From Candidatus Promineifilaceae bacterium (GTDB taxonomy: Bacteria; Chloroflexota; Anaerolineae; Promineifilales; Promineifilaceae), in NCBI GenBank assembly GCA_046259725.1, contig JBJYWZ010000663.1, forward strand, positions 16,098 through 80,097: 64,000 bases of DNA, read 5' to 3'. The notes beneath the pieces were generated by a model. The model was not told where the DNA came from. It was given only the letters and a program-made list of their open reading frames with translations, and did not search any database. The position numbers and the translations under genes were made by a program. Position 1 is the first letter of the stretch, and each line of letters opens with the position of its first letter. This document shows positions 1 through 64,000 of this stretch, in pieces.

Positions 1-113
1 AGACGGTGGCTCATTTGCCAGCGCCAGTCCAACCACTGTTCATCGGGTACGTCTTGCCAGTAGGGCGCTCGTGTGTGGACCTTGTCCATTTCCTGCAAAT
101 CTGTATTACTCAT
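1..113 (-). CDS. Lysine 2,3-aminomutase (KamA) family radical-SAM protein, N-terminal fragment running off the window edge
   Basis: Not in the ORF track because there is no stop in the window. Minus-strand ATG at 113-111 reads MSNTDLQEMDKVHTRAPYWQDVPDEQWLDWRWQMSHR. The W-x-DVP-x-E-x-W-x-DW-x-WQ pattern is the characteristic KamA N-terminus. Only 37 codons are visible. Confidence 0.5.
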   Translation of the reverse strand, partial: MSNTDLQEMDKVHTRAPYWQDVPDEQWLDWRWQMSHR

Positions 114-322
114 GGTTGGTTCTTCCTGATTTGTGCTCGTAATATGAAATCCTGCTGCCGAATATTCGAGAAATCGAGAGACTCTGCGGCGGTAAAACTA
201 ATCTCACTTGCTATGTTTCATAATGTGAAACATCGTTTCATATTTGTACTGATTATAGCCCAGTTGTTATTCACATGCACGATAACAATCTTTGTTCACG
301 GCCGCTGCCAGGGAGCGTATCA

Positions 323-1600
323 TCACCCGGAAGAGGAAAGCATCTCAATCATTTTTTGCTGCCTGAACAATACGACCGTACCCAGTAGGAGCAACAAAGT
401 CCCGGCCAGGCCGATAAAGCTGACCAGTAGATATTGGCCCTGGGCGAAAAATATGCCAGTTAGAAAACTCGCCGCACCGCTTCCAAGGGCGACTAACATT
501 TCGCTGGCGCCTTGCGCACGCCCGCGTTCCTGCTGGGCCAGAGCATCTGAGAGCAGCGTGGATCCTGCTACAAAACAGAAGTTCCAGCCCAGACCAAGCA
601 GAAATAGGGCCAGGCCTAGAATGGGGACGCGCAAAGAGAGCGGGGCTAATACACAGGAGGACATAAGCACGGCCGTACCGGCAACAATCATCTGGATTCT
701 GCCAAAGCGATCGATCAACCAGCCGGTGAACCAGGAGAGACCAAACATGCCCAACGTATGTGCCATAATGACGCCGGAGATGGCCGTTGTCGAATGATCA
801 TGCCGGTTCATGTGTAATGGGGTAATAACCATTAACATGGCCATGACAAAGTAGCTGAGCACCATAGACAGGACGGCCAACTGAACCATTGGCGCAGCGA
901 AAATCTCGCGCAGCGGACGGCCGTCAGCGGCGGTATTCTCGATGTTTTGCGGATCTTCAGCCGCTTCCTGATCGGCGATCCCCTGCCCAAGCTGCTGTGG
1001 ATCGGGGCGCAGGAACAGGAAGACCACGCTGATCGTGATTATCAGGAGAAGTGCTGAAACTACAAATGGACCTGCCCACTCAGACCTGCCCATGCTGCTC
1101 ATCCAGCCGGTGCTCAATGGAACAAGGAGAGGGCCGAGAATGGCGCCGATTGTTCCGGCAGAAACGATGATTCCTATTACTTTCGCTCTGCGGCTGAACG
1201 AGAAAACTTCAGCCCCGATATAGCGACTTTGATCGCTGGCCGCGCGCGCCATTCCCAGAAGCAGGGCGCCGGCCATAAAGACCCTGAAATTCATCATGCT
1301 CACAGCCCAAACTGAGATGATGCTGCCCAGGACAGCGATCGCATAGCCCAAACTGAGTGACAATCGACGGCCTATACGATCCATCAGGTAGCCAAAGGGT
1401 ACGGCGAAAGCGGCGCGTCCGACAAGACCCAGCGTGTTCGGCCATCCTGCGGCGATATCATTTCCAGACAGCTCCGCTGCAATAATTGGTGACAGGGTGA
1501 AAGTGGCGATCATGCTGGCGGAAAAGAGCCCGGAGGAGGTGAACAGGACTGCAACAATGCGCTCTTGTACCCGTCGTAAAGATTGATCGATTGCGCTCAT
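323..1600 (-). CDS. MFS transporter
   Basis: 425-aa ORF that is hydrophobic throughout (about 12 helices). MFS loop motif GYLMDRIGRR lies after TM2. ATG start at 1600. Confidence 0.85.
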   Translation of the reverse strand: MSAIDQSLRRVQERIVAVLFTSSGLFSASMIATFTLSPIIAAELSGNDIAAGWPNTLGLVGRAAFAVPFGYLMDRIGRRLSLSLGYAIAVLGSIISVWAVSMMNFRVFMAGALLLGMARAASDQSRYIGAEVFSFSRRAKVIGIIVSAGTIGAILGPLLVPLSTGWMSSMGRSEWAGPFVVSALLLIITISVVFLFLRPDPQQLGQGIADQEAAEDPQNIENTAADGRPLREIFAAPMVQLAVLSMVLSYFVMAMLMVITPLHMNRHDHSTTAISGVIMAHTLGMFGLSWFTGWLIDRFGRIQMIVAGTAVLMSSCVLAPLSLRVPILGLALFLLGLGWNFCFVAGSTLLSDALAQQERGRAQGASEMLVALGSGAASFLTGIFFAQGQYLLVSFIGLAGTLLLLLGTVVLFRQQKMIEMLSSSG

Positions 1601-1786
1601 CTGGTTCTGTATCTATATAATCAGTGACGCTGCTGCTGACAGCTTCTGCGCGGCCCTTTTGAGTCTAAAAAGCGTGTGCTAAAATCAAATTTTCAGGGAA
1701 TCTGGCGTACTGCTTGCAGCAGCATACCATGTTCGAGCAGGCTCATATTATAAGAGCACACACGAATTGTACCAATTCTGGCTGCC

Positions 1787-2443
1787 ATGATTGATAACAG
1801 CGACGAGTTCACGCAAAAACGCGAACGAATGGTCAGAGAACAGATCGCGGGCCGGGGGATAGAGGATACGGCCGTACTGCGCGCGATGCGCATTGTCCCC
1901 CGGGAAATATTCGTGCCCGAACGATACCGGCGCTACGCGTATGATGACACGCCCCTGCCCATACCGGGGAAACAGACGATTTCACAACCTTATGTTGTAG
2001 CCCTGATGATCAGCCGGCTTGAGCTGGATGCAGATGATTGCGTCCTGGAAATAGGTACCGGATCCGGCTATGCTGCGGCACTGTTGGGCCAGATCGTGCG
2101 AGAGGTGCATACGGTGGAACGCATCATGGAGCTCGTCAAATATGCTCGCGAGCGTCTGGAACTGCTGGGCTACGATAACATACACGTCCACCGCGGTGAC
2201 GGCACGCTCGGCTGGGAGCCGGAAGCGCCGTATGACGGCATCATCGTGGCTGCTGGGGGACCATCCGTGCCCGAATCTTTGAAGCGCCAGCTTGCGGAAA
2301 ACGGGCGCCTGATAATTCCTGTCGGCCGTTCTGAGCGCCAACAGAATCTCATCCGCGTGATCAAGTCAGGTGAAGACAAGTTCGAGGAATCAGACCTGGG
2401 CGCCGTAGCCTTTGTGCCGCTGATAGGCGACGAAGGCTGGTAA
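1787..2443 (+). CDS. pcm: Protein-L-isoaspartate O-methyltransferase
   Basis: 218 aa. QTISQPYVVALM and the SAM-binding VLEIGTGSGYAAALL motifs are typical of Pcm. Confidence 0.9.
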   Translation: MIDNSDEFTQKRERMVREQIAGRGIEDTAVLRAMRIVPREIFVPERYRRYAYDDTPLPIPGKQTISQPYVVALMISRLELDADDCVLEIGTGSGYAAALLGQIVREVHTVERIMELVKYARERLELLGYDNIHVHRGDGTLGWEPEAPYDGIIVAAGGPSVPESLKRQLAENGRLIIPVGRSERQQNLIRVIKSGEDKFEESDLGAVAFVPLIGDEGW

Positions 2444-2445
2444 AT

Positions 2446-3108
2446 TTAGAAAGGCCAGAGCTGGAGTATTAGCATTGCTGTCGCCGTGACGGTCAAGTTG
2501 TCCACACCCCAGATAGAAATCGCCTCAACCAGAGTCGTGGCCAGAGCGACGACGAGCGCCGGAGAAACGGCGGCGATTGGCGTTACCTCAGGCATGCCGG
2601 GCATCATCCACAATGCCAGCCACGTGCCAACAGCCGTTGCAACGAAGAACCCCGTTGATCCTTCAAGCGTGCGTTTGCTGGTGTGGACCCAGTATTCGCG
2701 GGTTCCATACCTGCCGATCACCGGAGCAAGACCGTCACCAAGCGTCAAGGGCATCAACGCAGCCACCATCAAAGGGGGCGTGTCCCAGAAAACATAGACA
2801 ACCGCAGCGGCGGCCAGAGGAAAGTAAACGGTGCCCAGATTCTGGGGGTTACTGCTGGCCATAGACTGAAAGAAGCCATAACGCCAGTCAAGGAAGGTAA
2901 GCACGGCGAATGCAAAGCAGGTCAGGATGATGGGCCAGGGAGAAGTGAAGATGAAAGGAGCGACCCAAAAAAGCAAGCCAACGCCTACGTGAATGACTTT
3001 TCGCGTGAAAGAGTTGCTGTACCTGCGCCATTTACGCAGGAATTCCGTCAATCCGATGAGGGCAAAGATATAAGCCGTACAAAGTACTAATCCAATCCAG
3101 GTATTCAC
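2446..3108 (-). CDS. CTP-dependent polyprenol (dolichol/phytol) kinase family membrane protein
   Basis: 220-aa multi-pass protein. RKVIHVGVG, LGDGLAPVIGRYG...KRTLEGSTGFF and EAISIWGVDNL motifs resemble the SEC59/VTE5/phosphatidate-cytidylyltransferase superfamily. Confidence 0.65.
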   Translation of the reverse strand: MNTWIGLVLCTAYIFALIGLTEFLRKWRRYSNSFTRKVIHVGVGLLFWVAPFIFTSPWPIILTCFAFAVLTFLDWRYGFFQSMASSNPQNLGTVYFPLAAAAVVYVFWDTPPLMVAALMPLTLGDGLAPVIGRYGTREYWVHTSKRTLEGSTGFFVATAVGTWLALWMMPGMPEVTPIAAVSPALVVALATTLVEAISIWGVDNLTVTATAMLILQLWPF

Positions 3109-3182
3109 GATCTATGGCCAGGAAATCATAACAGCAGGATACATGGCTACTTTACGCATCCGCTGACTTCTCGTTTCCAGTT

Positions 3183-4112
3183 TTATACAATCAGGTGGTC
3201 GTACAGCATATCCAGGCTGAGGTCGGGAACCACGGACTCCGGACATTGCAGCGTCAGGCTTGCTGCGGCAGCCCCCAGGCGCATGCATTCCAGGGTTGGC
3301 AGGTCATTGAGCATGCCGAACATAACTGCCGCCGTGACGGCATCGCCTGTCCCTGTTGAATCAACATGTTTGCTGTAAGAAGGTGGGATATAGCCGGTTT
3401 CGCTGCTGGTGGCGTAGTCAAGTCCAAAATCGGACAGTGTGATCACAACGTGGTCCACACCCATGTTAACCAGCCGGCGAGCCTGGGCAAGACTGGTATC
3501 AGGGCTGTAGCCTGCGAAATCGATATCCAGTAATCTTGCTTCTTCGACCTCATTAGGCACCAGGAGATGCAGGTGGGAGAGATACGGTCGAAGTTTGTGG
3601 GCGAGCCTGGCTGAGGAAGGGTCGGCGCATAATGGGATGTCATATTTTTCAGCGAGACGAACGGCCGTTTTCAGAGCAGATTCGGTCAGGCTGCCGTCAA
3701 CCATGATCATGTCTGCATCGCGAAACAAGCGCCGCAGCCCGTTCAGGTACGCCGGCGTGATGACCTCCATCACACGAGCATCATCCAGGGCCACAGACAG
3801 GCCGCCGTTACTGTCCAACAAAGCCATATAGGCACCGGAGTTTGCGCCGGAAACTGTCAGCGCGTATTCCAGGTTGACGCCTGAACTGCCGGTCTGCTCC
3901 ATCAAATGCTGACCGGTTGCATCGTCACCGACAGCCGTGATTAACAATACCTCCGCTCCTAATCGCGCCAGGTTTTCGGCCACGTTTCTTGCCGTTCCAC
4001 CACGCGAATAGCGGATAATGGCCGGATTGGATGATCCTGGTTCGAGACCCGCTTGCGGTATACCTTTTGCATCGAGAAGTGCGCCGCCAATAGCGAGGAT
4101 GTGGCTTCCCAT
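3183..4112 (-). CDS. PfkB-family sugar/nucleoside kinase (pseudouridine-kinase-like)
   Basis: 309 aa. N-terminal GGTARNVAENLARLG and C-terminal DSTGTGDAVTAA (PfkB signature). The substrate cannot be assigned from sequence. Confidence 0.8.
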   Translation of the reverse strand: MGSHILAIGGALLDAKGIPQAGLEPGSSNPAIIRYSRGGTARNVAENLARLGAEVLLITAVGDDATGQHLMEQTGSSGVNLEYALTVSGANSGAYMALLDSNGGLSVALDDARVMEVITPAYLNGLRRLFRDADMIMVDGSLTESALKTAVRLAEKYDIPLCADPSSARLAHKLRPYLSHLHLLVPNEVEEARLLDIDFAGYSPDTSLAQARRLVNMGVDHVVITLSDFGLDYATSSETGYIPPSYSKHVDSTGTGDAVTAAVMFGMLNDLPTLECMRLGAAAASLTLQCPESVVPDLSLDMLYDHLIV

Positions 4113-4150
4113 TTGAATTCCCTCCAGCCTTCTGTAAATGTTACTATTTC

Positions 4151-5563
4151 TTAATCGGCCGAATCAGGACCATCATCATCGCTAATCGCGTCATGATCCT
4201 CGTACGGCATTTCTGTGAAATGGGCCGGATAACTGCCGCCCAAATCTGAAGCTACTTGAAGCTGATTTTGCAGAAGCTGCAATCGCGGCATGAGTTGTGC
4301 CGGTAGCGGCACCTCTCCTTCAGATTCCAGGGCCATTTTTTCCATAGCCTCAATGGACCGTATGGCGATAATCTCGGCAAATGTTCCCTGGTAACCCTGC
4401 TGGTGAGCCTGTGCCATACCTTCGGCGATAGCCTTGAACAGTTCAATCCCGGCATCTGCTCGTGCCAGTTCCATTTCTTCCTCAGCGACAGCATCTCCTT
4501 CAGCCAAAGTGCGCCGTTTCTGGCTGTCCCAATAGCTGCGCCAATATTGAATGTGCAGGTCTGTCACATCGTCGGGGAAGTGGAACCCGCCAATACGCAC
4601 ACGCATCAAATCGATCCCTTTTTCACGAAGCTTTATTTTCGCCGCGCGTTCTACACTACGACTGATCGTAAGGTGCGCGCCAATTTCCGTTTGTTCATCT
4701 TGGAGCAGTTCGTTGAGCGAGAAGGATCCTATGGTGGCCGTCAGCGCGCCCTTTACCGCACCGAGAGCTTCCGTTTGCCAATCGCTCGTTTTCCCCCCGG
4801 GTAGATTGGTCTGGCTGTAAGTAATCTCGCGCAGCGTATCGTGGTCGTATGGATAAGGCTGCTGTACGGATGGCACCATATCGGGAGCGCGAACACGAAA
4901 AGTGACACTCACTTCTGTGACTATTTCCAGTCCCTCCCTGGAGCGTAATCTAACCTCCGGGTCGGTACGGTCTTGTGGTCGAAGGTCATACAGCGTGTGA
5001 ACATACTCGAAGCGGTCAAGGGCGTGTTCCCCCGGTCCAATTACGCGGTAATACCGTCCGTTTATTTCAGTGACGGCAGCGTGCCCGATTGGAAGCACGA
5101 TTCGCCCCGGGCCACCGACGCGCAAACGGGCGGATTCCAGTCGTTTTGCTTCAAGATCACTGGGCGATGCAATTACTGTCGCACCCCTGGATAAACGCGG
5201 ATCACGCAGCCGCCGTAAGAAACCACGCGCTTTTTCCCGATCCGGCAAATTGTAGAGATGGTACACAAGGTTGGTTGCGATTTCATAAGCGAGTAACCAG
5301 CCCAGTAAGATTGGAATGAAGTGACGCAGCACACGGGGCAGAAATATGGTGGCAAAATTCAATCCCCAGGCGGGAACAATCTGCAATATTGATAGGGGCA
5401 GGTCTTCCGGCTGGACCACGATTCGTTCCATTTGCCAGACGAAGATCCAATAAGCCACAAGGAGGAATACCAAGAACAACAGGTACAGGGTTCGTTTTGA
5501 AGGCAGTCGTCTGCTGCGCTGGCTTGTGCTTCTCTGGCTCTGGGACGTCTCGCTAGCCGACAC
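4151..5563 (-). CDS. Membrane-anchored SPFH/band-7-like protein (paralog B)
   Basis: The ORF track extends to 5800, but that extension overlaps the upstream gene and is Arg/Ser-rich. An in-frame GTG at 5563 overlaps the upstream stop (5553-5555). It gives a basic N-terminus, two hydrophobic helices and then an SPFH-like core (EGLEIVTEVSVTFRV ... GIDLMRVRIGGFHFPDDV). Start is uncertain; an ATG alternative at 5431 would remove the first helix. Confidence 0.6.
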   Translation of the reverse strand: MSASETSQSQRSTSQRSRRLPSKRTLYLLFLVFLLVAYWIFVWQMERIVVQPEDLPLSILQIVPAWGLNFATIFLPRVLRHFIPILLGWLLAYEIATNLVYHLYNLPDREKARGFLRRLRDPRLSRGATVIASPSDLEAKRLESARLRVGGPGRIVLPIGHAAVTEINGRYYRVIGPGEHALDRFEYVHTLYDLRPQDRTDPEVRLRSREGLEIVTEVSVTFRVRAPDMVPSVQQPYPYDHDTLREITYSQTNLPGGKTSDWQTEALGAVKGALTATIGSFSLNELLQDEQTEIGAHLTISRSVERAAKIKLREKGIDLMRVRIGGFHFPDDVTDLHIQYWRSYWDSQKRRTLAEGDAVAEEEMELARADAGIELFKAIAEGMAQAHQQGYQGTFAEIIAIRSIEAMEKMALESEGEVPLPAQLMPRLQLLQNQLQVASDLGGSYPAHFTEMPYEDHDAISDDDGPDSAD

Positions 5564-6836
5564 TGTTATTATCCTCTGGTACCGATGGAGGCTGGGACAC
5601 TTGCAGCTGAGTGGAAGATTCCATGGCCAGGCTGGCCAGAACCTGGCTGGAGAGATACGTCTGCGAAGAGTCTTTTGGCAAAGCGTCGATAATACGAAGG
5701 GTGACAATTTGCGGGAGGTCTGCCTGTTCTCCCTGCCGTATCTCATCGATACTCTGCATGATCTTCTCGATGATTTCAACCTGGGCCCTGGCTTTGGCAA
5801 ATTTGACTATCTTTAATGCTTCCGCGTCACCCAGGGCAGCCCGCGCGCGTATTTGACTCTGCCAGGGTGCACGCCAGTTTTCCAGACGTTGGGCAATGAT
5901 TTCATCCGGCAGCTTCTTCGGCTCCACCTTCACGCCGTGAACTTTAATGCCGTATTGATCAAATGCTGTGCGCAGTTGGCGACGAACACGCTGCTGTATC
6001 CCATTTAATATCGCGGGGTCCTGCCACAGTTCATCAAGCGTGAACTGGGCGATCTCGCTGATCATGTAGCTTGTAGCCTGGGGCGCCAACTGCTCGCTCC
6101 ATGGACGCGGCTTGTTATCCTGATCAAATGTATTGAGCTGGCTTGCCCATAATACGGCCGAGCTGCTGTAGGGATATTCCAGATGATCGTCAGGATGATC
6201 GCTTTCTGACTGCTTCACCTGGAAGGTGACGCCAACGCTCGTTTCAATCGGTATGCCGTCGCGTGTGTTTGCGATGGCCGTGGCTTTACGCTTATGCAAA
6301 CGCAGATCTATAGGCTGAAACGGCACTTCCCCAAACTTTAGCTGGACAAATCCGGGCCCCATCGCGCGAAGATTTGTGTTGTCGTCTCTGCCGACCACAA
6401 TAGATTGGTGGCTTGGCACCATACCCGCTCCCAACGTCCTGAAGCTCGGACTGGGGGAATTGGGATCAATTACAATCTTTTTGCGAGCAATTCCGGAGCC
6501 CTGTTGAACTGAGGCTGAAGGGCCGAAAAGCAAAGCTGCTCTCAGCATCATGGCGATGCCTTTTAGCCAGTTCTCCCCCTCGTGATGGGGCAGTACAAAT
6601 TGGGCATAGTAAATGATTCCAAAAGCTAAGGAAAAAATGGCGACTACAAACCAGACAACGGCTATGAACCAGCCATAAGGCACACCTCGGTAATCCTCAA
6701 AAAACAACCCTGCCACGATTGGAAGAGCGAATATGAGCAAAATGAGCACAAGTGCGCCATTTCTCGACTGCTGCTTGGCTTGAGATTTGGATTTCGCCAC
6801 GGTTTGCACCTGAAGCGGCAGCGTTGTAACTGCCAT
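5553..6836 (-). CDS. Membrane-anchored SPFH/band-7-like protein (paralog A)
   Basis: Likely ATG at 6836 (MAVTTLPLQ...). Two hydrophobic helices, then an SPFH-like core (RDGIPIETSVGVTFQV ... YGIKVHGVKVEPKKLPDEIIAQ) and a helical tail. Architecture is colinear with the downstream gene. Confidence 0.6.
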   Translation of the reverse strand: MAVTTLPLQVQTVAKSKSQAKQQSRNGALVLILLIFALPIVAGLFFEDYRGVPYGWFIAVVWFVVAIFSLAFGIIYYAQFVLPHHEGENWLKGIAMMLRAALLFGPSASVQQGSGIARKKIVIDPNSPSPSFRTLGAGMVPSHQSIVVGRDDNTNLRAMGPGFVQLKFGEVPFQPIDLRLHKRKATAIANTRDGIPIETSVGVTFQVKQSESDHPDDHLEYPYSSSAVLWASQLNTFDQDNKPRPWSEQLAPQATSYMISEIAQFTLDELWQDPAILNGIQQRVRRQLRTAFDQYGIKVHGVKVEPKKLPDEIIAQRLENWRAPWQSQIRARAALGDAEALKIVKFAKARAQVEIIEKIMQSIDEIRQGEQADLPQIVTLRIIDALPKDSSQTYLSSQVLASLAMESSTQLQVSQPPSVPEDNNSVG

Positions 6837-6982
6837 AAATTGCACTGCAAATTGTATGCAAACTATACCATACTTGGGTTGCGTATGAGAAACTTGCGCA
6901 TATTCCCGCGCGCCGCATTGCCCTATAGTCAGGCGGTCAGCCAGCCGCATAGTAAGCCAAGATTGGTCTAATCTGGGAACGA

Positions 6983-7010
6983 TTGACGCCCTAAAGAAGG
7001 TTGCTATAAT
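6983..7010 (+). promoter_or_regulatory. Sigma-70-type promoter for tRNA-Val
   Basis: TTGACG (6983-6988), a 16-nt spacer, then TATAAT (7005-7010), 12 nt upstream of the mature tRNA 5' end. Confidence 0.5.
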
Positions 7011-7022
7011 TCGTGCTCCGTG

Positions 7023-7099
7023 GGGCGGTTAGCTCAGTTGGTCAGAGCGCTACGTTGACATCGTAGAGGTCACAAGTTCGAGTCTTGTACCGCCCACCA
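7023..7099 (+). tRNA. tRNA-Val (anticodon GAC), CCA encoded
   Basis: Hand-folded cloverleaf. Acceptor GGGCGGT/ACCGCCC, D stem GCTC/GAGC. Anticodon stem CTACG/CGTAG with loop TTGACAT. T stem ACAAG/CTTGT with loop TTCGAGT. Discriminator A plus CCA. Confidence 0.95.
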
Positions 7100-7105
7100 T
7101 AATAT

Positions 7106-7130
7106 AAAAAGCCGCGTGAGCGGCTTTTTT
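7106..7130 (+). terminator. Rho-independent terminator after tRNA-Val
   Basis: AAAAA-GCCGC-GTGA-GCGGC-TTTTTT hairpin with a T-run, immediately after the tRNA. Confidence 0.8.
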
Positions 7131-7157
7131 GTTTTGTGGATTACGTATATTATTGGT

Positions 7158-8342
7158 TCAGGTTGACTGGGCCGCATCTATGAGGTGAAAACGCGGTTTT
7201 TCAGCCGGTACGAAGGCGGGATCGCCCCATCGCGTACGGCGCAATCCCTGGTCCATGACGAACCATAACGAACGAGTCAACAGCGGGTTTTTAAACCAGT
7301 AGGCAGTGCGCGCCAACCGCGTGCGCAGATCAAGCTGCTGGAAAAGTGGATAGTCTAGAAGCTGCTGGCGATAGCCGGCAAAGCTGAAGTCGCTGCGGGA
7401 GAATGCGTCTTCGATAGCTGTAGTCGCGACCTCGCCATAGCCGAGCGCAAAGGAAATGCCTTCACCCAACAGCGGGTCTGCGCCGGCGGCATCGCCAACC
7501 AACAATACGCGCGGCATTGAGAAATGGTTGTCACGGCTCCACCAGCGAATGGGATGGCCCTTCAGTTTGTAGTCATCAAGATCTCTGCCTCGTTCTGCCA
7601 TCGAACGGCGCAGTATATCCTTCAGATCCGCCTTTGGTCGCTCCGATCGTGCGCGGCTGTCGAACAGCCCGCGGTTCATGAAAGGTTGGCCGTTAACAAG
7701 GCTGGGGAAATCCCAGTAATAGCCCTGTAATCCATCGACCATCGGCGTGAAGTCGAATACGGCAACATGATTACGAAATTCCGGCTGCACGGCCGCATTT
7801 TCCGGCGTCAATACTTCCATGAGGCGCGCGACGTGTGAGTCGCCGGGCCACTTTAGTTTGCGGCGTATGAAGCTGCGTGAGCCGTCAGCCGCCACGAGCA
7901 CTTTGGCGTGGAAAATGCCTTTCTCCGTCTCTACTTCGATATAATCCGCATGCCGCGTAACATTCAGCACCGCCTCGCCCTGGCGCACGCGAACGCCGAG
8001 CTTTTCGGCCGTTTGCACCAGCCAATGATCAAACTGATCGCGCCGTGTTATGCGGAAAACAGGATCGCCAAAGAACGAATAGCTCTGGTCCTGGTATAAC
8101 AGGCGTGCCTCTTTAATCTCGAAGTTTGGAATTTCAAAGGGCAAGCCGAGACGCGCAAGTATATTTTGGCCCAGGTGCGTGACGCCGCCGCCGCACAGTT
8201 TCTCGCGAGGGTGGATCGCCTTATCCACGATGACGATACGTTCCGCCCAGGACGGATTTTGCCTCACCAAATGAAGCGCCGTCGACGTTCCAGAAGGTCC
8301 TGAGCCAACTATCAGTACATCAACATTTTCAATCTGAGACAT
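7158..8342 (-). CDS. FAD-dependent oxidoreductase, geranylgeranyl-reductase family
   Basis: 394 aa. N-terminal dinucleotide fold VLIVGSGPSGTSTA, the LCGGG motif and a GD(A)AG-type motif LLVGDAAGADPLLGEGI. Confidence 0.8.
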   Translation of the reverse strand: MSQIENVDVLIVGSGPSGTSTALHLVRQNPSWAERIVIVDKAIHPREKLCGGGVTHLGQNILARLGLPFEIPNFEIKEARLLYQDQSYSFFGDPVFRITRRDQFDHWLVQTAEKLGVRVRQGEAVLNVTRHADYIEVETEKGIFHAKVLVAADGSRSFIRRKLKWPGDSHVARLMEVLTPENAAVQPEFRNHVAVFDFTPMVDGLQGYYWDFPSLVNGQPFMNRGLFDSRARSERPKADLKDILRRSMAERGRDLDDYKLKGHPIRWWSRDNHFSMPRVLLVGDAAGADPLLGEGISFALGYGEVATTAIEDAFSRSDFSFAGYRQQLLDYPLFQQLDLRTRLARTAYWFKNPLLTRSLWFVMDQGLRRTRWGDPAFVPAEKPRFHLIDAAQST

Positions 8343-8459
8343 AAACGATTCGTGGTTACCTGATCTTGAATTAGGAGTGAACCGATTTCAGGCGCCACTC
8401 TATCGAGTTTAAACCAGGATGCCTCGAAATGCTATTTTTGATTGATTTTTCAAACGAGA

Positions 8460-10736
8460 TTATTCCCCGCTGACTACCGGCAGCAGCACGGCATGGGAAT
8501 AGATAAATGCCATTTCCGTGCTGATGTCCGATGAAGAATGCGGTACTTCCCGGTTGCCCAGCTCATCGACCGCCTGGCTGCGAAACTGGTATATCGCAGA
8601 GGAATCAGGGGGAGAGAAAACGGCATTGGTTGCCGGTGTGTCGCTTAACCAGGATTGCCACGTCTCTTCTCCTTTTTGGCGGTATTCAATGTTATATGCA
8701 GCGACTCCACTTAAGGCATCGACTCCCTGCCAAAATATCCTATAGACGCCGGCTTGTTCAAAGAAATACAGTTTGCGCACGTTCGAAGCCGGTGGCTGCG
8801 AGTCGATGCCAAAGCGATTGGCAGTAGAGGGATATTCGTTGCCGGATTCTGTCCTGACCAGCACTCTCCAATAGAGCTGAGCATAATCAGTGCCAAAATC
8901 CACCGTTGTGCTGAGGATCGCACCCGGCCATTCTTCGCTGACGATAAGATCCTCAAATGCTTCATCTTCAGCGACCTGGAAAATAGTGGCCTTAACTTTT
9001 TCCTGGTTTTCAATTTGCCAGGAAAAGGCGATATCGCGCTCGCTTAGCCAGCTTCCGTCTGACGGCGATCTCGTGTCTGCCTGGGGAAGCAGCTCAATGG
9101 GCAGCAATCGGATCGCGTCAAACCAGACGCCACGTCCACTATCTGTCTCAGTGAGATCGCTGAGGGAGACGGTGGTCTGGCTGCCGGCATTGAGCGTGAA
9201 TTCACCAAGTGAAGTCCAAAGCCCGACGCGATCGTTTTGATCGACAATAGTGCTGCTGGAACCTTTGGCATGTTCCACAACATAATGTGCACCTGACGTT
9301 TCCGGCTCCCCGGTATTGCAGTAAGGCGCGTAGACTTCAATGCGGTATCGGCCGCTTTCAGGGATCAGTGGATGCCAGGCACCTGAATTGGCCGATTTGG
9401 CGGGATCAGTGGTTGACCATGTGTACCAGGAATGTGCATTGTGACCGCACTGAAGCGGCCCATCATACCAGTTGGCGTTACTTTTCTGGAAACTTGAGCT
9501 AAGTTCATCTATATAAATATAAGGATGTTCAATGCCTGTGCGCGCGGCGACGTCACCGCGCATTTTGGGGAGCAGAGCATGCGCGACGCCACCCGGACAT
9601 TCGGTCGTGCCGTAGACATCGCGATGTCCCATCAGGTTCGGCAGCCCCCAATCAATATTGGGCAGCGTATCGCTGGCGTCCAGGACGTCAATATTCTTTT
9701 GATCAGCTTTCCATGCAAAGAGATCAATTGCCGAATCATACATAGGTCCCGGTGGGGTCGTCAGAGAATAGTTGCCGATCATTGCCAGGGCCATCGTGCC
9801 CGCATTCGCCCCGGAAGCGTGAATGCCAACGACGTCATCGCCGCCCAAATGCCCCTCGTATATCACGCCTTTTGTGTCGACAAGGAAGTTATAACCAATA
9901 TCCGCCCAGCCGCGGCCTGATGTATGGTAAGCCCATATCGCGCGTACGATCGCCGCGGAGTCACCATCAGCTCCAGTCCCTGAGACAGTGTGATGCAATA
10001 TCAGGTGGGTCACAGGTTCGTATTCGAGACCATCCGTATAGTCACAGGCCGGATTCGTGCACCAGACGTCACGGCTGATCACGAAGGGTTTGGGATTGTC
10101 GGTAGCAGCATCAGTAGTGAATCCCGGCTCCCGGGAGCTGTCAAGCTCCTGCTGCTGCAGGATCATTTCTTCTACGGTCGGTCCATCTGTAGAATCGATG
10201 AAGGTGAGTCGCAGTTCGCGCAAGAGGGGCATGCTCAATGGATCCGCGCCGCTCAGTGTAATCCTGTACTGCATGAATTGATGTTTTGTGTCGCCCGCAG
10301 GGACGATCAACATCTCGCCTACAACGTCTTCATCGTCCGGCTGCATCCAATCAAATGCCGCGTGTATCGAGATCCAATCTCCCAATTCAGCGGGATCGCT
10401 TCCGGTGCGCAGTTCAACCTGTATTTCACTGTTTTCCGGCTGATCAATGATCCATTGTGGAACCAGTGCGTTAAACTCGATCGGCGCCTTCAACGGACCT
10501 GATAGATAGACGCCGGCGCTCGCATCGCGGTCAGGCATTATGCCTTCCGGCAGCAGGGCCATGTCGGAAGCATGGTCGCCCTGGAAGTCTCCCGGCGAGA
10601 TCACGAGATCCTGCATAATTATCGCCGGAGCTTGCGCTTCTACGGTTCTCTGGAAAGACGGGGTTTCTAATGGTGCGATGCGGTTGCAGGACGTAACCGC
10701 GACGGTCAGAAGCAGCAGGAAAAAGTATCTCGACAT
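8460..10736 (-). CDS. Secreted lipoprotein with central N-acetylmuramoyl-L-alanine amidase (Amidase_2/PGRP) domain
   Basis: 758 aa. Lipobox LLLTVAVTSC. Amidase_2 core LILHHTVSG...WADIGYNFLVDTKGVIYEGH...GHRDVYGTTECPG. Large flanking N- and C-terminal beta-rich regions. Confidence 0.8.
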   Translation of the reverse strand: MSRYFFLLLLTVAVTSCNRIAPLETPSFQRTVEAQAPAIIMQDLVISPGDFQGDHASDMALLPEGIMPDRDASAGVYLSGPLKAPIEFNALVPQWIIDQPENSEIQVELRTGSDPAELGDWISIHAAFDWMQPDDEDVVGEMLIVPAGDTKHQFMQYRITLSGADPLSMPLLRELRLTFIDSTDGPTVEEMILQQQELDSSREPGFTTDAATDNPKPFVISRDVWCTNPACDYTDGLEYEPVTHLILHHTVSGTGADGDSAAIVRAIWAYHTSGRGWADIGYNFLVDTKGVIYEGHLGGDDVVGIHASGANAGTMALAMIGNYSLTTPPGPMYDSAIDLFAWKADQKNIDVLDASDTLPNIDWGLPNLMGHRDVYGTTECPGGVAHALLPKMRGDVAARTGIEHPYIYIDELSSSFQKSNANWYDGPLQCGHNAHSWYTWSTTDPAKSANSGAWHPLIPESGRYRIEVYAPYCNTGEPETSGAHYVVEHAKGSSSTIVDQNDRVGLWTSLGEFTLNAGSQTTVSLSDLTETDSGRGVWFDAIRLLPIELLPQADTRSPSDGSWLSERDIAFSWQIENQEKVKATIFQVAEDEAFEDLIVSEEWPGAILSTTVDFGTDYAQLYWRVLVRTESGNEYPSTANRFGIDSQPPASNVRKLYFFEQAGVYRIFWQGVDALSGVAAYNIEYRQKGEETWQSWLSDTPATNAVFSPPDSSAIYQFRSQAVDELGNREVPHSSSDISTEMAFIYSHAVLLPVVSGE

Positions 10737-10825
10737 CTTATCTCATCACTCCTCTAGCACATGCTATTTCATGATCGATAGCTGCGTTACTCAACCAGCA
10801 AGCGTTACACACGCCCCTAAGCATA

Positions 10826-11812
10826 CTAATAGCCCAAGTTTATGTCAACTAAATTTGATACCCGCTCATTTCTTGCGGCGGCATTGAGCAATACAGCGAG
10901 ATGGTCCATGCGAAGGTGTTCGATCTCCCTGGTCAATCCGGCGCGATGAGGGCTCATCACGACGTTTTCAAGCTCCCAGAACGGGTATTCGGCGGGAAAT
11001 GTCGAAGCGCGACTTTGTTCATCCTCGGGATAGCTATACCAGACATCCAGCCCGGCGGCCCCCAGGGCGCGGTTCTTAAGTGCCTTAAAAAGCGCTTCTT
11101 CATCAACAATGCGAGCACGGCCGATATTGACTAAAACACTCTCAGGCGGCAGCAATGCCAGCTCGCGATCGCCGATCAACCCTTCAGTCTCAGGGGTAAG
11201 GGGCAGGGCGACAATGAGTGTCTGTGCACGGGGAAGTAGATCGTTCAGCTTCTGGGGAGGGTATATTTCATCAGCAATCTCATCTGAATCCCCGGGGGCT
11301 GCGCTGCGCCTGGTAGCAATGACGTTCATGCCCATTGACTTGCAAATCCGGGCAACGCGACGGCCGATCTCACCGTAACCCAGGATAAGGGCCGTTCTGT
11401 TGTTCAGCGTCAGCGAGGGGGCCGGCTTCTGATAGCGCAGTCGCCAGTCTCCCTTTCTTAGCGCCTGGTCCATGGGAATGAGATTCTTTGCAGCCGCCAA
11501 CAAGAGCGCCGCCGCCATTTCGGCGACCGGCGTTGCATTGTGGTGCAGGTTGTGAAGCGCTATACCCGGAAAATCGGCCAGCAGATCCCGCGTTTCAGGC
11601 GGAATTCCCGTCCAGGGTACTATCAGCATCTTCAGGTCGTCATTGGCCAGGAGTAGTTCACGGTCAGGTCGGCCCGAAACCAATATGTGAATATCTCCAG
11701 ACTTTGCACTCTTTTCACCGCTCGTCAGACGAACAGCGGGATCGAGTTGGGCGGAAAGATAGTCTGCGATCTGCGAATCAAGTTCAGACAAATAATGGAC
11801 ATTGAGGGTCAT
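10826..11812 (-). CDS. D-isomer-specific 2-hydroxyacid dehydrogenase
   Basis: 328 aa. NAD-binding ILGYGEIGRRVA, and catalytic R/E/H context (NIGRARIVDE ... SPHRAG). Confidence 0.85.
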   Translation of the reverse strand: MTLNVHYLSELDSQIADYLSAQLDPAVRLTSGEKSAKSGDIHILVSGRPDRELLLANDDLKMLIVPWTGIPPETRDLLADFPGIALHNLHHNATPVAEMAAALLLAAAKNLIPMDQALRKGDWRLRYQKPAPSLTLNNRTALILGYGEIGRRVARICKSMGMNVIATRRSAAPGDSDEIADEIYPPQKLNDLLPRAQTLIVALPLTPETEGLIGDRELALLPPESVLVNIGRARIVDEEALFKALKNRALGAAGLDVWYSYPEDEQSRASTFPAEYPFWELENVVMSPHRAGLTREIEHLRMDHLAVLLNAAARNERVSNLVDINLGY

Positions 11813-11872
11813 AGTTCATTTCCAGGAACAGAATCGTTCAGATGATCTAAATAGGGTCAGGTCTGGGCGATC

Positions 11873-12790
11873 TCAATCGACAGCAGCGGGCACATCTTTG
11901 AGTTTGGCCGCTCCATTTTTGTATCGGCTGTGCCGCACGCCTTCCAGTGTATAAATGATGAGTGCCAGCCAGATGAAGACAAAGCCCAGTAGCTGACTGC
12001 GATTGAAGGGTTCGTCGTAAACAAATAGGCCTAGTAAGAACTGCATCGTGGGCGCTATATACTGCAGCAAGCCAAGATTGGTGAGCGTGATGCGCTTGGC
12101 GGCGGCACCGAACAGTAGGAGTGGTATTCCGGTGACCAGGCCCGTTCCCACCAGCAAAAGTGTTATCCGAGGATCGCCGCCGGCAAAAGAACCTGTTCCA
12201 TTCGCGTTTAACACGAGCAGGTAAGCCAGGGCCGGAATAAAGTAAACAGCCGTTTCGAATGTGAGGCCTTCCGTGCTGTCCAATGATCCTGTTTTACGCA
12301 GCAGACCGTAAAAACCAAAGCTGAGCGCCAGTGTAATGGCTATCCAGGGGAAAGATCCATAGACGGCCGTCAGGTAGAGCACGCCTCCAGCGGCCAAAAG
12401 CAGAGCAACCATTTGTGCGCCGCGCAAGCGTTCATGTAAGAACAATAAGCCCAGCAGGACGTTTATTAACGGGTTAATGAAGTACCCGAGGCTGGTCTCA
12501 ATGATGTAGCCCGCATTGACGGCCCAGATATAGGTCAGCCAGTTTACGGCGAGCAGTGTGGCGGTGGCCAGATAGGTTAGAATCAGTCGTCGTTCGTGCA
12601 GGCTTGGGCGCAGCCAGCGCCAGTGCCTCCTGAAAGTCAGCAAGGCGGCGACAAACACCAGCGTCCAGACCATACGATTGGCCAGGATCTCCGGAGCGGG
12701 CACCGTTTTCAGCGCCTTCCAGTAGATAGGCAGAAGCCCCCATAATGTATAGGCGCCGATGCCATATAGGGTGCCGCGGCTAATTTTCAT
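11873..12790 (-). CDS. rarD: EamA/RarD-family transporter
   Basis: 305 aa, 10 helices. N-terminus GTLYGIGAYTLWGLLPIYWK matches the RarD-type start. Confidence 0.75.
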   Translation of the reverse strand: MKISRGTLYGIGAYTLWGLLPIYWKALKTVPAPEILANRMVWTLVFVAALLTFRRHWRWLRPSLHERRLILTYLATATLLAVNWLTYIWAVNAGYIIETSLGYFINPLINVLLGLLFLHERLRGAQMVALLLAAGGVLYLTAVYGSFPWIAITLALSFGFYGLLRKTGSLDSTEGLTFETAVYFIPALAYLLVLNANGTGSFAGGDPRITLLLVGTGLVTGIPLLLFGAAAKRITLTNLGLLQYIAPTMQFLLGLFVYDEPFNRSQLLGFVFIWLALIIYTLEGVRHSRYKNGAAKLKDVPAAVD

Positions 12791-12814
12791 AGATGGCCGG
12801 AAGCGCGGTTTTCT

Positions 12815-13591
12815 CTAGCGACCTTGCCACTCCGCTTTGCGCTTGTTGACAAAGGCGTCCATGCCCTCTTTTTGATCTTGCGTACTGAAGAGCATAAAGA
12901 AGAGATTGCGTTCCAGGTCAAGACCCGCGTGCAGCGGAGTTTCATAGACGTTATTGATAGCTCTCTTGGCCAGGCGGACAGCGATTGGTGCGCGGGCCGC
13001 GATTTCGGCGGCAAGCGTCTTCGCCTCGCCGAGATAGGATTCTAATGGGGCGACGCGGTTGACGAGACCAAACTGCAGGGCTTCTTCAGCGCTCAGCATT
13101 CGGCCGTTCAGGACCATTTCCATGGCGACAGCTTTGCCCACGGCATGGGTCAGGCGCTGTGTGCCGCCTGCTCCAGGGATGACGCCGATGTTAATCTCGG
13201 GCTGCCCGAACTTAGCGCTACTGCTGGCCACGATCATGTCGCAGGCCATGGCCAGTTCGCACCCTCCTCCCAGCACATAGCCGGATACGGCGGCAATAAC
13301 GGGCTTGTTAATTTTAGCCAGACGATCCCATTGGTCGATAAAGGAATTCATGAGCATATCCACCGGCGTGGTGTCTCCGGCCATGAACTTAATATCAGCC
13401 CCGGCGGCGAACGCCTTATCATTTCCGGTAATCACCAGGCAGCCGACACTATCATCTTTGTCAAATGCCTCCAGCGCATCCAGTAACTCCTGCATCAGTT
13501 CGGGACTCAATGCATTGTATGCTTTGGGTCTGTTGAGCTGAACGATACCTACATGGTCCTCCGTATTAACGAGAATGAAGTTGTATGCCAT
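12815..13591 (-). CDS. Enoyl-CoA hydratase (crotonase family)
   Basis: 258 aa. VITGNDKAFAAGADIKFM and GGGCELAMACD crotonase signatures. Confidence 0.9.
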   Translation of the reverse strand: MAYNFILVNTEDHVGIVQLNRPKAYNALSPELMQELLDALEAFDKDDSVGCLVITGNDKAFAAGADIKFMAGDTTPVDMLMNSFIDQWDRLAKINKPVIAAVSGYVLGGGCELAMACDMIVASSSAKFGQPEINIGVIPGAGGTQRLTHAVGKAVAMEMVLNGRMLSAEEALQFGLVNRVAPLESYLGEAKTLAAEIAARAPIAVRLAKRAINNVYETPLHAGLDLERNLFFMLFSTQDQKEGMDAFVNKRKAEWQGR

Positions 13592-13666
13592 GTGACCTCC
13601 TCACATTATGGATGGCTGCGGTTAATGAGCAGAGCTGCTGCCCTTTCTGAATAGTGTGGCTGACCG

Positions 13667-14494
13667 CTAGACGCGATAGTCGGTTTCATCTTTTGGCCAC
13701 AATCGCCAGGCTACGATCATGTATGCAATTGTCGCGGTCAGATATAGGTTATTGAGCTGCCCGACGTCCGGTTCAGGGTAAGGCGCAAGAACGATCCAGG
13801 TTGTAAAGCTTTGTACGGACTGGACGACGACGGTTCCAAGCAAGCTTCCGGTTCGCAACCGAATCAGGCCATAGAGAATGCCCCAGATGATGAAGTAAAT
13901 ATACCCGGCCATGCTTTCCGCATAAGACTCCTGGAAGAATAGGATGGCGATGAGGCCGAAGATGATGCCGGAGACCATTGTCGCGGTTAACGGCCCACGC
14001 CAATCTGAGACAGTGCGGAAAATCAGGCCATAAGTCCAGATCTGGGTCGCGAAGGCTTCAAAAAGCAGCAAATAAATGTAGGTACGTCCGGCGTCCGGCG
14101 GGCGCGATTCAATCGCCCAAGGAGCGATAGTGACGAAGAAGATGCGCAGGAGCAGGAAGATGATCCAGAGCAGGGATGCGAATCCCAATCCCGCGGTAAA
14201 TGGCCGACCACCGCGCAAACCCATCGCCGCTGCCCCATACCATCGGAGCCCCAGCAGCCAGCTGCTAATTGCTGCCGAGGATAGGACAAGGGCTGTCATG
14301 GCCTGGTTGGAGACAGCTGCCACATCCCAGATAGCAGCGGCCGCAGATACAACCAGCACGGCCACGGCTGCCGGCCCAACGATGGAGAGTACTGCGCGGA
14401 TGGCCGCTGCCTGGCCGGTCACTGTTTGCTTCGACTGATTCGACATGGGCCGATTGTAGCACCGAATATTTGGCAGCGTAAATCGTTCTGTCAT
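13667..14494 (-). CDS. Multi-pass membrane protein, possibly a degenerate CPBP (CAAX-protease-like) family member
   Basis: 275-aa hydrophobic ORF. The layout resembles CPBP (LLFEAF...IFR; IIFGLIA; GILYGLIRLRTGSLLGTVVVQSVQS), but the usual EE and His residues appear substituted. Alternative ATG at 14446 (MSNQSK...). Confidence 0.4.
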   Translation of the reverse strand: MTERFTLPNIRCYNRPMSNQSKQTVTGQAAAIRAVLSIVGPAAVAVLVVSAAAAIWDVAAVSNQAMTALVLSSAAISSWLLGLRWYGAAAMGLRGGRPFTAGLGFASLLWIIFLLLRIFFVTIAPWAIESRPPDAGRTYIYLLLFEAFATQIWTYGLIFRTVSDWRGPLTATMVSGIIFGLIAILFFQESYAESMAGYIYFIIWGILYGLIRLRTGSLLGTVVVQSVQSFTTWIVLAPYPEPDVGQLNNLYLTATIAYMIVAWRLWPKDETDYRV

Positions 14495-14540
14495 TGGAAC
14501 TCACTCGCTCGGCAACCTACTCTCGGATAAACTCCGGCCC

Positions 14541-15710
14541 GTGGAAACGAGACAGGAACAGTCGATCAATCTACAACTTATCATGCTGATGGCGGCGCGG
14601 TTCGTTTTGAATACCGGACTTCGTTTTGTCTATCCCTTCGCACCTGAACTGGCACGCGGATTAAATGTTCCTCGCCAGGATATTTACTATCTGATCACCT
14701 TAAGAAATCTGACCGGTTTCTTAAGCCCGTTATTTGGTCCGCTATCTGAACGCTATGGCCGTCGATCCGTCCTGGTGCTGGGAATGTTGATATTTTCAGC
14801 GGGAGCACTGATGGTCGTGCTCTGGCCATATTACTGGATCCTGGGAGCTGCGCTCTGCGCAACAGGAATTGCCAAGATATTATACGATCCCGCGATGCAG
14901 GCCTATGTCGGTGAGGAAGTGCCATACCAGCGACGTGGGCGGGCTATTGCTATTACCGAATACTCTTGGTCCCTGGCCCTTATCGTCGGCGTTCCCATCG
15001 TCGGCCTCATTATGCAGCAGCAAGGCTGGCGTTCTCCTTTCCTTTGGCTGGGCATCGGCGGTATTATTGCCGCCGTGCTCCTATGGCGAACAATTCATTC
15101 GCGCGTTGAACAGAACAAGGCATCTGCCAAGAAAGCCGCGGTTATGAATGTCCTGAGGCAGAACCCCGTTGTCATTTATGCGGCGCTGTACATGATTCTC
15201 TTTGTCGCGGCCAATGAAATGCTGTTTATTGTTTTTGGCGGTTGGATGGAAGATTCATTTGGCCTGAGCCTCACCAGTCTGGGCGTCGCCACGGCCATTA
15301 TTGGTGGGGCTGAATTGACCGGGGAAACTATATCCGGTTGGTCCGTCGACCGGTATGGCAAACGACCGGTAATTATCTTTTTCGGAGCCGTCACGGTGCT
15401 CTGTAATATGCTCCTGCCTGTGACCAGCACGACACTGGCCGGTGCCTTGGCCACCCTTTTTGTTCTTTTCTTGTCTTTTGAAATAACAATTGTAGGCGGC
15501 ATTCCGCTGATGACGGAACTGGTTCCCCAGGCGCGAGCCGTCGTGATGTCCATCATTTTGGCAGCGATGTTTGCCGGTCGGACATTGGGTTCGTTTCTTG
15601 GTCCGATAGTCTGGAATTCGTTCGGGTTTAGTGCCGCGGGAATCATCTGGGCCGCGGTTGCCGGCGTGGCTATCTTGATACTATACAGAAAAGTCAAAGT
15701 GGATGCGTAA
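14541..15710 (+). CDS. MFS transporter
   Basis: 389 aa, about 12 helices. Loop motif SERYGRRSVLV. The GTG start at 14541 is uncertain. Confidence 0.85.
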   Translation: METRQEQSINLQLIMLMAARFVLNTGLRFVYPFAPELARGLNVPRQDIYYLITLRNLTGFLSPLFGPLSERYGRRSVLVLGMLIFSAGALMVVLWPYYWILGAALCATGIAKILYDPAMQAYVGEEVPYQRRGRAIAITEYSWSLALIVGVPIVGLIMQQQGWRSPFLWLGIGGIIAAVLLWRTIHSRVEQNKASAKKAAVMNVLRQNPVVIYAALYMILFVAANEMLFIVFGGWMEDSFGLSLTSLGVATAIIGGAELTGETISGWSVDRYGKRPVIIFFGAVTVLCNMLLPVTSTTLAGALATLFVLFLSFEITIVGGIPLMTELVPQARAVVMSIILAAMFAGRTLGSFLGPIVWNSFGFSAAGIIWAAVAGVAILILYRKVKVDA

Positions 15711-15830
15711 CCGCTGCCAATTTGATTTGACCGATCCGGGCGAGTCTGCATCAGTGAACGCAAACAGCTATACTAGACTGTCCGCCCCGGTAACACTCGG
15801 GGCAGGTTTACTTGAAGTGGAGAATGAAAG

Positions 15831-16022
15831 ATGGATGCACTTTGGAACGCTTTACAGCAAGGTGGCATAGAATCATGGCTGATACTGATCGGCGCCATCG
15901 TCGTGGGTGTAATCATACTGCGCATCGTTTTTGAACTGGCCGATATCGTTATAAAAATAGGTTGTTTCTTGGCTTTCGTCATCGGAATCGGATGGTTGTT
16001 GTATACGATTTTTGGCGGCTGA
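15831..16022 (+). CDS. Small two-helix membrane protein, unknown function
   Basis: 63-aa ORF with two clear hydrophobic segments, GGAGAATGAAAG upstream of the ATG, and the same orientation and tight spacing as the next two genes. Confidence 0.4.
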   Translation: MDALWNALQQGGIESWLILIGAIVVGVIILRIVFELADIVIKIGCFLAFVIGIGWLLYTIFGG

Positions 16023-16037
16023 TAGAGAGGAATATTT

Positions 16038-16337
16038 ATGTCTGGAATGAGAAGGGCGACCGTTTATAAGCTGGCATCATCAGCTCATGAAGCCGGGCTG
16101 GAGGTTATGAGAGGCAGCTTGCACCAGGATAATGAGGGGTTTTGGATCATCAACGGCCAGTCGCTTTCGTCCTGGTTGTCGCGGCACAGCGGCGAAGAGG
16201 TCGTCATCGTTTTGGGTTCGCTGGATGATGAACGGCCGATGGATGTACGTACCTGCCGCACCTGCGGTCGGGATTACACAGACCTGGAATGCCCGTACTG
16301 CCGGGCGAACCGTATTCGTTTAAGGGGTCATGCTTAA
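16038..16337 (+). CDS. Small cytoplasmic protein with C-terminal zinc-ribbon, unknown function
   Basis: 99 aa. C-terminal CRTCG-x9-CPYC four-Cys ribbon. The stop lies 2 nt before the next gene's ATG. Confidence 0.45.
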   Translation: MSGMRRATVYKLASSAHEAGLEVMRGSLHQDNEGFWIINGQSLSSWLSRHSGEEVVIVLGSLDDERPMDVRTCRTCGRDYTDLECPYCRANRIRLRGHA

Positions 16338-16339
16338 AT

Positions 16340-17239
16340 ATGAAACGTGTTTTTTTGTTACTAGTACTATTGGCGTCAATGTTGATCTATTCTTCGGCGG
16401 TTTCTTTGGCGCAGCAGCCGGCGAACGAGATTGATTCGGTCCAGATCAGCATTTGGCCTGATTTTGATGATCCGTCGGTGCTGGTCTTATTGACCGGACA
16501 ATTACCGGAGGGAGTCGCACTGCCGGCCGAGGTCTCCATCCCCGTTCCCAATAATGCCGACTTAAACGCCGTAGCCTTTATCGATGATCAGGGTATGGTC
16601 AGTCTTGATTTCGAACAAGGTGATGGTGTGGTTACATTTTCAACCACGAATCCCAGTTTCCGCGTTGAGTATTATGCTCCCTACGAGCAATCCGGCGCGA
16701 TACGCAGCTACGATTTTGAGTGGCTGTCTGATTTCTCAGTGGGCGAATTAACGGTTGAAGTCCAGCAGCCAGCCAATGCAAGTACGCTTACGACTGAGCC
16801 TCAGGCAACAAATGTCTATACCAACCAGATGGATGGGCTTGTCTACCACGGTCTCGACGCGCAGGCTGTACCGGCCGGGACGCCTTACCGGCTCGCTTTC
16901 ACATACGAAATGTCTTCCGACGGCCTCACGGTTAATCCGGCGGCAACTGTCCCTTCGCAAACCAGTGACAGTCAGGCGGTTGCGCCAACTACGGAAACGG
17001 GGATCAACTGGCTGTGGGTGGCCGGGATTGTCGGGCTGGTTGCCCTGGCTGTGGTTGGTACTTGGCTGGCTTCCACGCGCATGAGTAGTGGGAGAAAATC
17101 GACGCGGCCGGTGAAACCGAAGCCGAAGGCAAGAGATACAGTCGGCTCCGGCGTTGTCTACTGTCACAACTGCGGCCAGGCTGCCGATGGTTCCGATTCA
17201 TTTTGCCGGAACTGCGGTACAGAATTGAGGCGTCAGTAA
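16340..17239 (+). CDS. Type-I membrane protein: signal peptide, extracellular domain, TM helix, cytoplasmic zinc-ribbon
   Basis: The ORF track starts at 16289, but the ATG at 16340 gives a classical signal peptide (MKRVFLLLVLLASMLIYSSAVSLA). TM segment WLWVAGIVGLVALAVVGTWLA. C-terminal CHNCG-x10-CRNCG. Confidence 0.6.
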   Translation: MKRVFLLLVLLASMLIYSSAVSLAQQPANEIDSVQISIWPDFDDPSVLVLLTGQLPEGVALPAEVSIPVPNNADLNAVAFIDDQGMVSLDFEQGDGVVTFSTTNPSFRVEYYAPYEQSGAIRSYDFEWLSDFSVGELTVEVQQPANASTLTTEPQATNVYTNQMDGLVYHGLDAQAVPAGTPYRLAFTYEMSSDGLTVNPAATVPSQTSDSQAVAPTTETGINWLWVAGIVGLVALAVVGTWLASTRMSSGRKSTRPVKPKPKARDTVGSGVVYCHNCGQAADGSDSFCRNCGTELRRQ

Positions 17240-17252
17240 ATGCCCCCTCGAT

Positions 17253-17296
17253 AAATAAAAATAGCCGGGCTGGTTCCAGAGCCAGCCCGGCTTTTT
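17253..17296. terminator. Bidirectional rho-independent terminator between convergent genes
   Basis: 11-bp perfect stem AGCCGGGCTGG/CCAGCCCGGCT (17263-17273 / 17282-17292) with an 8-nt loop. An A-run lies upstream and a T-run downstream. Confidence 0.8.
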
Positions 17297-17322
17297 AGTT
17301 TAAACCTTTATCTCGCCGTTCG

Positions 17323-18171
17323 CTATTCTCCAAGGACGTATGTGATTATGTCCTGCAAATCCTGCGGATTCTCGGCCATGCGTAGCGGGAAATTGTCCGG
17401 CATTGCACTGGGCGGTCCGGCACATGGGCCTGTGGGACATTCTTCTACGATGTAGTCACTCGGGTGAAGGACCGAATTATAAACATATTCCTCTGCCGTT
17501 AGTCCCTCAACACGCGTGCCAGAGACCTCTGGGAAATTGCCCACCCATGGCCCGACAGTGGCCGATGCCTCGTCTTCCAAATTACCATGGCAGCCCGAGC
17601 AGCCATATGTCACGAATAACTCCTGGCCGGCGGCCGCATCACCATCAGGGAATTGCTCTGAGAATGCAGCGTAGGTATCAGGCCAATCATAAGTGATTAT
17701 CGGCGCCGAGCAGAGTTCTTCTGTCCCGTAATTCAAGATAAATTGAGTGAGATCGGCAATCTGATCGTCGCGCAAAGGACCGCCAAATTGCTGGGACCAG
17801 GTCGGCATCTGCGTTCCGTAACGGCCGCTTGTGAGCGTTGCATTGATAAAGCTTTCTTTTGTTCCTTCCCAATTCATTGCTTCCATACGAAGCGAGACAT
17901 CACCGCACAGCAGCGGAGCATAGTTGAGAGGAAGGCCGATGCAGCCAATCGGCTCACCTGTGCTGGCATCGTAACATTCTTCCGCCTTGGCGTAGACGCC
18001 ATGACAGGTTGCACAGTTCTGGTTGTAGAGGTGTGCTCCTGCTTCAATCTGGCGCCCAGACCGTGCGGCCGTAAATCTCTCAAGACGGGCAGTTTCGCGA
18101 ATGGCCGCATAGCCTAAGACCATCATGGCAAGCATAAACGAAATTGTTCCAATGATAATCTTAACTTGCAT
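17323..18171 (-). CDS. Membrane-anchored dihaem cytochrome c
   Basis: 282 aa. N-terminal anchor helix and two CxxCH motifs (CATCH, CSGCH). Last gene of the Rieske-cyt b-cyt c operon. Confidence 0.85.
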   Translation of the reverse strand: MQVKIIIGTISFMLAMMVLGYAAIRETARLERFTAARSGRQIEAGAHLYNQNCATCHGVYAKAEECYDASTGEPIGCIGLPLNYAPLLCGDVSLRMEAMNWEGTKESFINATLTSGRYGTQMPTWSQQFGGPLRDDQIADLTQFILNYGTEELCSAPIITYDWPDTYAAFSEQFPDGDAAAGQELFVTYGCSGCHGNLEDEASATVGPWVGNFPEVSGTRVEGLTAEEYVYNSVLHPSDYIVEECPTGPCAGPPSAMPDNFPLRMAENPQDLQDIITYVLGE

Positions 18172-18238
18172 TACTCTCTTCCTTTATCAACGCTACCAAA
18201 TAGAAGTGGATAAGCATTATGAACGCCTGCGCAGATTC

Positions 18239-19939
18239 CTAGCATTTGTTTGCGAAGCGACATTCCTCGGCATAGTTGGAATCAATATGTTTATACTTTA
18301 CCCAATCATCGGAAGTGTTCAGAATTTCATTCAAATTATCTGGATTGGCGACTTCATAATATAGAGTCAATTTCAACAGGCCGTCCTGTATCTGTTCCAC
18401 ACGCAGCTCTGAATAAGGGTCGGGCATTGCTTCTTTATTGTTAATGCCAACGACATACCGGTTTTCTCCGGATTCGTTTGTCTCAACCTTGCAGGCGGCA
18501 GGATGGAAATTAGCCAGGGCGGGATTGCCCAGCGTACAACTGTGGTCCTCCAGAACATCTTTGTAGTGTTCGAGCGCCAGGGTCAGGTGTGGGGCACCTG
18601 GAATGGTTTGGCCTGGTAGATAAGATCCGGGTTGTAGCTCCTCAAAGGGCACGGCCATCAACTGGCTTGGCCCTTCTTCGGGCAGCACCTTAATGCTGAC
18701 CTCGCGATCGGGAGAACTTTCAACGCGAAACTCCGGCGTGCCCATCCAGTTGGATACAAGCATGAAGGCAATAAACAACATGGAAACTGACAACCCGATG
18801 CGGCGATCCGCATAGCGCCGGCTCTTGCCTACCTCGAAATAGGGCATTACGATGAAGGCTACAAGAAGCGCCGGGATGAAGCCGACGATAATCGTCTTGT
18901 CAGCCAGTTTGAGCCAGCCCTGCGACCAGGAGAGGTACCATGGCGCCACCACATGCAGCGGCGTTACGACCGGGTCAGCGTGTGTTTCCAACGGCGCGTC
19001 CCACAGCCAGAGCGAACCGGCGATCAGGAACAGTGACAACAAAGCCGTCCACATCAGTTCGCTGGTCATGAGATCCGGTATGAAGTAACTGCGCTCATCG
19101 CGAGGTACGCGTTTGGCGGTATCTTCTCCGATCTCTTCACGTCCAGGGGGGAGTGACAGGCCATGCAGAACGACCTTGTAGTAATGGACAAAAAAGAATA
19201 TACCGAGCAGCAGGGGCATCAGCAGCACATGCAGCAGGTACCAGCGCAGAAGACCGTTAGCGCCCAGGGATGGGCCACCCTGAGCGATGAGCAAGATGTT
19301 TTGATTCACTACCGGCGGTGCCGGGGCGGCTTCCGCGGCGCTCAGAAATACGGTCAGAGCCCAGTAAGCCAATTGATCCCACGGCAAAAGATAGCCGCTA
19401 AAACTGAGCATGAGCGTGAGCACCAGCAGGATCATGCCTGTCGCCCACGTAAATTGGCGTGGTTTCTTATAACTGCCGGTCACAAACGTTCGCAGCATAT
19501 GCAAAGCGACGACAATGACCATGACTTCTGCGCCCAGGCGGTGCATATTGCGGAACAATTGACCAAGCGGCACATTTGTCAGAATGTTCCACATATTGCC
19601 ATAGGCAATGAGCGGGCTGGGGGTGTAAAAGACCATCAGGATGATGCCCGTGATTGTCTCCCACACGAACATAAAGGTAGACATCCAACCCATGCGGAAG
19701 GTGGGATAGATGTTCGTCACTTCTGTATGGTAGAAGCTGGGGCGAATATGAAGCCAGAAGCTGTCCGCGTGCGGACGCAAGCGGGGATTGGGGCGTCGTG
19801 GTTCGTCTCCGCGCAGCGCCGCTCGAACGTCGCTAACATTCATCCCTGCGGTGATGCGCTCTACAACCTCGTCGCTTTTGGCGATGACCGCTTGCTTAAT
19901 TCCGAGTTCCCTTACCTGGTCAACAAAAGTTGTCATCAA
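18239..19939 (-). CDS. Cytochrome b (fused b6 + subunit IV type) with long C-terminal extension
   Basis: 566 aa. GYLLPWDQLAYWA motif, multiple TM helices with conserved His positions, plus a 166-aa soluble C-terminal tail. Confidence 0.9.
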   Translation of the reverse strand: MMTTFVDQVRELGIKQAVIAKSDEVVERITAGMNVSDVRAALRGDEPRRPNPRLRPHADSFWLHIRPSFYHTEVTNIYPTFRMGWMSTFMFVWETITGIILMVFYTPSPLIAYGNMWNILTNVPLGQLFRNMHRLGAEVMVIVVALHMLRTFVTGSYKKPRQFTWATGMILLVLTLMLSFSGYLLPWDQLAYWALTVFLSAAEAAPAPPVVNQNILLIAQGGPSLGANGLLRWYLLHVLLMPLLLGIFFFVHYYKVVLHGLSLPPGREEIGEDTAKRVPRDERSYFIPDLMTSELMWTALLSLFLIAGSLWLWDAPLETHADPVVTPLHVVAPWYLSWSQGWLKLADKTIIVGFIPALLVAFIVMPYFEVGKSRRYADRRIGLSVSMLFIAFMLVSNWMGTPEFRVESSPDREVSIKVLPEEGPSQLMAVPFEELQPGSYLPGQTIPGAPHLTLALEHYKDVLEDHSCTLGNPALANFHPAACKVETNESGENRYVVGINNKEAMPDPYSELRVEQIQDGLLKLTLYYEVANPDNLNEILNTSDDWVKYKHIDSNYAEECRFANKC

Positions 19940-19973
19940 TTAACTCCTTCTTTCGCGCAAAACAGTCAAGATA

Positions 19974-20621
19974 TTATGGACAGCTATAAGTGAAGTCACT
20001 CAACAATACCTGAGAGGGACCAAGTTTGCGATTACCAGTATCGATGCTGATGAAGGCTGTTTGCGCCGGGAGCTCTAACGGGTTCCAGAAATCGTTGACA
20101 AGCTCAGATGACGCTAAAACCGTAGATTTGTCGTCTGCCAGTGCTTCAACCAGGAAGCGATCCAGGGTTCGCGGAGCAGGGGACTCAATGCGCCGTCCGT
20201 CTAAGCGATATTTTGACCCATGGCAGGGACATTCGTAGCGATCGTTGGCTGGCGTCCAGGCGTAGATACAGCCGAGGTGGGTGCACACTTTGTAAATGGC
20301 GCAAACACCAATGATTGGTTCGGTTTCATCCGGGGCCAGGCAGAACAGCTGATTTGGGGTGTTAGAATCCAGGTTCACCAACCAGAAGCGGCCGTCTGCA
20401 TAGTTGACCGGTTCGTCATTGGCTCCTGGAATAGCATCAAGCGGCAGCACAAACTTGCCACCAAATTCTCCCTCACGAAAACGTGGAATAAGGAACCAGA
20501 TGAGGAGCCCTACTGCCTCGAGCGTCAACAGTGCTATCGAGGCGCCCCAGATATAATATAGAAACTCGCGCCTGGACATACCGCTGCCAGCTTGTTCCAC
20601 GCTTGCTGCTTGACTTGCCAT
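19974..20621 (-). CDS. Rieske [2Fe-2S] subunit
   Basis: 215 aa. Tat-like SRREFL plus anchor helix. Cluster boxes CTHLGC and CPCHGS. Confidence 0.9.
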   Translation of the reverse strand: MASQAASVEQAGSGMSRREFLYYIWGASIALLTLEAVGLLIWFLIPRFREGEFGGKFVLPLDAIPGANDEPVNYADGRFWLVNLDSNTPNQLFCLAPDETEPIIGVCAIYKVCTHLGCIYAWTPANDRYECPCHGSKYRLDGRRIESPAPRTLDRFLVEALADDKSTVLASSELVNDFWNPLELPAQTAFISIDTGNRKLGPSQVLLSDFTYSCP

Positions 20622-20725
20622 TAGGCTGTTCTCCTGTCGCTTTTGATAGTGATTTTTCCTCGTCGCTTACTGAAACATCACCCGATTTGTTGGGCGACAA
20701 TGCGGGGTAAAGCAGACGATTGAAA

Positions 20726-20734
20726 ATTATATCA
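20726..20734 (-). promoter_or_regulatory. Candidate extended -10 promoter for the Rieske/cyt b/cyt c operon
   Basis: The minus strand reads TGATATAAT (TGn + TATAAT) about 100 nt upstream of the Rieske ATG, which carries an AGGAG RBS. No good -35 at canonical spacing. Confidence 0.35.
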
Positions 20735-20796
20735 CAAAGTATTTTTCACAAAACACGGCATGATGATCACAACTTTTTGTAACCGCATGAGCAAAT

Positions 20797-20870
<74 letters not shown>

Positions 20871-20926
20871 TGGAGATGCTGAATTATAGCGGGCGAACGT
20901 TATTTTGCCAGTGAAAAGCGGCGAAA

Positions 20927-21694
20927 TCAACTACGTAAATATGATGCGCCGTTTACGTCGATTATCGCTCCGGTCATGAATGCCGCCCCGGGGGACGCCA
21001 AAAAAAGAACGGCATAGGCAACTTCTTCAGGCGTTGCCACACGGCCGAGTGGGCTTTGGCTGCGAATGGCGTCCCCCTCAGGTCCCGAAAGTATGGATTC
21101 AGCCATATCGGTTTCTACAAAACCGGGCGCGACAACGCCGACGAAGATATTAAATGGCGCCAGGTACTTTGCCAGCGACTGGCTCATGGCATTCAACCCG
21201 GCCTTACTTGCGCCATATGCAGGGGCTGTCGGTTCTCCACGAAAGGCGCCGCGGGAAGAGACATTGACGATGCGACCACCTCCCTGCGCTATCATATAGC
21301 GTGCGGCGCAGTAGGAGATGTTTGCCGGGCCGATCAAATTGGTCGCCAGCGTCTGCTGCCAGCTGTCTTGCCACTCCTCGTAAGCGACGGCAGCCAGGGG
21401 ATGCTCCTCGTAAATACCGGCGTTATTGACAACAATGTCAAGGGCGCCCATTTCATCGGTTACGGCCGAAATCATCTCTTCCACGCCTTTCGGATCAGCG
21501 CTTTCTGCCTGCACAATCATGTGCGGGCCACCGGGCAGCGATGCCATTGTTTCTTGAGCGGCTCCCAGATTGTTGTTGTAGTGCACGGCCACGCGTGCGC
21601 CATGCCCGGCAAATTGTCTCGCGATCGCGCGACCTATGCCGCGCGATGCTCCCGTCACAAGAACAATCTTTCCTGCAAAATTCATGTTCTCCAT
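20927..21694 (-). CDS. SDR-family oxidoreductase (3-oxoacyl-ACP-reductase-like)
   Basis: 255 aa. TGASRGIG cofactor motif, NNAG and the YGASKAG catalytic motif. Confidence 0.9.
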
Positions 21695-21862
21695 ATATTT
21701 TTCCTGTTTTGCTTCAATCGAGGAATTTGAGTGCTTATAGTCTAGCTCAGCTGATTACGCCAGCCAATTTTGTGCCTATGTTGGCTCGAGGTCACTGTGG
21801 CTTCGACAGTATCGGAACCTATACCGCTGATCAATCTATTTATTCTCGTTTCAAGGATTTTG

Positions 21863-23701
21863 TTAAGACTTAATTCTGGTGAACCTGCTGTTCAGGTAGG
21901 CGAGGTTGATGTCCTGTACTGCCACTGTCAGGGTGCTGTCTACCTCCTGATCTCCAGGGAGATATAGATCGGTTTCAATGTCCAGGTCGGGTAATACAGT
22001 TACACAGCGACGTCCATGCGTTTCAACGATGACGCCTTCGCCCTGCCATTCCGGGTGATCGAGAAGATAGACAAGCGTCCAATGTTGTCTCGACAATCTC
22101 TCTGTACGGCGCAGGTCGGGCTGAATCGCGGAAGTGGCGCCTATTCTTTCTACAATTTCCTGTTCACTTAACAGCGAACCGCCTTGCAGTTGTGCTCGAA
22201 GCTGCTGGTGAACCACAAGGTCCATGTAGCGCCGCAGCGGGCTCGTAACCTGGGCATATTGGGCCATACCCAGGCCGCTGTGAGGACCGGGAGTCAGTGA
22301 CTGCCTGCCGGGTTTCAGCAGTTTGCGCGTGGCAAACATTGCCGACATCGTATCACCTTCCGGTAGCGGCGCAGCCGGTTGATCCTGAGTCGTGTAAGGA
22401 ATGGGGATTTCATTTTCCTGGGCGAATATGGCCACGGCTTCACCCGCCATAAGCATTGCTTCGCGCACGATGCTGCGGCTTCTTAAAGGCAAAACGGGCC
22501 TGATGGCGACCTGTCCGTCGTCACGCTTGACGCGTACTTCAGGCAGGTTTATTTCGATGGCGCCACTTTCTATGCGCCGCTTTTCATAGCGTGCGGTAGC
22601 TTCCAGCAGGCTGGCAAGCATGGGCTCAGCGAGACGGTTTTCTGCTTCTTGGTAGGTCATTCGCGTGACTTTGACTCTTGACGGCACAATCTCAATGTTT
22701 TCGATTCGGCCGTCGTCCGCGAGATCGATGCCAATGGATAGGGCGGGCGATTCTTCCTCCAGGCCCAATCCAAGCCGCATGGTCACCTCTGCCGGCAGCA
22801 TGGAGACGGTTTCTTCGGGCAGGTAAAGGTTCGCGGCGCGTTCTCTGGCGGCGATATCTAAGGCCCCGCCGGGCGCGACCAGAGCGGCGACATCAGCGAC
22901 GTGTACCCAAATGCGGCCGTCATCCCAACTAAGGGCGTCGTCCGGATCCATATTCCCTTCATCGTCAATGGCCAGCGCCGGCAGGTGTGTCAGATCGCGT
23001 CGTGGTTCGTCAGGTAACGGCGGGATGGCTCCCGCCGCGGAAGTTGTGTTGACTCCGGCGCGCGCCGGATATGGGTTCACGGCCGTGTCCCAATAACCGA
23101 CCTGAAGCAGCAAATCATGTGCGTTTTCGGGTGTCTGTTCACGGCCCAGAGCGCCCAGAACACGACTCTCAGACTGTTCACCAAGCGCCAACGCCTCGAC
23201 ATCACGCAGATAACGGCCGTCAGAGTTATTTGTCTGACCGCTGGCGACACGCTGCACGAATTCGTCCCACAGCCGCTGTTCTATTTCTCGCGCCTCTCGT
23301 TTTTCTATTTCTTGCCGCACATATTCGGCCGAATTCACCGTGATCTTATCTGGCGAACCGCTGAAGTAGATGCCGTCGTCGACCATTTTCCAGACAGCCC
23401 ACGCCGATTCCGGTGTGAACTCGTGATACGCCAACTCTACGAGCTCTCGCAAGTTGGTCTCGCTTCCGGCCAACAGTTCCCAGGCCACCATAATGTCGCC
23501 GGAATTTGCGACGTCCGAATTCAACTGTGAGAGTGAATTGATTGGGCCGGGATGGAGCAGAGTAACGTCCTTAGGCCTCACACGCAGTTGGTGCCCATCG
23601 GGCAGTTCAATAACAATGCGCTTGAGACCGGTCTCAAGCAGGCGGGCAGCATCTTGCTTGTATAAAACAAGGTTGTTTCTTTCCAGCAGTGGATCAGTCA
23701 T
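21863..23701 (-). CDS. Ribonuclease II/R family exoribonuclease (RNB domain)
   Basis: RNB motifs including NMDPDDALS and SPLRRYMDLVVHQQL. Start moved to the ATG at 23701 (MTDPLLERNN...), because the 23803 extension overlaps the upstream gene. Confidence 0.85.
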   Translation of the reverse strand: MTDPLLERNNLVLYKQDAARLLETGLKRIVIELPDGHQLRVRPKDVTLLHPGPINSLSQLNSDVANSGDIMVAWELLAGSETNLRELVELAYHEFTPESAWAVWKMVDDGIYFSGSPDKITVNSAEYVRQEIEKREAREIEQRLWDEFVQRVASGQTNNSDGRYLRDVEALALGEQSESRVLGALGREQTPENAHDLLLQVGYWDTAVNPYPARAGVNTTSAAGAIPPLPDEPRRDLTHLPALAIDDEGNMDPDDALSWDDGRIWVHVADVAALVAPGGALDIAARERAANLYLPEETVSMLPAEVTMRLGLGLEEESPALSIGIDLADDGRIENIEIVPSRVKVTRMTYQEAENRLAEPMLASLLEATARYEKRRIESGAIEINLPEVRVKRDDGQVAIRPVLPLRSRSIVREAMLMAGEAVAIFAQENEIPIPYTTQDQPAAPLPEGDTMSAMFATRKLLKPGRQSLTPGPHSGLGMAQYAQVTSPLRRYMDLVVHQQLRAQLQGGSLLSEQEIVERIGATSAIQPDLRRTERLSRQHWTLVYLLDHPEWQGEGVIVETHGRRCVTVLPDLDIETDLYLPGDQEVDSTLTVAVQDINLAYLNSRFTRIKS

Positions 23702-23777
23702 ATGGTGAATTGTAGATAGCCTGGGCCCGTGACGCCAAGAAAAAAGCTCCGAATGTTGTGCGTTCGGAGCTTCGAAT

Positions 23778-24899
23778 CTAAATCCTGGGGGTTCCTGGCA
23801 CAATCGGTGGTGTCTGCGCCTGCCGGAACAATTCGGCGATATGTTGGTATGTGATGATGCCGAGATAACGGCCCGAGCTTGCGGCTACGGGCAGACTTTG
23901 CCTGCCCTCTTCCACCAGCCGCTGTTGTACTTCAAAGAGGCCGGTTTCCGGAGTCACCGGGCGAATCTGCCTGTCCATCACATTGGCAACCGGGATGTAG
24001 GATGGGTTGGACTGCAGGGCATCACCCAGTCTGTCACGTGTCACGTAGCCGGTCAACCATTCGCCGTCCACAACCGGGAAATCCGGCTGACGGGAATATG
24101 CGGTCAAATTGCGCGCCTGTTCCAGGCTGTAGGAAGGGTGGAGGCGGTAGGCTGTAGTGGAATAGGCCTGCTGAACCGTATATCCATCTAATGTATGCTT
24201 GTAGCGCGTGAATCTGGCTTCCTGGCCGGCGGCGGTGAAGATGAAGAAAGCAATGAAAATCATAAAAATGCCGCCATTGAGCAGGCCATAGATGCCGAAG
24301 AGAACTGCCACAACTCGGCCGACTGTAGCGGCGATATTGGTTGCCCTGGCATAATCAAGTCGTATCGCAAGCAGCGCCCTCAATATGCGCCCGCCGTCCA
24401 TCGGGAAGGCCGGTATCAAATTGAAAGCTGCCAGGAAGAGGTTAGATACGAAAACGTAGGAGATCAGCGCAGCGAATGTCGCATTGTCAGAAAAGCTGAA
24501 CGTCGTGGCCAATGAAAACGGGCTAAGACCATATATAAGGCTAAAAATGGTCATGAAGAAGGCGATGAGAATGTTTACCGCCGGTCCGGCAATGGCAATC
24601 ACCATTTCCTGCACTGGCTTGTCGGGCATTCGCTTCAACTGAGCTACGCCGCCGATAGGTGAGAGGATAATCTGTTCGACCGGCACGCCATACCTGCGTG
24701 CCGCGAAACTGTGCCCCAGTTCATGCAGCGTTACGAGGACGAAGAGCAAGGTTACAGCGACAACGCCAAACAATGCGCCGCTCACACTGCCGTATACAGT
24801 GCCAAACTGGTAGGCAGCATAAATCAATATCAGCGGAAAAGTAATGTGTACGCGGATATCGATGCCTTTTATTGTCAGTAGTCGTAGTGATCTATTCAT
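23778..24899 (-). CDS. Site-2 (M50) intramembrane metalloprotease with C-terminal CBS pair
   Basis: 373 aa. HELGH and NLIPAFPMDGGR motifs in TM helices, with a CBS-like C-terminal half. Confidence 0.85.
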   Translation of the reverse strand: MNRSLRLLTIKGIDIRVHITFPLILIYAAYQFGTVYGSVSGALFGVVAVTLLFVLVTLHELGHSFAARRYGVPVEQIILSPIGGVAQLKRMPDKPVQEMVIAIAGPAVNILIAFFMTIFSLIYGLSPFSLATTFSFSDNATFAALISYVFVSNLFLAAFNLIPAFPMDGGRILRALLAIRLDYARATNIAATVGRVVAVLFGIYGLLNGGIFMIFIAFFIFTAAGQEARFTRYKHTLDGYTVQQAYSTTAYRLHPSYSLEQARNLTAYSRQPDFPVVDGEWLTGYVTRDRLGDALQSNPSYIPVANVMDRQIRPVTPETGLFEVQQRLVEEGRQSLPVAASSGRYLGIITYQHIAELFRQAQTPPIVPGTPRI

Positions 24900-25105
24900 A
24901 TGTTAGTTAATAGTTATATCCTGAAATGATGGGTGATGCAGATGCCCTCATAGTTGATAAGACTTTGTTGTTTGGCCGGGCCACAATAACAATGAGGTGA
25001 CTACCCCTAATCCTACAAGTGTATACGGCAATAGTTGGAATTAAGTTAGCAAAAATGCGGTTGATGTTAACAAGGGATAAGAACGCGCGGGCAAAATGGG
25101 GTGGA

Positions 25106-25762
25106 TCACACCATCCTTCCGCCTTGAAGCGATTTCGCTATGTGGACGAGAGCCTGGCCGTCTATCAACGTCATCGGTTTATTCCTGGCCCAATTACGGG
25201 CTGCCGGTGTGATATCAGCGGTAGTAACCAAAAAGGCGTGATGAACACCTTCGTGAATCATGGTACCAAATAGTTCACGCACGATGTCAGGACCGACCGC
25301 ATTGCGGTAACGCTTGCACTGCACTATCGCGCGACGTTTACTTGTCGACTCCAATTCAAGGTCGACGCCATGATCGCCGCTGCGTCCTCTGATGGTGACC
25401 TTATAGCCTTTTTTACGGAACAAGTCCGCTACATACCGTTCAAAGGATCGCGGGCTCAAGGCATAGAGATCCTCGGCCGTTATGGAGCCGGCTGCCAGTT
25501 TTTTCCGCCGCCTGCGCCACAGGTAAAACGAGATGACAAGAAGCACGGTCAATATCGCCGCTGATTCCAGGAGGTTCAACGATTCGGAGAGTACCTGGGG
25601 CAGGCTTGACAACCAGGCCGGGTGGAAAATGTGGCGGATGACTAACCAGGCGATGAATACAACCGCAGCCAGCGCCGGCAATACAAGGTTCAGGCGCGGT
25701 TCGCGGTCTGACGAAAGGGCACTTTTCGGTTGGCGCAGCCGCCATTCAAAACGGGCTGTCAT
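25106..25762 (-). CDS. Membrane-anchored Mrr-like (PD-(D/E)xK) restriction endonuclease domain protein
   Basis: 218 aa. Two N-terminal hydrophobic helices, then an Mrr_cat-type core (FERYVADLFRKKGY ... GDHGVDLELES ... AIVQCKRY). Confidence 0.75.
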   Translation of the reverse strand: MTARFEWRLRQPKSALSSDREPRLNLVLPALAAVVFIAWLVIRHIFHPAWLSSLPQVLSESLNLLESAAILTVLLVISFYLWRRRRKKLAAGSITAEDLYALSPRSFERYVADLFRKKGYKVTIRGRSGDHGVDLELESTSKRRAIVQCKRYRNAVGPDIVRELFGTMIHEGVHHAFLVTTADITPAARNWARNKPMTLIDGQALVHIAKSLQGGRMV

Positions 25763-25909
25763 AAATGCTCACTAAACTTCTGCCTGGTGGATAAACTGCC
25801 TGTTGGCCAGAGTAATGATTCTGTTTCATCGGCCACCGGACTATTCTAGCGTATATTATGTTTAGTAACCAGTTGTGATGCAGCGTGGCGGCGATATTAC
25901 GCTGCTAGT

Positions 25910-26908
25910 TTACTTGACCTGCAGGACGGCCGCGCCGCGAATTTCACTTTTCTTTAATCGCCGCAAAACTTGATTGGCTTCTTCCAGCGGAAACATTTCG
26001 GTAGCCGTGTGAATGGGGATGCTTGCCGCCAGGGCCAGGAACTCCAGAGCATCTTGCCGCGTAAAATTCGTGACACTGCGCAGTATTCGTTCGTCATATA
26101 TCTTTCTATAATCAAACTGTGGGATAGGGCTCATATGGATGGCGTTAATAGCCAGGGTGCCCCCTGGTCGCAGGTGTTCGAGGGCGAGGGGCACGATCCA
26201 GCCAGCGGGGGCAAAGGTGATCCCTGCGTCCAGCAAGGAAGGTGGCGACTCCTGTGCCTGCCCGGTCCAGCGGGCTCCTAGTTCTTCAGCATGGCGCTGA
26301 TGTTCTTCACTTCGTGTAAAGACGTATACCTCGCAGTTCCAGAAGTGGGCTACTTGAATAGCCAGATGTGCACTGGCGCCAAAACCGTAAAGGCCAAGCT
26401 TTCTTCCAGGTTGTATGCCGCTCAGGCGCAGCGATCGGTAACCGATGATGCCCGCGCAGAGGAGCGGGCTTGCTTCCTCGTCAGATAGGAAGTTGGGAAG
26501 TTCAAAGGCGAAATTTTCGTCGACGATGACATAGTCGCCATAGCCACCATCGACGTTCAATCCCGTGAACTTTGCCTTGCGACAGAGATTTTCCTGGCCA
26601 TTGAGGCAGTAATAGCATGAACCGCAGGTCTGGTTTAACCAGGCGACGCCAACTCGCTGGCCTGGCGAAAAGCGCTGCACTGCTTCACCGACCATGTCGA
26701 CCACACCGACGATCTGGTGACCCGGCGTCAGAGGCAAAGTAGGCAGATCAAGTTCACCTTCTACGGTGTGAAGATCTGTATGGCATACGCCGCAGACAGA
26801 GACAGAAATCCGAATTTGATCAGGGCCCGGTTCCGGTTTCGGCACCTCCTGCATTCGCAAGGGATGCTTCGATATCTCGGCCGGTTCAATAAGACGCATT
26901 GCTTTCAT
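25910..26908 (-). CDS. Zinc-dependent alcohol dehydrogenase
   Basis: 332 aa. GVCHTDLH catalytic-Zn motif, structural-Zn Cys cluster CGSCYYCLNGQENLC, and GLYGFGASAHL NAD fold. Confidence 0.9.
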   Translation of the reverse strand: MKAMRLIEPAEISKHPLRMQEVPKPEPGPDQIRISVSVCGVCHTDLHTVEGELDLPTLPLTPGHQIVGVVDMVGEAVQRFSPGQRVGVAWLNQTCGSCYYCLNGQENLCRKAKFTGLNVDGGYGDYVIVDENFAFELPNFLSDEEASPLLCAGIIGYRSLRLSGIQPGRKLGLYGFGASAHLAIQVAHFWNCEVYVFTRSEEHQRHAEELGARWTGQAQESPPSLLDAGITFAPAGWIVPLALEHLRPGGTLAINAIHMSPIPQFDYRKIYDERILRSVTNFTRQDALEFLALAASIPIHTATEMFPLEEANQVLRRLKKSEIRGAAVLQVK

Positions 26909-26959
26909 TTATTTATTCCTTGGAGCATCAAATGCCATCGTTCGTTTGGTACAGGCAGT

Positions 26960-27865
26960 CTAAATGGCTGATTCAAAGTCGAGATCGAGCGACATTTGTC
27001 TGCCCGCATAGAGTGATGGCTTATCTGCCCTGATACAGACGGCAACCCCTTGTAGCGTCTGGCTACGCCGAATTTCAAACCCGGCGTCGGTTAATAATCG
27101 ACTCCAATATTCCGGCGGGTGCAGGTTTAGCACGGCCGAACCTGGACGCAGTCGATTTGGCCACGTGTTGGCCGGCTCCGCCATCAGCAAACGGCCGTTT
27201 GGTTCCAATATTCTATCGATCTCTTTAAGCAGCGCCTGCTGATCGCCATACTGCGCTAATTCTGAAAGCGTTTGAAACAGGAAAACGGCATCTACACTGC
27301 TGTCTGGCAGAGGCAAGAGTTCCAGATTGGAGTCATACCAGTCGAGACGTGGATCCTTTATCGTTGATTGGGCATTGCGCCGCACTCGGGCTAAATATTT
27401 CGAGGGCATCAACTGTGGATTGTAAATATCGATGACATGCATATGCCCGCTGGTCAGATGATGGCTTATCGCAATCGCCGGCCAGCGAAGTCCCACGTCA
27501 ACACAGGCCAAGGCGTCTGATGAACGGGTCTGGCTCAGTCTGTAAAGGTACTCGACGGTCTGATCTCCGGCGACTTTGCTGCTGCGATTCAGCGCCCACA
27601 GGGAGGTTGTAACGAGGATGACGAATAGAACGCTGAGGATGATGCCCGCTATGGTCAGGCTTATTGATTGACGTACCTGTCCAAAAGCAAGTAAGACCAG
27701 CGATAAAATTAATCCCGTGAAACGCCATAAGTAGCCTTGCCAATTCAAGTTGAAGTGACTCTGAACTCCAGAGAGGGACGGGGACGCGCTCATTTGCTTT
27801 AAGTATAACATAGCTTCGTAAGTGCAATGGTCGGATTGGGTGTGGTAAACTGAGTTGGATATCAT
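26960..27865 (-). CDS. Class I SAM-dependent methyltransferase with N-terminal membrane anchor
   Basis: Two hydrophobic helices, then a Methyltransf_11-like C-terminal half (VDAVFLFQTLSEL ... LEPNGRLLMAEP). The real start is probably an internal ATG (27811 or 27793). Confidence 0.65.
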   Translation of the reverse strand: MISNSVYHTQSDHCTYEAMLYLKQMSASPSLSGVQSHFNLNWQGYLWRFTGLILSLVLLAFGQVRQSISLTIAGIILSVLFVILVTTSLWALNRSSKVAGDQTVEYLYRLSQTRSSDALACVDVGLRWPAIAISHHLTSGHMHVIDIYNPQLMPSKYLARVRRNAQSTIKDPRLDWYDSNLELLPLPDSSVDAVFLFQTLSELAQYGDQQALLKEIDRILEPNGRLLMAEPANTWPNRLRPGSAVLNLHPPEYWSRLLTDAGFEIRRSQTLQGVAVCIRADKPSLYAGRQMSLDLDFESAI

Positions 27866-28517
27866 GTCTGAGAAGATGGAAGATAAAACCAGACAACAGT
27901 CATTTGCCGAACGATATGCGACAGGACAAATACCCTGGGCTGACAGGCTGCCCCCGCCGGAATTGATGGCGCTGGCAAACGAACTGGCGCCGGGAAGAGC
28001 GCTCGATCTGGGAAGTGGTTATGGGCGTACAAGCATTTTTCTTGCACAGCATGGCTGGCAGGTTGATGCGGTTGAATTTGTTCCCCAGGCCGTGGAAGAA
28101 GCCCGTCATAGGGCTGTAGAGGCAGGTGTGGGACAAAAGACCAATTTTCACAACGGGGATGTTACCGACCTGAGCTTTCTGCAGGGATACTTCGATCTGG
28201 CCGTTGATATCGGCTGCATGCACTCACTAAAGATGCCGGACCTGGTTCGCTATCATGCAGAATTGAAGCGTCTTCTCAGGATGGGAGCCACATATCTGCT
28301 TTTCGCCCATTTGTTCGTTCCCGAACAAGAGCATAGAGATCCTGCTCCCAGCGATGATGTATCCAGTATGGAAGATGCCGCACGCTGGATTACGGAGCCT
28401 GATCTGCGGGCATTGTTTGCAGATGGGTTTTGGTTGTCACAAGTCGATCACGGCATTACTAAAGTGCCGGACAGCCCCTCCTGGCCATCCGCGTGGTTCT
28501 ATTTTCAGCGCCGCTAG
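27855..28517 (+). CDS. Class I SAM-dependent methyltransferase (TPMT/TehB-like)
   Basis: 220 aa. GRALDLGSGYGRTSIFLAQHGWQVDAVE SAM-binding motif. Start ambiguous (ATGs at 27855, 27864, 27876). Confidence 0.75.
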   Translation: MDIMSEKMEDKTRQQSFAERYATGQIPWADRLPPPELMALANELAPGRALDLGSGYGRTSIFLAQHGWQVDAVEFVPQAVEEARHRAVEAGVGQKTNFHNGDVTDLSFLQGYFDLAVDIGCMHSLKMPDLVRYHAELKRLLRMGATYLLFAHLFVPEQEHRDPAPSDDVSSMEDAARWITEPDLRALFADGFWLSQVDHGITKVPDSPSWPSAWFYFQRR

Positions 28518-28529
28518 ACGAAATCTGCC

Positions 28530-28937
28530 ATGTTTACCAGAGTGAGGGTCACAATCGCGCGCGAGTTCAGGCGTCTGAATCGCCTGACTTTGGGCATGAG
28601 TGTCTGTGCACTCGCGCTTAAGGGCCTGAGTGTTCCGAGGAACTCCATAATCGGGGCGGTGTTTCTTTTTGGCGGCGAGAATCTCGCACCTCTGAAAATC
28701 GCGGAGGCCGATAGGGACCGTGTCTTGGCCGGCAACGATGGTGTCGTCGGCACCGCTCTGCGGCGCGGAGAACCGGCCCTTACCGATAATCCATACCAGG
28801 ATCCTGAACTTCAGGAGCTTAAGACATTTTCCGGCTGTCTGACGGCCGTCTGCGTGCCCCTGCGCACCGGATACCAGTTGCTTGAAGAAGATGGATACCG
28901 GGAAACAATTGAGACGGAAGTGGTCCAATCTCAGTAA
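28530..28937 (+). CDS. Possible small GAF-domain protein
   Basis: 135-aa ORF. The C-terminal part resembles GAF (GVVGTALRRGEPALTDNPYQDPE ... CLTAVCVPLRTG). It competes with an antisense 172-aa ORF, and I prefer the plus-strand reading. Confidence 0.35.
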   Translation: MFTRVRVTIAREFRRLNRLTLGMSVCALALKGLSVPRNSIIGAVFLFGGENLAPLKIAEADRDRVLAGNDGVVGTALRRGEPALTDNPYQDPELQELKTFSGCLTAVCVPLRTGYQLLEEDGYRETIETEVVQSQ

Positions 28938-28961
28938 GCAGATAGCGACCTGCAATTTGTT

Positions 28962-30449
28962 TTGATGTCACGTCTCAGCATGTTTCGAAAAATACCGCAG
29001 CGATATCTGGTAATTCTAAGCTTCCTGGGCTATGTCATACTGGCGTTTTCGTTTCCTTTACCGCCCAACTATGACATGCAGCCAGTGGGCGATATTCGTA
29101 CTTTTGCGCCTGCCCCCATCCAGGGGCTGCTGTATGGGCTGATTATTCTCCTGCTGTTTGCGCTGTATTGGCTGCTTATCAAGCATTTTTTTTACGCATC
29201 ATCCGCATCTCTGGCCCGGATCTTGTTTATAGGCGGTCTGCTGGCGTTGCCCCTTCTGTTCATGTATCCCATCAACGCCAATGACGTATACCGCTATGTT
29301 ATTCGCGGGTTGATAAGCAGCCGCTATGGCTTGAGCCCATTTGAGTATGCACCTGCTGATTTTGGACGCGATCTCTATCCGCTGCTGGCAGGTGAATGGT
29401 ATGACGCCACGTCGCCCTATGGGCCTATATGGGAATCATTGTCGTTCGCTGTCACCAGCATTGGCCGTGAAAACTTCCTGGCCGACATTATCCTGTTCAA
29501 GATCGTGGGATTAGGCGCCCTGCTGGCTGCTGGCGTCGTGATATGGAAGATATTTTCACTCGTTCCCCGAGCCGAAATGGAAAGCGACGGCCGTCGCCTG
29601 GGTTTCACAGCGTTGTGGGTTCTCAATCCGGCGCTGCTGTTGACTTTTGTCGGCGATGCACACAATGATGCGCTGATGATCCTATTCCTTTTATCAGGCT
29701 GGTTTGTTATCAATAGAGGACTTCACGGACCGGGTTTGCTGTTAATGTTGGCGGCTGCCCTGGTTAAGCCAATCGCCCTGCTGGCGCTGCCAATCGCTTT
29801 CCTGTTCTCATGGAAAGCGAGCGAAGATGGTCGCAAACGATTGATTTGTTTGTTGTGGTTTTTCGTTGGCGGCGCGGCGCTTCTCTATCTGGCTTTTTTA
29901 CCGTTCGGCAGCCCGACAACCCTGATTGTTCGCTTATTGAACGAGGCAAGCGCCGGGGCTTCATTTTCGCCAGTAACATTACTGATACTTACCGCCCGGC
30001 AACTGGGCCTTAATGTTTCCTTTTCTTTACTGGCGAGATTGGCGGCGGGAGTTTTTGCCATTTTTTTCCTCTGGGAACTGTGGCAGACATGGCGAGGACA
30101 GACTGCCGAAAAGGGAGTTGCGCTGGTCTTTTTGGGCTATGTCCTGCAAGCGCTCAATTTCCGCATCTGGTATGCCGTTTGGCCGTTTCCCTGGCTGCTG
30201 CTGGATGGATTTGACGGTGATTGGAGAGCGACGCGCCGGTTGAAGGCCGGCTTATGGTTCCTGGTGACTTCGCAGCTTTCAGTGGTTTTATATGGCCATA
30301 TGCGCGTCGCCCTATTAGGCGGCAGTCAGTTCGCGGCACATCTCGTTGGCGTCCCTTTTGTGTTCTTATTGCCAATTATCTTAGCCTGGATTTCGGCGCC
30401 TGATCCGAAGGCGGGATCGACCAACAAGGCCCAGATACAGGCGGATTAA
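28962..30449 (+). CDS. Polytopic membrane protein, GT-C-fold glycosyltransferase-like (DUF2029/GT87-like)
   Basis: 495 aa, more than 10 helices. The first loop NANDVYRYVIRGL...SPFEYAP...SPYGPIW resembles the Asp-containing loop of polyprenyl-P-sugar-dependent mannosyltransferases. Confidence 0.5.
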   Translation: MMSRLSMFRKIPQRYLVILSFLGYVILAFSFPLPPNYDMQPVGDIRTFAPAPIQGLLYGLIILLLFALYWLLIKHFFYASSASLARILFIGGLLALPLLFMYPINANDVYRYVIRGLISSRYGLSPFEYAPADFGRDLYPLLAGEWYDATSPYGPIWESLSFAVTSIGRENFLADIILFKIVGLGALLAAGVVIWKIFSLVPRAEMESDGRRLGFTALWVLNPALLLTFVGDAHNDALMILFLLSGWFVINRGLHGPGLLLMLAAALVKPIALLALPIAFLFSWKASEDGRKRLICLLWFFVGGAALLYLAFLPFGSPTTLIVRLLNEASAGASFSPVTLLILTARQLGLNVSFSLLARLAAGVFAIFFLWELWQTWRGQTAEKGVALVFLGYVLQALNFRIWYAVWPFPWLLLDGFDGDWRATRRLKAGLWFLVTSQLSVVLYGHMRVALLGGSQFAAHLVGVPFVFLLPIILAWISAPDPKAGSTNKAQIQAD

Positions 30450-30536
30450 AAGAGGTCTCTGTCTGATCAGTCATGTGCGAGACCTAAGAACCTCAAGGTT
30501 TACGTTTACTTGAAAGCGTGTTACTATATTTCCTCG

Positions 30537-32264
30537 ATGGTTCGCCCGGAAAGTATTCGTAATAACAAGTGGCAGGTTGCCCCGGTTATTCCACCTGTCG
30601 TAAGAAAAAAGCTCGATCAGTACCACCCCATTTTAAGCCAGATTCTCTACAATCGCGGCTTGACTGAGCCGGCGGAGGTTCAGGCCTTTCTGGAAGGCCG
30701 TTATCTTAAAGAGATTGATCCCTTCCTGCTGGCCGGTATGGAACAGGCGGTGGGGCGCATCTGCCGGGCTATCGATGAGGAAGAGCTGATTGTCGTTTAT
30801 GGGGATTTTGATGCTGATGGCGTAACGGCTACGGTTTTGTTGACGGAAGCGCTGCGTGGCCTTGGCGTCGATCGGCGCCTCATTCGTCCCTATATCCCTG
30901 ATCGCGTCGATGAAGGTTATGGCTTGAATACCGGCGCAATCGAGAAAATCAGGGAATATGGCGCCGGGTTAATCATCACCGTAGACTGCGGCATTCGTTC
31001 TGTTGCTGAAGTCGACTTTGTCAATAAGCTGGGCATGGAAATTATTATCACTGACCATCACAGCATGGGAACCAAACTGCCCCAGGCCGCAGCCGTTATC
31101 AATCCCAAACGTGATGATTCGGCCTATCCCGACCGCATGCTCGCCGGTGTGGGGATTGCGTACAAGCTGGCACAGGCTCTGTACGCAGCACTACCCGACC
31201 GGGCTTCTCTAGACCTGGATTCTTTGCTGGATCTCGTGGCCGTGGGCACCGTTGCTGATCTAGCGCCGCTGCATAACGAAAATCGCTTACTAGTTATCGA
31301 CGGGTTGAAAGTGTTGAACCAACTTCAGCGTCCGGGGATAAGTGCGCTCGCTTCAGTATCGGGTCTCAAGCGTGGCGCGATTACGGCCGAATCCATAGGT
31401 TTTATGCTTGGCCCGCGAATCAATGCGGCCGGCCGCTTGCAGCACGCCTACAGCGCTGCTCGCCTTCTGACTGCAAATAATGATATGACTGCTCGCCAGC
31501 TCGCCAATGAACTGAATTCCCTGAATCGACAGCGTCAGCAGTTGACGGCCGAATTAGGAGAAATCGCGGAGGAGATGGTCGATCCAAAGGATGAGATCAT
31601 CATTGCCTATGATGAACGATTCCAATCGGGTCTTGTCGGCCTGGTGGCCAGCCGTCTCGCTGAAAAGAACTATCGCCCGGCTATCATTATTGAAAAGGGA
31701 GAGGCAGTGAGCCGCGGTTCTTGCCGTTCAATTCCCGAGTTCCATATTACGGACGCGCTGGACCAGACGGCTGATCTCCTGGTTCGGCATGGTGGGCACG
31801 CACAGGCGGCTGGTTTCACGGTGCGAAACGAAAATTTGGAAGCATTTACCACAAGGATGCGCCAACTGGCCGATGAGACGTTAAGTGGCCAAAAGCTAGA
31901 GCCCACGATTGAAATTGATGCTGAAATAGATCTTGCCGAGATTGATTGGGCGCTGTATGAGAACCTGGCCATGCTGGAACCGACGGGACAGGGCAATCCG
32001 GCGCCTGTTTTCTTGAGCCGTAATGTGGCGGTGTTGTACCAGCGAGCCGTTGGGCAAAGCAGCTCACACTTACAACTTCGCCTTGCCCCTGTGACCGGCA
32101 GCGGATTGGGACGGCCGATTCAGGCAATTGCCTTTCGTCAAGGGGCATGGGCTGATATGCTGCCGGATACGGTTGACGTCGTTTACACGCTTGGTGTCAA
32201 TGAGTGGAATGGCCAGCGAGACTTACAGCTTGTGGTGAAGGACCTTCAGCCGGCGTCTGACTAA
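30537..32264 (+). CDS. recJ: Single-stranded-DNA-specific exonuclease RecJ
   Basis: DHH motifs DFDADGV, ITVDCG and ITDHH, plus DHHA1 GGHAQAAG. ATG at 30537 preferred over the TTG at 30510. Confidence 0.9.
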   Translation: MVRPESIRNNKWQVAPVIPPVVRKKLDQYHPILSQILYNRGLTEPAEVQAFLEGRYLKEIDPFLLAGMEQAVGRICRAIDEEELIVVYGDFDADGVTATVLLTEALRGLGVDRRLIRPYIPDRVDEGYGLNTGAIEKIREYGAGLIITVDCGIRSVAEVDFVNKLGMEIIITDHHSMGTKLPQAAAVINPKRDDSAYPDRMLAGVGIAYKLAQALYAALPDRASLDLDSLLDLVAVGTVADLAPLHNENRLLVIDGLKVLNQLQRPGISALASVSGLKRGAITAESIGFMLGPRINAAGRLQHAYSAARLLTANNDMTARQLANELNSLNRQRQQLTAELGEIAEEMVDPKDEIIIAYDERFQSGLVGLVASRLAEKNYRPAIIIEKGEAVSRGSCRSIPEFHITDALDQTADLLVRHGGHAQAAGFTVRNENLEAFTTRMRQLADETLSGQKLEPTIEIDAEIDLAEIDWALYENLAMLEPTGQGNPAPVFLSRNVAVLYQRAVGQSSSHLQLRLAPVTGSGLGRPIQAIAFRQGAWADMLPDTVDVVYTLGVNEWNGQRDLQLVVKDLQPASD

Positions 32265-32267
32265 ATC

Positions 32268-33404
32268 ATGGATAACCCAGATTACCAGCTCATTACCAAT
32301 CCGGAACAATGGACAAAGTGCCTTGATCTGCTGCGTGCAGAGCCCAAACTTGCGGTTGATCTGGAGGCGAACAGCATGTTTGCCTATAGGGAACGAGTAT
32401 GTCTCATCCAGGTATCTACTCCGCAGCAGGACTTCATCGTTGACCCGCTTGCACCACTGAATCTGGATGAACTTGGCGAGATCTTCGCCGACCCCTCGAT
32501 TGAGAAGATCTTTCACGCTGCCGAGTATGATCTTATCCTCATGAAGCGCCAGTATGATTGGGAAGTCAATAATTTGTTTGACACCATGTGGGCCGCGCGC
32601 ATATTGGGTTATAAACGGTATGGTCTGGCCAGCCTGCTGAAAGATATATTTGATGTACGGCTTAACAAACGCTATCAGAAATCTAACTGGTGCAGGCGAC
32701 CGCTGAGCAGTGAGCAGCTCGCGTATGCCTGCTACGATACACACTTTCTTTTTGATCTACGCAACCGGCTGGCGGCTGAGCTGGCGGCTGAGCGCCATCT
32801 CGAGGAAGCAGACGAGATTTTCAACGAACATAGCAGGGTGAAAATTAATGATAACGGCTTCGATCCCGACAGTTTCTGGTCCATTAATGGTGCTCATGAA
32901 CTCAGCCGCCAGGAACAGGCCGTTCTCAAGGCAATCAACATCTTTCGCGACCAGGAGGCCAGAGAGCGCAACCAGCCTCTGTTCAAAATCTTTTCCGATC
33001 GCACACTTTTTGAAATTGCCCAAAGCTGTCCGGTAACAACCGACCAGCTCGCATCCGTGCACGGCATGAGCAGAGGACAGATACGCCGCTACGGCCATAA
33101 AATCCTGGAAGTCGTCAAAAGAGCAAGGCATGATACGCCTCCAAAGGCTCCAAAACGGCCGAAGCGTGCACCCGACGTAGTCTTGCTGCGTTATGAACGG
33201 CTGCATACCTGGCGCAAGCAGCGGGCGAGGGAGCGCGGCGTCGAGTCAGATGTAATCATTAGCCGCGACGCGTTGTGGGACATGGCACATGCAAATCCCA
33301 GAAGCTGCGAGGAACTCGTTCAGTTGGATACGGTAGGCGAGTGGCGAAGCAAAACTTATGGTCCGGAAATCTTACAGGTTCTGGAGGAGTGCAGCCCAAG
33401 CTAG
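32268..33404 (+). CDS. rnd: Ribonuclease D (DEDDy 3'-5' exonuclease + HRDC)
   Basis: 378 aa. Exo motifs VDLEANS, FHAAEYDL and YACYDTHFL, with an HRDC-like C-terminus. Starts 3 nt after the recJ stop. Confidence 0.85.
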   Translation: MDNPDYQLITNPEQWTKCLDLLRAEPKLAVDLEANSMFAYRERVCLIQVSTPQQDFIVDPLAPLNLDELGEIFADPSIEKIFHAAEYDLILMKRQYDWEVNNLFDTMWAARILGYKRYGLASLLKDIFDVRLNKRYQKSNWCRRPLSSEQLAYACYDTHFLFDLRNRLAAELAAERHLEEADEIFNEHSRVKINDNGFDPDSFWSINGAHELSRQEQAVLKAINIFRDQEARERNQPLFKIFSDRTLFEIAQSCPVTTDQLASVHGMSRGQIRRYGHKILEVVKRARHDTPPKAPKRPKRAPDVVLLRYERLHTWRKQRARERGVESDVIISRDALWDMAHANPRSCEELVQLDTVGEWRSKTYGPEILQVLEECSPS

Positions 33405-33416
33405 AGGAATAGAATC

Positions 33417-34826
33417 ATGGATATTACATTTCACGGCGCTGTGCGCACAGTTACGGGATCACAACACCTGCTGACTGTCAATGGATATAAGATTTTGTTG
33501 GACTGCGGTTTGTTCCAGGGTTCGCGAAAGGCTACTTACGAGCGCAATCGTAACCTGCCGTTTGATGCGAGCCAGGTCGATGTGCTGATTCTTTCCCATG
33601 CCCATATCGATCACAGCGGAAATATTCCTAATCTGGTAAAAAGTGGTTTTACGGGTGATATCATCTGTACCTATGCCACGCGCGATCTCTGCACGATCAT
33701 GCTGCGTGACAGCGCCAAGATCCAGCAGTACGATATCGAATACCTGAATAAAAAGCGGAAACGCCAGCACGAACCACTTCTGGAACCTATCTACGAGCCA
33801 CGCGATGTCGTCGACAGTCTAAAGCAGTTTGTTGGCGTTGGTTATGATCGTCCGTTCCAGGTCGTCCCAGGTGTTCATCTGACTTTCGTCGACGCCGGGC
33901 ATATCCTGGGTTCGGCGATCGTGATTCTGGACATTGAAGATCATGAGCAAAAGCGATCGCTGCGCCTCGTTTTCAGCGGCGATCTGGGTCGTCCTGATCG
34001 CCCAATTTTGAATGATCCAGTCTTTGTTGAGTCGGCCGATGTGTTGCTCATTGAAAGCACCTACGGCAATCGCAAGCACGAAACGCAAAGCGAGGCCTAC
34101 GAAGAACTGGAGAACATAATCAACAAGACATACAAACGGGGCGGGAAAGTAATTGTGCCCGCGTTTGCGGTTGGCAGGACGCAAGAATTGGTCTATTCAT
34201 TGCACCAGTCTGTCGAACGGCGTGATATTCCGCCGGATCTTCCCATCTATGTCGACAGCCCCCTGGCCATTGATGCAACAGCGATTTACCGGCTGCATCC
34301 GGAAGCATATGACGAGGAAGTAGCCGAGTTTATGGAAAATGTTCCACAAGGCGATCCTTTTGGCTTTGACATGATGCGCTATACCCGGTCGACAAACGAA
34401 TCCAAGGAACTTAACTATTTGCGTGACCCGGCTGTGATAATCAGCGCCAGCGGTATGGCGGAAGCGGGCAGGATACTGCACCACTTGAAGAACAATATCG
34501 AAGATCCGCGCAATACGATCTTGATCGTTGGCTGGCAGGCGCCTGACACGTTAGGAAGGCGTCTTGTCGAAAAGCAGCCAAAGGTCAAAATTTTTGGTGA
34601 AACTTACGAGCTCAATGCGCAGGTGGAGGTCATTAACGGCTTCAGCGCACATGCCGACCGGCCCGAACTGTTAGCATGGGCGGGCCATCTGGATCCGAGA
34701 CCGGCCCATACTTTCATTGTACATGGCGAAGAAGACGCCTCCTTCGCTCTGGCAGATGGCCTAAGGCACCAACTTGGTTTCAGTGATGTGGTTGTGCCCG
34801 AGCTTCACCAGCGATTCACGATTTAG
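33417..34826 (+). CDS. MBL-fold beta-CASP nuclease (RNA-metabolising metallo-beta-lactamase family)
   Basis: 469 aa. HAHIDHSG motif, beta-CASP region and C-terminal GFSAHAD. GAGGAA RBS, 12 nt after the rnd stop. Confidence 0.85.
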   Translation: MDITFHGAVRTVTGSQHLLTVNGYKILLDCGLFQGSRKATYERNRNLPFDASQVDVLILSHAHIDHSGNIPNLVKSGFTGDIICTYATRDLCTIMLRDSAKIQQYDIEYLNKKRKRQHEPLLEPIYEPRDVVDSLKQFVGVGYDRPFQVVPGVHLTFVDAGHILGSAIVILDIEDHEQKRSLRLVFSGDLGRPDRPILNDPVFVESADVLLIESTYGNRKHETQSEAYEELENIINKTYKRGGKVIVPAFAVGRTQELVYSLHQSVERRDIPPDLPIYVDSPLAIDATAIYRLHPEAYDEEVAEFMENVPQGDPFGFDMMRYTRSTNESKELNYLRDPAVIISASGMAEAGRILHHLKNNIEDPRNTILIVGWQAPDTLGRRLVEKQPKVKIFGETYELNAQVEVINGFSAHADRPELLAWAGHLDPRPAHTFIVHGEEDASFALADGLRHQLGFSDVVVPELHQRFTI

Positions 34827-34846
34827 ATCATGCCTCTGATTACGCT

Positions 34847-36028
34847 CTAGATTACGCCCAACTCTTTGCCCACTTTGCCAAACGTATCAAGCGCTAACTC
34901 GATATCTTGCATGCTGTGTGCGGCCGAATTCATGACCCGAATACGTGCCTTGCCGCGCGGGACCGTGGGGAAGCCGATGGCCATGGCGAACACGCCTTCC
35001 TCAAACAATCGCTGGCTGAACTGCTGAGCCATTGGCGCCTCACCCAGCATAACCGGAACGATTGGCGTCTGGCTGTGTCCCGTGTCAAAGCCCATTTTCT
35101 GCATCCCCTCGCGAAAGACCTTGGCATTGGACCATAGGCGGTCGATTAACTCAGTAGACTCTTCCAATATCGACACCGCTTCTAAACAGGCGGCCGTATC
35201 GGGAACAGTCATGGCGCTGGAAAAGAGGAAGGGACGTCCTCGCTGGCGCAGCCATTCAACGATCTCCGAGCGCCCGGCAACCATGCCGCCCACGACGCCG
35301 AAGGCTTTGCTGAGCGTGCCGACTTCGATGTCCACACGGCCGTGCAGACCGAAGTGATCGACGATGCCGCGCCCGCCGCGGCCCAGAACGCCTTCTCCGT
35401 GTGCGTCATCGACCATCAACATGATATCGTGGCTTTCGGCGATCTCCGTCAGTTTGTCCAACGGGGCAATATCGCCATCCATACTAAAGACGCCGTCGCT
35501 GATAATCAGGCGCCGCCTGTATTCGGTCGTGCTGGCGATTTGTTTCTCCAGGTCGGCCGGATCAGTGTGAGCGTAGCGCACGATTTGCGCCCGGCTCAGC
35601 CGGGATCCGTCGATAATGCTGGCGTGATTCAGCTCGTCGGAGAAGATAACATCTCCGCGACCGACGAGGGCTGGAATCGTGGCCAGGTTAGCAGTAAAAC
35701 CACTCTGGAAAGTGATGCAGGCTTCAGCCTGTTTAAACTCGGCCAGCTTTTCTTCCAGGGCAATGTGCGGCGACATTGTCCCCGCGATCGTCCGCACAGC
35801 GCCAGGGCCGACACCATACTGGTCGATCGCCACTTGTGCAGCCTCACGAACCCGGGGATGGTTCGCCATTCCGAGATAATTGTTGGCGCAAAAATTGAGC
35901 AGGCGACGATCATCAATTGTAACCCAGGCATCCATCGGTGAGTCGATGGTGCGAATCCGGTTATATAGGCCGGCCTCCTTCAGCGCGTTAAGCTCATCAC
36001 TTATCCAGTCCAACTTCTTGCTTTGCAT
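34847..36028 (-). CDS. kbl: Glycine C-acetyltransferase (2-amino-3-ketobutyrate CoA ligase)
   Basis: Colinear with Kbl as I remember it: [63 protein letters not shown] at 36028 follows a GGAGA RBS. Confidence 0.9.
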
Positions 36029-36075
36029 GCGTATCTCCATGTTGAGTCGAAACAATAACAATCAGGCCAGGCGAA

Positions 36076-36825
36076 CTACATTGCTGTTGGAAAATCAAAA
36101 AAATGTGTTGTGAGGTGAAAACGGTTGGCCAGGTGTTCGCCCAGCGCCTGTACTCCAACCGTCTCAGTCGCGTAATGGCCGGCAAAGATGACATTCAGGT
36201 CGTAATCTGAGGCAGCGTAAAAATTGGCGTGAGATGTTTCACCGGTTATTAAGGTATCGGCTCCCAAATGCCCTGCTTCCGCAGCTCGATCCGCGCCAAA
36301 CCCGGAAACGACTGCCAGCTTCCTGATAACATTGGGACCATGATTTAGTACGCGACATGTTGTCTGCAACTCGTCTTCGAGAAAGGTCGTGATAGATTCC
36401 AACGATCGATTACTTTCCCCGACAACGCCGATCTTGGTGCCCAGCACGTCACACCACCATTCGATATTTTGCAGTTCCAGCATACGCGCCAATACTGCGT
36501 TATTGCCCACTACTGGGTGCGCATCAAGAGCAAGATGGGCGGCGTAGAGGTGAATGTGATTTTCCATCAGGAGGCGCACTCGCCGGCCCAAAGGTCCGGC
36601 GATGGGCTCAACAGTGCGCCAGAGTATCCCGTGATGGACCAGCAGCATATCGGCCCCCCATGCAGCAGCGGCATAGATCGTGTCTGGCGCTGTGTCTACG
36701 GCCAGCGCAATGCGCTCGATCCTGTCATTCTGTGCTTCAACCTGCAAACCCTGCGGCCCGTAGTCGGCTATTGCCTTTATTTGCAGGAATTCATCCAGGT
36801 AAGAAAACAGTTCTTGCGCGTTCAT
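36076..36825 (-). CDS. Nif3-family dinuclear-metal-centre protein
   Basis: 249 aa. LLVHHGILW and GHYATE motifs characteristic of Nif3/YbgI. Confidence 0.85.
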   Translation of the reverse strand: MNAQELFSYLDEFLQIKAIADYGPQGLQVEAQNDRIERIALAVDTAPDTIYAAAAWGADMLLVHHGILWRTVEPIAGPLGRRVRLLMENHIHLYAAHLALDAHPVVGNNAVLARMLELQNIEWWCDVLGTKIGVVGESNRSLESITTFLEDELQTTCRVLNHGPNVIRKLAVVSGFGADRAAEAGHLGADTLITGETSHANFYAASDYDLNVIFAGHYATETVGVQALGEHLANRFHLTTHFFDFPTAM

Positions 36826-36853
36826 CAGATCGTTAACACATCCTTAACTGAAG

Positions 36854-37417
36854 GTGATTGACGCCGCTACGGCGCATCGGTATACTCCTGTCGTTATGGG
36901 CAAATTGCTTCTTTTACAGCAACCTGTGCTCATTTTGAACATAAACTTTGAGCCGCTGCATGTTTGCAATACCAAACGTGCACTGTCGCTTGTCTTATCG
37001 GGCAAGGCGGAAATTATCCTCAATGGCCGCGGCGTCATCCGCAGTGCGACGGCCGAATATGAGATCCCGTCCGTCATTCGACTCAGCCATATGATTAAGC
37101 GTCCGCGACCTCGCATGTCTCTGTCTAAACGAGAGATCCTGCGGCGGGATGAGTTCACCTGTCAATATTGTGGCCGCAAGATGCGCCATCTGACCATCGA
37201 CCACGTCATCCCTCGCCATCTTGGCGGGCCACACACCTGGCAAAACCTGGTTGCCGCCTGCTCCTCATGCAACCGGCGCAAAGGTGGGAAAAGCCCCGCG
37301 GAAGCCAATATGGAGCTGCGCCGCCAACCTTTTGAGCCGAAGGCAACGGCCGCTTATCGGTTTGGCCGGCACCTGATTCAGAATCAGGAGTGGCTGCAGT
37401 TCATCGAAGGTTGGTAG
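36854..37417 (+). CDS. HNH endonuclease family protein
   Basis: CQYCG ... IDHVIPRHLGG ... NLVAACSSCNRRKG HNH/zinc motif. Start is either the GTG at 36854 or the ATG at 36896. Confidence 0.8.
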   Translation: MIDAATAHRYTPVVMGKLLLLQQPVLILNINFEPLHVCNTKRALSLVLSGKAEIILNGRGVIRSATAEYEIPSVIRLSHMIKRPRPRMSLSKREILRRDEFTCQYCGRKMRHLTIDHVIPRHLGGPHTWQNLVAACSSCNRRKGGKSPAEANMELRRQPFEPKATAAYRFGRHLIQNQEWLQFIEGW

Positions 37418-37425
37418 AAATCCTC

Positions 37426-37905
37426 TTAATCTTCTAAAGTGCTGTTCGTTTCAGCGAGATCGATAATTCGATCAAGTCCCCGGTCAATAATACTTGCCAG
37501 TTCCGCAGCCATCCGCTGGTAATCGAGCAAAGAACCGCCAAATGGGTCTGCCACACTGTAGGCCGGTCCGGCCATGGCTGTGATAGGAAAAATCTTGTTA
37601 GCCTGGTCGGGGAATTCTACTTTGAGCGCTTCAACGTGGCCTTCTTCCATGCAAAGTACCAGGTCCGCTTCGCTTAATATCGACTCTTCAACCATGCGAG
37701 CCATATGGCCGCTGATGTCAAAGCCGTATTGAGCGGCAACGACCTGGCTGTTGTGTGATGCGCCACGTTCAATCATGGCCCAGGTCCCCGCCGAACTGAC
37801 AGTCCAATCGTCGTAGCCTCTATCGTAAAGTCGATCCTTCAGCAGCGCCTCGGCGACCGGCGAGCGGCAGATATTTGCCGTACAGACTATCAGGATGTTT
37901 GCCAT
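37426..37905 (-). CDS. Low-molecular-weight protein-tyrosine phosphatase
   Basis: 159 aa. P-loop VCTANICRSP at the N-terminus, with a DP motif near the C-terminus. Confidence 0.85.
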   Translation of the reverse strand: MANILIVCTANICRSPVAEALLKDRLYDRGYDDWTVSSAGTWAMIERGASHNSQVVAAQYGFDISGHMARMVEESILSEADLVLCMEEGHVEALKVEFPDQANKIFPITAMAGPAYSVADPFGGSLLDYQRMAAELASIIDRGLDRIIDLAETNSTLED

Positions 37906-37925
37906 TGTGCGGCTGAAATGATTGC

Positions 37926-38486
37926 TTATCCGAATTCCGGCTGAAGCAAACCGAAATTTCCATCGTGCCGTCGATAAAGGACATTGATGGCTTCTTCTTC
38001 AGCATTGAAGAAAACAAAGAAATCATGTCCAAGAAGTTCCATCTGGTCAATTGCTTCATCAGCAGACATTGGGTGCAGAACGAAACGTTTGGTGCGCACA
38101 ATAGATGAAAGCTCTTCCAGGTCTTCGTCTTCATCAAGAGGCAGTGGTTCACCCAGGATTAGATCTTCCTGCGTGCCACGATACTTATTTTTGCGTTTGC
38201 CACGATAGCGTTCGATCTGGCGGTACAGCTTGTCGACCACGCTGTCAATGGCGGCAAAGATATCGCTGTTCCGCTCCTCGGCTCTGAGGATGGTCCCGCG
38301 ATCGTCACGAATGGTAACCTGCGCAACCTGGCGCTCAACAGCGCTGCGGGTATGTTCGGAAGTCAGATCAACGCGGACGGAAGTCAGATTCGGCATATAA
38401 CGATCCAGTCGTCCGACTTTCTTCTCTACATAATTTTGCAATCTAGTTGTTACTTCCAAATTGTGCCCATGGATTGCTACTTCCAT
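37926..38486 (-). CDS. hpf: Ribosome hibernation promoting factor (long form)
   Basis: 186 aa. N-terminal S30AE fold and C-terminal dimerisation domain (RFVLHPMSADEAIDQMELLGHDFFVFFN). Confidence 0.9.
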   Translation of the reverse strand: MEVAIHGHNLEVTTRLQNYVEKKVGRLDRYMPNLTSVRVDLTSEHTRSAVERQVAQVTIRDDRGTILRAEERNSDIFAAIDSVVDKLYRQIERYRGKRKNKYRGTQEDLILGEPLPLDEDEDLEELSSIVRTKRFVLHPMSADEAIDQMELLGHDFFVFFNAEEEAINVLYRRHDGNFGLLQPEFG

Positions 38487-38539
38487 TCTACAGTCTCCTT
38501 CTGTTTAGCGATATTCGCGAACTGATATCTATTATCCCA

Positions 38540-39307
38540 CTACTGCACAGCGCGTGCCAGACAGTAAGCGGAAACGCTCTTCGCTCCCGCATTAAGCAGG
38601 GCATTTGCCGCCGATGTCATTGTCGCACCGGTCGTATAAACGTCGTCAATCAATAAGACTCTCATTCCATTGAGGCTCCCGGGTTCAGCAGCAAAAGCCT
38701 GCCACACATTTTCCTTACGCCTGGTTGGACTGAGGCCAATTTGAGGTATTGTATAGCGCACACGCCGCAAAATCTGTTCATTTACTTCAACGGCCTGGTG
38801 GGAGCTGAGCTGCTGCGCCAGGAGAGCGGCCTGGTTAAAGCCGCGTGCGCGCTGCCGTCGGGGATGCAGCGGAATTGGAACAATGACGTCAACAGGATGC
38901 GCCCAGTCCGGCCACAGACGCGCCATTAAGGTTCCCAATGGATGTGCCAGGGCAAATAGCCCCTCATATTTGTATCGGTGCACAACGCCGGCAATGGGTT
39001 CAGAAAATGCGAAGCATGCTTGCACCTGCTGCAAATTAAAGCTTTCAGTACGGCAGCGAGCGCAGTTCGCGGCCGTTTCTTCCAGCGGATATCCGCAGCG
39101 CATGCAGCAGGGCCCCTCTATCACAGGGAACTTTTTCAGGCAGTCGGGGCAAATGATCGGGCCAAGCTTGCTGCATACTGCGCACACAGTTGGCAAAAAC
39201 AGGTCTATAATTCTTTTCGTCCAAATAGCGGCAGGTTTGCGGTCAGCTGATTTCGCTGCCGTTAAGCTGTGGACCAGAGCACGATAGTTCCCCAAGGACG
39301 TCCTCAA
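38540..39307 (-). CDS. ComF-family protein (zinc finger + phosphoribosyltransferase fold)
   Basis: Cys pairs CAVC/CPDC and CMRCG/CARC, then the PRTase motif VLLIDDVYTTGATM. The start (TTG at 39307) is uncertain. Confidence 0.8.
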   Translation of the reverse strand: MRTSLGNYRALVHSLTAAKSADRKPAAIWTKRIIDLFLPTVCAVCSKLGPIICPDCLKKFPVIEGPCCMRCGYPLEETAANCARCRTESFNLQQVQACFAFSEPIAGVVHRYKYEGLFALAHPLGTLMARLWPDWAHPVDVIVPIPLHPRRQRARGFNQAALLAQQLSSHQAVEVNEQILRRVRYTIPQIGLSPTRRKENVWQAFAAEPGSLNGMRVLLIDDVYTTGATMTSAANALLNAGAKSVSAYCLARAVQ

Positions 39308-39615
39308 ATAGCAGTCGCCGTTCCGAGCCTGTCAATACGATTCATTCCTTAACAGGGAGCGCATTAAAGTGATTCAAAAGAAAGGGGCGTGCCTGCTCTT
39401 TATTTAATGCTTGCTGCTCCTGTTAAAGATAAGTTGATAGGCGTTCAACAAAAAGATTCTTCACTTTTTCATACGCATCTCGGCCGCCGGGTTTTGGAGA
39501 AGCACGCTTCAGGCGCATTTCTTTGAACGCTGCGTACTCCGCAGGTTCAGGTTCATGTTCGTCTGTGAGGTCGTCTGGCTTGTCCACGCGGCAGCAGCCT
39601 CAATATTCTAGATAG

Positions 39616-39768
39616 CTATGATGTACAGAACACGCTCAGATATGGGCAAAGGCGAGCGCTAATCTCGGGGCCAAGCAAGGTAATGATGGCGATTACAACC
39701 ACTGCAACCAAAATCAAGACCAGTGCATATTCTAATAGTCCCTGCCCGTCGTCATCGAAAAAGGACAT
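39616..39768 (-). CDS. flp: Flp-family type IVb pilin (50 aa)
   Basis: Absent from the ORF track because it is under 60 aa. I translated it by hand: MSFFDDDGQGLLEYALVLILVAVVVIAIITLLGPEISARLCPYLSVFCTS. It has the Flp G-x4-EY processing motif followed by a hydrophobic helix. A GGAGGA RBS lies 8 nt upstream of the ATG. Confidence 0.75.
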   Translation of the reverse strand: MSFFDDDGQGLLEYALVLILVAVVVIAIITLLGPEISARLCPYLSVFCTS

Positions 39769-39822
39769 TTTGTCGTTCCTCCGCAATCATGTTTAGCAAG
39801 GTATCATTTCGTGCCAGGTTGA

Positions 39823-40503
39823 TTAATCTATGTCAAACCATTCTCGTCTAATGGCGTATAGGACTGCCTGGGTTCTATCTTTCACGCCCAACTTATGTAA
39901 TATAGCGGTCACATGGTTTTTCACGGTTTGATAGCTGATTCCTAATTCGCGGGCGATATCCTTGTTGGACGCCCCCCGACATATCATTTCCAGGATTTCC
40001 ATTTCGCGCGGGGTTAGCAATGATTCTGCTGCGTTGTTATCGTCAGACAGACGTTTGCCGAAGCGGGCGTCCCGTCTTTGAATCCACTCTTCAGCTTCCT
40101 GTTCATTGAATACTTGCCGCTGAATTACAATCTTGCCTTCATTGACGGCATGTACCGTGCGGATGAGTGATTCAGGCGGCATGTCCTTGGAACAAAAAGC
40201 GGCCGCACCGGCTCGTAATGAGTGATAAATCTGTTCCGGTTCATCGTAGCCGGTTATTACGATGACGCGTGCTTCCGGCAACCTCTCTTGAAGCTGCGAT
40301 GTTGCCTGAAGGCCGCTGTTTCCCGGCAGGTTGATGTCCATCAATATCACATCGGGCTGCAGTGCGTAAGCCTGTTCAAGCGCTTCCTTGCCATCTGCAG
40401 CTTCGCCAACAACGACTATCTCGCTATCTGTCGACAAGACATCGCGAAGACCCTGGCGGAAAACCGGGTGATCATCTACGACGAGCAGTCTAATTGGTGC
40501 CAT
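39823..40503 (-). CDS. NarL/FixJ (LuxR-HTH) family response regulator
   Basis: 226 aa. Receiver domain (LLVVDDHPV ... DVILMDINLPG) and C-terminal LuxR HTH (LTPREMEILEMICRGASNKDIARELGISYQTVKNH). No histidine kinase is adjacent. Confidence 0.9.
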   Translation of the reverse strand: MAPIRLLVVDDHPVFRQGLRDVLSTDSEIVVVGEAADGKEALEQAYALQPDVILMDINLPGNSGLQATSQLQERLPEARVIVITGYDEPEQIYHSLRAGAAAFCSKDMPPESLIRTVHAVNEGKIVIQRQVFNEQEAEEWIQRRDARFGKRLSDDNNAAESLLTPREMEILEMICRGASNKDIARELGISYQTVKNHVTAILHKLGVKDRTQAVLYAIRREWFDID

Positions 40504-40636
40504 TTAAAGTGTGGTTCAATCCTTTTTAGTACAGCTTACCAGTGTGCCAGCCCCAGATGGTTGCTTCAGCCGGTAGAAGGGTACTTGGAAGGGATGCTTG
40601 TTGATTGAGGATACGTTACTTCTGCCGGATAGTAGC

Positions 40637-40665
40637 AGTATACCAAAATTGGCGAGGGCTTCCAA
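40637..40665 (-). promoter_or_regulatory. Candidate sigma-70 promoter for the response-regulator (and possibly flp) transcript
   Basis: The minus strand reads TTGGAA (40665-40660), a 17-nt spacer, then TATACT (40642-40637). This implies a 5' leader of about 130 nt. Confidence 0.4.
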
Positions 40666-40691
40666 CGAGAGAGGCGTACCAGAAACGGCCG

Positions 40692-41600
40692 TCAATCCGG
40701 TTTGCGCGCATAAACAGTAAAAAGATCTCCGAAATTGATTGGCAAAGATACATGAGCCAATCCCAGCCGGTTGATGATTGAGGAGGCGGCGCTGCCAAGT
40801 GATTGATTTAAGCCGCCCAGCCGGCTGGTAATGTAGCCAAGCCTGAGATAACGGCCCTGCGCTCCAGACCATATGACATCGAACCCATTCTTTCGCATCA
40901 GCTCAGTCAGCGTCTTTTGACTGAAATAGTACAGGTGCATATCCATGTACCAGGGCCAGCGCCGGCCCATTGCGCGCGCGGTCAGGCTGTCAACGTCCAT
41001 CGTGTGAACGGCCAGCCAGCCGCCGGGCTTTAATAATTGAAATGCCCGATTCAATTCGGCCGAAGGATCGGTTACGTGTTCGATGACGTCCCACATAGTC
41101 ACTACATCGAATTCGCGTCCGGTAAGAATCGAAGACTGCTGCGTTCCCTGATGCACAGGCAGCCCGCGTTCCTGTGCCTGGGCGACGGCCCAGTCGGAGG
41201 GCTCGACGCCCTCGGCAAGCCATCCGTTTTCACGGGCAATCTCAACAAAAATACCGATATATGCGCCGACATCAAGCAGTGAACGGCCGTCTGCCGGCCC
41301 TGTATATTCTTGCAGCGCGTCGAGGTGTCTGGCAAAGGTCAATTCCCTGCCTTCACGTTCGTCTACATAGGTCTCATCTTCGACGGCCGTGTAGAGGGAT
41401 ACCAGTTCATCAGCAGACAAACGTGGATTTGCGTAGACAAGACTACAGTTGTCGCACCTAACGATCTGGGGATGACTGCCGTAGTGGGGGCTTGTGCAGC
41501 GAAAAGCCCTTACATCCGGTTCTTCGACATTCTTGTTCGTCGCCGGATAGAGCACCTGCCAATCATTTGCGCCGCATAAATTGCACTCAACTTCAATCAT
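40692..41600 (-). CDS. Class I SAM-dependent methyltransferase with N-terminal Cys4 zinc-ribbon
   Basis: 302 aa. CNLCG...CDNC ribbon, SAM motif LLDVGAYIGIF and FDVVTMWDVIEH. The start overlaps the upstream gene's stop (ATGA at 41597-41600). Confidence 0.8.
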   Translation of the reverse strand: MIEVECNLCGANDWQVLYPATNKNVEEPDVRAFRCTSPHYGSHPQIVRCDNCSLVYANPRLSADELVSLYTAVEDETYVDEREGRELTFARHLDALQEYTGPADGRSLLDVGAYIGIFVEIARENGWLAEGVEPSDWAVAQAQERGLPVHQGTQQSSILTGREFDVVTMWDVIEHVTDPSAELNRAFQLLKPGGWLAVHTMDVDSLTARAMGRRWPWYMDMHLYYFSQKTLTELMRKNGFDVIWSGAQGRYLRLGYITSRLGGLNQSLGSAASSIINRLGLAHVSLPINFGDLFTVYARKPD

Positions 41601-42355
41601 GTGTCGTAGCCGCCGTTGAAAGGTGAACGGGGAACGGCAAGTAGTCGCCTTATTAGAAGGCGCAGCACGGTATATTGAGCCTTGATCACCTCATTGCGTG
41701 AAATTTTGGTGGTCCCTTTTCGGCGGTCCTCGAAGATGATCGGGACCTCGCCGATTTGCCAGCCGCGGCGCTGGCACATGAACAGCATTTCAACTAAGAA
41801 TGAGTAGCCGCTTGAAAAGACCTGCTCCAGCGGGATTGATTCGAGTACGTGGCGATGATAAAGACGAAATCCGGCTGTGGTATCTCGCGCCTGAAGCCCG
41901 AGTGTCGCTCTGGCAAGGAAGTTGGCGATCTTGCTCAGCCAGATGCGTTTCCAGGTACAGTTTAGCGATCCGCCGCCCGGGACATAGCGCGAACCAATCA
42001 CAACATCGTTACACTCGCTTATCTCGATCATGGCCGGGATGTAGCGCGGATTATGGGAAAAGTCCGCATCCATGGTCATGATGCGCTGAGCATCGAATTT
42101 GTCCAGAGCAAGCCGGAATCCGGATAAATAGGCTGTTCCCAAACCTAATTTGCCGGGACGGTGCACAACGTGCACCCGGTCAGGTTCACGTTCGGCCCAA
42201 AGGTCGGCCTTTTGTCCCGTGCCATCGGGCGAATTGTCATCAACGACAATAACACCCAGATTAACAGGGAGATCTAGAAGCCGGGTTATCAGTTCATCTA
42301 TGTTGTCAGATTCATTATACGTCGGGACAATGACGACGGTATCCGGGATATTCAT
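41597..42355 (-). CDS. GT2 polyprenol-monophosphate mannose (or glucose) synthase
   Basis: VIVPTYNESDNI, VVDDNSPDGT and MDADFSH motifs of Dpm1/Ppm1-type GT2 enzymes. The ATG at 42355 is preferred over the 42472 extension. Confidence 0.8.
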   Translation of the reverse strand: MNIPDTVVIVPTYNESDNIDELITRLLDLPVNLGVIVVDDNSPDGTGQKADLWAEREPDRVHVVHRPGKLGLGTAYLSGFRLALDKFDAQRIMTMDADFSHNPRYIPAMIEISECNDVVIGSRYVPGGGSLNCTWKRIWLSKIANFLARATLGLQARDTTAGFRLYHRHVLESIPLEQVFSSGYSFLVEMLFMCQRRGWQIGEVPIIFEDRRKGTTKISRNEVIKAQYTVLRLLIRRLLAVPRSPFNGGYDT

Positions 42356-42512
42356 AATAGGTTCTTGCGCCAACAAACGGCCGATTTTAACGTATCGACG
42401 GGTGGGGTCAAAACGGTTTGCCAACTTCTCACCGCCGTATGCCTTACACGCGAGTTGCGACCGGCATGGCACCTTTTTGACTGAACCGCGAAGGTCCAGT
42501 TATAACATAGAG

Positions 42513-43442
42513 ATGCGTATAGCGATTCTTTCCCGTAACAGTGCGTTATACAGCACACGCAGACTCGTACAGGTTGCCCAGTCACGTGGGCACATCGTCA
42601 GGGTATTGGACACCCTGACGATTGCCGTTGAGGTTGGCCTTAGCCGATCCGCAGCAGCGGAACTGCGCATGATCGGAACGACGCCCCTCGGGATAACAAG
42701 AACGGTCGGTGTGCCTGAGGTTGACGCGATTGTGCCGCGTATAGGCGCCTCTGTGACCTTCTATGGCCTGGCCGTGGTGCGCCAGTTCGAAGCACTGGGA
42801 GTCGTAACAACAGCAACAGCCGATGCTATCGCTTGCTCGCGCGACAAGCTGCATAGTTTGCAGACGATGGATCAGGCCCAGCTGCCTATTCCACGATCGG
42901 CCGTAATCGCTTCACCGAGGGCGCTCGTGGCCGCCGTTCAGGCGGTTGGCGGCCTGCCCGTGGTCATCAAGCTGATTCGCGGTACACAGGGACGAGGCGT
43001 TGTTCTGGCGCGTAACCTGGCGACAGCGGCGGCGGTTCTGGAAAAGGTGCACGCCGCCAGGCGGCAGGCGCTGGTGCAAGAATTTATTTCCGAGGCGGAC
43101 GGCCGCGATCAAAGGCTGATCGTTGTCGGAAATCACTGTGTGGCGGCGATGGAACGCGTGGCTGTTGACGGTGAGTTCCGCGCCAACCTGCATCGGGGAG
43201 GAACGGCCGTGCCTATCAAGCCTGATGATAAAAGCGAACGCCTGGCGGTTGCCGCTGCGAAAGCTCACGGGTTGGCCGTAGCCGGCGTCGATCTACTTCA
43301 GTCAAATCAAGGCCCTCTTCTGCTGGAAGTTAACTCATCGCCAGGTTTGGAGGGAATCGAAACCGCAACGGGGAAAGATGTAGCCGGAGCCATTATCAGT
43401 TATCTGGAAAAAATGGCGCACCAACACGGCCGTGCCGGCTAG
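42513..43442 (+). CDS. rimK: RimK-family alpha-L-glutamate ligase (ATP-grasp)
   Basis: MRIAILSRNSALYSTRRL..., DAIVPRIG, SRDKLHSLQ, VVIKLIRGTQGRGVVLA, FRANLHRGG and EVNSSPGLEGIE are colinear with E. coli RimK. The track's 42150 start is an antisense-overlap artefact. Confidence 0.9.
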   Translation: MRIAILSRNSALYSTRRLVQVAQSRGHIVRVLDTLTIAVEVGLSRSAAAELRMIGTTPLGITRTVGVPEVDAIVPRIGASVTFYGLAVVRQFEALGVVTTATADAIACSRDKLHSLQTMDQAQLPIPRSAVIASPRALVAAVQAVGGLPVVIKLIRGTQGRGVVLARNLATAAAVLEKVHAARRQALVQEFISEADGRDQRLIVVGNHCVAAMERVAVDGEFRANLHRGGTAVPIKPDDKSERLAVAAAKAHGLAVAGVDLLQSNQGPLLLEVNSSPGLEGIETATGKDVAGAIISYLEKMAHQHGRAG

Positions 43443-43470
43443 GGCGGATTAATGATCGCCCGGCTGCGAG

Positions 43471-44553
43471 TTAGCTGATTATGCTGATGTTTTCTTTGTG
43501 TATTTTGTCGAGCGTCAGCTTACTGGCCCCTTCTTCGCCTGTCTCGAGCAGCCAGCAAGCCGCGTAGTGCTCGTTACCGTAATCCTTGAAGGGCGGCTCT
43601 TCCTCGGCACATTTATCGAAGGCTAACGGGCAGCGTGTGTGAAAGCGACATCCAGTCGGAGGATTGAACGGGCTGGGCACGTCTCCCTGGAGGATGATTC
43701 GCTGTCTTTTCAGGGTGGGGTCCGGCACAGGAATGGCGGACATCAGCGCCTGCGTGTACGGGTGCAGGGGATCCCGGTAAATATCTTCTCGGGTGGCCAA
43801 CTCAACCATCTTTCCAAGATACATCACGCCGACTCGATCGCTGAAATGTTCTACAACGCTGAGATTATGTGCGATAAACAGGTATGTCAAATTGAAATCA
43901 GCCTGCAGCTCTTTGAGTATGGTCAACACCTGAGCCTGGATTGATACGTCAAGCGCCGATACAGGTTCATCGCATACGATGAATTTAGGCCGCAGGGCAA
44001 GGGCACGCGCAATGCCGATGCGTTGTCTCTGGCCGCCGGAAAACTCGTGCGGATACCGCCGAGCGTGATCTGCACGCATACCCACTCGTGACAGCATTTC
44101 CACGACGACGTCGTAGCGCTCCTGAGCTCCTTTATCAGTATGAATCCGTAGCCCCTCGGAAATGCTCTCGCCAACCGGCATACGCGGGTCAAGTGAGGAA
44201 TAAGGGTCCTGGAAAATGATCTGCATTTCGCGCCTGATACGCTTCAATTGGGAAGCATTCAGGCTAAACAAATCTTCACCGTCGAACATCACTTTGCCTG
44301 ACGTGGCCGGTATGAGACGCAAGACAGTTCGCCCAGCGGTAGTCTTGCCGCAGCCTGACTCACCAACAAGGCCCAGAGTTTCACCTTCATAGATATGAAA
44401 GCTGACGTCATCAACGGCCTTCACCCAACCCTGTACACGCTGCAAAATACCACCGCGCACCGGGAAGTATTTCACCAGGTTTTGCACATCCAACAAAACG
44501 CGCTGGTCGTCCCTTGTCGCGACCTGGTTGCTACTGCTGATTTCTTTTGCCAT
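43471..44553 (-). CDS. Oligopeptide/dipeptide-type ABC transporter ATP-binding protein (OppF/DppF-like)
   Basis: 360 aa. Walker A GESGCGKT, signature FSGGQRQR, Walker B FIVCDEP and the C-terminal oligopeptide-ABC extension. Confidence 0.85.
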
Positions 44554-44568
44554 TTCCGTTTTGTTCCT

Positions 44569-45555
44569 CTATTCGTATAACCAGCAGCGAACCCAGTGAT
44601 TGGGGGCGATTTCTTTCAGAAGCGGTTCTTCCTCAGTGCAGCGTTCCAGCTCATTGTCAATCCGGGCCTGGCAGCGAGGAGCAAATTTACATCCTTCCGG
44701 AAGGTCAATCAGATTGGGTACGGAGCCAGGTATTGTTGTCAGCTCCCTATCGGCCTGGCCCAGGATCGGCGTTGAACCGATCAGGGCCGCCGTGTAAGGG
44801 TGTTTGGGTGATTTGAACAATTCGATAATACCAGCTTCCTCTACAATCCTTCCGGCATACATTACATTCACGCGATCGCACATCTCGGCTACTACACCCA
44901 GATCATGTGTGATCAGAATGATGGCGGTGTCCATTTTATTACGAAGATTGCGCATCAAATCGAGTATCTGGGCCTGTATGGTCACGTCAAGAGCGGTTGT
45001 GGGCTCGTCCGCGATCAAGAGTTCTGGAACACAGGCTAATGCCATGGCAATCATGACGCGTTGGGCCATACCGCCGGACAACTCATGGGGATAGGCGCGC
45101 GCCCGGGATTCGGGTTCTGGAATGCCGACCATGCGTAGTAGTTCAATGGTCCGTTCGTGTGCTTCATCTTTGCTTACATCCTGGTGCAAGATGATCGCCT
45201 CGGACAACTGATCCCCAACCCTGAACACAGGGTTTAGACTGCTTTGCGGCTGCTGAAAAATCATGGAGATCCGATTGCCACGAATGGCCATCATCTTTTT
45301 TTCTGGCAGCTTAAGTAGATCTTCATCGTCAAAGATTATCTCGCCGGCGACGATGCGTCCTGGCTGGCTGACGAGGCGCATAATGCTCAAAGATGTGACG
45401 CTTTTCCCGCAGCCAGACTCACCTACCAGTCCCAGGACTTCGCCGCGTTTGACAACGAGATTCACGCTGTCCACCGCCTTAACTGCACCGCCTTCCGTGA
45501 AGAATTGCGTCTTCAGATTCTTTATCTCGAGAATATTCGAGTTCTTATCAGTCAC
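44569..45555 (-). CDS. Oligopeptide/dipeptide-type ABC transporter ATP-binding protein (OppD/DppD-like)
   Basis: 328 aa. Walker A GESGCGKS, signature LSGGMAQR and Walker B LLIADEP. Confidence 0.85.
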   Translation of the reverse strand: MTDKNSNILEIKNLKTQFFTEGGAVKAVDSVNLVVKRGEVLGLVGESGCGKSVTSLSIMRLVSQPGRIVAGEIIFDDEDLLKLPEKKMMAIRGNRISMIFQQPQSSLNPVFRVGDQLSEAIILHQDVSKDEAHERTIELLRMVGIPEPESRARAYPHELSGGMAQRVMIAMALACVPELLIADEPTTALDVTIQAQILDLMRNLRNKMDTAIILITHDLGVVAEMCDRVNVMYAGRIVEEAGIIELFKSPKHPYTAALIGSTPILGQADRELTTIPGSVPNLIDLPEGCKFAPRCQARIDNELERCTEEEPLLKEIAPNHWVRCWLYE

Positions 45556-45694
45556 TTACTCTTCCTTCTAAGAAAAATTCTTCCACGCGCCTACCTGCTC
45601 GAAAGTGCAATTGGAGCTGCGCGGGAAATACTCTAGCACATCGCGATTCTATGCGCCAAACTTACACTACCCGGCCAACACGCTGGCAGGTCTG

Positions 45695-46489
45695 TTAAAA
45701 TAATCCTTTCCGTAATTCCTCAATGAAAGGGCGATAAACGGAAACGTCCCGACCGGCGTGGTCAAGGAAACAGTAGTCCTGCACAATCATGGCCTGCTGC
45801 TCGCGATTATAATCTCTGTAGCGTATGCCGGAAACACAGGCCAGTCTCAGCCCGTCTTGCCCACCATAGTCATAGCAGTCACGTTTTGTTTTGACCAGCA
45901 TGTATATCGCTTCTCCGAGGTAGCGGGTACCGATTTGTTCATACTGGTAAACATGAGTCAATTCGTGAGCAAGAAGAAATTGGTTCTCGCGTGTATGCTG
46001 GCCCATCCTGGGTATGTTGATGGTTCGCCAGGTTGCAAAGGCAAGATTCCCGTTTAGTTTGAAAACAATATTCAGGAGACCACCCTGGGCAACGCGAACC
46101 TCACGGTATCTAATGGCGGAGGGACCTGCTATGTCGGACATCAGGTCAATCTCTTCGGCTGTAAGCGGTGTGGTGTTCATGAAAAAATGAAACAAGAACT
46201 GCGCCAGTTCGGGGCCGCCAACAAGATCGAAGAGCTGCGTCAGCAGGCGGTGCAGCCAGTCGATCATCCTCCCAGCTTTATAGCGCATCCAACGCCTGGT
46301 TTCATGGTGGCTGATCGCGTCGATCATTTCCGGTAGAAAGAATATGATGCCCAGGATCAGGCGCATGGCCGTATCGAGGAGTCGCCAAACTCTGACCGGT
46401 AGATCGCGTATCAGATTGATTGGCCAGCGCAACAGGTAGCGAGCCCGTTCGTCGAGCCAATTCAGTATGCTTGCAATTGGTGAGTGCAT
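45695..46489 (-). CDS. Putative zinc metallopeptidase-like protein (DUF4157-like HExxH domain)
   Basis: 264 aa. The FLLAHELTHVYQYEQ (HExxH) context resembles the DUF4157 signature as I remember it. The N-terminal ~100 aa are helical with one hydrophobic segment. Confidence 0.5.
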   Translation of the reverse strand: MHSPIASILNWLDERARYLLRWPINLIRDLPVRVWRLLDTAMRLILGIIFFLPEMIDAISHHETRRWMRYKAGRMIDWLHRLLTQLFDLVGGPELAQFLFHFFMNTTPLTAEEIDLMSDIAGPSAIRYREVRVAQGGLLNIVFKLNGNLAFATWRTINIPRMGQHTRENQFLLAHELTHVYQYEQIGTRYLGEAIYMLVKTKRDCYDYGGQDGLRLACVSGIRYRDYNREQQAMIVQDYCFLDHAGRDVSVYRPFIEELRKGLF

Positions 46490-46582
46490 TGGTTAACTAA
46501 AATGATGTTCCAGGTAGTTCTTTGAATGATAGCGCAGGAAGGCTTGACGGTCACTTCTCACATTCTTGTGCGGCCGAAAATG

Positions 46583-47704
46583 TCAGGAAAACTCTTGCTT
46601 GAGGGCTTCAATGATACGCAGGTCAGTGACGGCGAAGGGGAAGCGATCGAGATCATCAAGAGTTATCCAGGCGTGGTCGGCCACGCCAAGATGCTGTGGC
46701 TCGCCGGCTACGTGCTGCGCGTGATAGGCATGGAGTGTGATGCGAAAATGGGTATAAGCATGTTTGATCGTGCAGAGATAACGGCCGACCTCTATATCGA
46801 TGCCCAATTCCTCTATGATCTCTCGCTTCAATGCTTGCTCACGGGTTTCAAGCTCATTTACCTTTCCACCGGGAAACTCCCACAACCCGCCAAGCATACC
46901 GTCCAACGGGCGGCGGCTTATCAGGAACTGCCCGTCTTCGGCAATCTGCGAGCGCCAGATGATGCCGGCAACGACATCAAAGTGCGGCGTGCGTTTCCTG
47001 GGTGGGCGGACAGGACGTTCAAAATGAGTGCCGCGTTCACGTGAAAGACAAAATGGCTCTAACGGGCAGGTCGTGCATTGCGGTGAGATGGGGAGGCACA
47101 CCCGTTGTCCCAACTCCATCAATGCTTGATTATAGTCCCCGGGCCGTTCTACTGGAACGAGTTCGGCTGCCATCTGCCACAGTTCTTTGCGCGTTTCAGC
47201 GCGGGTTACATCATCAGGAATATCCGCCAGTCTGCTGAGGACGCGGATGATATTGCCATCCAGAACGGGAACGGGCTGAGCAAAGGCGATCGAAGCAATG
47301 GCGCCGGCGGTGTAACGGCCGATGCCCGGCAGTTTCATGAGTTGGGCATGCTCCTGCGGTATACGGCCGTTGTAGACATCCATGATCTGCTTGGCAGCGG
47401 CATGAAGATTTCGCGCTCGGCTGTAGTAGCCCAGGCCCTGCCAGAACTTAAGAACTTCATCCAGCGAGGATTTGGCTAGTTCGCCAATTGTTGGAAAACG
47501 CGCCATCCAGCGATCGTAGTATGGGATTACCGTGGCTACTTGCGTTTGCTGCAGCATGATCTCGGCGACCCATATAGCATAAGGATCGCTGGTGCGCCTC
47601 CATGGCAGATCGATGCGATTTTGATCCCACCAATACAGCAGTAATTTAACAGATTGTTCCTGTTGTTCCGCATTCAGGAAGTCCCGGGAATCCTTTTCCA
47701 TCAA
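46583..47704 (-). CDS. mutY: A/G-specific adenine DNA glycosylase
   Basis: 373 aa. HhH-GPD (LPGIGRYTAGAI), Fe-S cluster C-x6-C-x2-C-x5-C (CLPISPQCTTCPLEPFC) and a C-terminal NUDIX-like domain. Confidence 0.9.
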   Translation of the reverse strand: MMEKDSRDFLNAEQQEQSVKLLLYWWDQNRIDLPWRRTSDPYAIWVAEIMLQQTQVATVIPYYDRWMARFPTIGELAKSSLDEVLKFWQGLGYYSRARNLHAAAKQIMDVYNGRIPQEHAQLMKLPGIGRYTAGAIASIAFAQPVPVLDGNIIRVLSRLADIPDDVTRAETRKELWQMAAELVPVERPGDYNQALMELGQRVCLPISPQCTTCPLEPFCLSRERGTHFERPVRPPRKRTPHFDVVAGIIWRSQIAEDGQFLISRRPLDGMLGGLWEFPGGKVNELETREQALKREIIEELGIDIEVGRYLCTIKHAYTHFRITLHAYHAQHVAGEPQHLGVADHAWITLDDLDRFPFAVTDLRIIEALKQEFS

Positions 47705-47867
47705 ACGCTTTCTCCTGTGAAGCTCACTATATTCTAGACGACGCGCGGCCTACGCAAAAGCGACGCTCGCCTGATGAACAGCTCGATCAACTGATTTTGG
47801 GGAACTGCCGGCAGCCACTATCCGTCAGGCATAACAAATCGGCAAACTGCCTTTTTGGAGGTCTGGC

Positions 47868-48455
47868 ATGGCACCAATTGTAGCAAGAACAATAAGCGAA
47901 ACGGCCAGAGTGCCTGTACAAATCAAGATTCAATTTTTACGCCAGGTGATCGATCGGCTCGTCTTACAAGATCTGCGATCTTTGCTAAATCCGGGACAGG
48001 CACCGGCACCTTTAGTCGGCGCGGCGATGCTGGGAACGCTTTTAAGCTTTATTCCCGTTCCCTTCCTGGATACCTTTCTGGTGGGCTTTATCTTCGCACG
48101 ATTCAGGAACGTGAACCGCGCTGCTTTGCTGGCCGCTCGCGTCCTCTGGAATGATCTTATCGTCATTCCACTTTACCTACCCGGCTTTCGCTTCGGGATG
48201 AGTCTTCTAGAACCGCATTTTGCGGACAGCTTGGGATTGCCGGTACAGGCGGGCGCCTTTTTGCTTGGTTTATTTGCCCTGATGTTACTTGCGACCTGCA
48301 TAAGCGCTGTCGTGATGTTCAGCTTCATAACTCTGCTGCAATACCGTCATGGTTCGGTGGCAAATGGGATGATTGCGGACTCAATCTACTCTACGCAGGG
48401 CCGCGCGCACGGGGCTTCCGTCACCGCCGGCGATCTTCAACGGCAAGGCGCATAA
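47868..48455 (+). CDS. DUF2062-like membrane protein
   Basis: 195 aa. GAAMLGTLLSFIPVPFLDTFLVGFIFARFRNVNRAALLAARVLWNDLIVIPLY resembles the DUF2062 core. The 3' end overlaps the convergent gene by 75 nt. Confidence 0.55.
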   Translation: MAPIVARTISETARVPVQIKIQFLRQVIDRLVLQDLRSLLNPGQAPAPLVGAAMLGTLLSFIPVPFLDTFLVGFIFARFRNVNRAALLAARVLWNDLIVIPLYLPGFRFGMSLLEPHFADSLGLPVQAGAFLLGLFALMLLATCISAVVMFSFITLLQYRHGSVANGMIADSIYSTQGRAHGASVTAGDLQRQGA

Positions 48456-49019
48456 TTCATACAACCCATCATCGGCAAGGCCTAGATCAAGTCCTTCGAG
48501 TATGGCGATCTTGTTTCTTACCATGGCCTGATGGCCCGGTAAAGTCGTGCTCTCCAGGGCATCCATAGATGGAGCATCGGTCCCATAAAGAACAACACCG
48601 CACTCTTTTAAGTAATCGGATAGCGCCGGATCGGGGTGGGGGAAAGCATTAGGAAACCGGTTGTATGGATTCTTGCCCGCTGGCGTACGCACAAGCAGGC
48701 GCGGCGCCAACGAGAGATCATACATGGAAAAATCTTCAGGCAGCAAGGAACCCTCTTTTTTCTGTGCCGTTACAACCTGGGCCAGTCCCCAATAGGGCAG
48801 GAGATCCACCTGGTCCATCTTTAATCCCTGGCTGGTGACATGGTAAGGCGCGTCAGCGTGGCTGGCCGTATGGGCGCTCAGTGTCAGTGTGGTCAGGTTT
48901 ACCATGTCGCCGGCATTGATGGACACTTGTGTCGCGATATTCACCGCTGTGTCGCCTGGCCAGACGGCCGTATCTTTGGCGATTTTCTTGCTTATGTCAA
49001 TAATGTGTGTGTTATACAC
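48381..49019 (-). CDS. Cyclase-family protein / kynurenine-formamidase-like
   Basis: 212 aa. H-x3-H-x-D-x-P-x-H metal motif (HTASHADAPYH). Confidence 0.75.
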   Translation of the reverse strand: MYNTHIIDISKKIAKDTAVWPGDTAVNIATQVSINAGDMVNLTTLTLSAHTASHADAPYHVTSQGLKMDQVDLLPYWGLAQVVTAQKKEGSLLPEDFSMYDLSLAPRLLVRTPAGKNPYNRFPNAFPHPDPALSDYLKECGVVLYGTDAPSMDALESTTLPGHQAMVRNKIAILEGLDLGLADDGLYELCALPLKIAGGDGSPVRAALRRVD

Positions 49020-49085
49020 CGGCGCTCTCCTTCTACTGAACGATTAAAGCTAAGCTTCAAATTCAACATGTTGTGACTGATAGTT

Positions 49086-50483
49086 ATGTCGCGAGACTTG
49101 AAAAGTATATTGGACATGAGTCGAGTTTCCAACCGGATTACGGTAAGAATATGGGAAGATTTGTCAGCACCCTCGTGGCAATGGGACAATAAGCATCCTA
49201 TGCTACCGCCAAATAAAGGGTTCTTCTTCTTGGTTCTTTCAGTTGTTTTGACGGCCGCCGGTCTGGCGGCCGTGCTTCTGGCGGAACCGAAACCGAGCGC
49301 GTTTTTGCCGGCGCTGTTCAGGCAAGATGACAAAGAACGGCCGATGCAGGAAGTGCGAGCCCTTTGGGTGACGCGCTTCGATTGGATGCAAACCGGTGAG
49401 GCGGATCCCGCAAAAATCGATGAGCTCGTAGCCAACGCCGCCTCAGCCGGCTTCAACACGATCTACTTTCAGGTGCGTGCTGAGGCCGACGCTTACTATG
49501 ACTCCAATGTTGAGCCCTGGTCGAGGCGCCTGACAGGCGAACTCGGCCGTGATCCGGGCTGGGATCCCCTGGCCAGACTGATCGGGAAAGCCCATACACG
49601 CGGCCTGCAGGTACATGCCTATATCAATGTATATCCGCTCTGGACGGGATGCGACGTGCCGCCAGACAACACGTCTCCGCGACACCTTTATTATCTTCTA
49701 CAAGATTATCACGGTACGACGGATGGGAAGCTCAATGGCGCTCAATGGAGCACGAACGATGCGGTTTACTGTCTTCCCTATTTCCGCGTCAGTCCGGCCT
49801 CGGTCATGTTTGACAACCATTTGTTGGCCGTGGTCAAAGATCTGGTGCAGAACAATGATATTGACGGCATTCATCTCGATCACATTCGCTACGCCGGAGA
49901 GCAGGCGTCCTGCGATCCAGTGAGCGAAGAGAGATTTGGTGAGGAGTGTTTCGGTTCCCCGGGATATGGGGATTGGCAGCGACAGCAGATCAATGGAACG
50001 GTTGAGAAGCTGTACAAAGAAGTAACTACCATGAATCCGCAGCTCTGGTTAACGGCGGCCGTCTGGCCGGTTTACCGGGATGTTTATGGTTGGGGCGTCA
50101 ACAGCGCATATGATACATATTACCAGGATCCGAAGGCATGGCTTTCCAGTGGCAATATCGATGGCGTTTCGCCAATGATTTACACTGGCAGCCCCGACTG
50201 CAATGGCACCTACTTCTGGACCCGGGAACGATGGTCGATCCTGGTTGACGATTACCAGCAGGGAGGCGGCGGTCGCTATGTAATTCCAGGCATTGGTGTA
50301 AACTACTGCACGTCAGATGATTTCGCCGAAATTGAAGCGCGCATTGAGATGGCCCGCGCGAAGGGTTCGGCAGGGCATGCCATATTCTCTTACAGCAGTC
50401 TGCTGCAAAAGGACTACTTTGACGATCTCGCCGAAGGTCCCTATTCCATACCGGCGAGCGTGCCTCCCTTGCCCTGGCATTAA
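49086..50483 (+). CDS. Glycoside-hydrolase-like family 10 (GHL10/DUF187, YngK-like) protein with N-terminal anchor
   Basis: 465 aa. TM FFFLVLSVVLTAAGLAAVLL, then RALWVTRFDW... and GIHLDHIRY motifs typical of GHL10 TIM-barrel proteins. The exact start is uncertain. Confidence 0.65.
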   Translation: MSRDLKSILDMSRVSNRITVRIWEDLSAPSWQWDNKHPMLPPNKGFFFLVLSVVLTAAGLAAVLLAEPKPSAFLPALFRQDDKERPMQEVRALWVTRFDWMQTGEADPAKIDELVANAASAGFNTIYFQVRAEADAYYDSNVEPWSRRLTGELGRDPGWDPLARLIGKAHTRGLQVHAYINVYPLWTGCDVPPDNTSPRHLYYLLQDYHGTTDGKLNGAQWSTNDAVYCLPYFRVSPASVMFDNHLLAVVKDLVQNNDIDGIHLDHIRYAGEQASCDPVSEERFGEECFGSPGYGDWQRQQINGTVEKLYKEVTTMNPQLWLTAAVWPVYRDVYGWGVNSAYDTYYQDPKAWLSSGNIDGVSPMIYTGSPDCNGTYFWTRERWSILVDDYQQGGGGRYVIPGIGVNYCTSDDFAEIEARIEMARAKGSAGHAIFSYSSLLQKDYFDDLAEGPYSIPASVPPLPWH

Positions 50484-50551
50484 TAAGCCGTAGGGCAATC
50501 GCCACCATCGGAATGTGTTCAAGTGTAATATTAGGCTTCTAATAGGTCTAG

Positions 50552-50944
50552 ATGAACGATCAAGAACAGCAGAATCAGGATTGGCTTCTGAAAAAAGGTA
50601 AAATTGTCGAGCAGCCTTTTGAATCGACGGTCCCTTTATTTGGACCGCTCATTGCCCGGCTTCGCTCATCGTGGAACAACGTGGCCGCCAAGTGGTATGT
50701 TCGGCCGATGCTGGCGCAGCAAAATGAGTACAATCGTTTGCTTGTCGAGCGGGTACAAGATTTCGAGGCCTACACATACGAATTAACCGCTGAACAAGAT
50801 CGTGATTTGAGCCGGCTGCGGCACGACCTGGCCGCCTTACACCTTGAGCTGCGAAGACTGAACCAGCATTTAGACGACCTTGGCGCCCAATTGGGGGAAA
50901 TCAGCAGCGACCAGGAGTCCAGTGGTGACGGTGAGTCTGTTTGA
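50552..50944 (+). CDS. GT-associated small coiled-coil protein, paralog P1 (N-terminally shorter)
   Basis: 130 aa. Core VPLFGPLIARLRSSWNNVAAKWYVRPMLAQQNEYNRLLVERV aligns with P2-P4. Heptad-like tail LRHDLAALHLELRRLNQHLDDLGAQL. Confidence 0.65.
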   Translation: MNDQEQQNQDWLLKKGKIVEQPFESTVPLFGPLIARLRSSWNNVAAKWYVRPMLAQQNEYNRLLVERVQDFEAYTYELTAEQDRDLSRLRHDLAALHLELRRLNQHLDDLGAQLGEISSDQESSGDGESV

Positions 50945-50989
50945 ACTGAGCTGGCCCACGTTAAGCGAACTAATAATCGAGATGGCGCA

Positions 50990-52165
50990 TTGCGAATAGC
51001 ATACTTTAGTCCCTTGCCGCCGCAGCGGAGCGGTATCGCTGATTACAGTGGTGAACTGATTCCCCATCTATCACGATTAGCAGATCTAACCCTCTTTACG
51101 GCCGATCCCGATGCGGTGGATAAGGCTGTCGCCGTCCAATATGATCTGCGCAGTCACGAGCAGTTTGGAGATCTGAGCGATCAATTTGATCTCGCGCTCT
51201 ATCACATTGGCAACAGCGAGTACCATGATGATATTGCGCGTATAGCTTTTGATGCGCCCGGCGTCATTGTCTTACATGATCACAATCTGCACCACGCAGT
51301 GGCGCTGAGAACGATTGGCAAGGGAGACCGTTTTGCGTACGCTCGTGAAATGGGCTACGAAAGAGGAGCAGATGGCGTACGCCGGGCGATGGCTACTCGT
51401 TATGGCATCGAGCCGCCTCTATTTGAGAATCCTCTAAACGGCCGTTTGCTGGATGCAAGCCTGGGCGTAATTGTCCACAGCCAATATACGGCTCGGCTTG
51501 TTGAACGGCAGGGGTATAGAGGATCTCTGTCGATCATACCGGCACTCATAGCGCCGTTCTCCGGCCGGTCGCGCCGCCGCGAACTGAATCTTCCCGACGA
51601 CGCCGTGCTCTTTGGTAGTTTTGGCTTGATTTCGAAAGAGAAACAGATAATAGAGACGCTGCATGCACTGCGCCGCCTGCGCACCGAGATGCCGAACGCC
51701 TATTACTTGCTTGTTGGAAACGTCGTGGCAGAGCTGCCGGTTGAAGAGGCGATTCAAGAGTTGGGCCTGCACGACGCGGTTTTCTATGCCGGTTATGCCG
51801 CACAGCTCTCGGACTTTGTCGACTGGATCCATACGGCTGATGTCGTCATTAACCTGCGCAGCCCAACGGTTGGCGAAACTTCAGCGGCGGCGCTGCGAGC
51901 GATGGCAGCCGGTAAGGCGTTGATCATCAATGACGATGGCTGGTATCGCGAAATTCCTTCCGCCGCCGCGGCCAAGATCCCGCCTGGAGACGAAAGCGCA
52001 CTGCTGGACGTCATGCGCTCCATCGGGCAATCAGAAGCGGTGCGGCAAGCCATGGGAAATGCCGGCCGGCAATACACGCGTAAGGTATGCAGCCCCGGGA
52101 AAATCGCCGAGGAGTATGTCCGCACCTTGACCAGAATCATGAGGACGGCGCGGATTTATGGTTAG
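50990..52165 (+). CDS. GT4-family glycosyltransferase
   Basis: 391 aa. The TTG start yields MRIAYFSPLPPQRSGIADYS, a typical GT4 N-terminus. C-terminal Rossmann half with GETSAAALRAMAAGKALI. Confidence 0.8.
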   Translation: MRIAYFSPLPPQRSGIADYSGELIPHLSRLADLTLFTADPDAVDKAVAVQYDLRSHEQFGDLSDQFDLALYHIGNSEYHDDIARIAFDAPGVIVLHDHNLHHAVALRTIGKGDRFAYAREMGYERGADGVRRAMATRYGIEPPLFENPLNGRLLDASLGVIVHSQYTARLVERQGYRGSLSIIPALIAPFSGRSRRRELNLPDDAVLFGSFGLISKEKQIIETLHALRRLRTEMPNAYYLLVGNVVAELPVEEAIQELGLHDAVFYAGYAAQLSDFVDWIHTADVVINLRSPTVGETSAAALRAMAAGKALIINDDGWYREIPSAAAAKIPPGDESALLDVMRSIGQSEAVRQAMGNAGRQYTRKVCSPGKIAEEYVRTLTRIMRTARIYG

Positions 52166-54335
52166 CTGGCTTGTCATCCTGGTTGTCGCGCTTACTGTGA
52201 CTGGATTGGGCGGCATGGTGGTACTGCAGTTCTTACCACTGCGCGCATGGCTCTCTGTGGAGGGCATATTCGCCTCCCTGACCATCGGTACTGTGCTTGG
52301 CGGCTGGCTGGCACTTGTCCTGGCTGAAATGGGAGCATTTTCCCTGAGTTCATTGTTGGTTGTATGGTTGGCCGTCTTGTTGTTGCTTGGTGGAATCGCC
52401 GCTGCACGTCTGGAGAGCACAGCCGCGGCGTATGAAGTGCAGACGATCTCCGGTAAGACACAGGAGAACGAATGGACGACGGAGGACAGTTTCTTTCTAC
52501 TTCTGCTCATTGTCTGGCTCATTGCTGCTTTCTGGCTCTACTTTCGCCCGCATGAGTACATACTGGGCGGTGCCGATGCCGGTGTCTATGTCAGTATTGG
52601 CGCCGAAATTGCACAGAATGGCGGAATTACACAGCAGGATAAGGTGCTGTCGCAGTTGGATCCGGCGCTGCAAGCTGTCTTATTACGCCCGCTTCCTGGA
52701 AACCCGGTGGCCGGCTCCTATCTCTTTCCCGGTTTCTATGTTACGAATGCCGTTAGTGGAGCAGTTACGCCGCAGTTTTATCCCCTGCATCCGATATGGC
52801 AGGCCGTTGCATTCAGCATGAGTAGTTCGGTTGAGCAAGGCGTACGTGCTGAACTGCTGATCACGGGGATGTGGATGGCCCTGGCATCGCTGGCCGTCAT
52901 CCTGACGACAAGGGAGGTAGGGGGCCGGTTTGCCGCCGTATTGGTTATGGCGGCACTCGCCGTGGCGGCTTTGCAAGTGTGGTTTGCCCGCTACCCGACC
53001 ACCGAGGCGCTTACACAATTTCTTATGTGGTCAGGAATTTGGGCCACTGTGCGCTGGTTGGGTGATGAGAAACCGCCATCGTTATGGGCATTGGTCGGCG
53101 GATCAGCATTAGGTGCCGTGTTTTTGGTTCGCATAGACATGTTGGTACTGCTGCCGATATTTGTCGTTCTGGTGGCCGGATTGTGGCTGCGTGGTTGGAA
53201 AAGAAGTGACTGGTGGTTTCTGGTTCCCTTCTCATTTCTCGTTTTTTATTCCTTCTTTCATGGCATTGTCTTCAGTGCTCCCTACTTCAGCGAGCATGTT
53301 GGCTATGGTCTGAATTTGCTTCTGGCAAACTGGTGGATAATCATTGCCGGTTTGCTGATTGGGGGGAGCGCGTTATGGCTGATATCGCGTTACCGAGATA
53401 GGCATGGTGAGCTTGAGCGTTACCGCGCCCCTTTTCTTATACTTCTGATCGCTGGTTTTCTTGCGTACGCGATTTATGGATGGTTTATCCGGCCGGTCAT
53501 CAATGAGGCTACTTTGCGTCCCGATTTATACAGCGAGTCGCTGCTGCTGATCACCAATCACGAGAACTGGCGCCGCCTGGGTTGGTATTTGTCAGCGCCT
53601 GGGATATGGTTGGCCGTTGCCGGCATTTGCCTTCTGATCTGGCGAGTAGAAAGCAGAACAGCCCTGCTCGTTGCTACCGGCGTCGTGTTTTCCGTCATTT
53701 ACTTGTGGAATGCGCAGGCGAATCCGCACCAGATTTATGTCATGCGGCGCTATGTCCCGGTGGTGGCCCCGTTTTTTCTGCTGGCAGGCGCTTATTTTAT
53801 CAGCAAGGCGGCGGACTATGTTTATAGATCGAGGCAAGTGGGAGCGAACGGCCGTTTGGTCGGAATCATTACTACGCTGGCAGTGGGAGCGTTATGGCTC
53901 GCGCTGCTGGGATGGTCGGCGCGAGGATTCATCAGCCAGGTCGATAATAAGGGCGTTATCGAACAGCTTGCCCTGATTAACGATGAGCTTCCCCCGAACA
54001 GCGTGCTGCTTTTCTACGACCAATCTCCGGTGGGCCTGGGGGATTTTTGGGGAACGCCGCTGAAATATCTCTATGGTCATGACGCGTTTACCATTAGAGA
54101 TGTCGATCTACTGGCTGACGCGCCCCTGGCTGAGACCATTGAGTTCTGGCAAAATAGCGGTCAACCGGTTGTCTGGATTGGCGATCCAACCTGGCTGATC
54201 GATCATGATTTTGATTTCGAGGCGCACGGTTTTGATATCGCCAGCACGCAGATGGAGAGCAGCTACGAACATAAGCCTCAGCAGATTATTCCCGTGAGCT
54301 GGCGCCTGGAGGCCGCCTATATTGAGCGTAACTGA
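52158..54335 (+). CDS. Large polytopic membrane protein, GT-C-fold glycosyltransferase-like
   Basis: 725 aa, roughly 14 or more helices. An Asp-containing first loop (RPHEYILGGADAGVYVSIG) and a ~130-aa soluble C-terminus. The ATG overlaps the upstream GT4 stop by 8 nt. Confidence 0.45.
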   Translation: MVSWLVILVVALTVTGLGGMVVLQFLPLRAWLSVEGIFASLTIGTVLGGWLALVLAEMGAFSLSSLLVVWLAVLLLLGGIAAARLESTAAAYEVQTISGKTQENEWTTEDSFFLLLLIVWLIAAFWLYFRPHEYILGGADAGVYVSIGAEIAQNGGITQQDKVLSQLDPALQAVLLRPLPGNPVAGSYLFPGFYVTNAVSGAVTPQFYPLHPIWQAVAFSMSSSVEQGVRAELLITGMWMALASLAVILTTREVGGRFAAVLVMAALAVAALQVWFARYPTTEALTQFLMWSGIWATVRWLGDEKPPSLWALVGGSALGAVFLVRIDMLVLLPIFVVLVAGLWLRGWKRSDWWFLVPFSFLVFYSFFHGIVFSAPYFSEHVGYGLNLLLANWWIIIAGLLIGGSALWLISRYRDRHGELERYRAPFLILLIAGFLAYAIYGWFIRPVINEATLRPDLYSESLLLITNHENWRRLGWYLSAPGIWLAVAGICLLIWRVESRTALLVATGVVFSVIYLWNAQANPHQIYVMRRYVPVVAPFFLLAGAYFISKAADYVYRSRQVGANGRLVGIITTLAVGALWLALLGWSARGFISQVDNKGVIEQLALINDELPPNSVLLFYDQSPVGLGDFWGTPLKYLYGHDAFTIRDVDLLADAPLAETIEFWQNSGQPVVWIGDPTWLIDHDFDFEAHGFDIASTQMESSYEHKPQQIIPVSWRLEAAYIERN

Positions 54336-54379
54336 GAGGCAACCTCCGTGAACAGCGGGCGAGAGCCAGCGAGGAAAGC

Positions 54380-54907
54380 ATGTCAGAGAACAGTGTAAGA
54401 GAAACGCAGCGCGAACTGCCGTCAACTGATCTGATCGAGATTCACGATCCAGAAATCGATCAGGAAGCGATCATGGCCGAAATCAGACGACGTATTCAGG
54501 AGCGGCGGCAGGAATTGGGTTATGAGACAAAACAGTTCGGTACATACGGAGGCTCACATTTCCCCGGACGTCCGGACGATGTGCCTTATGATCCGGATTT
54601 CTATGACCATCTGGAGTTGGCCAATAGCCTTTATCTTCAAGCCCCGACCGAAGTAGATTTACAGCCTTCTCCGGCCACGCACGTGCCGGTTCTGGGCTCC
54701 TTGTGGTCATTGATTCGTGAGCAGGTGCATGGCCTGGTTCTGTATTATGTGAATCGCTCGGTAAGTCACCAGACCGGCGTTAACCGTGAAATTATCAGCG
54801 TCCTCAATAAGATGACGGCTATTAACCTGGAACAACAACGCACGATAGGCAGACTGCAGGCGGAACTTGATGGGCTGCGTGCGGAGCTGGAGAAACGCAA
54901 GAGTTAG
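54380..54907 (+). CDS. GT-associated small coiled-coil protein, paralog P2
   Basis: 175 aa. AIMAEIRRRIQERR, PDFYDHLELAN, PVLGSLWSLIREQVHGLVLYYVNRSVSHQTGVNREII, and tail RLQAELDGLRAELEKRK. GAGGA RBS upstream. Confidence 0.7.
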   Translation: MSENSVRETQRELPSTDLIEIHDPEIDQEAIMAEIRRRIQERRQELGYETKQFGTYGGSHFPGRPDDVPYDPDFYDHLELANSLYLQAPTEVDLQPSPATHVPVLGSLWSLIREQVHGLVLYYVNRSVSHQTGVNREIISVLNKMTAINLEQQRTIGRLQAELDGLRAELEKRKS

Positions 54908-54911
54908 GGGA

Positions 54912-56075
54912 ATGCGTATTGCTTTCATTTTAGCACGATACGGCCGTTCTGTTATTGGTGGTGCCGAGGTCCTTGCCCGAGGATTGGTTAGGGAGGCGGT
55001 AAAACAGGATTGGGAGGTAGAAGTATGGACCACCTGCGCGGTGGATTACACGACTTGGTCCAATGAGCTGCCGTCCGGTATGGCCATTGAAGAGGGAGTG
55101 CCCGTCAGGCGATTTCCTGTAGATGAGTGGCATGCCACGGAACACCATACCCTGAACCAGCGCCTCCTGCAGGGAAACTATCGGGATAGTACCTTCCAAT
55201 ATGACTGGGTTTCCAGCGGCCCACACAGCATGGAGCTGAACCAGTATGTCATGCGGAACGCGGGGGATTTTGATGCGATTGTTACCATGCCCTACTTGAA
55301 CAGCATCCCGTTTGACGCCGCCTGGCTCGCTGGCGATAACGTTGTGCTTGTGCCCTGCCTGCACAATGAACCGACCGCTTATCTGGAACCTTTCCGCTTG
55401 CTGCTTGAAACTGTATCCGGTGTCATTTTTATCTCGCCTGAGGAAGCCGGCTTTGCCCTTGATAATCTGGGAATTTCTATCGATCGCAGCGCAGTTATCG
55501 GCAGTGGTGTGGAATTTGAAGCCCCTTGCGATCCAAAGTCAGATAAAGGAGCGCCCTATCTGCTGTATGTGGGCAGGCTTGATCAGGGCAAGAACGTATC
55601 ATTGCTCTACGATTTTGTCAGCCGGTATGCCGAGGAGGGTGGGGATTTAAAACTTGTAGTTGCCGGAAACGGTCCCCGGAAACCCCCGGATCGCCCAGAA
55701 TTTATTTATCTGGGACCGGTTTCTGATGAAGAAAAAAATCGCCTGTACGGCGAATCGCTGGCACTTTGCCAGCCATCCTCGAACGAAAGCTTTTCCCTTG
55801 TTATCATGGAGTCATGGCTTGCCAGACGTCCGGTGCTTGTTTACGCAGGCTGTGATGTGACACAGGGCCATGTCCGGCGCAGCAAGGGCGGGCTGTGGTT
55901 TGATAACTACCAAGAATTCATAGGCGCGGTCGAGTGGCTAAAACAGCATGAAACAGCCGCAGCGCGCATGGGCCATAACGGATACCGTTACGTAAGTGAG
56001 AATTTCACCTGGCAGCGAATTTTCGATAAATTTGCCCGGACATTGTCAGCGTGGGGGTTTGGAGACAGTCGATGA
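54912..56075 (+). CDS. GT4-family glycosyltransferase (type a)
   Basis: ATG 4 nt after the P2 stop (MRIAFILARYGRSVIGGAEV). EX7E motif SSNESFSLVIMESW. Paralog of 57290-58468. Confidence 0.85.
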   Translation: MRIAFILARYGRSVIGGAEVLARGLVREAVKQDWEVEVWTTCAVDYTTWSNELPSGMAIEEGVPVRRFPVDEWHATEHHTLNQRLLQGNYRDSTFQYDWVSSGPHSMELNQYVMRNAGDFDAIVTMPYLNSIPFDAAWLAGDNVVLVPCLHNEPTAYLEPFRLLLETVSGVIFISPEEAGFALDNLGISIDRSAVIGSGVEFEAPCDPKSDKGAPYLLYVGRLDQGKNVSLLYDFVSRYAEEGGDLKLVVAGNGPRKPPDRPEFIYLGPVSDEEKNRLYGESLALCQPSSNESFSLVIMESWLARRPVLVYAGCDVTQGHVRRSKGGLWFDNYQEFIGAVEWLKQHETAAARMGHNGYRYVSENFTWQRIFDKFARTLSAWGFGDSR

Positions 56076-56119
56076 TTCCTCCTGCCAGATCAGGTCGGCG
56101 GGTCATTCCGTGAAGTTTT

Positions 56120-57190
56120 ATGAAAAAAAGGGTCCTACATCAGTTTCTCGTGGATGTTTCAACCGGAGATGCAACGAGTGACCATGCGTTCCTCATCCGC
56201 AGTTGGCTGCGTGATATGGGGTTTGAATCAGAAATTTACAGCCCCGAGTACGCGGAGGAGCTGGAAGCAGAAGTCCACCGCTTTACGCCGGGAGCCCTGA
56301 CGGGCCAGGAACTCGTTATCTACCATCATACGATTGGTTCGGTGAGCCTGGATAAATTGATTAGCCGGCGCATTCCACTGCTGCTTATCTATCACAATAT
56401 TACTCCCCCGAAATATTTCATAAGCACCGATCCTGTCCTGGCCGGCCAGTTGATAAAGGGCCGTGAACAACTAAGCGATATTCTACCGCTCACCCGCCTT
56501 GCACTGGGCGCTTCAGGTTACAGCGAAGAAGAGTTGAAGCAGATAGGGTATGAGAATACTGGTGTGCTGCCGATTGTCCTCAAGGAGGCGGCTTATGATA
56601 TACCGGTTGACGGCGCGCTTCAGGCCAGGATCCAGGATGGCGGGCCGACGCTTTTGTTTGTGGGGCGTGTCGCGCCGAATAAGTGCCAGGAGGACCTCGT
56701 GAAGTTGCTTTATTACGTTCGCCAGGTTCTTCCGCGTGCTCGTCTGATTCTGGTGGGAAGTCTTAAGGCAGAAAGTTACGTGCGCTGGTTGAAAGATTTT
56801 ATCGACAAAAACGGGCTCACTGATGCGGTGACATTAACCGGTCATGTCACGCAGCAGGAAATGGTGACCTATTACAGGTCGGCCGATCTATTTGTCTCAA
56901 TGAGTGAGCATGAGGGCTTTGGCAAACCGCTCATTGAGAGTATGTACCAGGGTTTGCCTGTCCTGGCCTACTCTGCAGCGGCCGTTCCCTCTACGATGGG
57001 GGATGCAGGGGTCCTCTTTACTAGAAAAGAGTTCGAGCCGCTTTCCGAAATGGTTCGGATTCTGTATGAGGACCAGGAGATTCGACAGAAGTTGATCATC
57101 ACCCAGACGCGGCGCGCGCAAGATTTTCTGGAGGCCAACGTCAGAATGCAGTTTAGAAAATATCTGGAGCAGCTAGACCATCTCCGTTAA
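56120..57190 (+). CDS. GT4-family glycosyltransferase (type b)
   Basis: 356 aa. EX7E motif SEHEGFGKPLIESM. About half the residues are identical by eye to 58564-59649 (VLHQFL...GDA...AFLIR.WLRD..FES.IY). Confidence 0.85.
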   Translation: MKKRVLHQFLVDVSTGDATSDHAFLIRSWLRDMGFESEIYSPEYAEELEAEVHRFTPGALTGQELVIYHHTIGSVSLDKLISRRIPLLLIYHNITPPKYFISTDPVLAGQLIKGREQLSDILPLTRLALGASGYSEEELKQIGYENTGVLPIVLKEAAYDIPVDGALQARIQDGGPTLLFVGRVAPNKCQEDLVKLLYYVRQVLPRARLILVGSLKAESYVRWLKDFIDKNGLTDAVTLTGHVTQQEMVTYYRSADLFVSMSEHEGFGKPLIESMYQGLPVLAYSAAAVPSTMGDAGVLFTRKEFEPLSEMVRILYEDQEIRQKLIITQTRRAQDFLEANVRMQFRKYLEQLDHLR

Positions 57191-57289
57191 GTGGATCTCT
57201 CTTTGTGCCATACCGAAGGGCAACTGGTGATGTTGGTTGATCGGGCCTGAACTATTTCAGGTCAAAGATAATTCTTGACGGCCAACTGA

Positions 57290-58468
57290 TCACTTGACGG
57301 TTAATGTTTCGAACAAGGCCTGAAATTTCGCCAGAATAATATCCCAGCTGAATCGTTCCTCTACAAAAGCGCGGCCCTGGCGGCCCATCGTGGCGGCCAA
57401 TTGGGGATCGCCCAATATACGGGTCAGAGCCAGTTCGAATTCATCGTAGTTGCCATAGTAGAGCCCACCGTTGCTCTGCCGGCACTGGTACTTCAAGACT
57501 TCGCTCTGGCCATTGACCAGCACCGGCGTTTCAACCAGCCATGACTCCAGGGCTACGAGTGACAGGCTCTCATACTGCGACGGTTGGACAAGGGCAACGG
57601 ACGCCGCCAGGGCGTCAAATTTATCTTCCTCAGAGACAAAGCCAAGCGAGATAATGTCCGGCCTATCTGGAATGGGCATATGCGCTTTGCCAATCAATAT
57701 GAGTTTGAGATCGGTCTCATGAGAATCGCGGTAGCGGGCGAAATAATCTAAAAGCTTGTGCACATTTTTGTTTTCATCCACGCGGCCTACATAGAGAATG
57801 AAATCACCGTCGATGTCATAGCTTGCACGAAAGCGGTCTGGGTTTACGTCTGCAGGCGTATCAATTCCGACCCCGGCCAAAAACTGAGGAATGTAGTTAT
57901 TCTGCATGGCGGATTGCACCATACGCATTTCGGGCTCAACATTATAGATAATGGCCTGTGGCGCATGGAATACCTGTCGCATGATTCCTAGCTTGAGGAA
58001 TGGCTCATCGTGAGCATGAGGAATCAGCAGGGCTTTATCAGACACGAGCGGCAGGCCGAATACAGTATGGGCGTAGAGGTAGGTTACAAAAATAAAGAGA
58101 TCGGTGTCGGCGTAGGCGCCGCGTATAGCCTCTAATAATTTACTGGAAAATGGTCCCTGCGCGCGTACCCAATCATATTCATCGAACAGCGTGTGTTCTT
58201 TCTGAAGGATATAGGCAGTACGCTCAACTCCGTCGCTCGCACGCTCATAGTCTACCGGGAATCGTTCGATCCTGACGCCGTTGAGTGTGGTACTGCCAGG
58301 TGCGTATTCATTTGCCCAGGTGTGGTAGTCGATGGCGCACGTCGTCAACACACGAACATCGGCGATTTCTGTCAGGTGTTCGGCGAGGAGTCGCGCAAAG
58401 AATTCTGCGCCGCCGTTGACCTCGCTGCCGTACCGTTGTACCACTATCGCTATTGATGGTTTATGCAT
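57290..58468 (-). CDS. GT4-family glycosyltransferase (type a')
   Basis: 392 aa. IAIVVQRYGSEVNGGAEF N-terminus and EX7E motif SQYESLSLVALESW. Paralog of 54912-56075. Confidence 0.85.
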   Translation of the reverse strand: MHKPSIAIVVQRYGSEVNGGAEFFARLLAEHLTEIADVRVLTTCAIDYHTWANEYAPGSTTLNGVRIERFPVDYERASDGVERTAYILQKEHTLFDEYDWVRAQGPFSSKLLEAIRGAYADTDLFIFVTYLYAHTVFGLPLVSDKALLIPHAHDEPFLKLGIMRQVFHAPQAIIYNVEPEMRMVQSAMQNNYIPQFLAGVGIDTPADVNPDRFRASYDIDGDFILYVGRVDENKNVHKLLDYFARYRDSHETDLKLILIGKAHMPIPDRPDIISLGFVSEEDKFDALAASVALVQPSQYESLSLVALESWLVETPVLVNGQSEVLKYQCRQSNGGLYYGNYDEFELALTRILGDPQLAATMGRQGRAFVEERFSWDIILAKFQALFETLTVK

Positions 58469-58563
58469 ATCGTAAGAATGTCGCTGAGTTTTTTCTTCCG
58501 CCGTGCCGGTATGAGTTGAAAGAACAAGGACCTATTTTTGCTGCGCGTGTGCAGAATCCGGGG

Positions 58564-59649
58564 TCAAGCAGATTGGGGATAAAGTAGTCCTATCTTCTGC
58601 AAAATGCCTTCAAAAGTCTGCCGCGTTCGGGCTTCTAAAAATGCCTGCACGCGTTCTGTCTGGCCAACAATTAAACGCTGTCTTAAGGCGTTATCTGTAA
58701 GCAAAATGTCGACCAGCTCGGCTAACTCCGCATAGCGCTTATCCGTAAACATAACTCCGGCGTCGCCCATCGTGTAGGGCACGGCCGTTACGCCATAGGC
58801 TAACACAGGCAGCTCGCAGTACATACTCTCGACGAGAGGGGCGCCGAAACCTTCATGTTCCGACATGCTTATGTAAAGATCTGTGGAGCGATAATAAGTT
58901 ACTAGATCCCGATGGGAGACCTTCCCGGTCAAGCATATGTTTCGCGACAAGTTGAGTGCGGCGGCCATTTGCTCAACATACCTGTCATAGCCTACCTCCC
59001 AACGGGATCCAACCAGATGGAGCCGTGCATCCGGATGGATACGACAAACATGGCCCATCAGCCGGACCAGGTCCTCTTGTTTCTTGTTCGGTGCAAAACG
59101 GCCTACAAACAATAGATTAGGACCGGTGGAACGTATCCTATCTGCGGTCGCATTGTTCGCCGGCAGATCATAATCATCTTGACGGAGCGTAATGGGAAAT
59201 ATGGCTGTCTTCTGATAGCCTGCGACAGATAGATCCTGTTCATTAAATTCCGAAACGGCCAGTGCCAGACCGGTCTGATCGCGCAGGGTGTGCAGCTGAA
59301 CCAAACCCTGCCGCGCCATGCCGGCCCACTGTGGATCGATACGGGCAAAGTATTCCGGCGGTGTAACATTGTGATAGATCAAGAGCAGGGTCAGCTTCTG
59401 CTCTGATAAAAACTGCGGTACGGCCGATCCGATGCTGTGATGATACACAGCCCAATTCTCTCCCGGCGCGCGGCGGTATGAATACAACGGCCGTACCTCA
59501 GCGCTTATGCTTTCATGAATATGGAGAGCATAGATATTCGATTCGAAAGCCAGATCGCGCAGCCAATTGCGTATCAAGAAAGCCTGCGCCGTGATTGCAT
59601 CCCCGGCGGCGGCACCGGTCAGGAATTGATGGAGAACTTGCCGGCTCAT
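58564..59649 (-). CDS. GT4-family glycosyltransferase (type b')
   Basis: 361 aa. EX7E motif SEHEGFGAPLVESM. The start codon overlaps the P3 stop (ATGA at 59646-59649). Confidence 0.85.
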   Translation of the reverse strand: MSRQVLHQFLTGAAAGDAITAQAFLIRNWLRDLAFESNIYALHIHESISAEVRPLYSYRRAPGENWAVYHHSIGSAVPQFLSEQKLTLLLIYHNVTPPEYFARIDPQWAGMARQGLVQLHTLRDQTGLALAVSEFNEQDLSVAGYQKTAIFPITLRQDDYDLPANNATADRIRSTGPNLLFVGRFAPNKKQEDLVRLMGHVCRIHPDARLHLVGSRWEVGYDRYVEQMAAALNLSRNICLTGKVSHRDLVTYYRSTDLYISMSEHEGFGAPLVESMYCELPVLAYGVTAVPYTMGDAGVMFTDKRYAELAELVDILLTDNALRQRLIVGQTERVQAFLEARTRQTFEGILQKIGLLYPQSA

Positions 59650-60113
59650 TTCCCCTCCCGCGCTTCTAGTTCCGCCCTCAAGTGGTCGATCTCCTCTTGC
59701 TGCGCTTCCACCACGCGCGTGAGCACGTTTAATGTATCGACCACTTCGTTGTTCATCCGGATTTGCTGTCGCACGGCTCGATTGACGTAAAACAAAATCA
59801 GGTCATGCAGTTGCCCGCGAAAACGCTCCCACAAATTGCCTATCCAGGGAGTGCGGGTCGCCGGCGAATCCGCCAACATGGGATCCAGATCGGGTGGGGG
59901 CATCTCATTAATCAATCTCAAATGGTAATAAAGATCGGCATTATAGGGGCGATCAGTTGGGGGCTGTGGCATAGCACTTAGCTCGCTAAATGCCGGAGCA
60001 TTGATTTCGAGAGGCCCCAACGCACCCTCGCGCGCGTTAGCCCGTCTCCTAAGTTCGGCCAATAGAGCGTCAGACGTCCATGTGCTGTCGTGAATTTTGA
60101 TCCAGTCGTTCAT
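59646..60113 (-). CDS. GT-associated small coiled-coil protein, paralog P3
   Basis: 155 aa. ALLAELRRRANARE, ADLYYHLRLIN, PWIGNLWERFRGQLHDLILFYVNRAVRQQIRMNNEVV, and tail EIDHLRAELEAREGK. Confidence 0.7.
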   Translation of the reverse strand: MNDWIKIHDSTWTSDALLAELRRRANAREGALGPLEINAPAFSELSAMPQPPTDRPYNADLYYHLRLINEMPPPDLDPMLADSPATRTPWIGNLWERFRGQLHDLILFYVNRAVRQQIRMNNEVVDTLNVLTRVVEAQQEEIDHLRAELEAREGK

Positions 60114-60184
60114 CTAGGTAACCAGAAACAAAGCGCCGGAACCAACCAACGCCACGCAACCGGCAAGCCCCAACGGTTGCTACG

Positions 60185-60562
60185 TTACAGCTCGTCCTGC
60201 TCCTCAAGATATTGGCTCAAGGTAGACAGCGCTTGTAAAAACTGCTGGTTCACCTCCGCCTGCTGATCGGTCAGTTTCTGAACATAGAAAATGACCAACT
60301 GGTGAAACATCGCGCGGAAGCGATCGATTATCCCGCCAAAGACCGCCACATTGGATTTAGTTACATGGATTTTTACGCCAAGTTGATTCTGCGCCAGAAT
60401 GGCACGGTATAGATGTTCGTAAAATTCAGGAGGTAAGTTTTCTCCTTTGATTGGTATATCAACCTGAGAAGGTAACTTGCGTTCCAGGACCTGCTGGCGG
60501 ATATCCTGCATAATTGCTTCAATGTTGACACGTTCGGTCAATTCTTGTTCCGAATCTTTCAT
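60185..60562 (-). CDS. GT-associated small coiled-coil protein, paralog P4
   Basis: The ATG at 60562 (MKDSEQEL...) is preferred over the TTG at 60625. AIMQDIRQQVLERK, PEFYEHLYRAI and AVFGGIIDRFRAMFHQLVIFYVQKLTDQQAEVNQQFL. Confidence 0.65.
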   Translation of the reverse strand: MKDSEQELTERVNIEAIMQDIRQQVLERKLPSQVDIPIKGENLPPEFYEHLYRAILAQNQLGVKIHVTKSNVAVFGGIIDRFRAMFHQLVIFYVQKLTDQQAEVNQQFLQALSTLSQYLEEQDEL

Positions 60563-61109
60563 AGTTGATTCCGGCCGTTGTCTGGAAAGTAGAGCGTCGA
60601 CAGGTCCAAATATACCACAGACCAATCAGGGCGAGTAAGCAGGCTCGATGACGTTATCCCTACGATTATTCATTCGATCCGTCCTGTTCTCCCTTATCCT
60701 TTACTGCATGCAGGGTTCCATAATCAGCTAATTTTCCGGCGAATTGACGTCTTGAACTGCGTATAGTACATGGTGATTCTATTAGAAATTTGTCGCAATC
60801 ATTCTCATTAAAGACGGTGGTGGTACTATGTGGCCCTGATATGGCTGCATGGAGTCCAATCCGGGAGAAAGCTCGGATTGCTGTTGGCCGATATAACGAA
60901 TCCATCCCAGTTATTCGTTGGCGAGCCGCATCCATCTTCCAGGGTTCTGTCTTACCTCACAATCGACATTTAGGGACACGGACCGGGACAATAAGCAGGT
61001 AAGCGTGAGTTGTTCAGGAAAGAAACTAACTGTTAATCTCTCGCTTTATCAGGGAAAGGATGTTCAAAAGAATCCCTTTCGGACATCAGGTTACGAGGAG
61101 AAATTATAT

Positions 61110-63089
61110 ATGTTCCGCAGCGCATTCATCAGGGAACGCATCCATTTTGCCTGGTTATTTGGGTTATTCTTGCTGCTTACAACCACGGTTTTGCTCAGTG
61201 CATCGGCCGATATCACGAGGGTGCGTGAAGCTCCTTTGTGGGAACGATCGCTGCCTTCAACATCCTGTCCCTGGTCAGATTCCGATACCTACTGCCACCG
61301 CGCCTCGCCCGTATTGGCGGACATCACGGGTGACGGTAATCTGGAGATAATCGTCGCCACAAACCGCGGACACGTACAGGCTTACCGCTACGACGGAAAA
61401 CTTCTGTGGAGCACAGACATAGCGCCTGCATTTGGTATGAAGCGGGATACACAAAAAACTGCTTCCTCTCCCGCCGTAGCCGATATTGACGCCGACGGCT
61501 ACATGGAAATAGTAATGGGTGCGGGCACCGTTAAGCGCAATATCTGTACACAAGGTGGGGTCATTGCTCTGGAGCATGATGGGAGTGTCAAGAAGGGGTG
61601 GCCGTTTTTGACAAAGGATGGTGATATCCCCCCCGCGGGATGCCGCGAAACAGTGTTTGCGACGCCGGCGCTTGGCGATCTGGACAAAGACGGTGACCTG
61701 GAAATTGTCTTTGGCGCCTTCGACAAACGTTTCTATGCCCTGGACCACAACGGCAGACTGCTGCCGGGATTCCCTCCAGACAGTTACCATTTCCTACGAT
61801 TCGGTTGGGATAATCTGATAGGCAGGCTGGGAGATACTATGTGGAGTTCGCCTGCACTTGCCGACCTTGACGGTGATGGTTACCTGGATATTGTTACTGG
61901 TGCGGACGAAGGGGATTATGATGGCAGATTTGTGCCGGTAATGGGATCGTGGAGCTGTCCCTATCGCTCACCGAACACACAAGGGTATTGCGGTGGATCG
62001 GTCTACGCATTTGATCGTTTTGGCCAGTTGATTCCCGGGTTTCCGCGTTATTTGTATGAGATCATCCAGTCTACCCCGGCCCTTCTGGATGTGGACGAAG
62101 ACGGCCGTTCCGAGATATTTGTCGGCGCAGGCGATTACTACTACCTGAACAGCCCGGACAAACCGAAATATGGATTCCGTCTTTTTGGTCTTGACAGCAA
62201 CGGTCGTGATCTTCCTGGATGGGAAGGGGGTAAAAAAGTTGGCGGCGTGGTTATTTCATCCCCGGCTATCGGAGATATCGATGGCGATAATGCTCCCGAG
62301 ATCGTGTTTATGGCCGGTGACGATAGGCTTTACGCCTTTGACTTGAATGGCCAGCGGGTTCCAGGTTTCCCGATGACGCCGCGGATTTATACCGGTTTAG
62401 TCTTGGATTCAAATACAGTGGGCTCGACTGCCATTCTTGCAGACTACACTGGCGATGGCAAAATGGAGATTTTTGTGCGGCATGCCTGGGAAACAAACAT
62501 CATCGATGGTACAGGGACGCAGTTGACAAAGACATCAAGCAGTGATTCAAAGCCGGCCTATATAACTCTAGGAAGCCTCTGGAACAGCCCCGCCGTGGGA
62601 GATCTGGATCGAGATGGACGTCTGGAACTGGTTTCTCAAAATAGCGAACTGACAGTATGGACACTTCCTGCTTCCTCAGGACTTGCCGACTGGCCGATGT
62701 TAAAAAGAGACGCAGCGCGAACTGGCGCGGTCGTACCTGATATCAGGGTAGAACCTGATACAATGCATATGGTGCACGAGAGTGGCAAAAAAACGAGTTA
62801 CACTACCTGGTTGAATTTGACCAGTTTTGCCGGAACTTTTGATTGGGCATTGAGCACCAATGTAAGTGGAGTAATCAGTTTTCCCAGGGAGTCGGGAAGG
62901 GTCAATGGGACCAGAATGGTTTCGGCTCTTTTGACTATTGACGGTGATCTTCCGCCCGGAGTTCACAAAATTGGCAGGATTGACTTAACCATCTCACGCG
63001 ATGGGGCTGTTCATGAAGTTGTAAGGATACCGGTATCTGTGACCGTTTTTAAGGACCTGAACCAGTCGTTCTTACCAGCTTTGCCTTGA
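61110..63089 (+). CDS. Secreted/anchored FG-GAP (integrin-alpha-like beta-propeller) repeat protein
   Basis: ATG at 61110 with a GAGGAG RBS and signal/anchor FAWLFGLFLLLTTTVLLSASA. Eight D-x-D/T-x-D-G-x-x-E/D-hydrophobic repeats: ADITGDGNLEIIV, ADIDADGYMEIVM, GDLDKDGDLEIVF, ADLDGDGYLDIVT, LDVDEDGRSEIFV, GDIDGDNAPEIVF, ADYTGDGKMEIFV, GDLDRDGRLELVS. Confidence 0.8.
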   Translation: MFRSAFIRERIHFAWLFGLFLLLTTTVLLSASADITRVREAPLWERSLPSTSCPWSDSDTYCHRASPVLADITGDGNLEIIVATNRGHVQAYRYDGKLLWSTDIAPAFGMKRDTQKTASSPAVADIDADGYMEIVMGAGTVKRNICTQGGVIALEHDGSVKKGWPFLTKDGDIPPAGCRETVFATPALGDLDKDGDLEIVFGAFDKRFYALDHNGRLLPGFPPDSYHFLRFGWDNLIGRLGDTMWSSPALADLDGDGYLDIVTGADEGDYDGRFVPVMGSWSCPYRSPNTQGYCGGSVYAFDRFGQLIPGFPRYLYEIIQSTPALLDVDEDGRSEIFVGAGDYYYLNSPDKPKYGFRLFGLDSNGRDLPGWEGGKKVGGVVISSPAIGDIDGDNAPEIVFMAGDDRLYAFDLNGQRVPGFPMTPRIYTGLVLDSNTVGSTAILADYTGDGKMEIFVRHAWETNIIDGTGTQLTKTSSSDSKPAYITLGSLWNSPAVGDLDRDGRLELVSQNSELTVWTLPASSGLADWPMLKRDAARTGAVVPDIRVEPDTMHMVHESGKKTSYTTWLNLTSFAGTFDWALSTNVSGVISFPRESGRVNGTRMVSALLTIDGDLPPGVHKIGRIDLTISRDGAVHEVVRIPVSVTVFKDLNQSFLPALP

Positions 63090-63106
63090 TTTGGTGAATC
63101 GAACGC

Positions 63107-64000
63107 ATGCATGTTTTGATTGCGACGCCAGCTTTCCCGCCATATATTGGCGGCGGGGAGCGGCATACCGGCACACTGGCAAAGAACCTCATCGGCCGCG
63201 GCCACACAGTCTCCGTGGTTACAAGTGCGGCGGAGGAAGAAAGTGATTTTTGGAACGGCCGTGGCCGGGATGTTGTCGTAGAAAGCGATGGCTCGGCGTT
63301 AACCATCATTCGCGTGCCTATACAGCCGATGCCGGGTGGCTTTCGCGGCCTGCTTGCCTGGCGGAAAAGCATGGTCGTGTTGTCGACTGTTCCCGGAACA
63401 GGCGGGTTGCTGGCCAAGATGGCGGGACGGGTTCCTGCCATGGCCAACCTGGATGAGGCTTTTGGAAAGATCGAGAAGCCGGTGGATGTGGTGCACGCCT
63501 TCAATATTTCCTGGGAACATATGATGATGGCCGGCTGGCAGTATGCGCGTCGAAATAGCATTCCCTTTGTTGCTTCACCACTGGCGCATCTCGGGACCGG
63601 GTCTCGCGACCGCGTTGCCCTCAATTCCACGATGCGTCACCAGCGCGCGATGCTGTCCAGAGCGGATCTGCTGCTGACGAACACGCTTGTGGAGGCGCAG
63701 GGCCTGCAATCTAGAGGCGTCAAAACGGAAAAAGTCGACGTTGCCGGTCCGGGCATAGATATCCCGGAATACGTGGCTGACCTACCGGAATCGGCCGTGT
63801 CTAAAAAACCCTTTGTGCTGTATGTCGGCCGTATGAGTTACGACAAAGGAGTGCTGCATGCTGTGCAATCGGTGCTGCGCCTGCGAGAGCAGGGCAGCAA
63901 GCTGCATATCATATTAATCGGTCAAGAAACAGAAGAGTTTTCCCGCTTTTTCGATGATTTACCTGACCGTGACAAGAGATATGTACATGTACTTGGCGTT
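63107..64000 (+). CDS. GT4-family glycosyltransferase, 3'-truncated by the window end
   Basis: Not in the ORF track because there is no stop in the window. ATG at 63107 reads MHVLIATPAFPPYIGGGERHTGTLAKNLIGRGHTVSVVT..., continuing in frame to 64000 (...PFVLYVGRMSYDKGV...). Confidence 0.8.
   Translation, partial: MHVLIATPAFPPYIGGGERHTGTLAKNLIGRGHTVSVVTSAAEEESDFWNGRGRDVVVESDGSALTIIRVPIQPMPGGFRGLLAWRKSMVVLSTVPGTGGLLAKMAGRVPAMANLDEAFGKIEKPVDVVHAFNISWEHMMMAGWQYARRNSIPFVASPLAHLGTGSRDRVALNSTMRHQRAMLSRADLLLTNTLVEAQGLQSRGVKTEKVDVAGPGIDIPEYVADLPESAVSKKPFVLYVGRMSYDKGVLHAVQSVLRLREQGSKLHIILIGQETEEFSRFFDDLPDRDKRYVHVLGV

Follow-up and report, generated by a model that had tools for sequence, protein, structure and literature searches.

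Four small genes of the window (the whole 64,000-nt stretch of DNA that was analysed), here called P1 to P4, encode small, soluble and acidic all-alpha proteins that belong to one unannotated family. Because genes of this family are almost always located directly before a gene for a sugar-adding or sugar-modifying enzyme, or are fused to one, their products probably act as partner or assembly subunits without catalytic activity, as judged from gene order and domain architecture. More specifically, P1-P4 may well represent coiled-coil docking subunits which organise the enzymes of an ABC-transporter-dependent glycan pathway, a reading to which we give about an even chance.

To our knowledge, how enzymes assemble in such pathways has been worked out only in a few O-antigen systems of proteobacteria, where the coiled coil always belongs to a large catalytic protein. 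In the present case, the helical element forms a sequence family of its own, comprising at least 1,865 clusters (50 % identity) and lacking a model in Pfam or NCBIfam. Each glycosyltransferase (GT) has one such element as a separate small protein, and enzymes of at least five classes carry it as a domain.

P genes and their neighbourhood

The sequence-only reading had described four open reading frames (ORFs) for small coiled-coil proteins, joined to GT4 genes by characteristic gene junctions. All four ORFs were found at the positions listed in Table 1, the sequence blocks cited for them were recovered in the P proteins, and all four junctions were confirmed in the window sequence. The stop codon of P2 (TAG) is followed by GGGA and by the ATG of a GT4 gene at 54912, leaving a gap of 4 nt, and the stop of P3 overlaps the start of GTb2 as ATGA (59646-59649). 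P1 ends 45 nt ahead of the TTG-started GT4 gene at 50990; P1 and this gene (50990-52165) share one reading frame, with one TGA and 15 codons between them. P4 lies upstream of P3, at a distance of 71 nt. A TTG at 60625 is a possible alternative start of P4, yet most P4 orthologues are 125 aa long.

Table 1. Positions of the P genes and of neighbouring genes in the window
Feature	Position	Strand	Basis and remarks
GHL10 glycoside-hydrolase-like protein	49086..50483	+	conserved first gene of cluster
P1 (P1-type, 130 aa)	50552..50944	+	ORF; head PLFGPLIARLRSSWNNVAAKWYVRPMLAQQNEYN, heptad tail, acidic low-complexity C-terminus
GT4 'GT_P1' (TTG start), cognate partner of P1	50990..52165	+	Pfam Glycos_transf_1; P1-type+GT fusions in relatives
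Polytopic membrane protein, 725 aa, cluster-conserved	52158..54335	+	no Pfam match
P2 (P2/3-type, 175 aa)	54380..54907	+	ORF; 74 homologue clusters
GT4 'GTa', 387 aa, 4 nt past P2	54912..56075	+	Pfam; 36 % identical to GTa2
GT4 'GTb', 356 aa, third gene of P2 module	56120..57190	+	Pfam; 48 % identical to GTb2
GT4 'GTa2', 392 aa, GTa paralogue, last in P4-P3 operon	57290..58468	-	Pfam; class directly preceded by a P4-type gene in most relatives
GT4 'GTb2', 361 aa	58564..59649	-	Pfam; start overlaps P3 stop (ATGA)
P3 (P2/3-type, 155 aa)	59646..60113	-	ORF; 40 % identity to P2
P4 (P4-type, 125 aa from ATG)	60185..60562	-	ORF; 28 orthologue clusters
FG-GAP repeat protein	60918..63089	+	distal side of P/GT4 block, kept in most relatives
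Further GT4, start only, continues beyond window end	63098..64000	+	

In the window, duplication involved P, GTa and GTb as a unit: P2 resembles P3 (40 %), GTa resembles GTa2 (36 %) and GTb resembles GTb2 (48 %). The 725-aa membrane protein is a candidate GT-C transferase, because its syntenic counterpart in a related locus (L002, 727 aa) and a 746-aa membrane protein of another (L087) gave weak matches to PMT_2 and PMT, respectively. In L002, an ABC2_membrane (Wzm) gene comes after three GT4 genes like the one that runs past the window end. Wzm together with Wzt (carrying a Wzt_C domain), or Wzt alone, was detected directly upstream of P-GT4 units in three further loci (L003, L004 and L086). 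Within the window, the search for Wzm and Wzt returned nothing but generic ABC ATPases at 43.5-45.5 kb, and no terminator enzyme was visible.

Mutual similarity and extent of the family

P2 and P3 are similar at a BLASTP E-value of 6e-35, and P4 matches both P2 (E 2e-11) and P3 (E 9e-11), while P1 gave no significant BLASTP match to P2, P3 or P4. When orthologue groups were compared as profiles by hhalign, the P1 group matched the P4 group (96 %, E 2e-9) as well as the P2/P3 group (90 %, E 1.5e-6), and these matches cover the core, or head, motif and not the heptad tail. From the BLASTP similarity among P2-P4 and the profile-level link of P1, it follows that the four were correctly called paralogues, P1 being the remote one, connected by hhalign only. 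The orthologue groups comprised 23 clusters for P1, 74 homologue clusters for P2 and 28 for P4, with members of the same length and with invariant residues outside the heptads.

An exhaustive HMM search returned 1,865 clusters (50 % identity) at E<=1e-3 and 636 at E<=1e-10, and among the 150 clusters listed, members were mostly 100-220 aa long. Against the family profile A5, which was built with these four proteins included, P1-P4 scored 107-215 bits. Searches of Pfam and NCBIfam with P1-P4 and with the family profile gave only sub-threshold matches, to generic coiled-coil families. In a profile search of all PDB chains, the best match of the P proteins was no better than E 0.9; Foldseek searches of PDB returned 0 matches for the P2 model and left the model of a tandem P protein without a match at E<=0.001. 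A family of known, unrelated function was thus matched neither in Pfam, NCBIfam or PDB sequences nor, for P2 and the tandem protein, by Foldseek. The earlier statement that P1-P4 possess no recognisable catalytic motif agrees with zero Pfam or NCBIfam families at threshold, and the stated lack of transmembrane segments agrees with a top 19-residue Kyte-Doolittle mean of 1.13.

One P1 orthologue was labelled 'uncharacterized coiled-coil protein SlyX' by JGI. SlyX proteins (PF04102) and P proteins are both short, helical and heptad-rich. Membership in SlyX was rejected, as P1 and P3 scored 15.4 and 14.3 bits against a gathering cut-off of 30 and the match was confined to the tail; the label mirrors coiled-coil composition. 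A similar motif, RR..(W/Y)(Y/F).P....QN.FN, is present in proteobacterial methyltransferases. A tblastn search of PLSDB with a P1-type module yielded one match (E 0.05), to the N-terminus of a deltaproteobacterial methyltransferase in a GDP-mannose/GT cluster. This protein gave no significant score with the family HMMs or with the P1-type HMM (45 modules), and we regard its N-terminus as a lead and not as a member of the P family.

Sequence features and predicted structure

Three helices make up the full form of a P protein: a short N-terminal one, a second one and one of ~70 residues, the last composed of a conserved head followed by heptad repeats. The head motif, located at the start of this long C-terminal helix in all four proteins, roughly follows the pattern P-x-x-G-x-h-h-x-x-h-R-x(3)-H/N-x-h-h-x-(F/W)-Y-V-x(5)-Q-Q-x(2)-h-N, in which R, Y and Q are invariant and P, G and N nearly so. 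The length of the tail varies among subtypes. P1 is devoid of the two N-terminal helices found in P2-P4, and P4 is composed of the N-terminal helix, the second helix and the head, its coiled-coil tail being nearly absent.

The AF2 model of P2 (pLDDT 74) places helices at residues 28-45, 72-86 and 105-174. Both halves of the tandem protein P0131 repeat this arrangement of three helices, the terminal one being long, and the extended helix measures 70 residues in P2 and 73 and 84 residues in P0131 in these single-chain models; at a pTM of 0.46, the P0131 model is uninformative about P-P packing. An a/d heptad pattern runs through both head and tail, and the C-termini are acidic or heptad-like, with no hydrophobic segment. 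All four proteins are net acidic (K+R vs D+E of 14/22, 19/28, 17/24 and 12/18 for P1-P4). None of the three top hydrophobic-moment windows of each protein falls on the aromatic-rich head helix, those of P2 and P3 starting at the YVNR end of the head and extending downstream.

Coupling of P genes to GT4 genes

We compared 78 non-redundant Chloroflexota loci containing 123 stand-alone P genes. These loci were found with the P2/3-type alignment, the patterns of which bias retrieval towards Chloroflexota, and they share a single phylum and common ancestry, so the following adjacency counts do not represent independent events. A GT4 gene was located within 400 nt downstream of 106 of the 123 P genes, and another P gene in 7 more cases. 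By gene order, GT4 was the next gene in 112 of 121 cases, compared with a mean of 60 % after shuffling, and 0 of 10,000 shuffles gave a value as high. Upstream, the neighbour of P was a GT4 gene in only 38 of 96 cases. Junctions between P and GT4 were tight (n=106; median gap 1 nt), with 46 overlaps, 32 of them ATGA, and 35 gaps of 0-20 nt. The expectation that homologues are enriched beside glycosyltransferases is therefore borne out by these counts.

The pairing was also specific for subtype. P1-type genes were followed by a GT of the GT_P1 class in 19/19 cases, P4-type genes by the GTa2 class in 15/16, and P3-like relatives by GT4s of the GTb class in 22/22. An alternation P-GT-P-GT-P-GT (for example in L086) was the commonest layout in relatives; where P4 is combined with P3 or with P2, one pair of GT genes has two P genes ahead of it. 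Distance matrices of P proteins and of the adjacent GTs correlated at r ~0.8 within each class, a value that shared species phylogeny alone would yield, and we did not count it as evidence.

Fusions of the P module

Fusions were counted in stop-free ORFs. A P1-type module fused to GT_P1 was present in four loci (L044, L046, L047 and L050), and in the same four loci a fused P-DUF4214-FkbM form holds the position of P4. What forms the N-terminal module of P-DUF4214-FkbM methyltransferases is present in P4 as a stand-alone protein. A C-terminal P module was detected on a GT4 in one locus (L017) and on a GT2 in at least 11 loci. Other enzyme fusions included, besides P + DUF4214 + FkbM, 2x Methyltransf_11 + P and sulfotransferase + P. 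P-DUF4214 proteins without any enzyme occur as well, and so do fusions of P with P, namely the tandem P0131 and P0198, which joins a P1-type to a P2/3-type module. Fusions to methyltransferases and glycosyltransferases, which the sequence-only reading had mentioned, were thus found (FkbM, Methyltransf_11, GT2 and GT4), with sulfotransferase in addition. Some enzymes have the module on their N-terminal side and others on their C-terminal side, which argues against one fixed geometry. In the GT2-P and methyltransferase-P fusions, the catalytic domain adjoins the head and not the distal end of the helix.

Possible role of P proteins and alternative explanations

The proposal that P proteins are dedicated partner subunits is supported by their mutual similarity, the enrichment of GT4 genes beside them and the absence of a match to an unrelated family, and of the three roles suggested for them (membrane recruitment, oligomerisation and a chain-length ruler), oligomerisation or complex assembly fits best. 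We infer that P proteins bind GTs, oligomerise with each other and serve as a scaffold, which might proceed as follows. Each P would be co-translated with its cognate GT4, i.e. P1 with the GT at 50990-52165, P2 with GTa/GTb, and P3 (with P4) with GTb2/GTa2. P modules would then associate with each other through the long helix, and this association would gather the polymerising GTs in one complex on the cytoplasmic side of a Wzm/Wzt-dependent glycan pathway. In other genomes, methyl- and sulfotransferases bearing the fused module would join an equivalent complex. The P set could thereby represent a split and multiplied analogue of the WbdD/WbbB coiled coils. The coiled-coil tail cannot be the whole of the function, because P4 is nearly tailless.

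It is hardly credible that the ORFs are due to chance or artefact, or that they resemble each other as generic coiled coils of separate ancestry. Such an explanation would agree with the lack of BLASTP similarity between P1 and P2-P4 and with the weak Pfam matches, all of which are unrelated coiled-coil families, but it is refuted by the 23-74 orthologue clusters of equal length per ORF with their invariant non-heptad residues, by profile-profile matches on the head motif rather than the heptad tail, and by the conserved position relative to GT4 genes. Split GT pseudogenes were rejected as well, as separate ORFs with ATGA overlaps are kept in dozens of genomes, and so were transcription factors, a DNA-binding domain being absent. 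P might instead act as a GT-specific chaperone or activator, that is, as a detached N-terminal domain serving folding, stability or acceptor binding of its GT4 without any higher-order complex. One-to-one, subtype-specific pairing with translational coupling, the fusions of P1-type modules to GT_P1, the single TGA that separates P1 from its in-frame GT and the many invariant polar residues of the head would all suit this explanation. We nevertheless consider it unlikely, since the module is carried, at either terminus, by such unrelated folds as GT-A (GT2), Rossmann methyltransferases and a sulfotransferase, since P-P tandems and enzyme-free P-DUF4214 proteins exist, and since two P genes may stand ahead of one GT pair (P4-P3, P4-P2). 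The polar head residues (R, Q, Q, N) could also indicate binding of a ligand or substrate instead of scaffolding.

As for a chain-length ruler, the long helix would be a spacer of the WbdD/WbbB type between the polymerising GT4s and a terminating enzyme, setting the length of the polymer. In related loci, Wzt does bear the cap-binding Wzt_C domain, P modules occur on candidate terminators (FkbM, class-I methyltransferases and sulfotransferase), tail length differs by P subtype, and published terminators of such pathways all bear a coiled coil (PMC11231755). Against this, each GT4 has a P of its own, where one ruler per system would be expected, P4 has virtually no tail, no membrane-anchoring element was found in P1-P4, the catalytic domain of the GT2-P and methyltransferase-P fusions lies next to the head and away from the distal end of the helix, and a terminator is not visible in the window. 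A WbdD-like ruler role of P has gained no specific support, and we hold it to be rather improbable. Recruitment to the membrane, with the aromatic-rich head as an in-plane amphipathic helix tethering soluble GT4s near a lipid-linked acceptor, appears very improbable. GT4s acting on polyprenol-linked acceptors require membrane association, and in the head W, Y, F, L, I and V are abundant and some R and K also occur. WbdD employs a C-terminal amphipathic helix (PMC11231755). However, all four P proteins are net acidic and free of transmembrane segments, their top hydrophobic-moment windows miss the head helix, which is not a cationic amphipathic helix, and the a/d heptad pattern of the head is typical of helix-helix packing; this proposal of the sequence-only reading is therefore disfavoured.

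If the P module indeed serves in assembly, complexes of uncultured Chloroflexota could be predicted from sequence, pairs of P with P and of P with GT would offer a simple handle for testing the control of glycan structure by complex composition, and thousands of 'hypothetical proteins' would gain an annotation from a new domain model.

Comparison with known systems

Complexes of ABC-transporter-dependent glycan pathways are characterised by coiled-coil proteins (PMC11231755). One such protein is WbdD, which regulates chain length and acts as terminator in E. coli O9a and K. pneumoniae O3 (PMC11231755, PMC3482155). WbdD, as P would, acts on the cytoplasmic side of such a pathway, possesses an extended helical or coiled-coil element, comparable to the long helix predicted for P, and is thought to organise polymerising enzymes of the GT4 type into a complex, as we propose for P; methyltransferase domains on the same chain are shared with relatives of P. 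Unlike WbdD, P1-P4 contain no N-terminal methyltransferase/kinase catalytic domain (no Pfam or NCBIfam domain) and no C-terminal membrane-binding amphipathic helix like the one that comes with a polymerase recruitment site in WbdD, and at 125-175 aa they are far smaller than this multidomain protein. Moreover, there is one copy of P per glycosyltransferase but one WbdD per system, and P carries a conserved non-heptad head motif. WbbB (K. pneumoniae O12 / Raoultella terrigena) and ORF6 (K. pneumoniae O7) are multidomain polymerase-terminators with a central coiled coil (PMC11231755). In these, the coiled coil is joined to GT and terminator modules, and the P fusions with GT2, GT4, methyltransferases and sulfotransferase follow a comparable modular logic. 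In the window, by contrast, the helical module is a separate polypeptide, and P is a sequence family common to many enzymes, whereas the coiled coil of WbbB/ORF6 is a system-specific spacer. No homology between P and WbbB/ORF6 was detectable, and neither the PDB-chain profile search nor Foldseek of the P2 and tandem models against PDB revealed similarity to the solved WbdD/WbbB structures. Membership in the Wzz/PCP co-polymerases was rejected, as the two transmembrane helices that enclose the periplasmic coiled-coil domain of those proteins are missing (Kyte-Doolittle maximum 1.13) and there is no Wzz match in Pfam.

A further reading, which we judge unlikely, would see the P module as a portable, sequence-coded docking system. 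Each GT4, GT2, methyltransferase or sulfotransferase would have, or pair with, its own P, and the P1, P2/3 and P4 subtypes would form a defined hetero-oligomeric bundle that fixes enzymes, stoichiometry and order, and so partly specifies glycan structure. Docking domains of PKS/NRPS and the cohesin-dockerin pairs are small, portable, non-catalytic modules, fused or stand-alone, the cognate subtypes of which specify enzyme partners. If the docking reading holds, P would be the polysaccharide counterpart of the PKS/NRPS docking domains. There is no sequence or structural relationship between P and either of these systems; the likeness would consist in the fusion patterns and in the subtype-specific pairing of genes.

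A family of small helical proteins

The four ORFs that the sequence-only reading had proposed for the small helical proteins P1 to P4 were all present, exactly at the coordinates listed in the table below. Their claimed mutual similarity was borne out at two levels. By BLASTP, P2 matched P3 with 40 % identity (E 6e-35) and P4 with E 2e-11, and P3 matched P4 with E 9e-11; P1 had no significant match to P2, P3 or P4. Profile-profile comparison added P1: the P2/3 group was linked to the P4 group (99.3 %, E 3e-20), and the P1 group to both the P4 group (96 %, E 2e-9) and the P2/3 group (90 %, E 1.5e-6). The match of the P1 profile lay in the core motif named in the earlier reading, not in the heptad tail. 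By these links, P1 to P4 are one family with three subtypes, namely P1-type, P2/3-type and P4-type. The two N-terminal helices are missing in P1, as is most of the tail in P4.

The P family is large and unannotated. An exhaustive HMM search covering 1.84 billion representatives yielded 1,865 clusters with E<=1e-3, of which 636 had E<=1e-10, with lengths of 100-220 aa in nearly all of the best 150 clusters. In Chloroflexota metagenome bins, 74, 23 and 28 orthologue clusters were found with P2, P1 and P4 as queries, respectively; their lengths matched the query, and every one was 'hypothetical' and devoid of Pfam domains. No Pfam or NCBIfam model reached threshold for the P proteins, the sub-threshold matches (12-17 bits) all being to unrelated coiled-coil families, and no PDB sequence matched better than E 0.9 when the whole database was searched with a profile. 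In the AF2 model of P2 (pLDDT 74), three helices were predicted (residues 28-45, 72-86 and 105-174), the last of them a single helix of 70 residues. A Foldseek search of PDB with this model returned no match. The model of a tandem P protein had a pTM of 0.46.

Coordinates of the P genes and of conserved neighbouring genes in the window
Feature	Position	Strand	Remark
GHL10 glycoside-hydrolase-like protein	49086-50483	+	
P1	50552-50944	+	130 aa ORF
Polytopic membrane protein, 725 aa	52158-54335	+	without Pfam or NCBIfam match
P2	54380-54907	+	175 aa ORF
P3	59646-60113	-	155 aa ORF
P4	60185-60562	-	125 aa counted from ATG
FG-GAP repeat protein	60918-63089	+	

Association with GT4 genes

All five enzymes adjoining P genes matched Glycos_transf_1 (Pfam), and the gene junctions were as the sequence-only reading had described them. 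The P2 stop is separated from a GT4 start by 4 nt (TAG-GGGA-ATG), the P3 stop shares ATGA with the start of the following GT4, 45 nt lie between P1 and a TTG-start GT4, and P4 heads the P3 operon, 71 nt upstream of P3. P1 and its GT4 are in the same frame, with one TGA and 15 codons between them (window 50942-50992), and they form a single fused ORF in four related genomes (L044, L046, L047 and L050). The in-frame TGA could mark a recent separation of the two genes, or it could be a stop codon that is read through now and then.

The proposed tie of P genes to glycosyltransferases also held among related loci. Eighty loci from GTDB species representatives and several metagenome loci were each searched for matches to the family HMM and to the cluster proteins of the window. 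Of the GTDB loci, 78/80 were labelled Chloroflexota, mainly Anaerolineae-type lineages, a taxonomic breadth biased by retrieval patterns specific to the P2 subtype. The two remaining loci (L024 and L077, Zixiibacteriota and Woesearchaeota MAGs) carried P/GT4 clusters of a typical Chloroflexota-like kind. The layout and sequence of L077 are almost the same as those of L076 (Thermoflexales), so both labels are probably due to mis-binned contigs.

Among 78 non-redundant loci, the gene next after a stand-alone P gene, within 400 nt, was a GT4 gene in 106 of 123 cases and a further P gene in 7, counts that are not independent events because the loci have common ancestry. By gene order alone, GT4 came after P in 112 of 121 cases, with a mean of 60 % in within-locus shuffles, and none of 10,000 shuffles equalled the observed count; a GT4 gene preceded P in only 38 of 96. 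At the 106 P-to-GT4 junctions, the genes overlapped in 46 cases (32 of them ATGA) and were 0-20 nt apart in 35, with a median gap of 1 nt. Subtypes were paired with particular GT4 classes, here named after the window genes: P1-type genes were followed by the GT_P1 class (19/19), P4-type by GTa2 (15/16), P3-like by GTb (22/22) and P2-like by GTa (37/49).

The commonest layout was GHL10 > P1-type > GT > membrane protein > P4-type > GT > P2/3-type > GT > GT > FG-GAP, with a P for each glycosyltransferase, and the window is a rearranged form of it. The {P, GTa, GTb} module occurs there twice in convergent orientation (54380-57190 on the plus and 57290-60113 on the minus strand). In the second copy the GT order is swapped and P4 abuts P3, giving P4 > P3 > GTb2 > GTa2. 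Sequence comparison indicates that the three genes were duplicated as a unit, and the identities between copies (40 % for P2 and P3, 36 % for GTa and GTa2, 48 % for GTb and GTb2) show that this repeat is old rather than recent.

Fusions of the P module

Fusions of this module to methyltransferases and glycosyltransferases, mentioned in the earlier reading, were indeed found in stop-free ORFs. The module stands at the N-terminus of GT_P1-class GT4 enzymes (L044, L046, L047 and L050), and at the C-terminus of a GTb-class GT4 (L017), of GT2 enzymes (at least 11 loci) and of FkbM or Methyltransf_11 enzymes (P0265 and P0269; L026, 856 aa). It is also joined to a sulfotransferase (L071), to DUF4214 without an enzyme (P0156, P0177 and P0196) and to a second P module (the tandem P0131, and P0198, in which a P1-type is joined to a P2/3-type).

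Fusions of P with DUF4214 and an FkbM methyltransferase were present in L044, L046, L047, L050 and the protein P0152. In the four loci (at about 4150-5550), these proteins stand where P4 would be, and they begin with a P4-type module; in P0177, a P4-type module is joined to DUF4214 with no FkbM domain. As Psh, a DUF4214-containing protein, is reported to bind O-antigen (2026 preprint, 10.64898/2026.09.02.748959), DUF4214 may here be the cytoplasmic glycan-binding domain of a methyltransferase that terminates chains, and the P-DUF4214-FkbM proteins are plausible glycan-binding terminators.

A methyltransferase within a GDP-mannose/glycosyltransferase cluster of a deltaproteobacterial plasmid (L085; CP026659.1, 123447-124652) has an N-terminal motif (VLRRVMGYFLVPVFGDQNKFNSAA...) resembling the P1-type head, the conserved start of the long C-terminal helix (tblastn E 0.05); its HMM match was not significant. 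It may be a very distant P relative outside Chloroflexota.

Possible function of the P proteins

From the membership in one family, the translational coupling, the subtype pairing, the co-duplication with GT4 genes and the fusions (with five or more enzyme classes, and of P with itself), we infer that the P proteins serve as partner or docking subunits without catalytic activity, which would oligomerise via the long helix. These sequence-level data favour the dedicated partner subunits of the earlier reading. Oligomerisation would gather the polymerising GTs in one complex, and in other genomes the same P complex would include modifying or terminating enzymes.

Membrane recruitment, which had also been suggested, is disfavoured: all four P proteins have a net acidic charge, none has a TM segment, and the conserved head follows an a/d heptad pattern, not that of a cationic amphipathic helix. 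A chain-length ruler is possible, but the presence of one P per GT, the missing tail of P4 and the occurrence of the module at either terminus of its fusion partners accord poorly with it. The one-to-one pairing fits a GT-specific chaperone; the fusions to unrelated folds and the P-P tandems do not fit such a role.

The proposed assembly of GTs by P docking subunits has a parallel in published ABC-transporter-dependent O-antigen systems. P does not belong to the WbdD/WbbB families of coiled-coil terminator and polymerase proteins, because it has no catalytic domain, membrane helix or similarity to them. Functionally, P would be a variant of the coiled-coil scaffolds known from glycan assembly that depends on ABC transporters, the new features being that P is stand-alone, multiplied and conserved in sequence.

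Export genes and conserved neighbourhood

In L003 and L004, a P-GT4 unit is directly preceded by the ABC transporter genes Wzm and Wzt, the latter with a Wzt_C cap-binding domain. An alternating P-GT-P-GT-P-GT array in L086 has Wzt alone directly in front of it, and in L002, which is syntenic with the window, Wzm comes after the GT4 genes that lie past the FG-GAP gene. No Wzm/Wzt was found within the 64-kb window. As the window ends inside one distal GT4 gene, the transporter is probably located just past its end.

In the window and most related loci, the P/GT4 block is bracketed by the GHL10 and FG-GAP proteins, which may process the glycan and serve as its target or partner, respectively. 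The gene of the 725-aa membrane protein shares its first 8 nt with the 3' end of the preceding GT4; in most relatives it is kept in its place after the P1-GT pair and before the following P gene. Weak matches of its syntenic counterpart in L002 to PMT_2 and of a similar 746-aa membrane protein in L087 to PMT point to a possible, so far undescribed transferase of the GT-C type on the outer face.

Upstream of the glycan cluster (window 46583-49019) lie a MutY-like gene (HhH-GPD/NUDIX by synteny with L001), a DUF2062 gene and a putative cyclase. MutY and the cyclase are likewise upstream in L001, as is the cyclase in L002 and L087, so the conserved neighbourhood extends in part past the glycan cluster itself.
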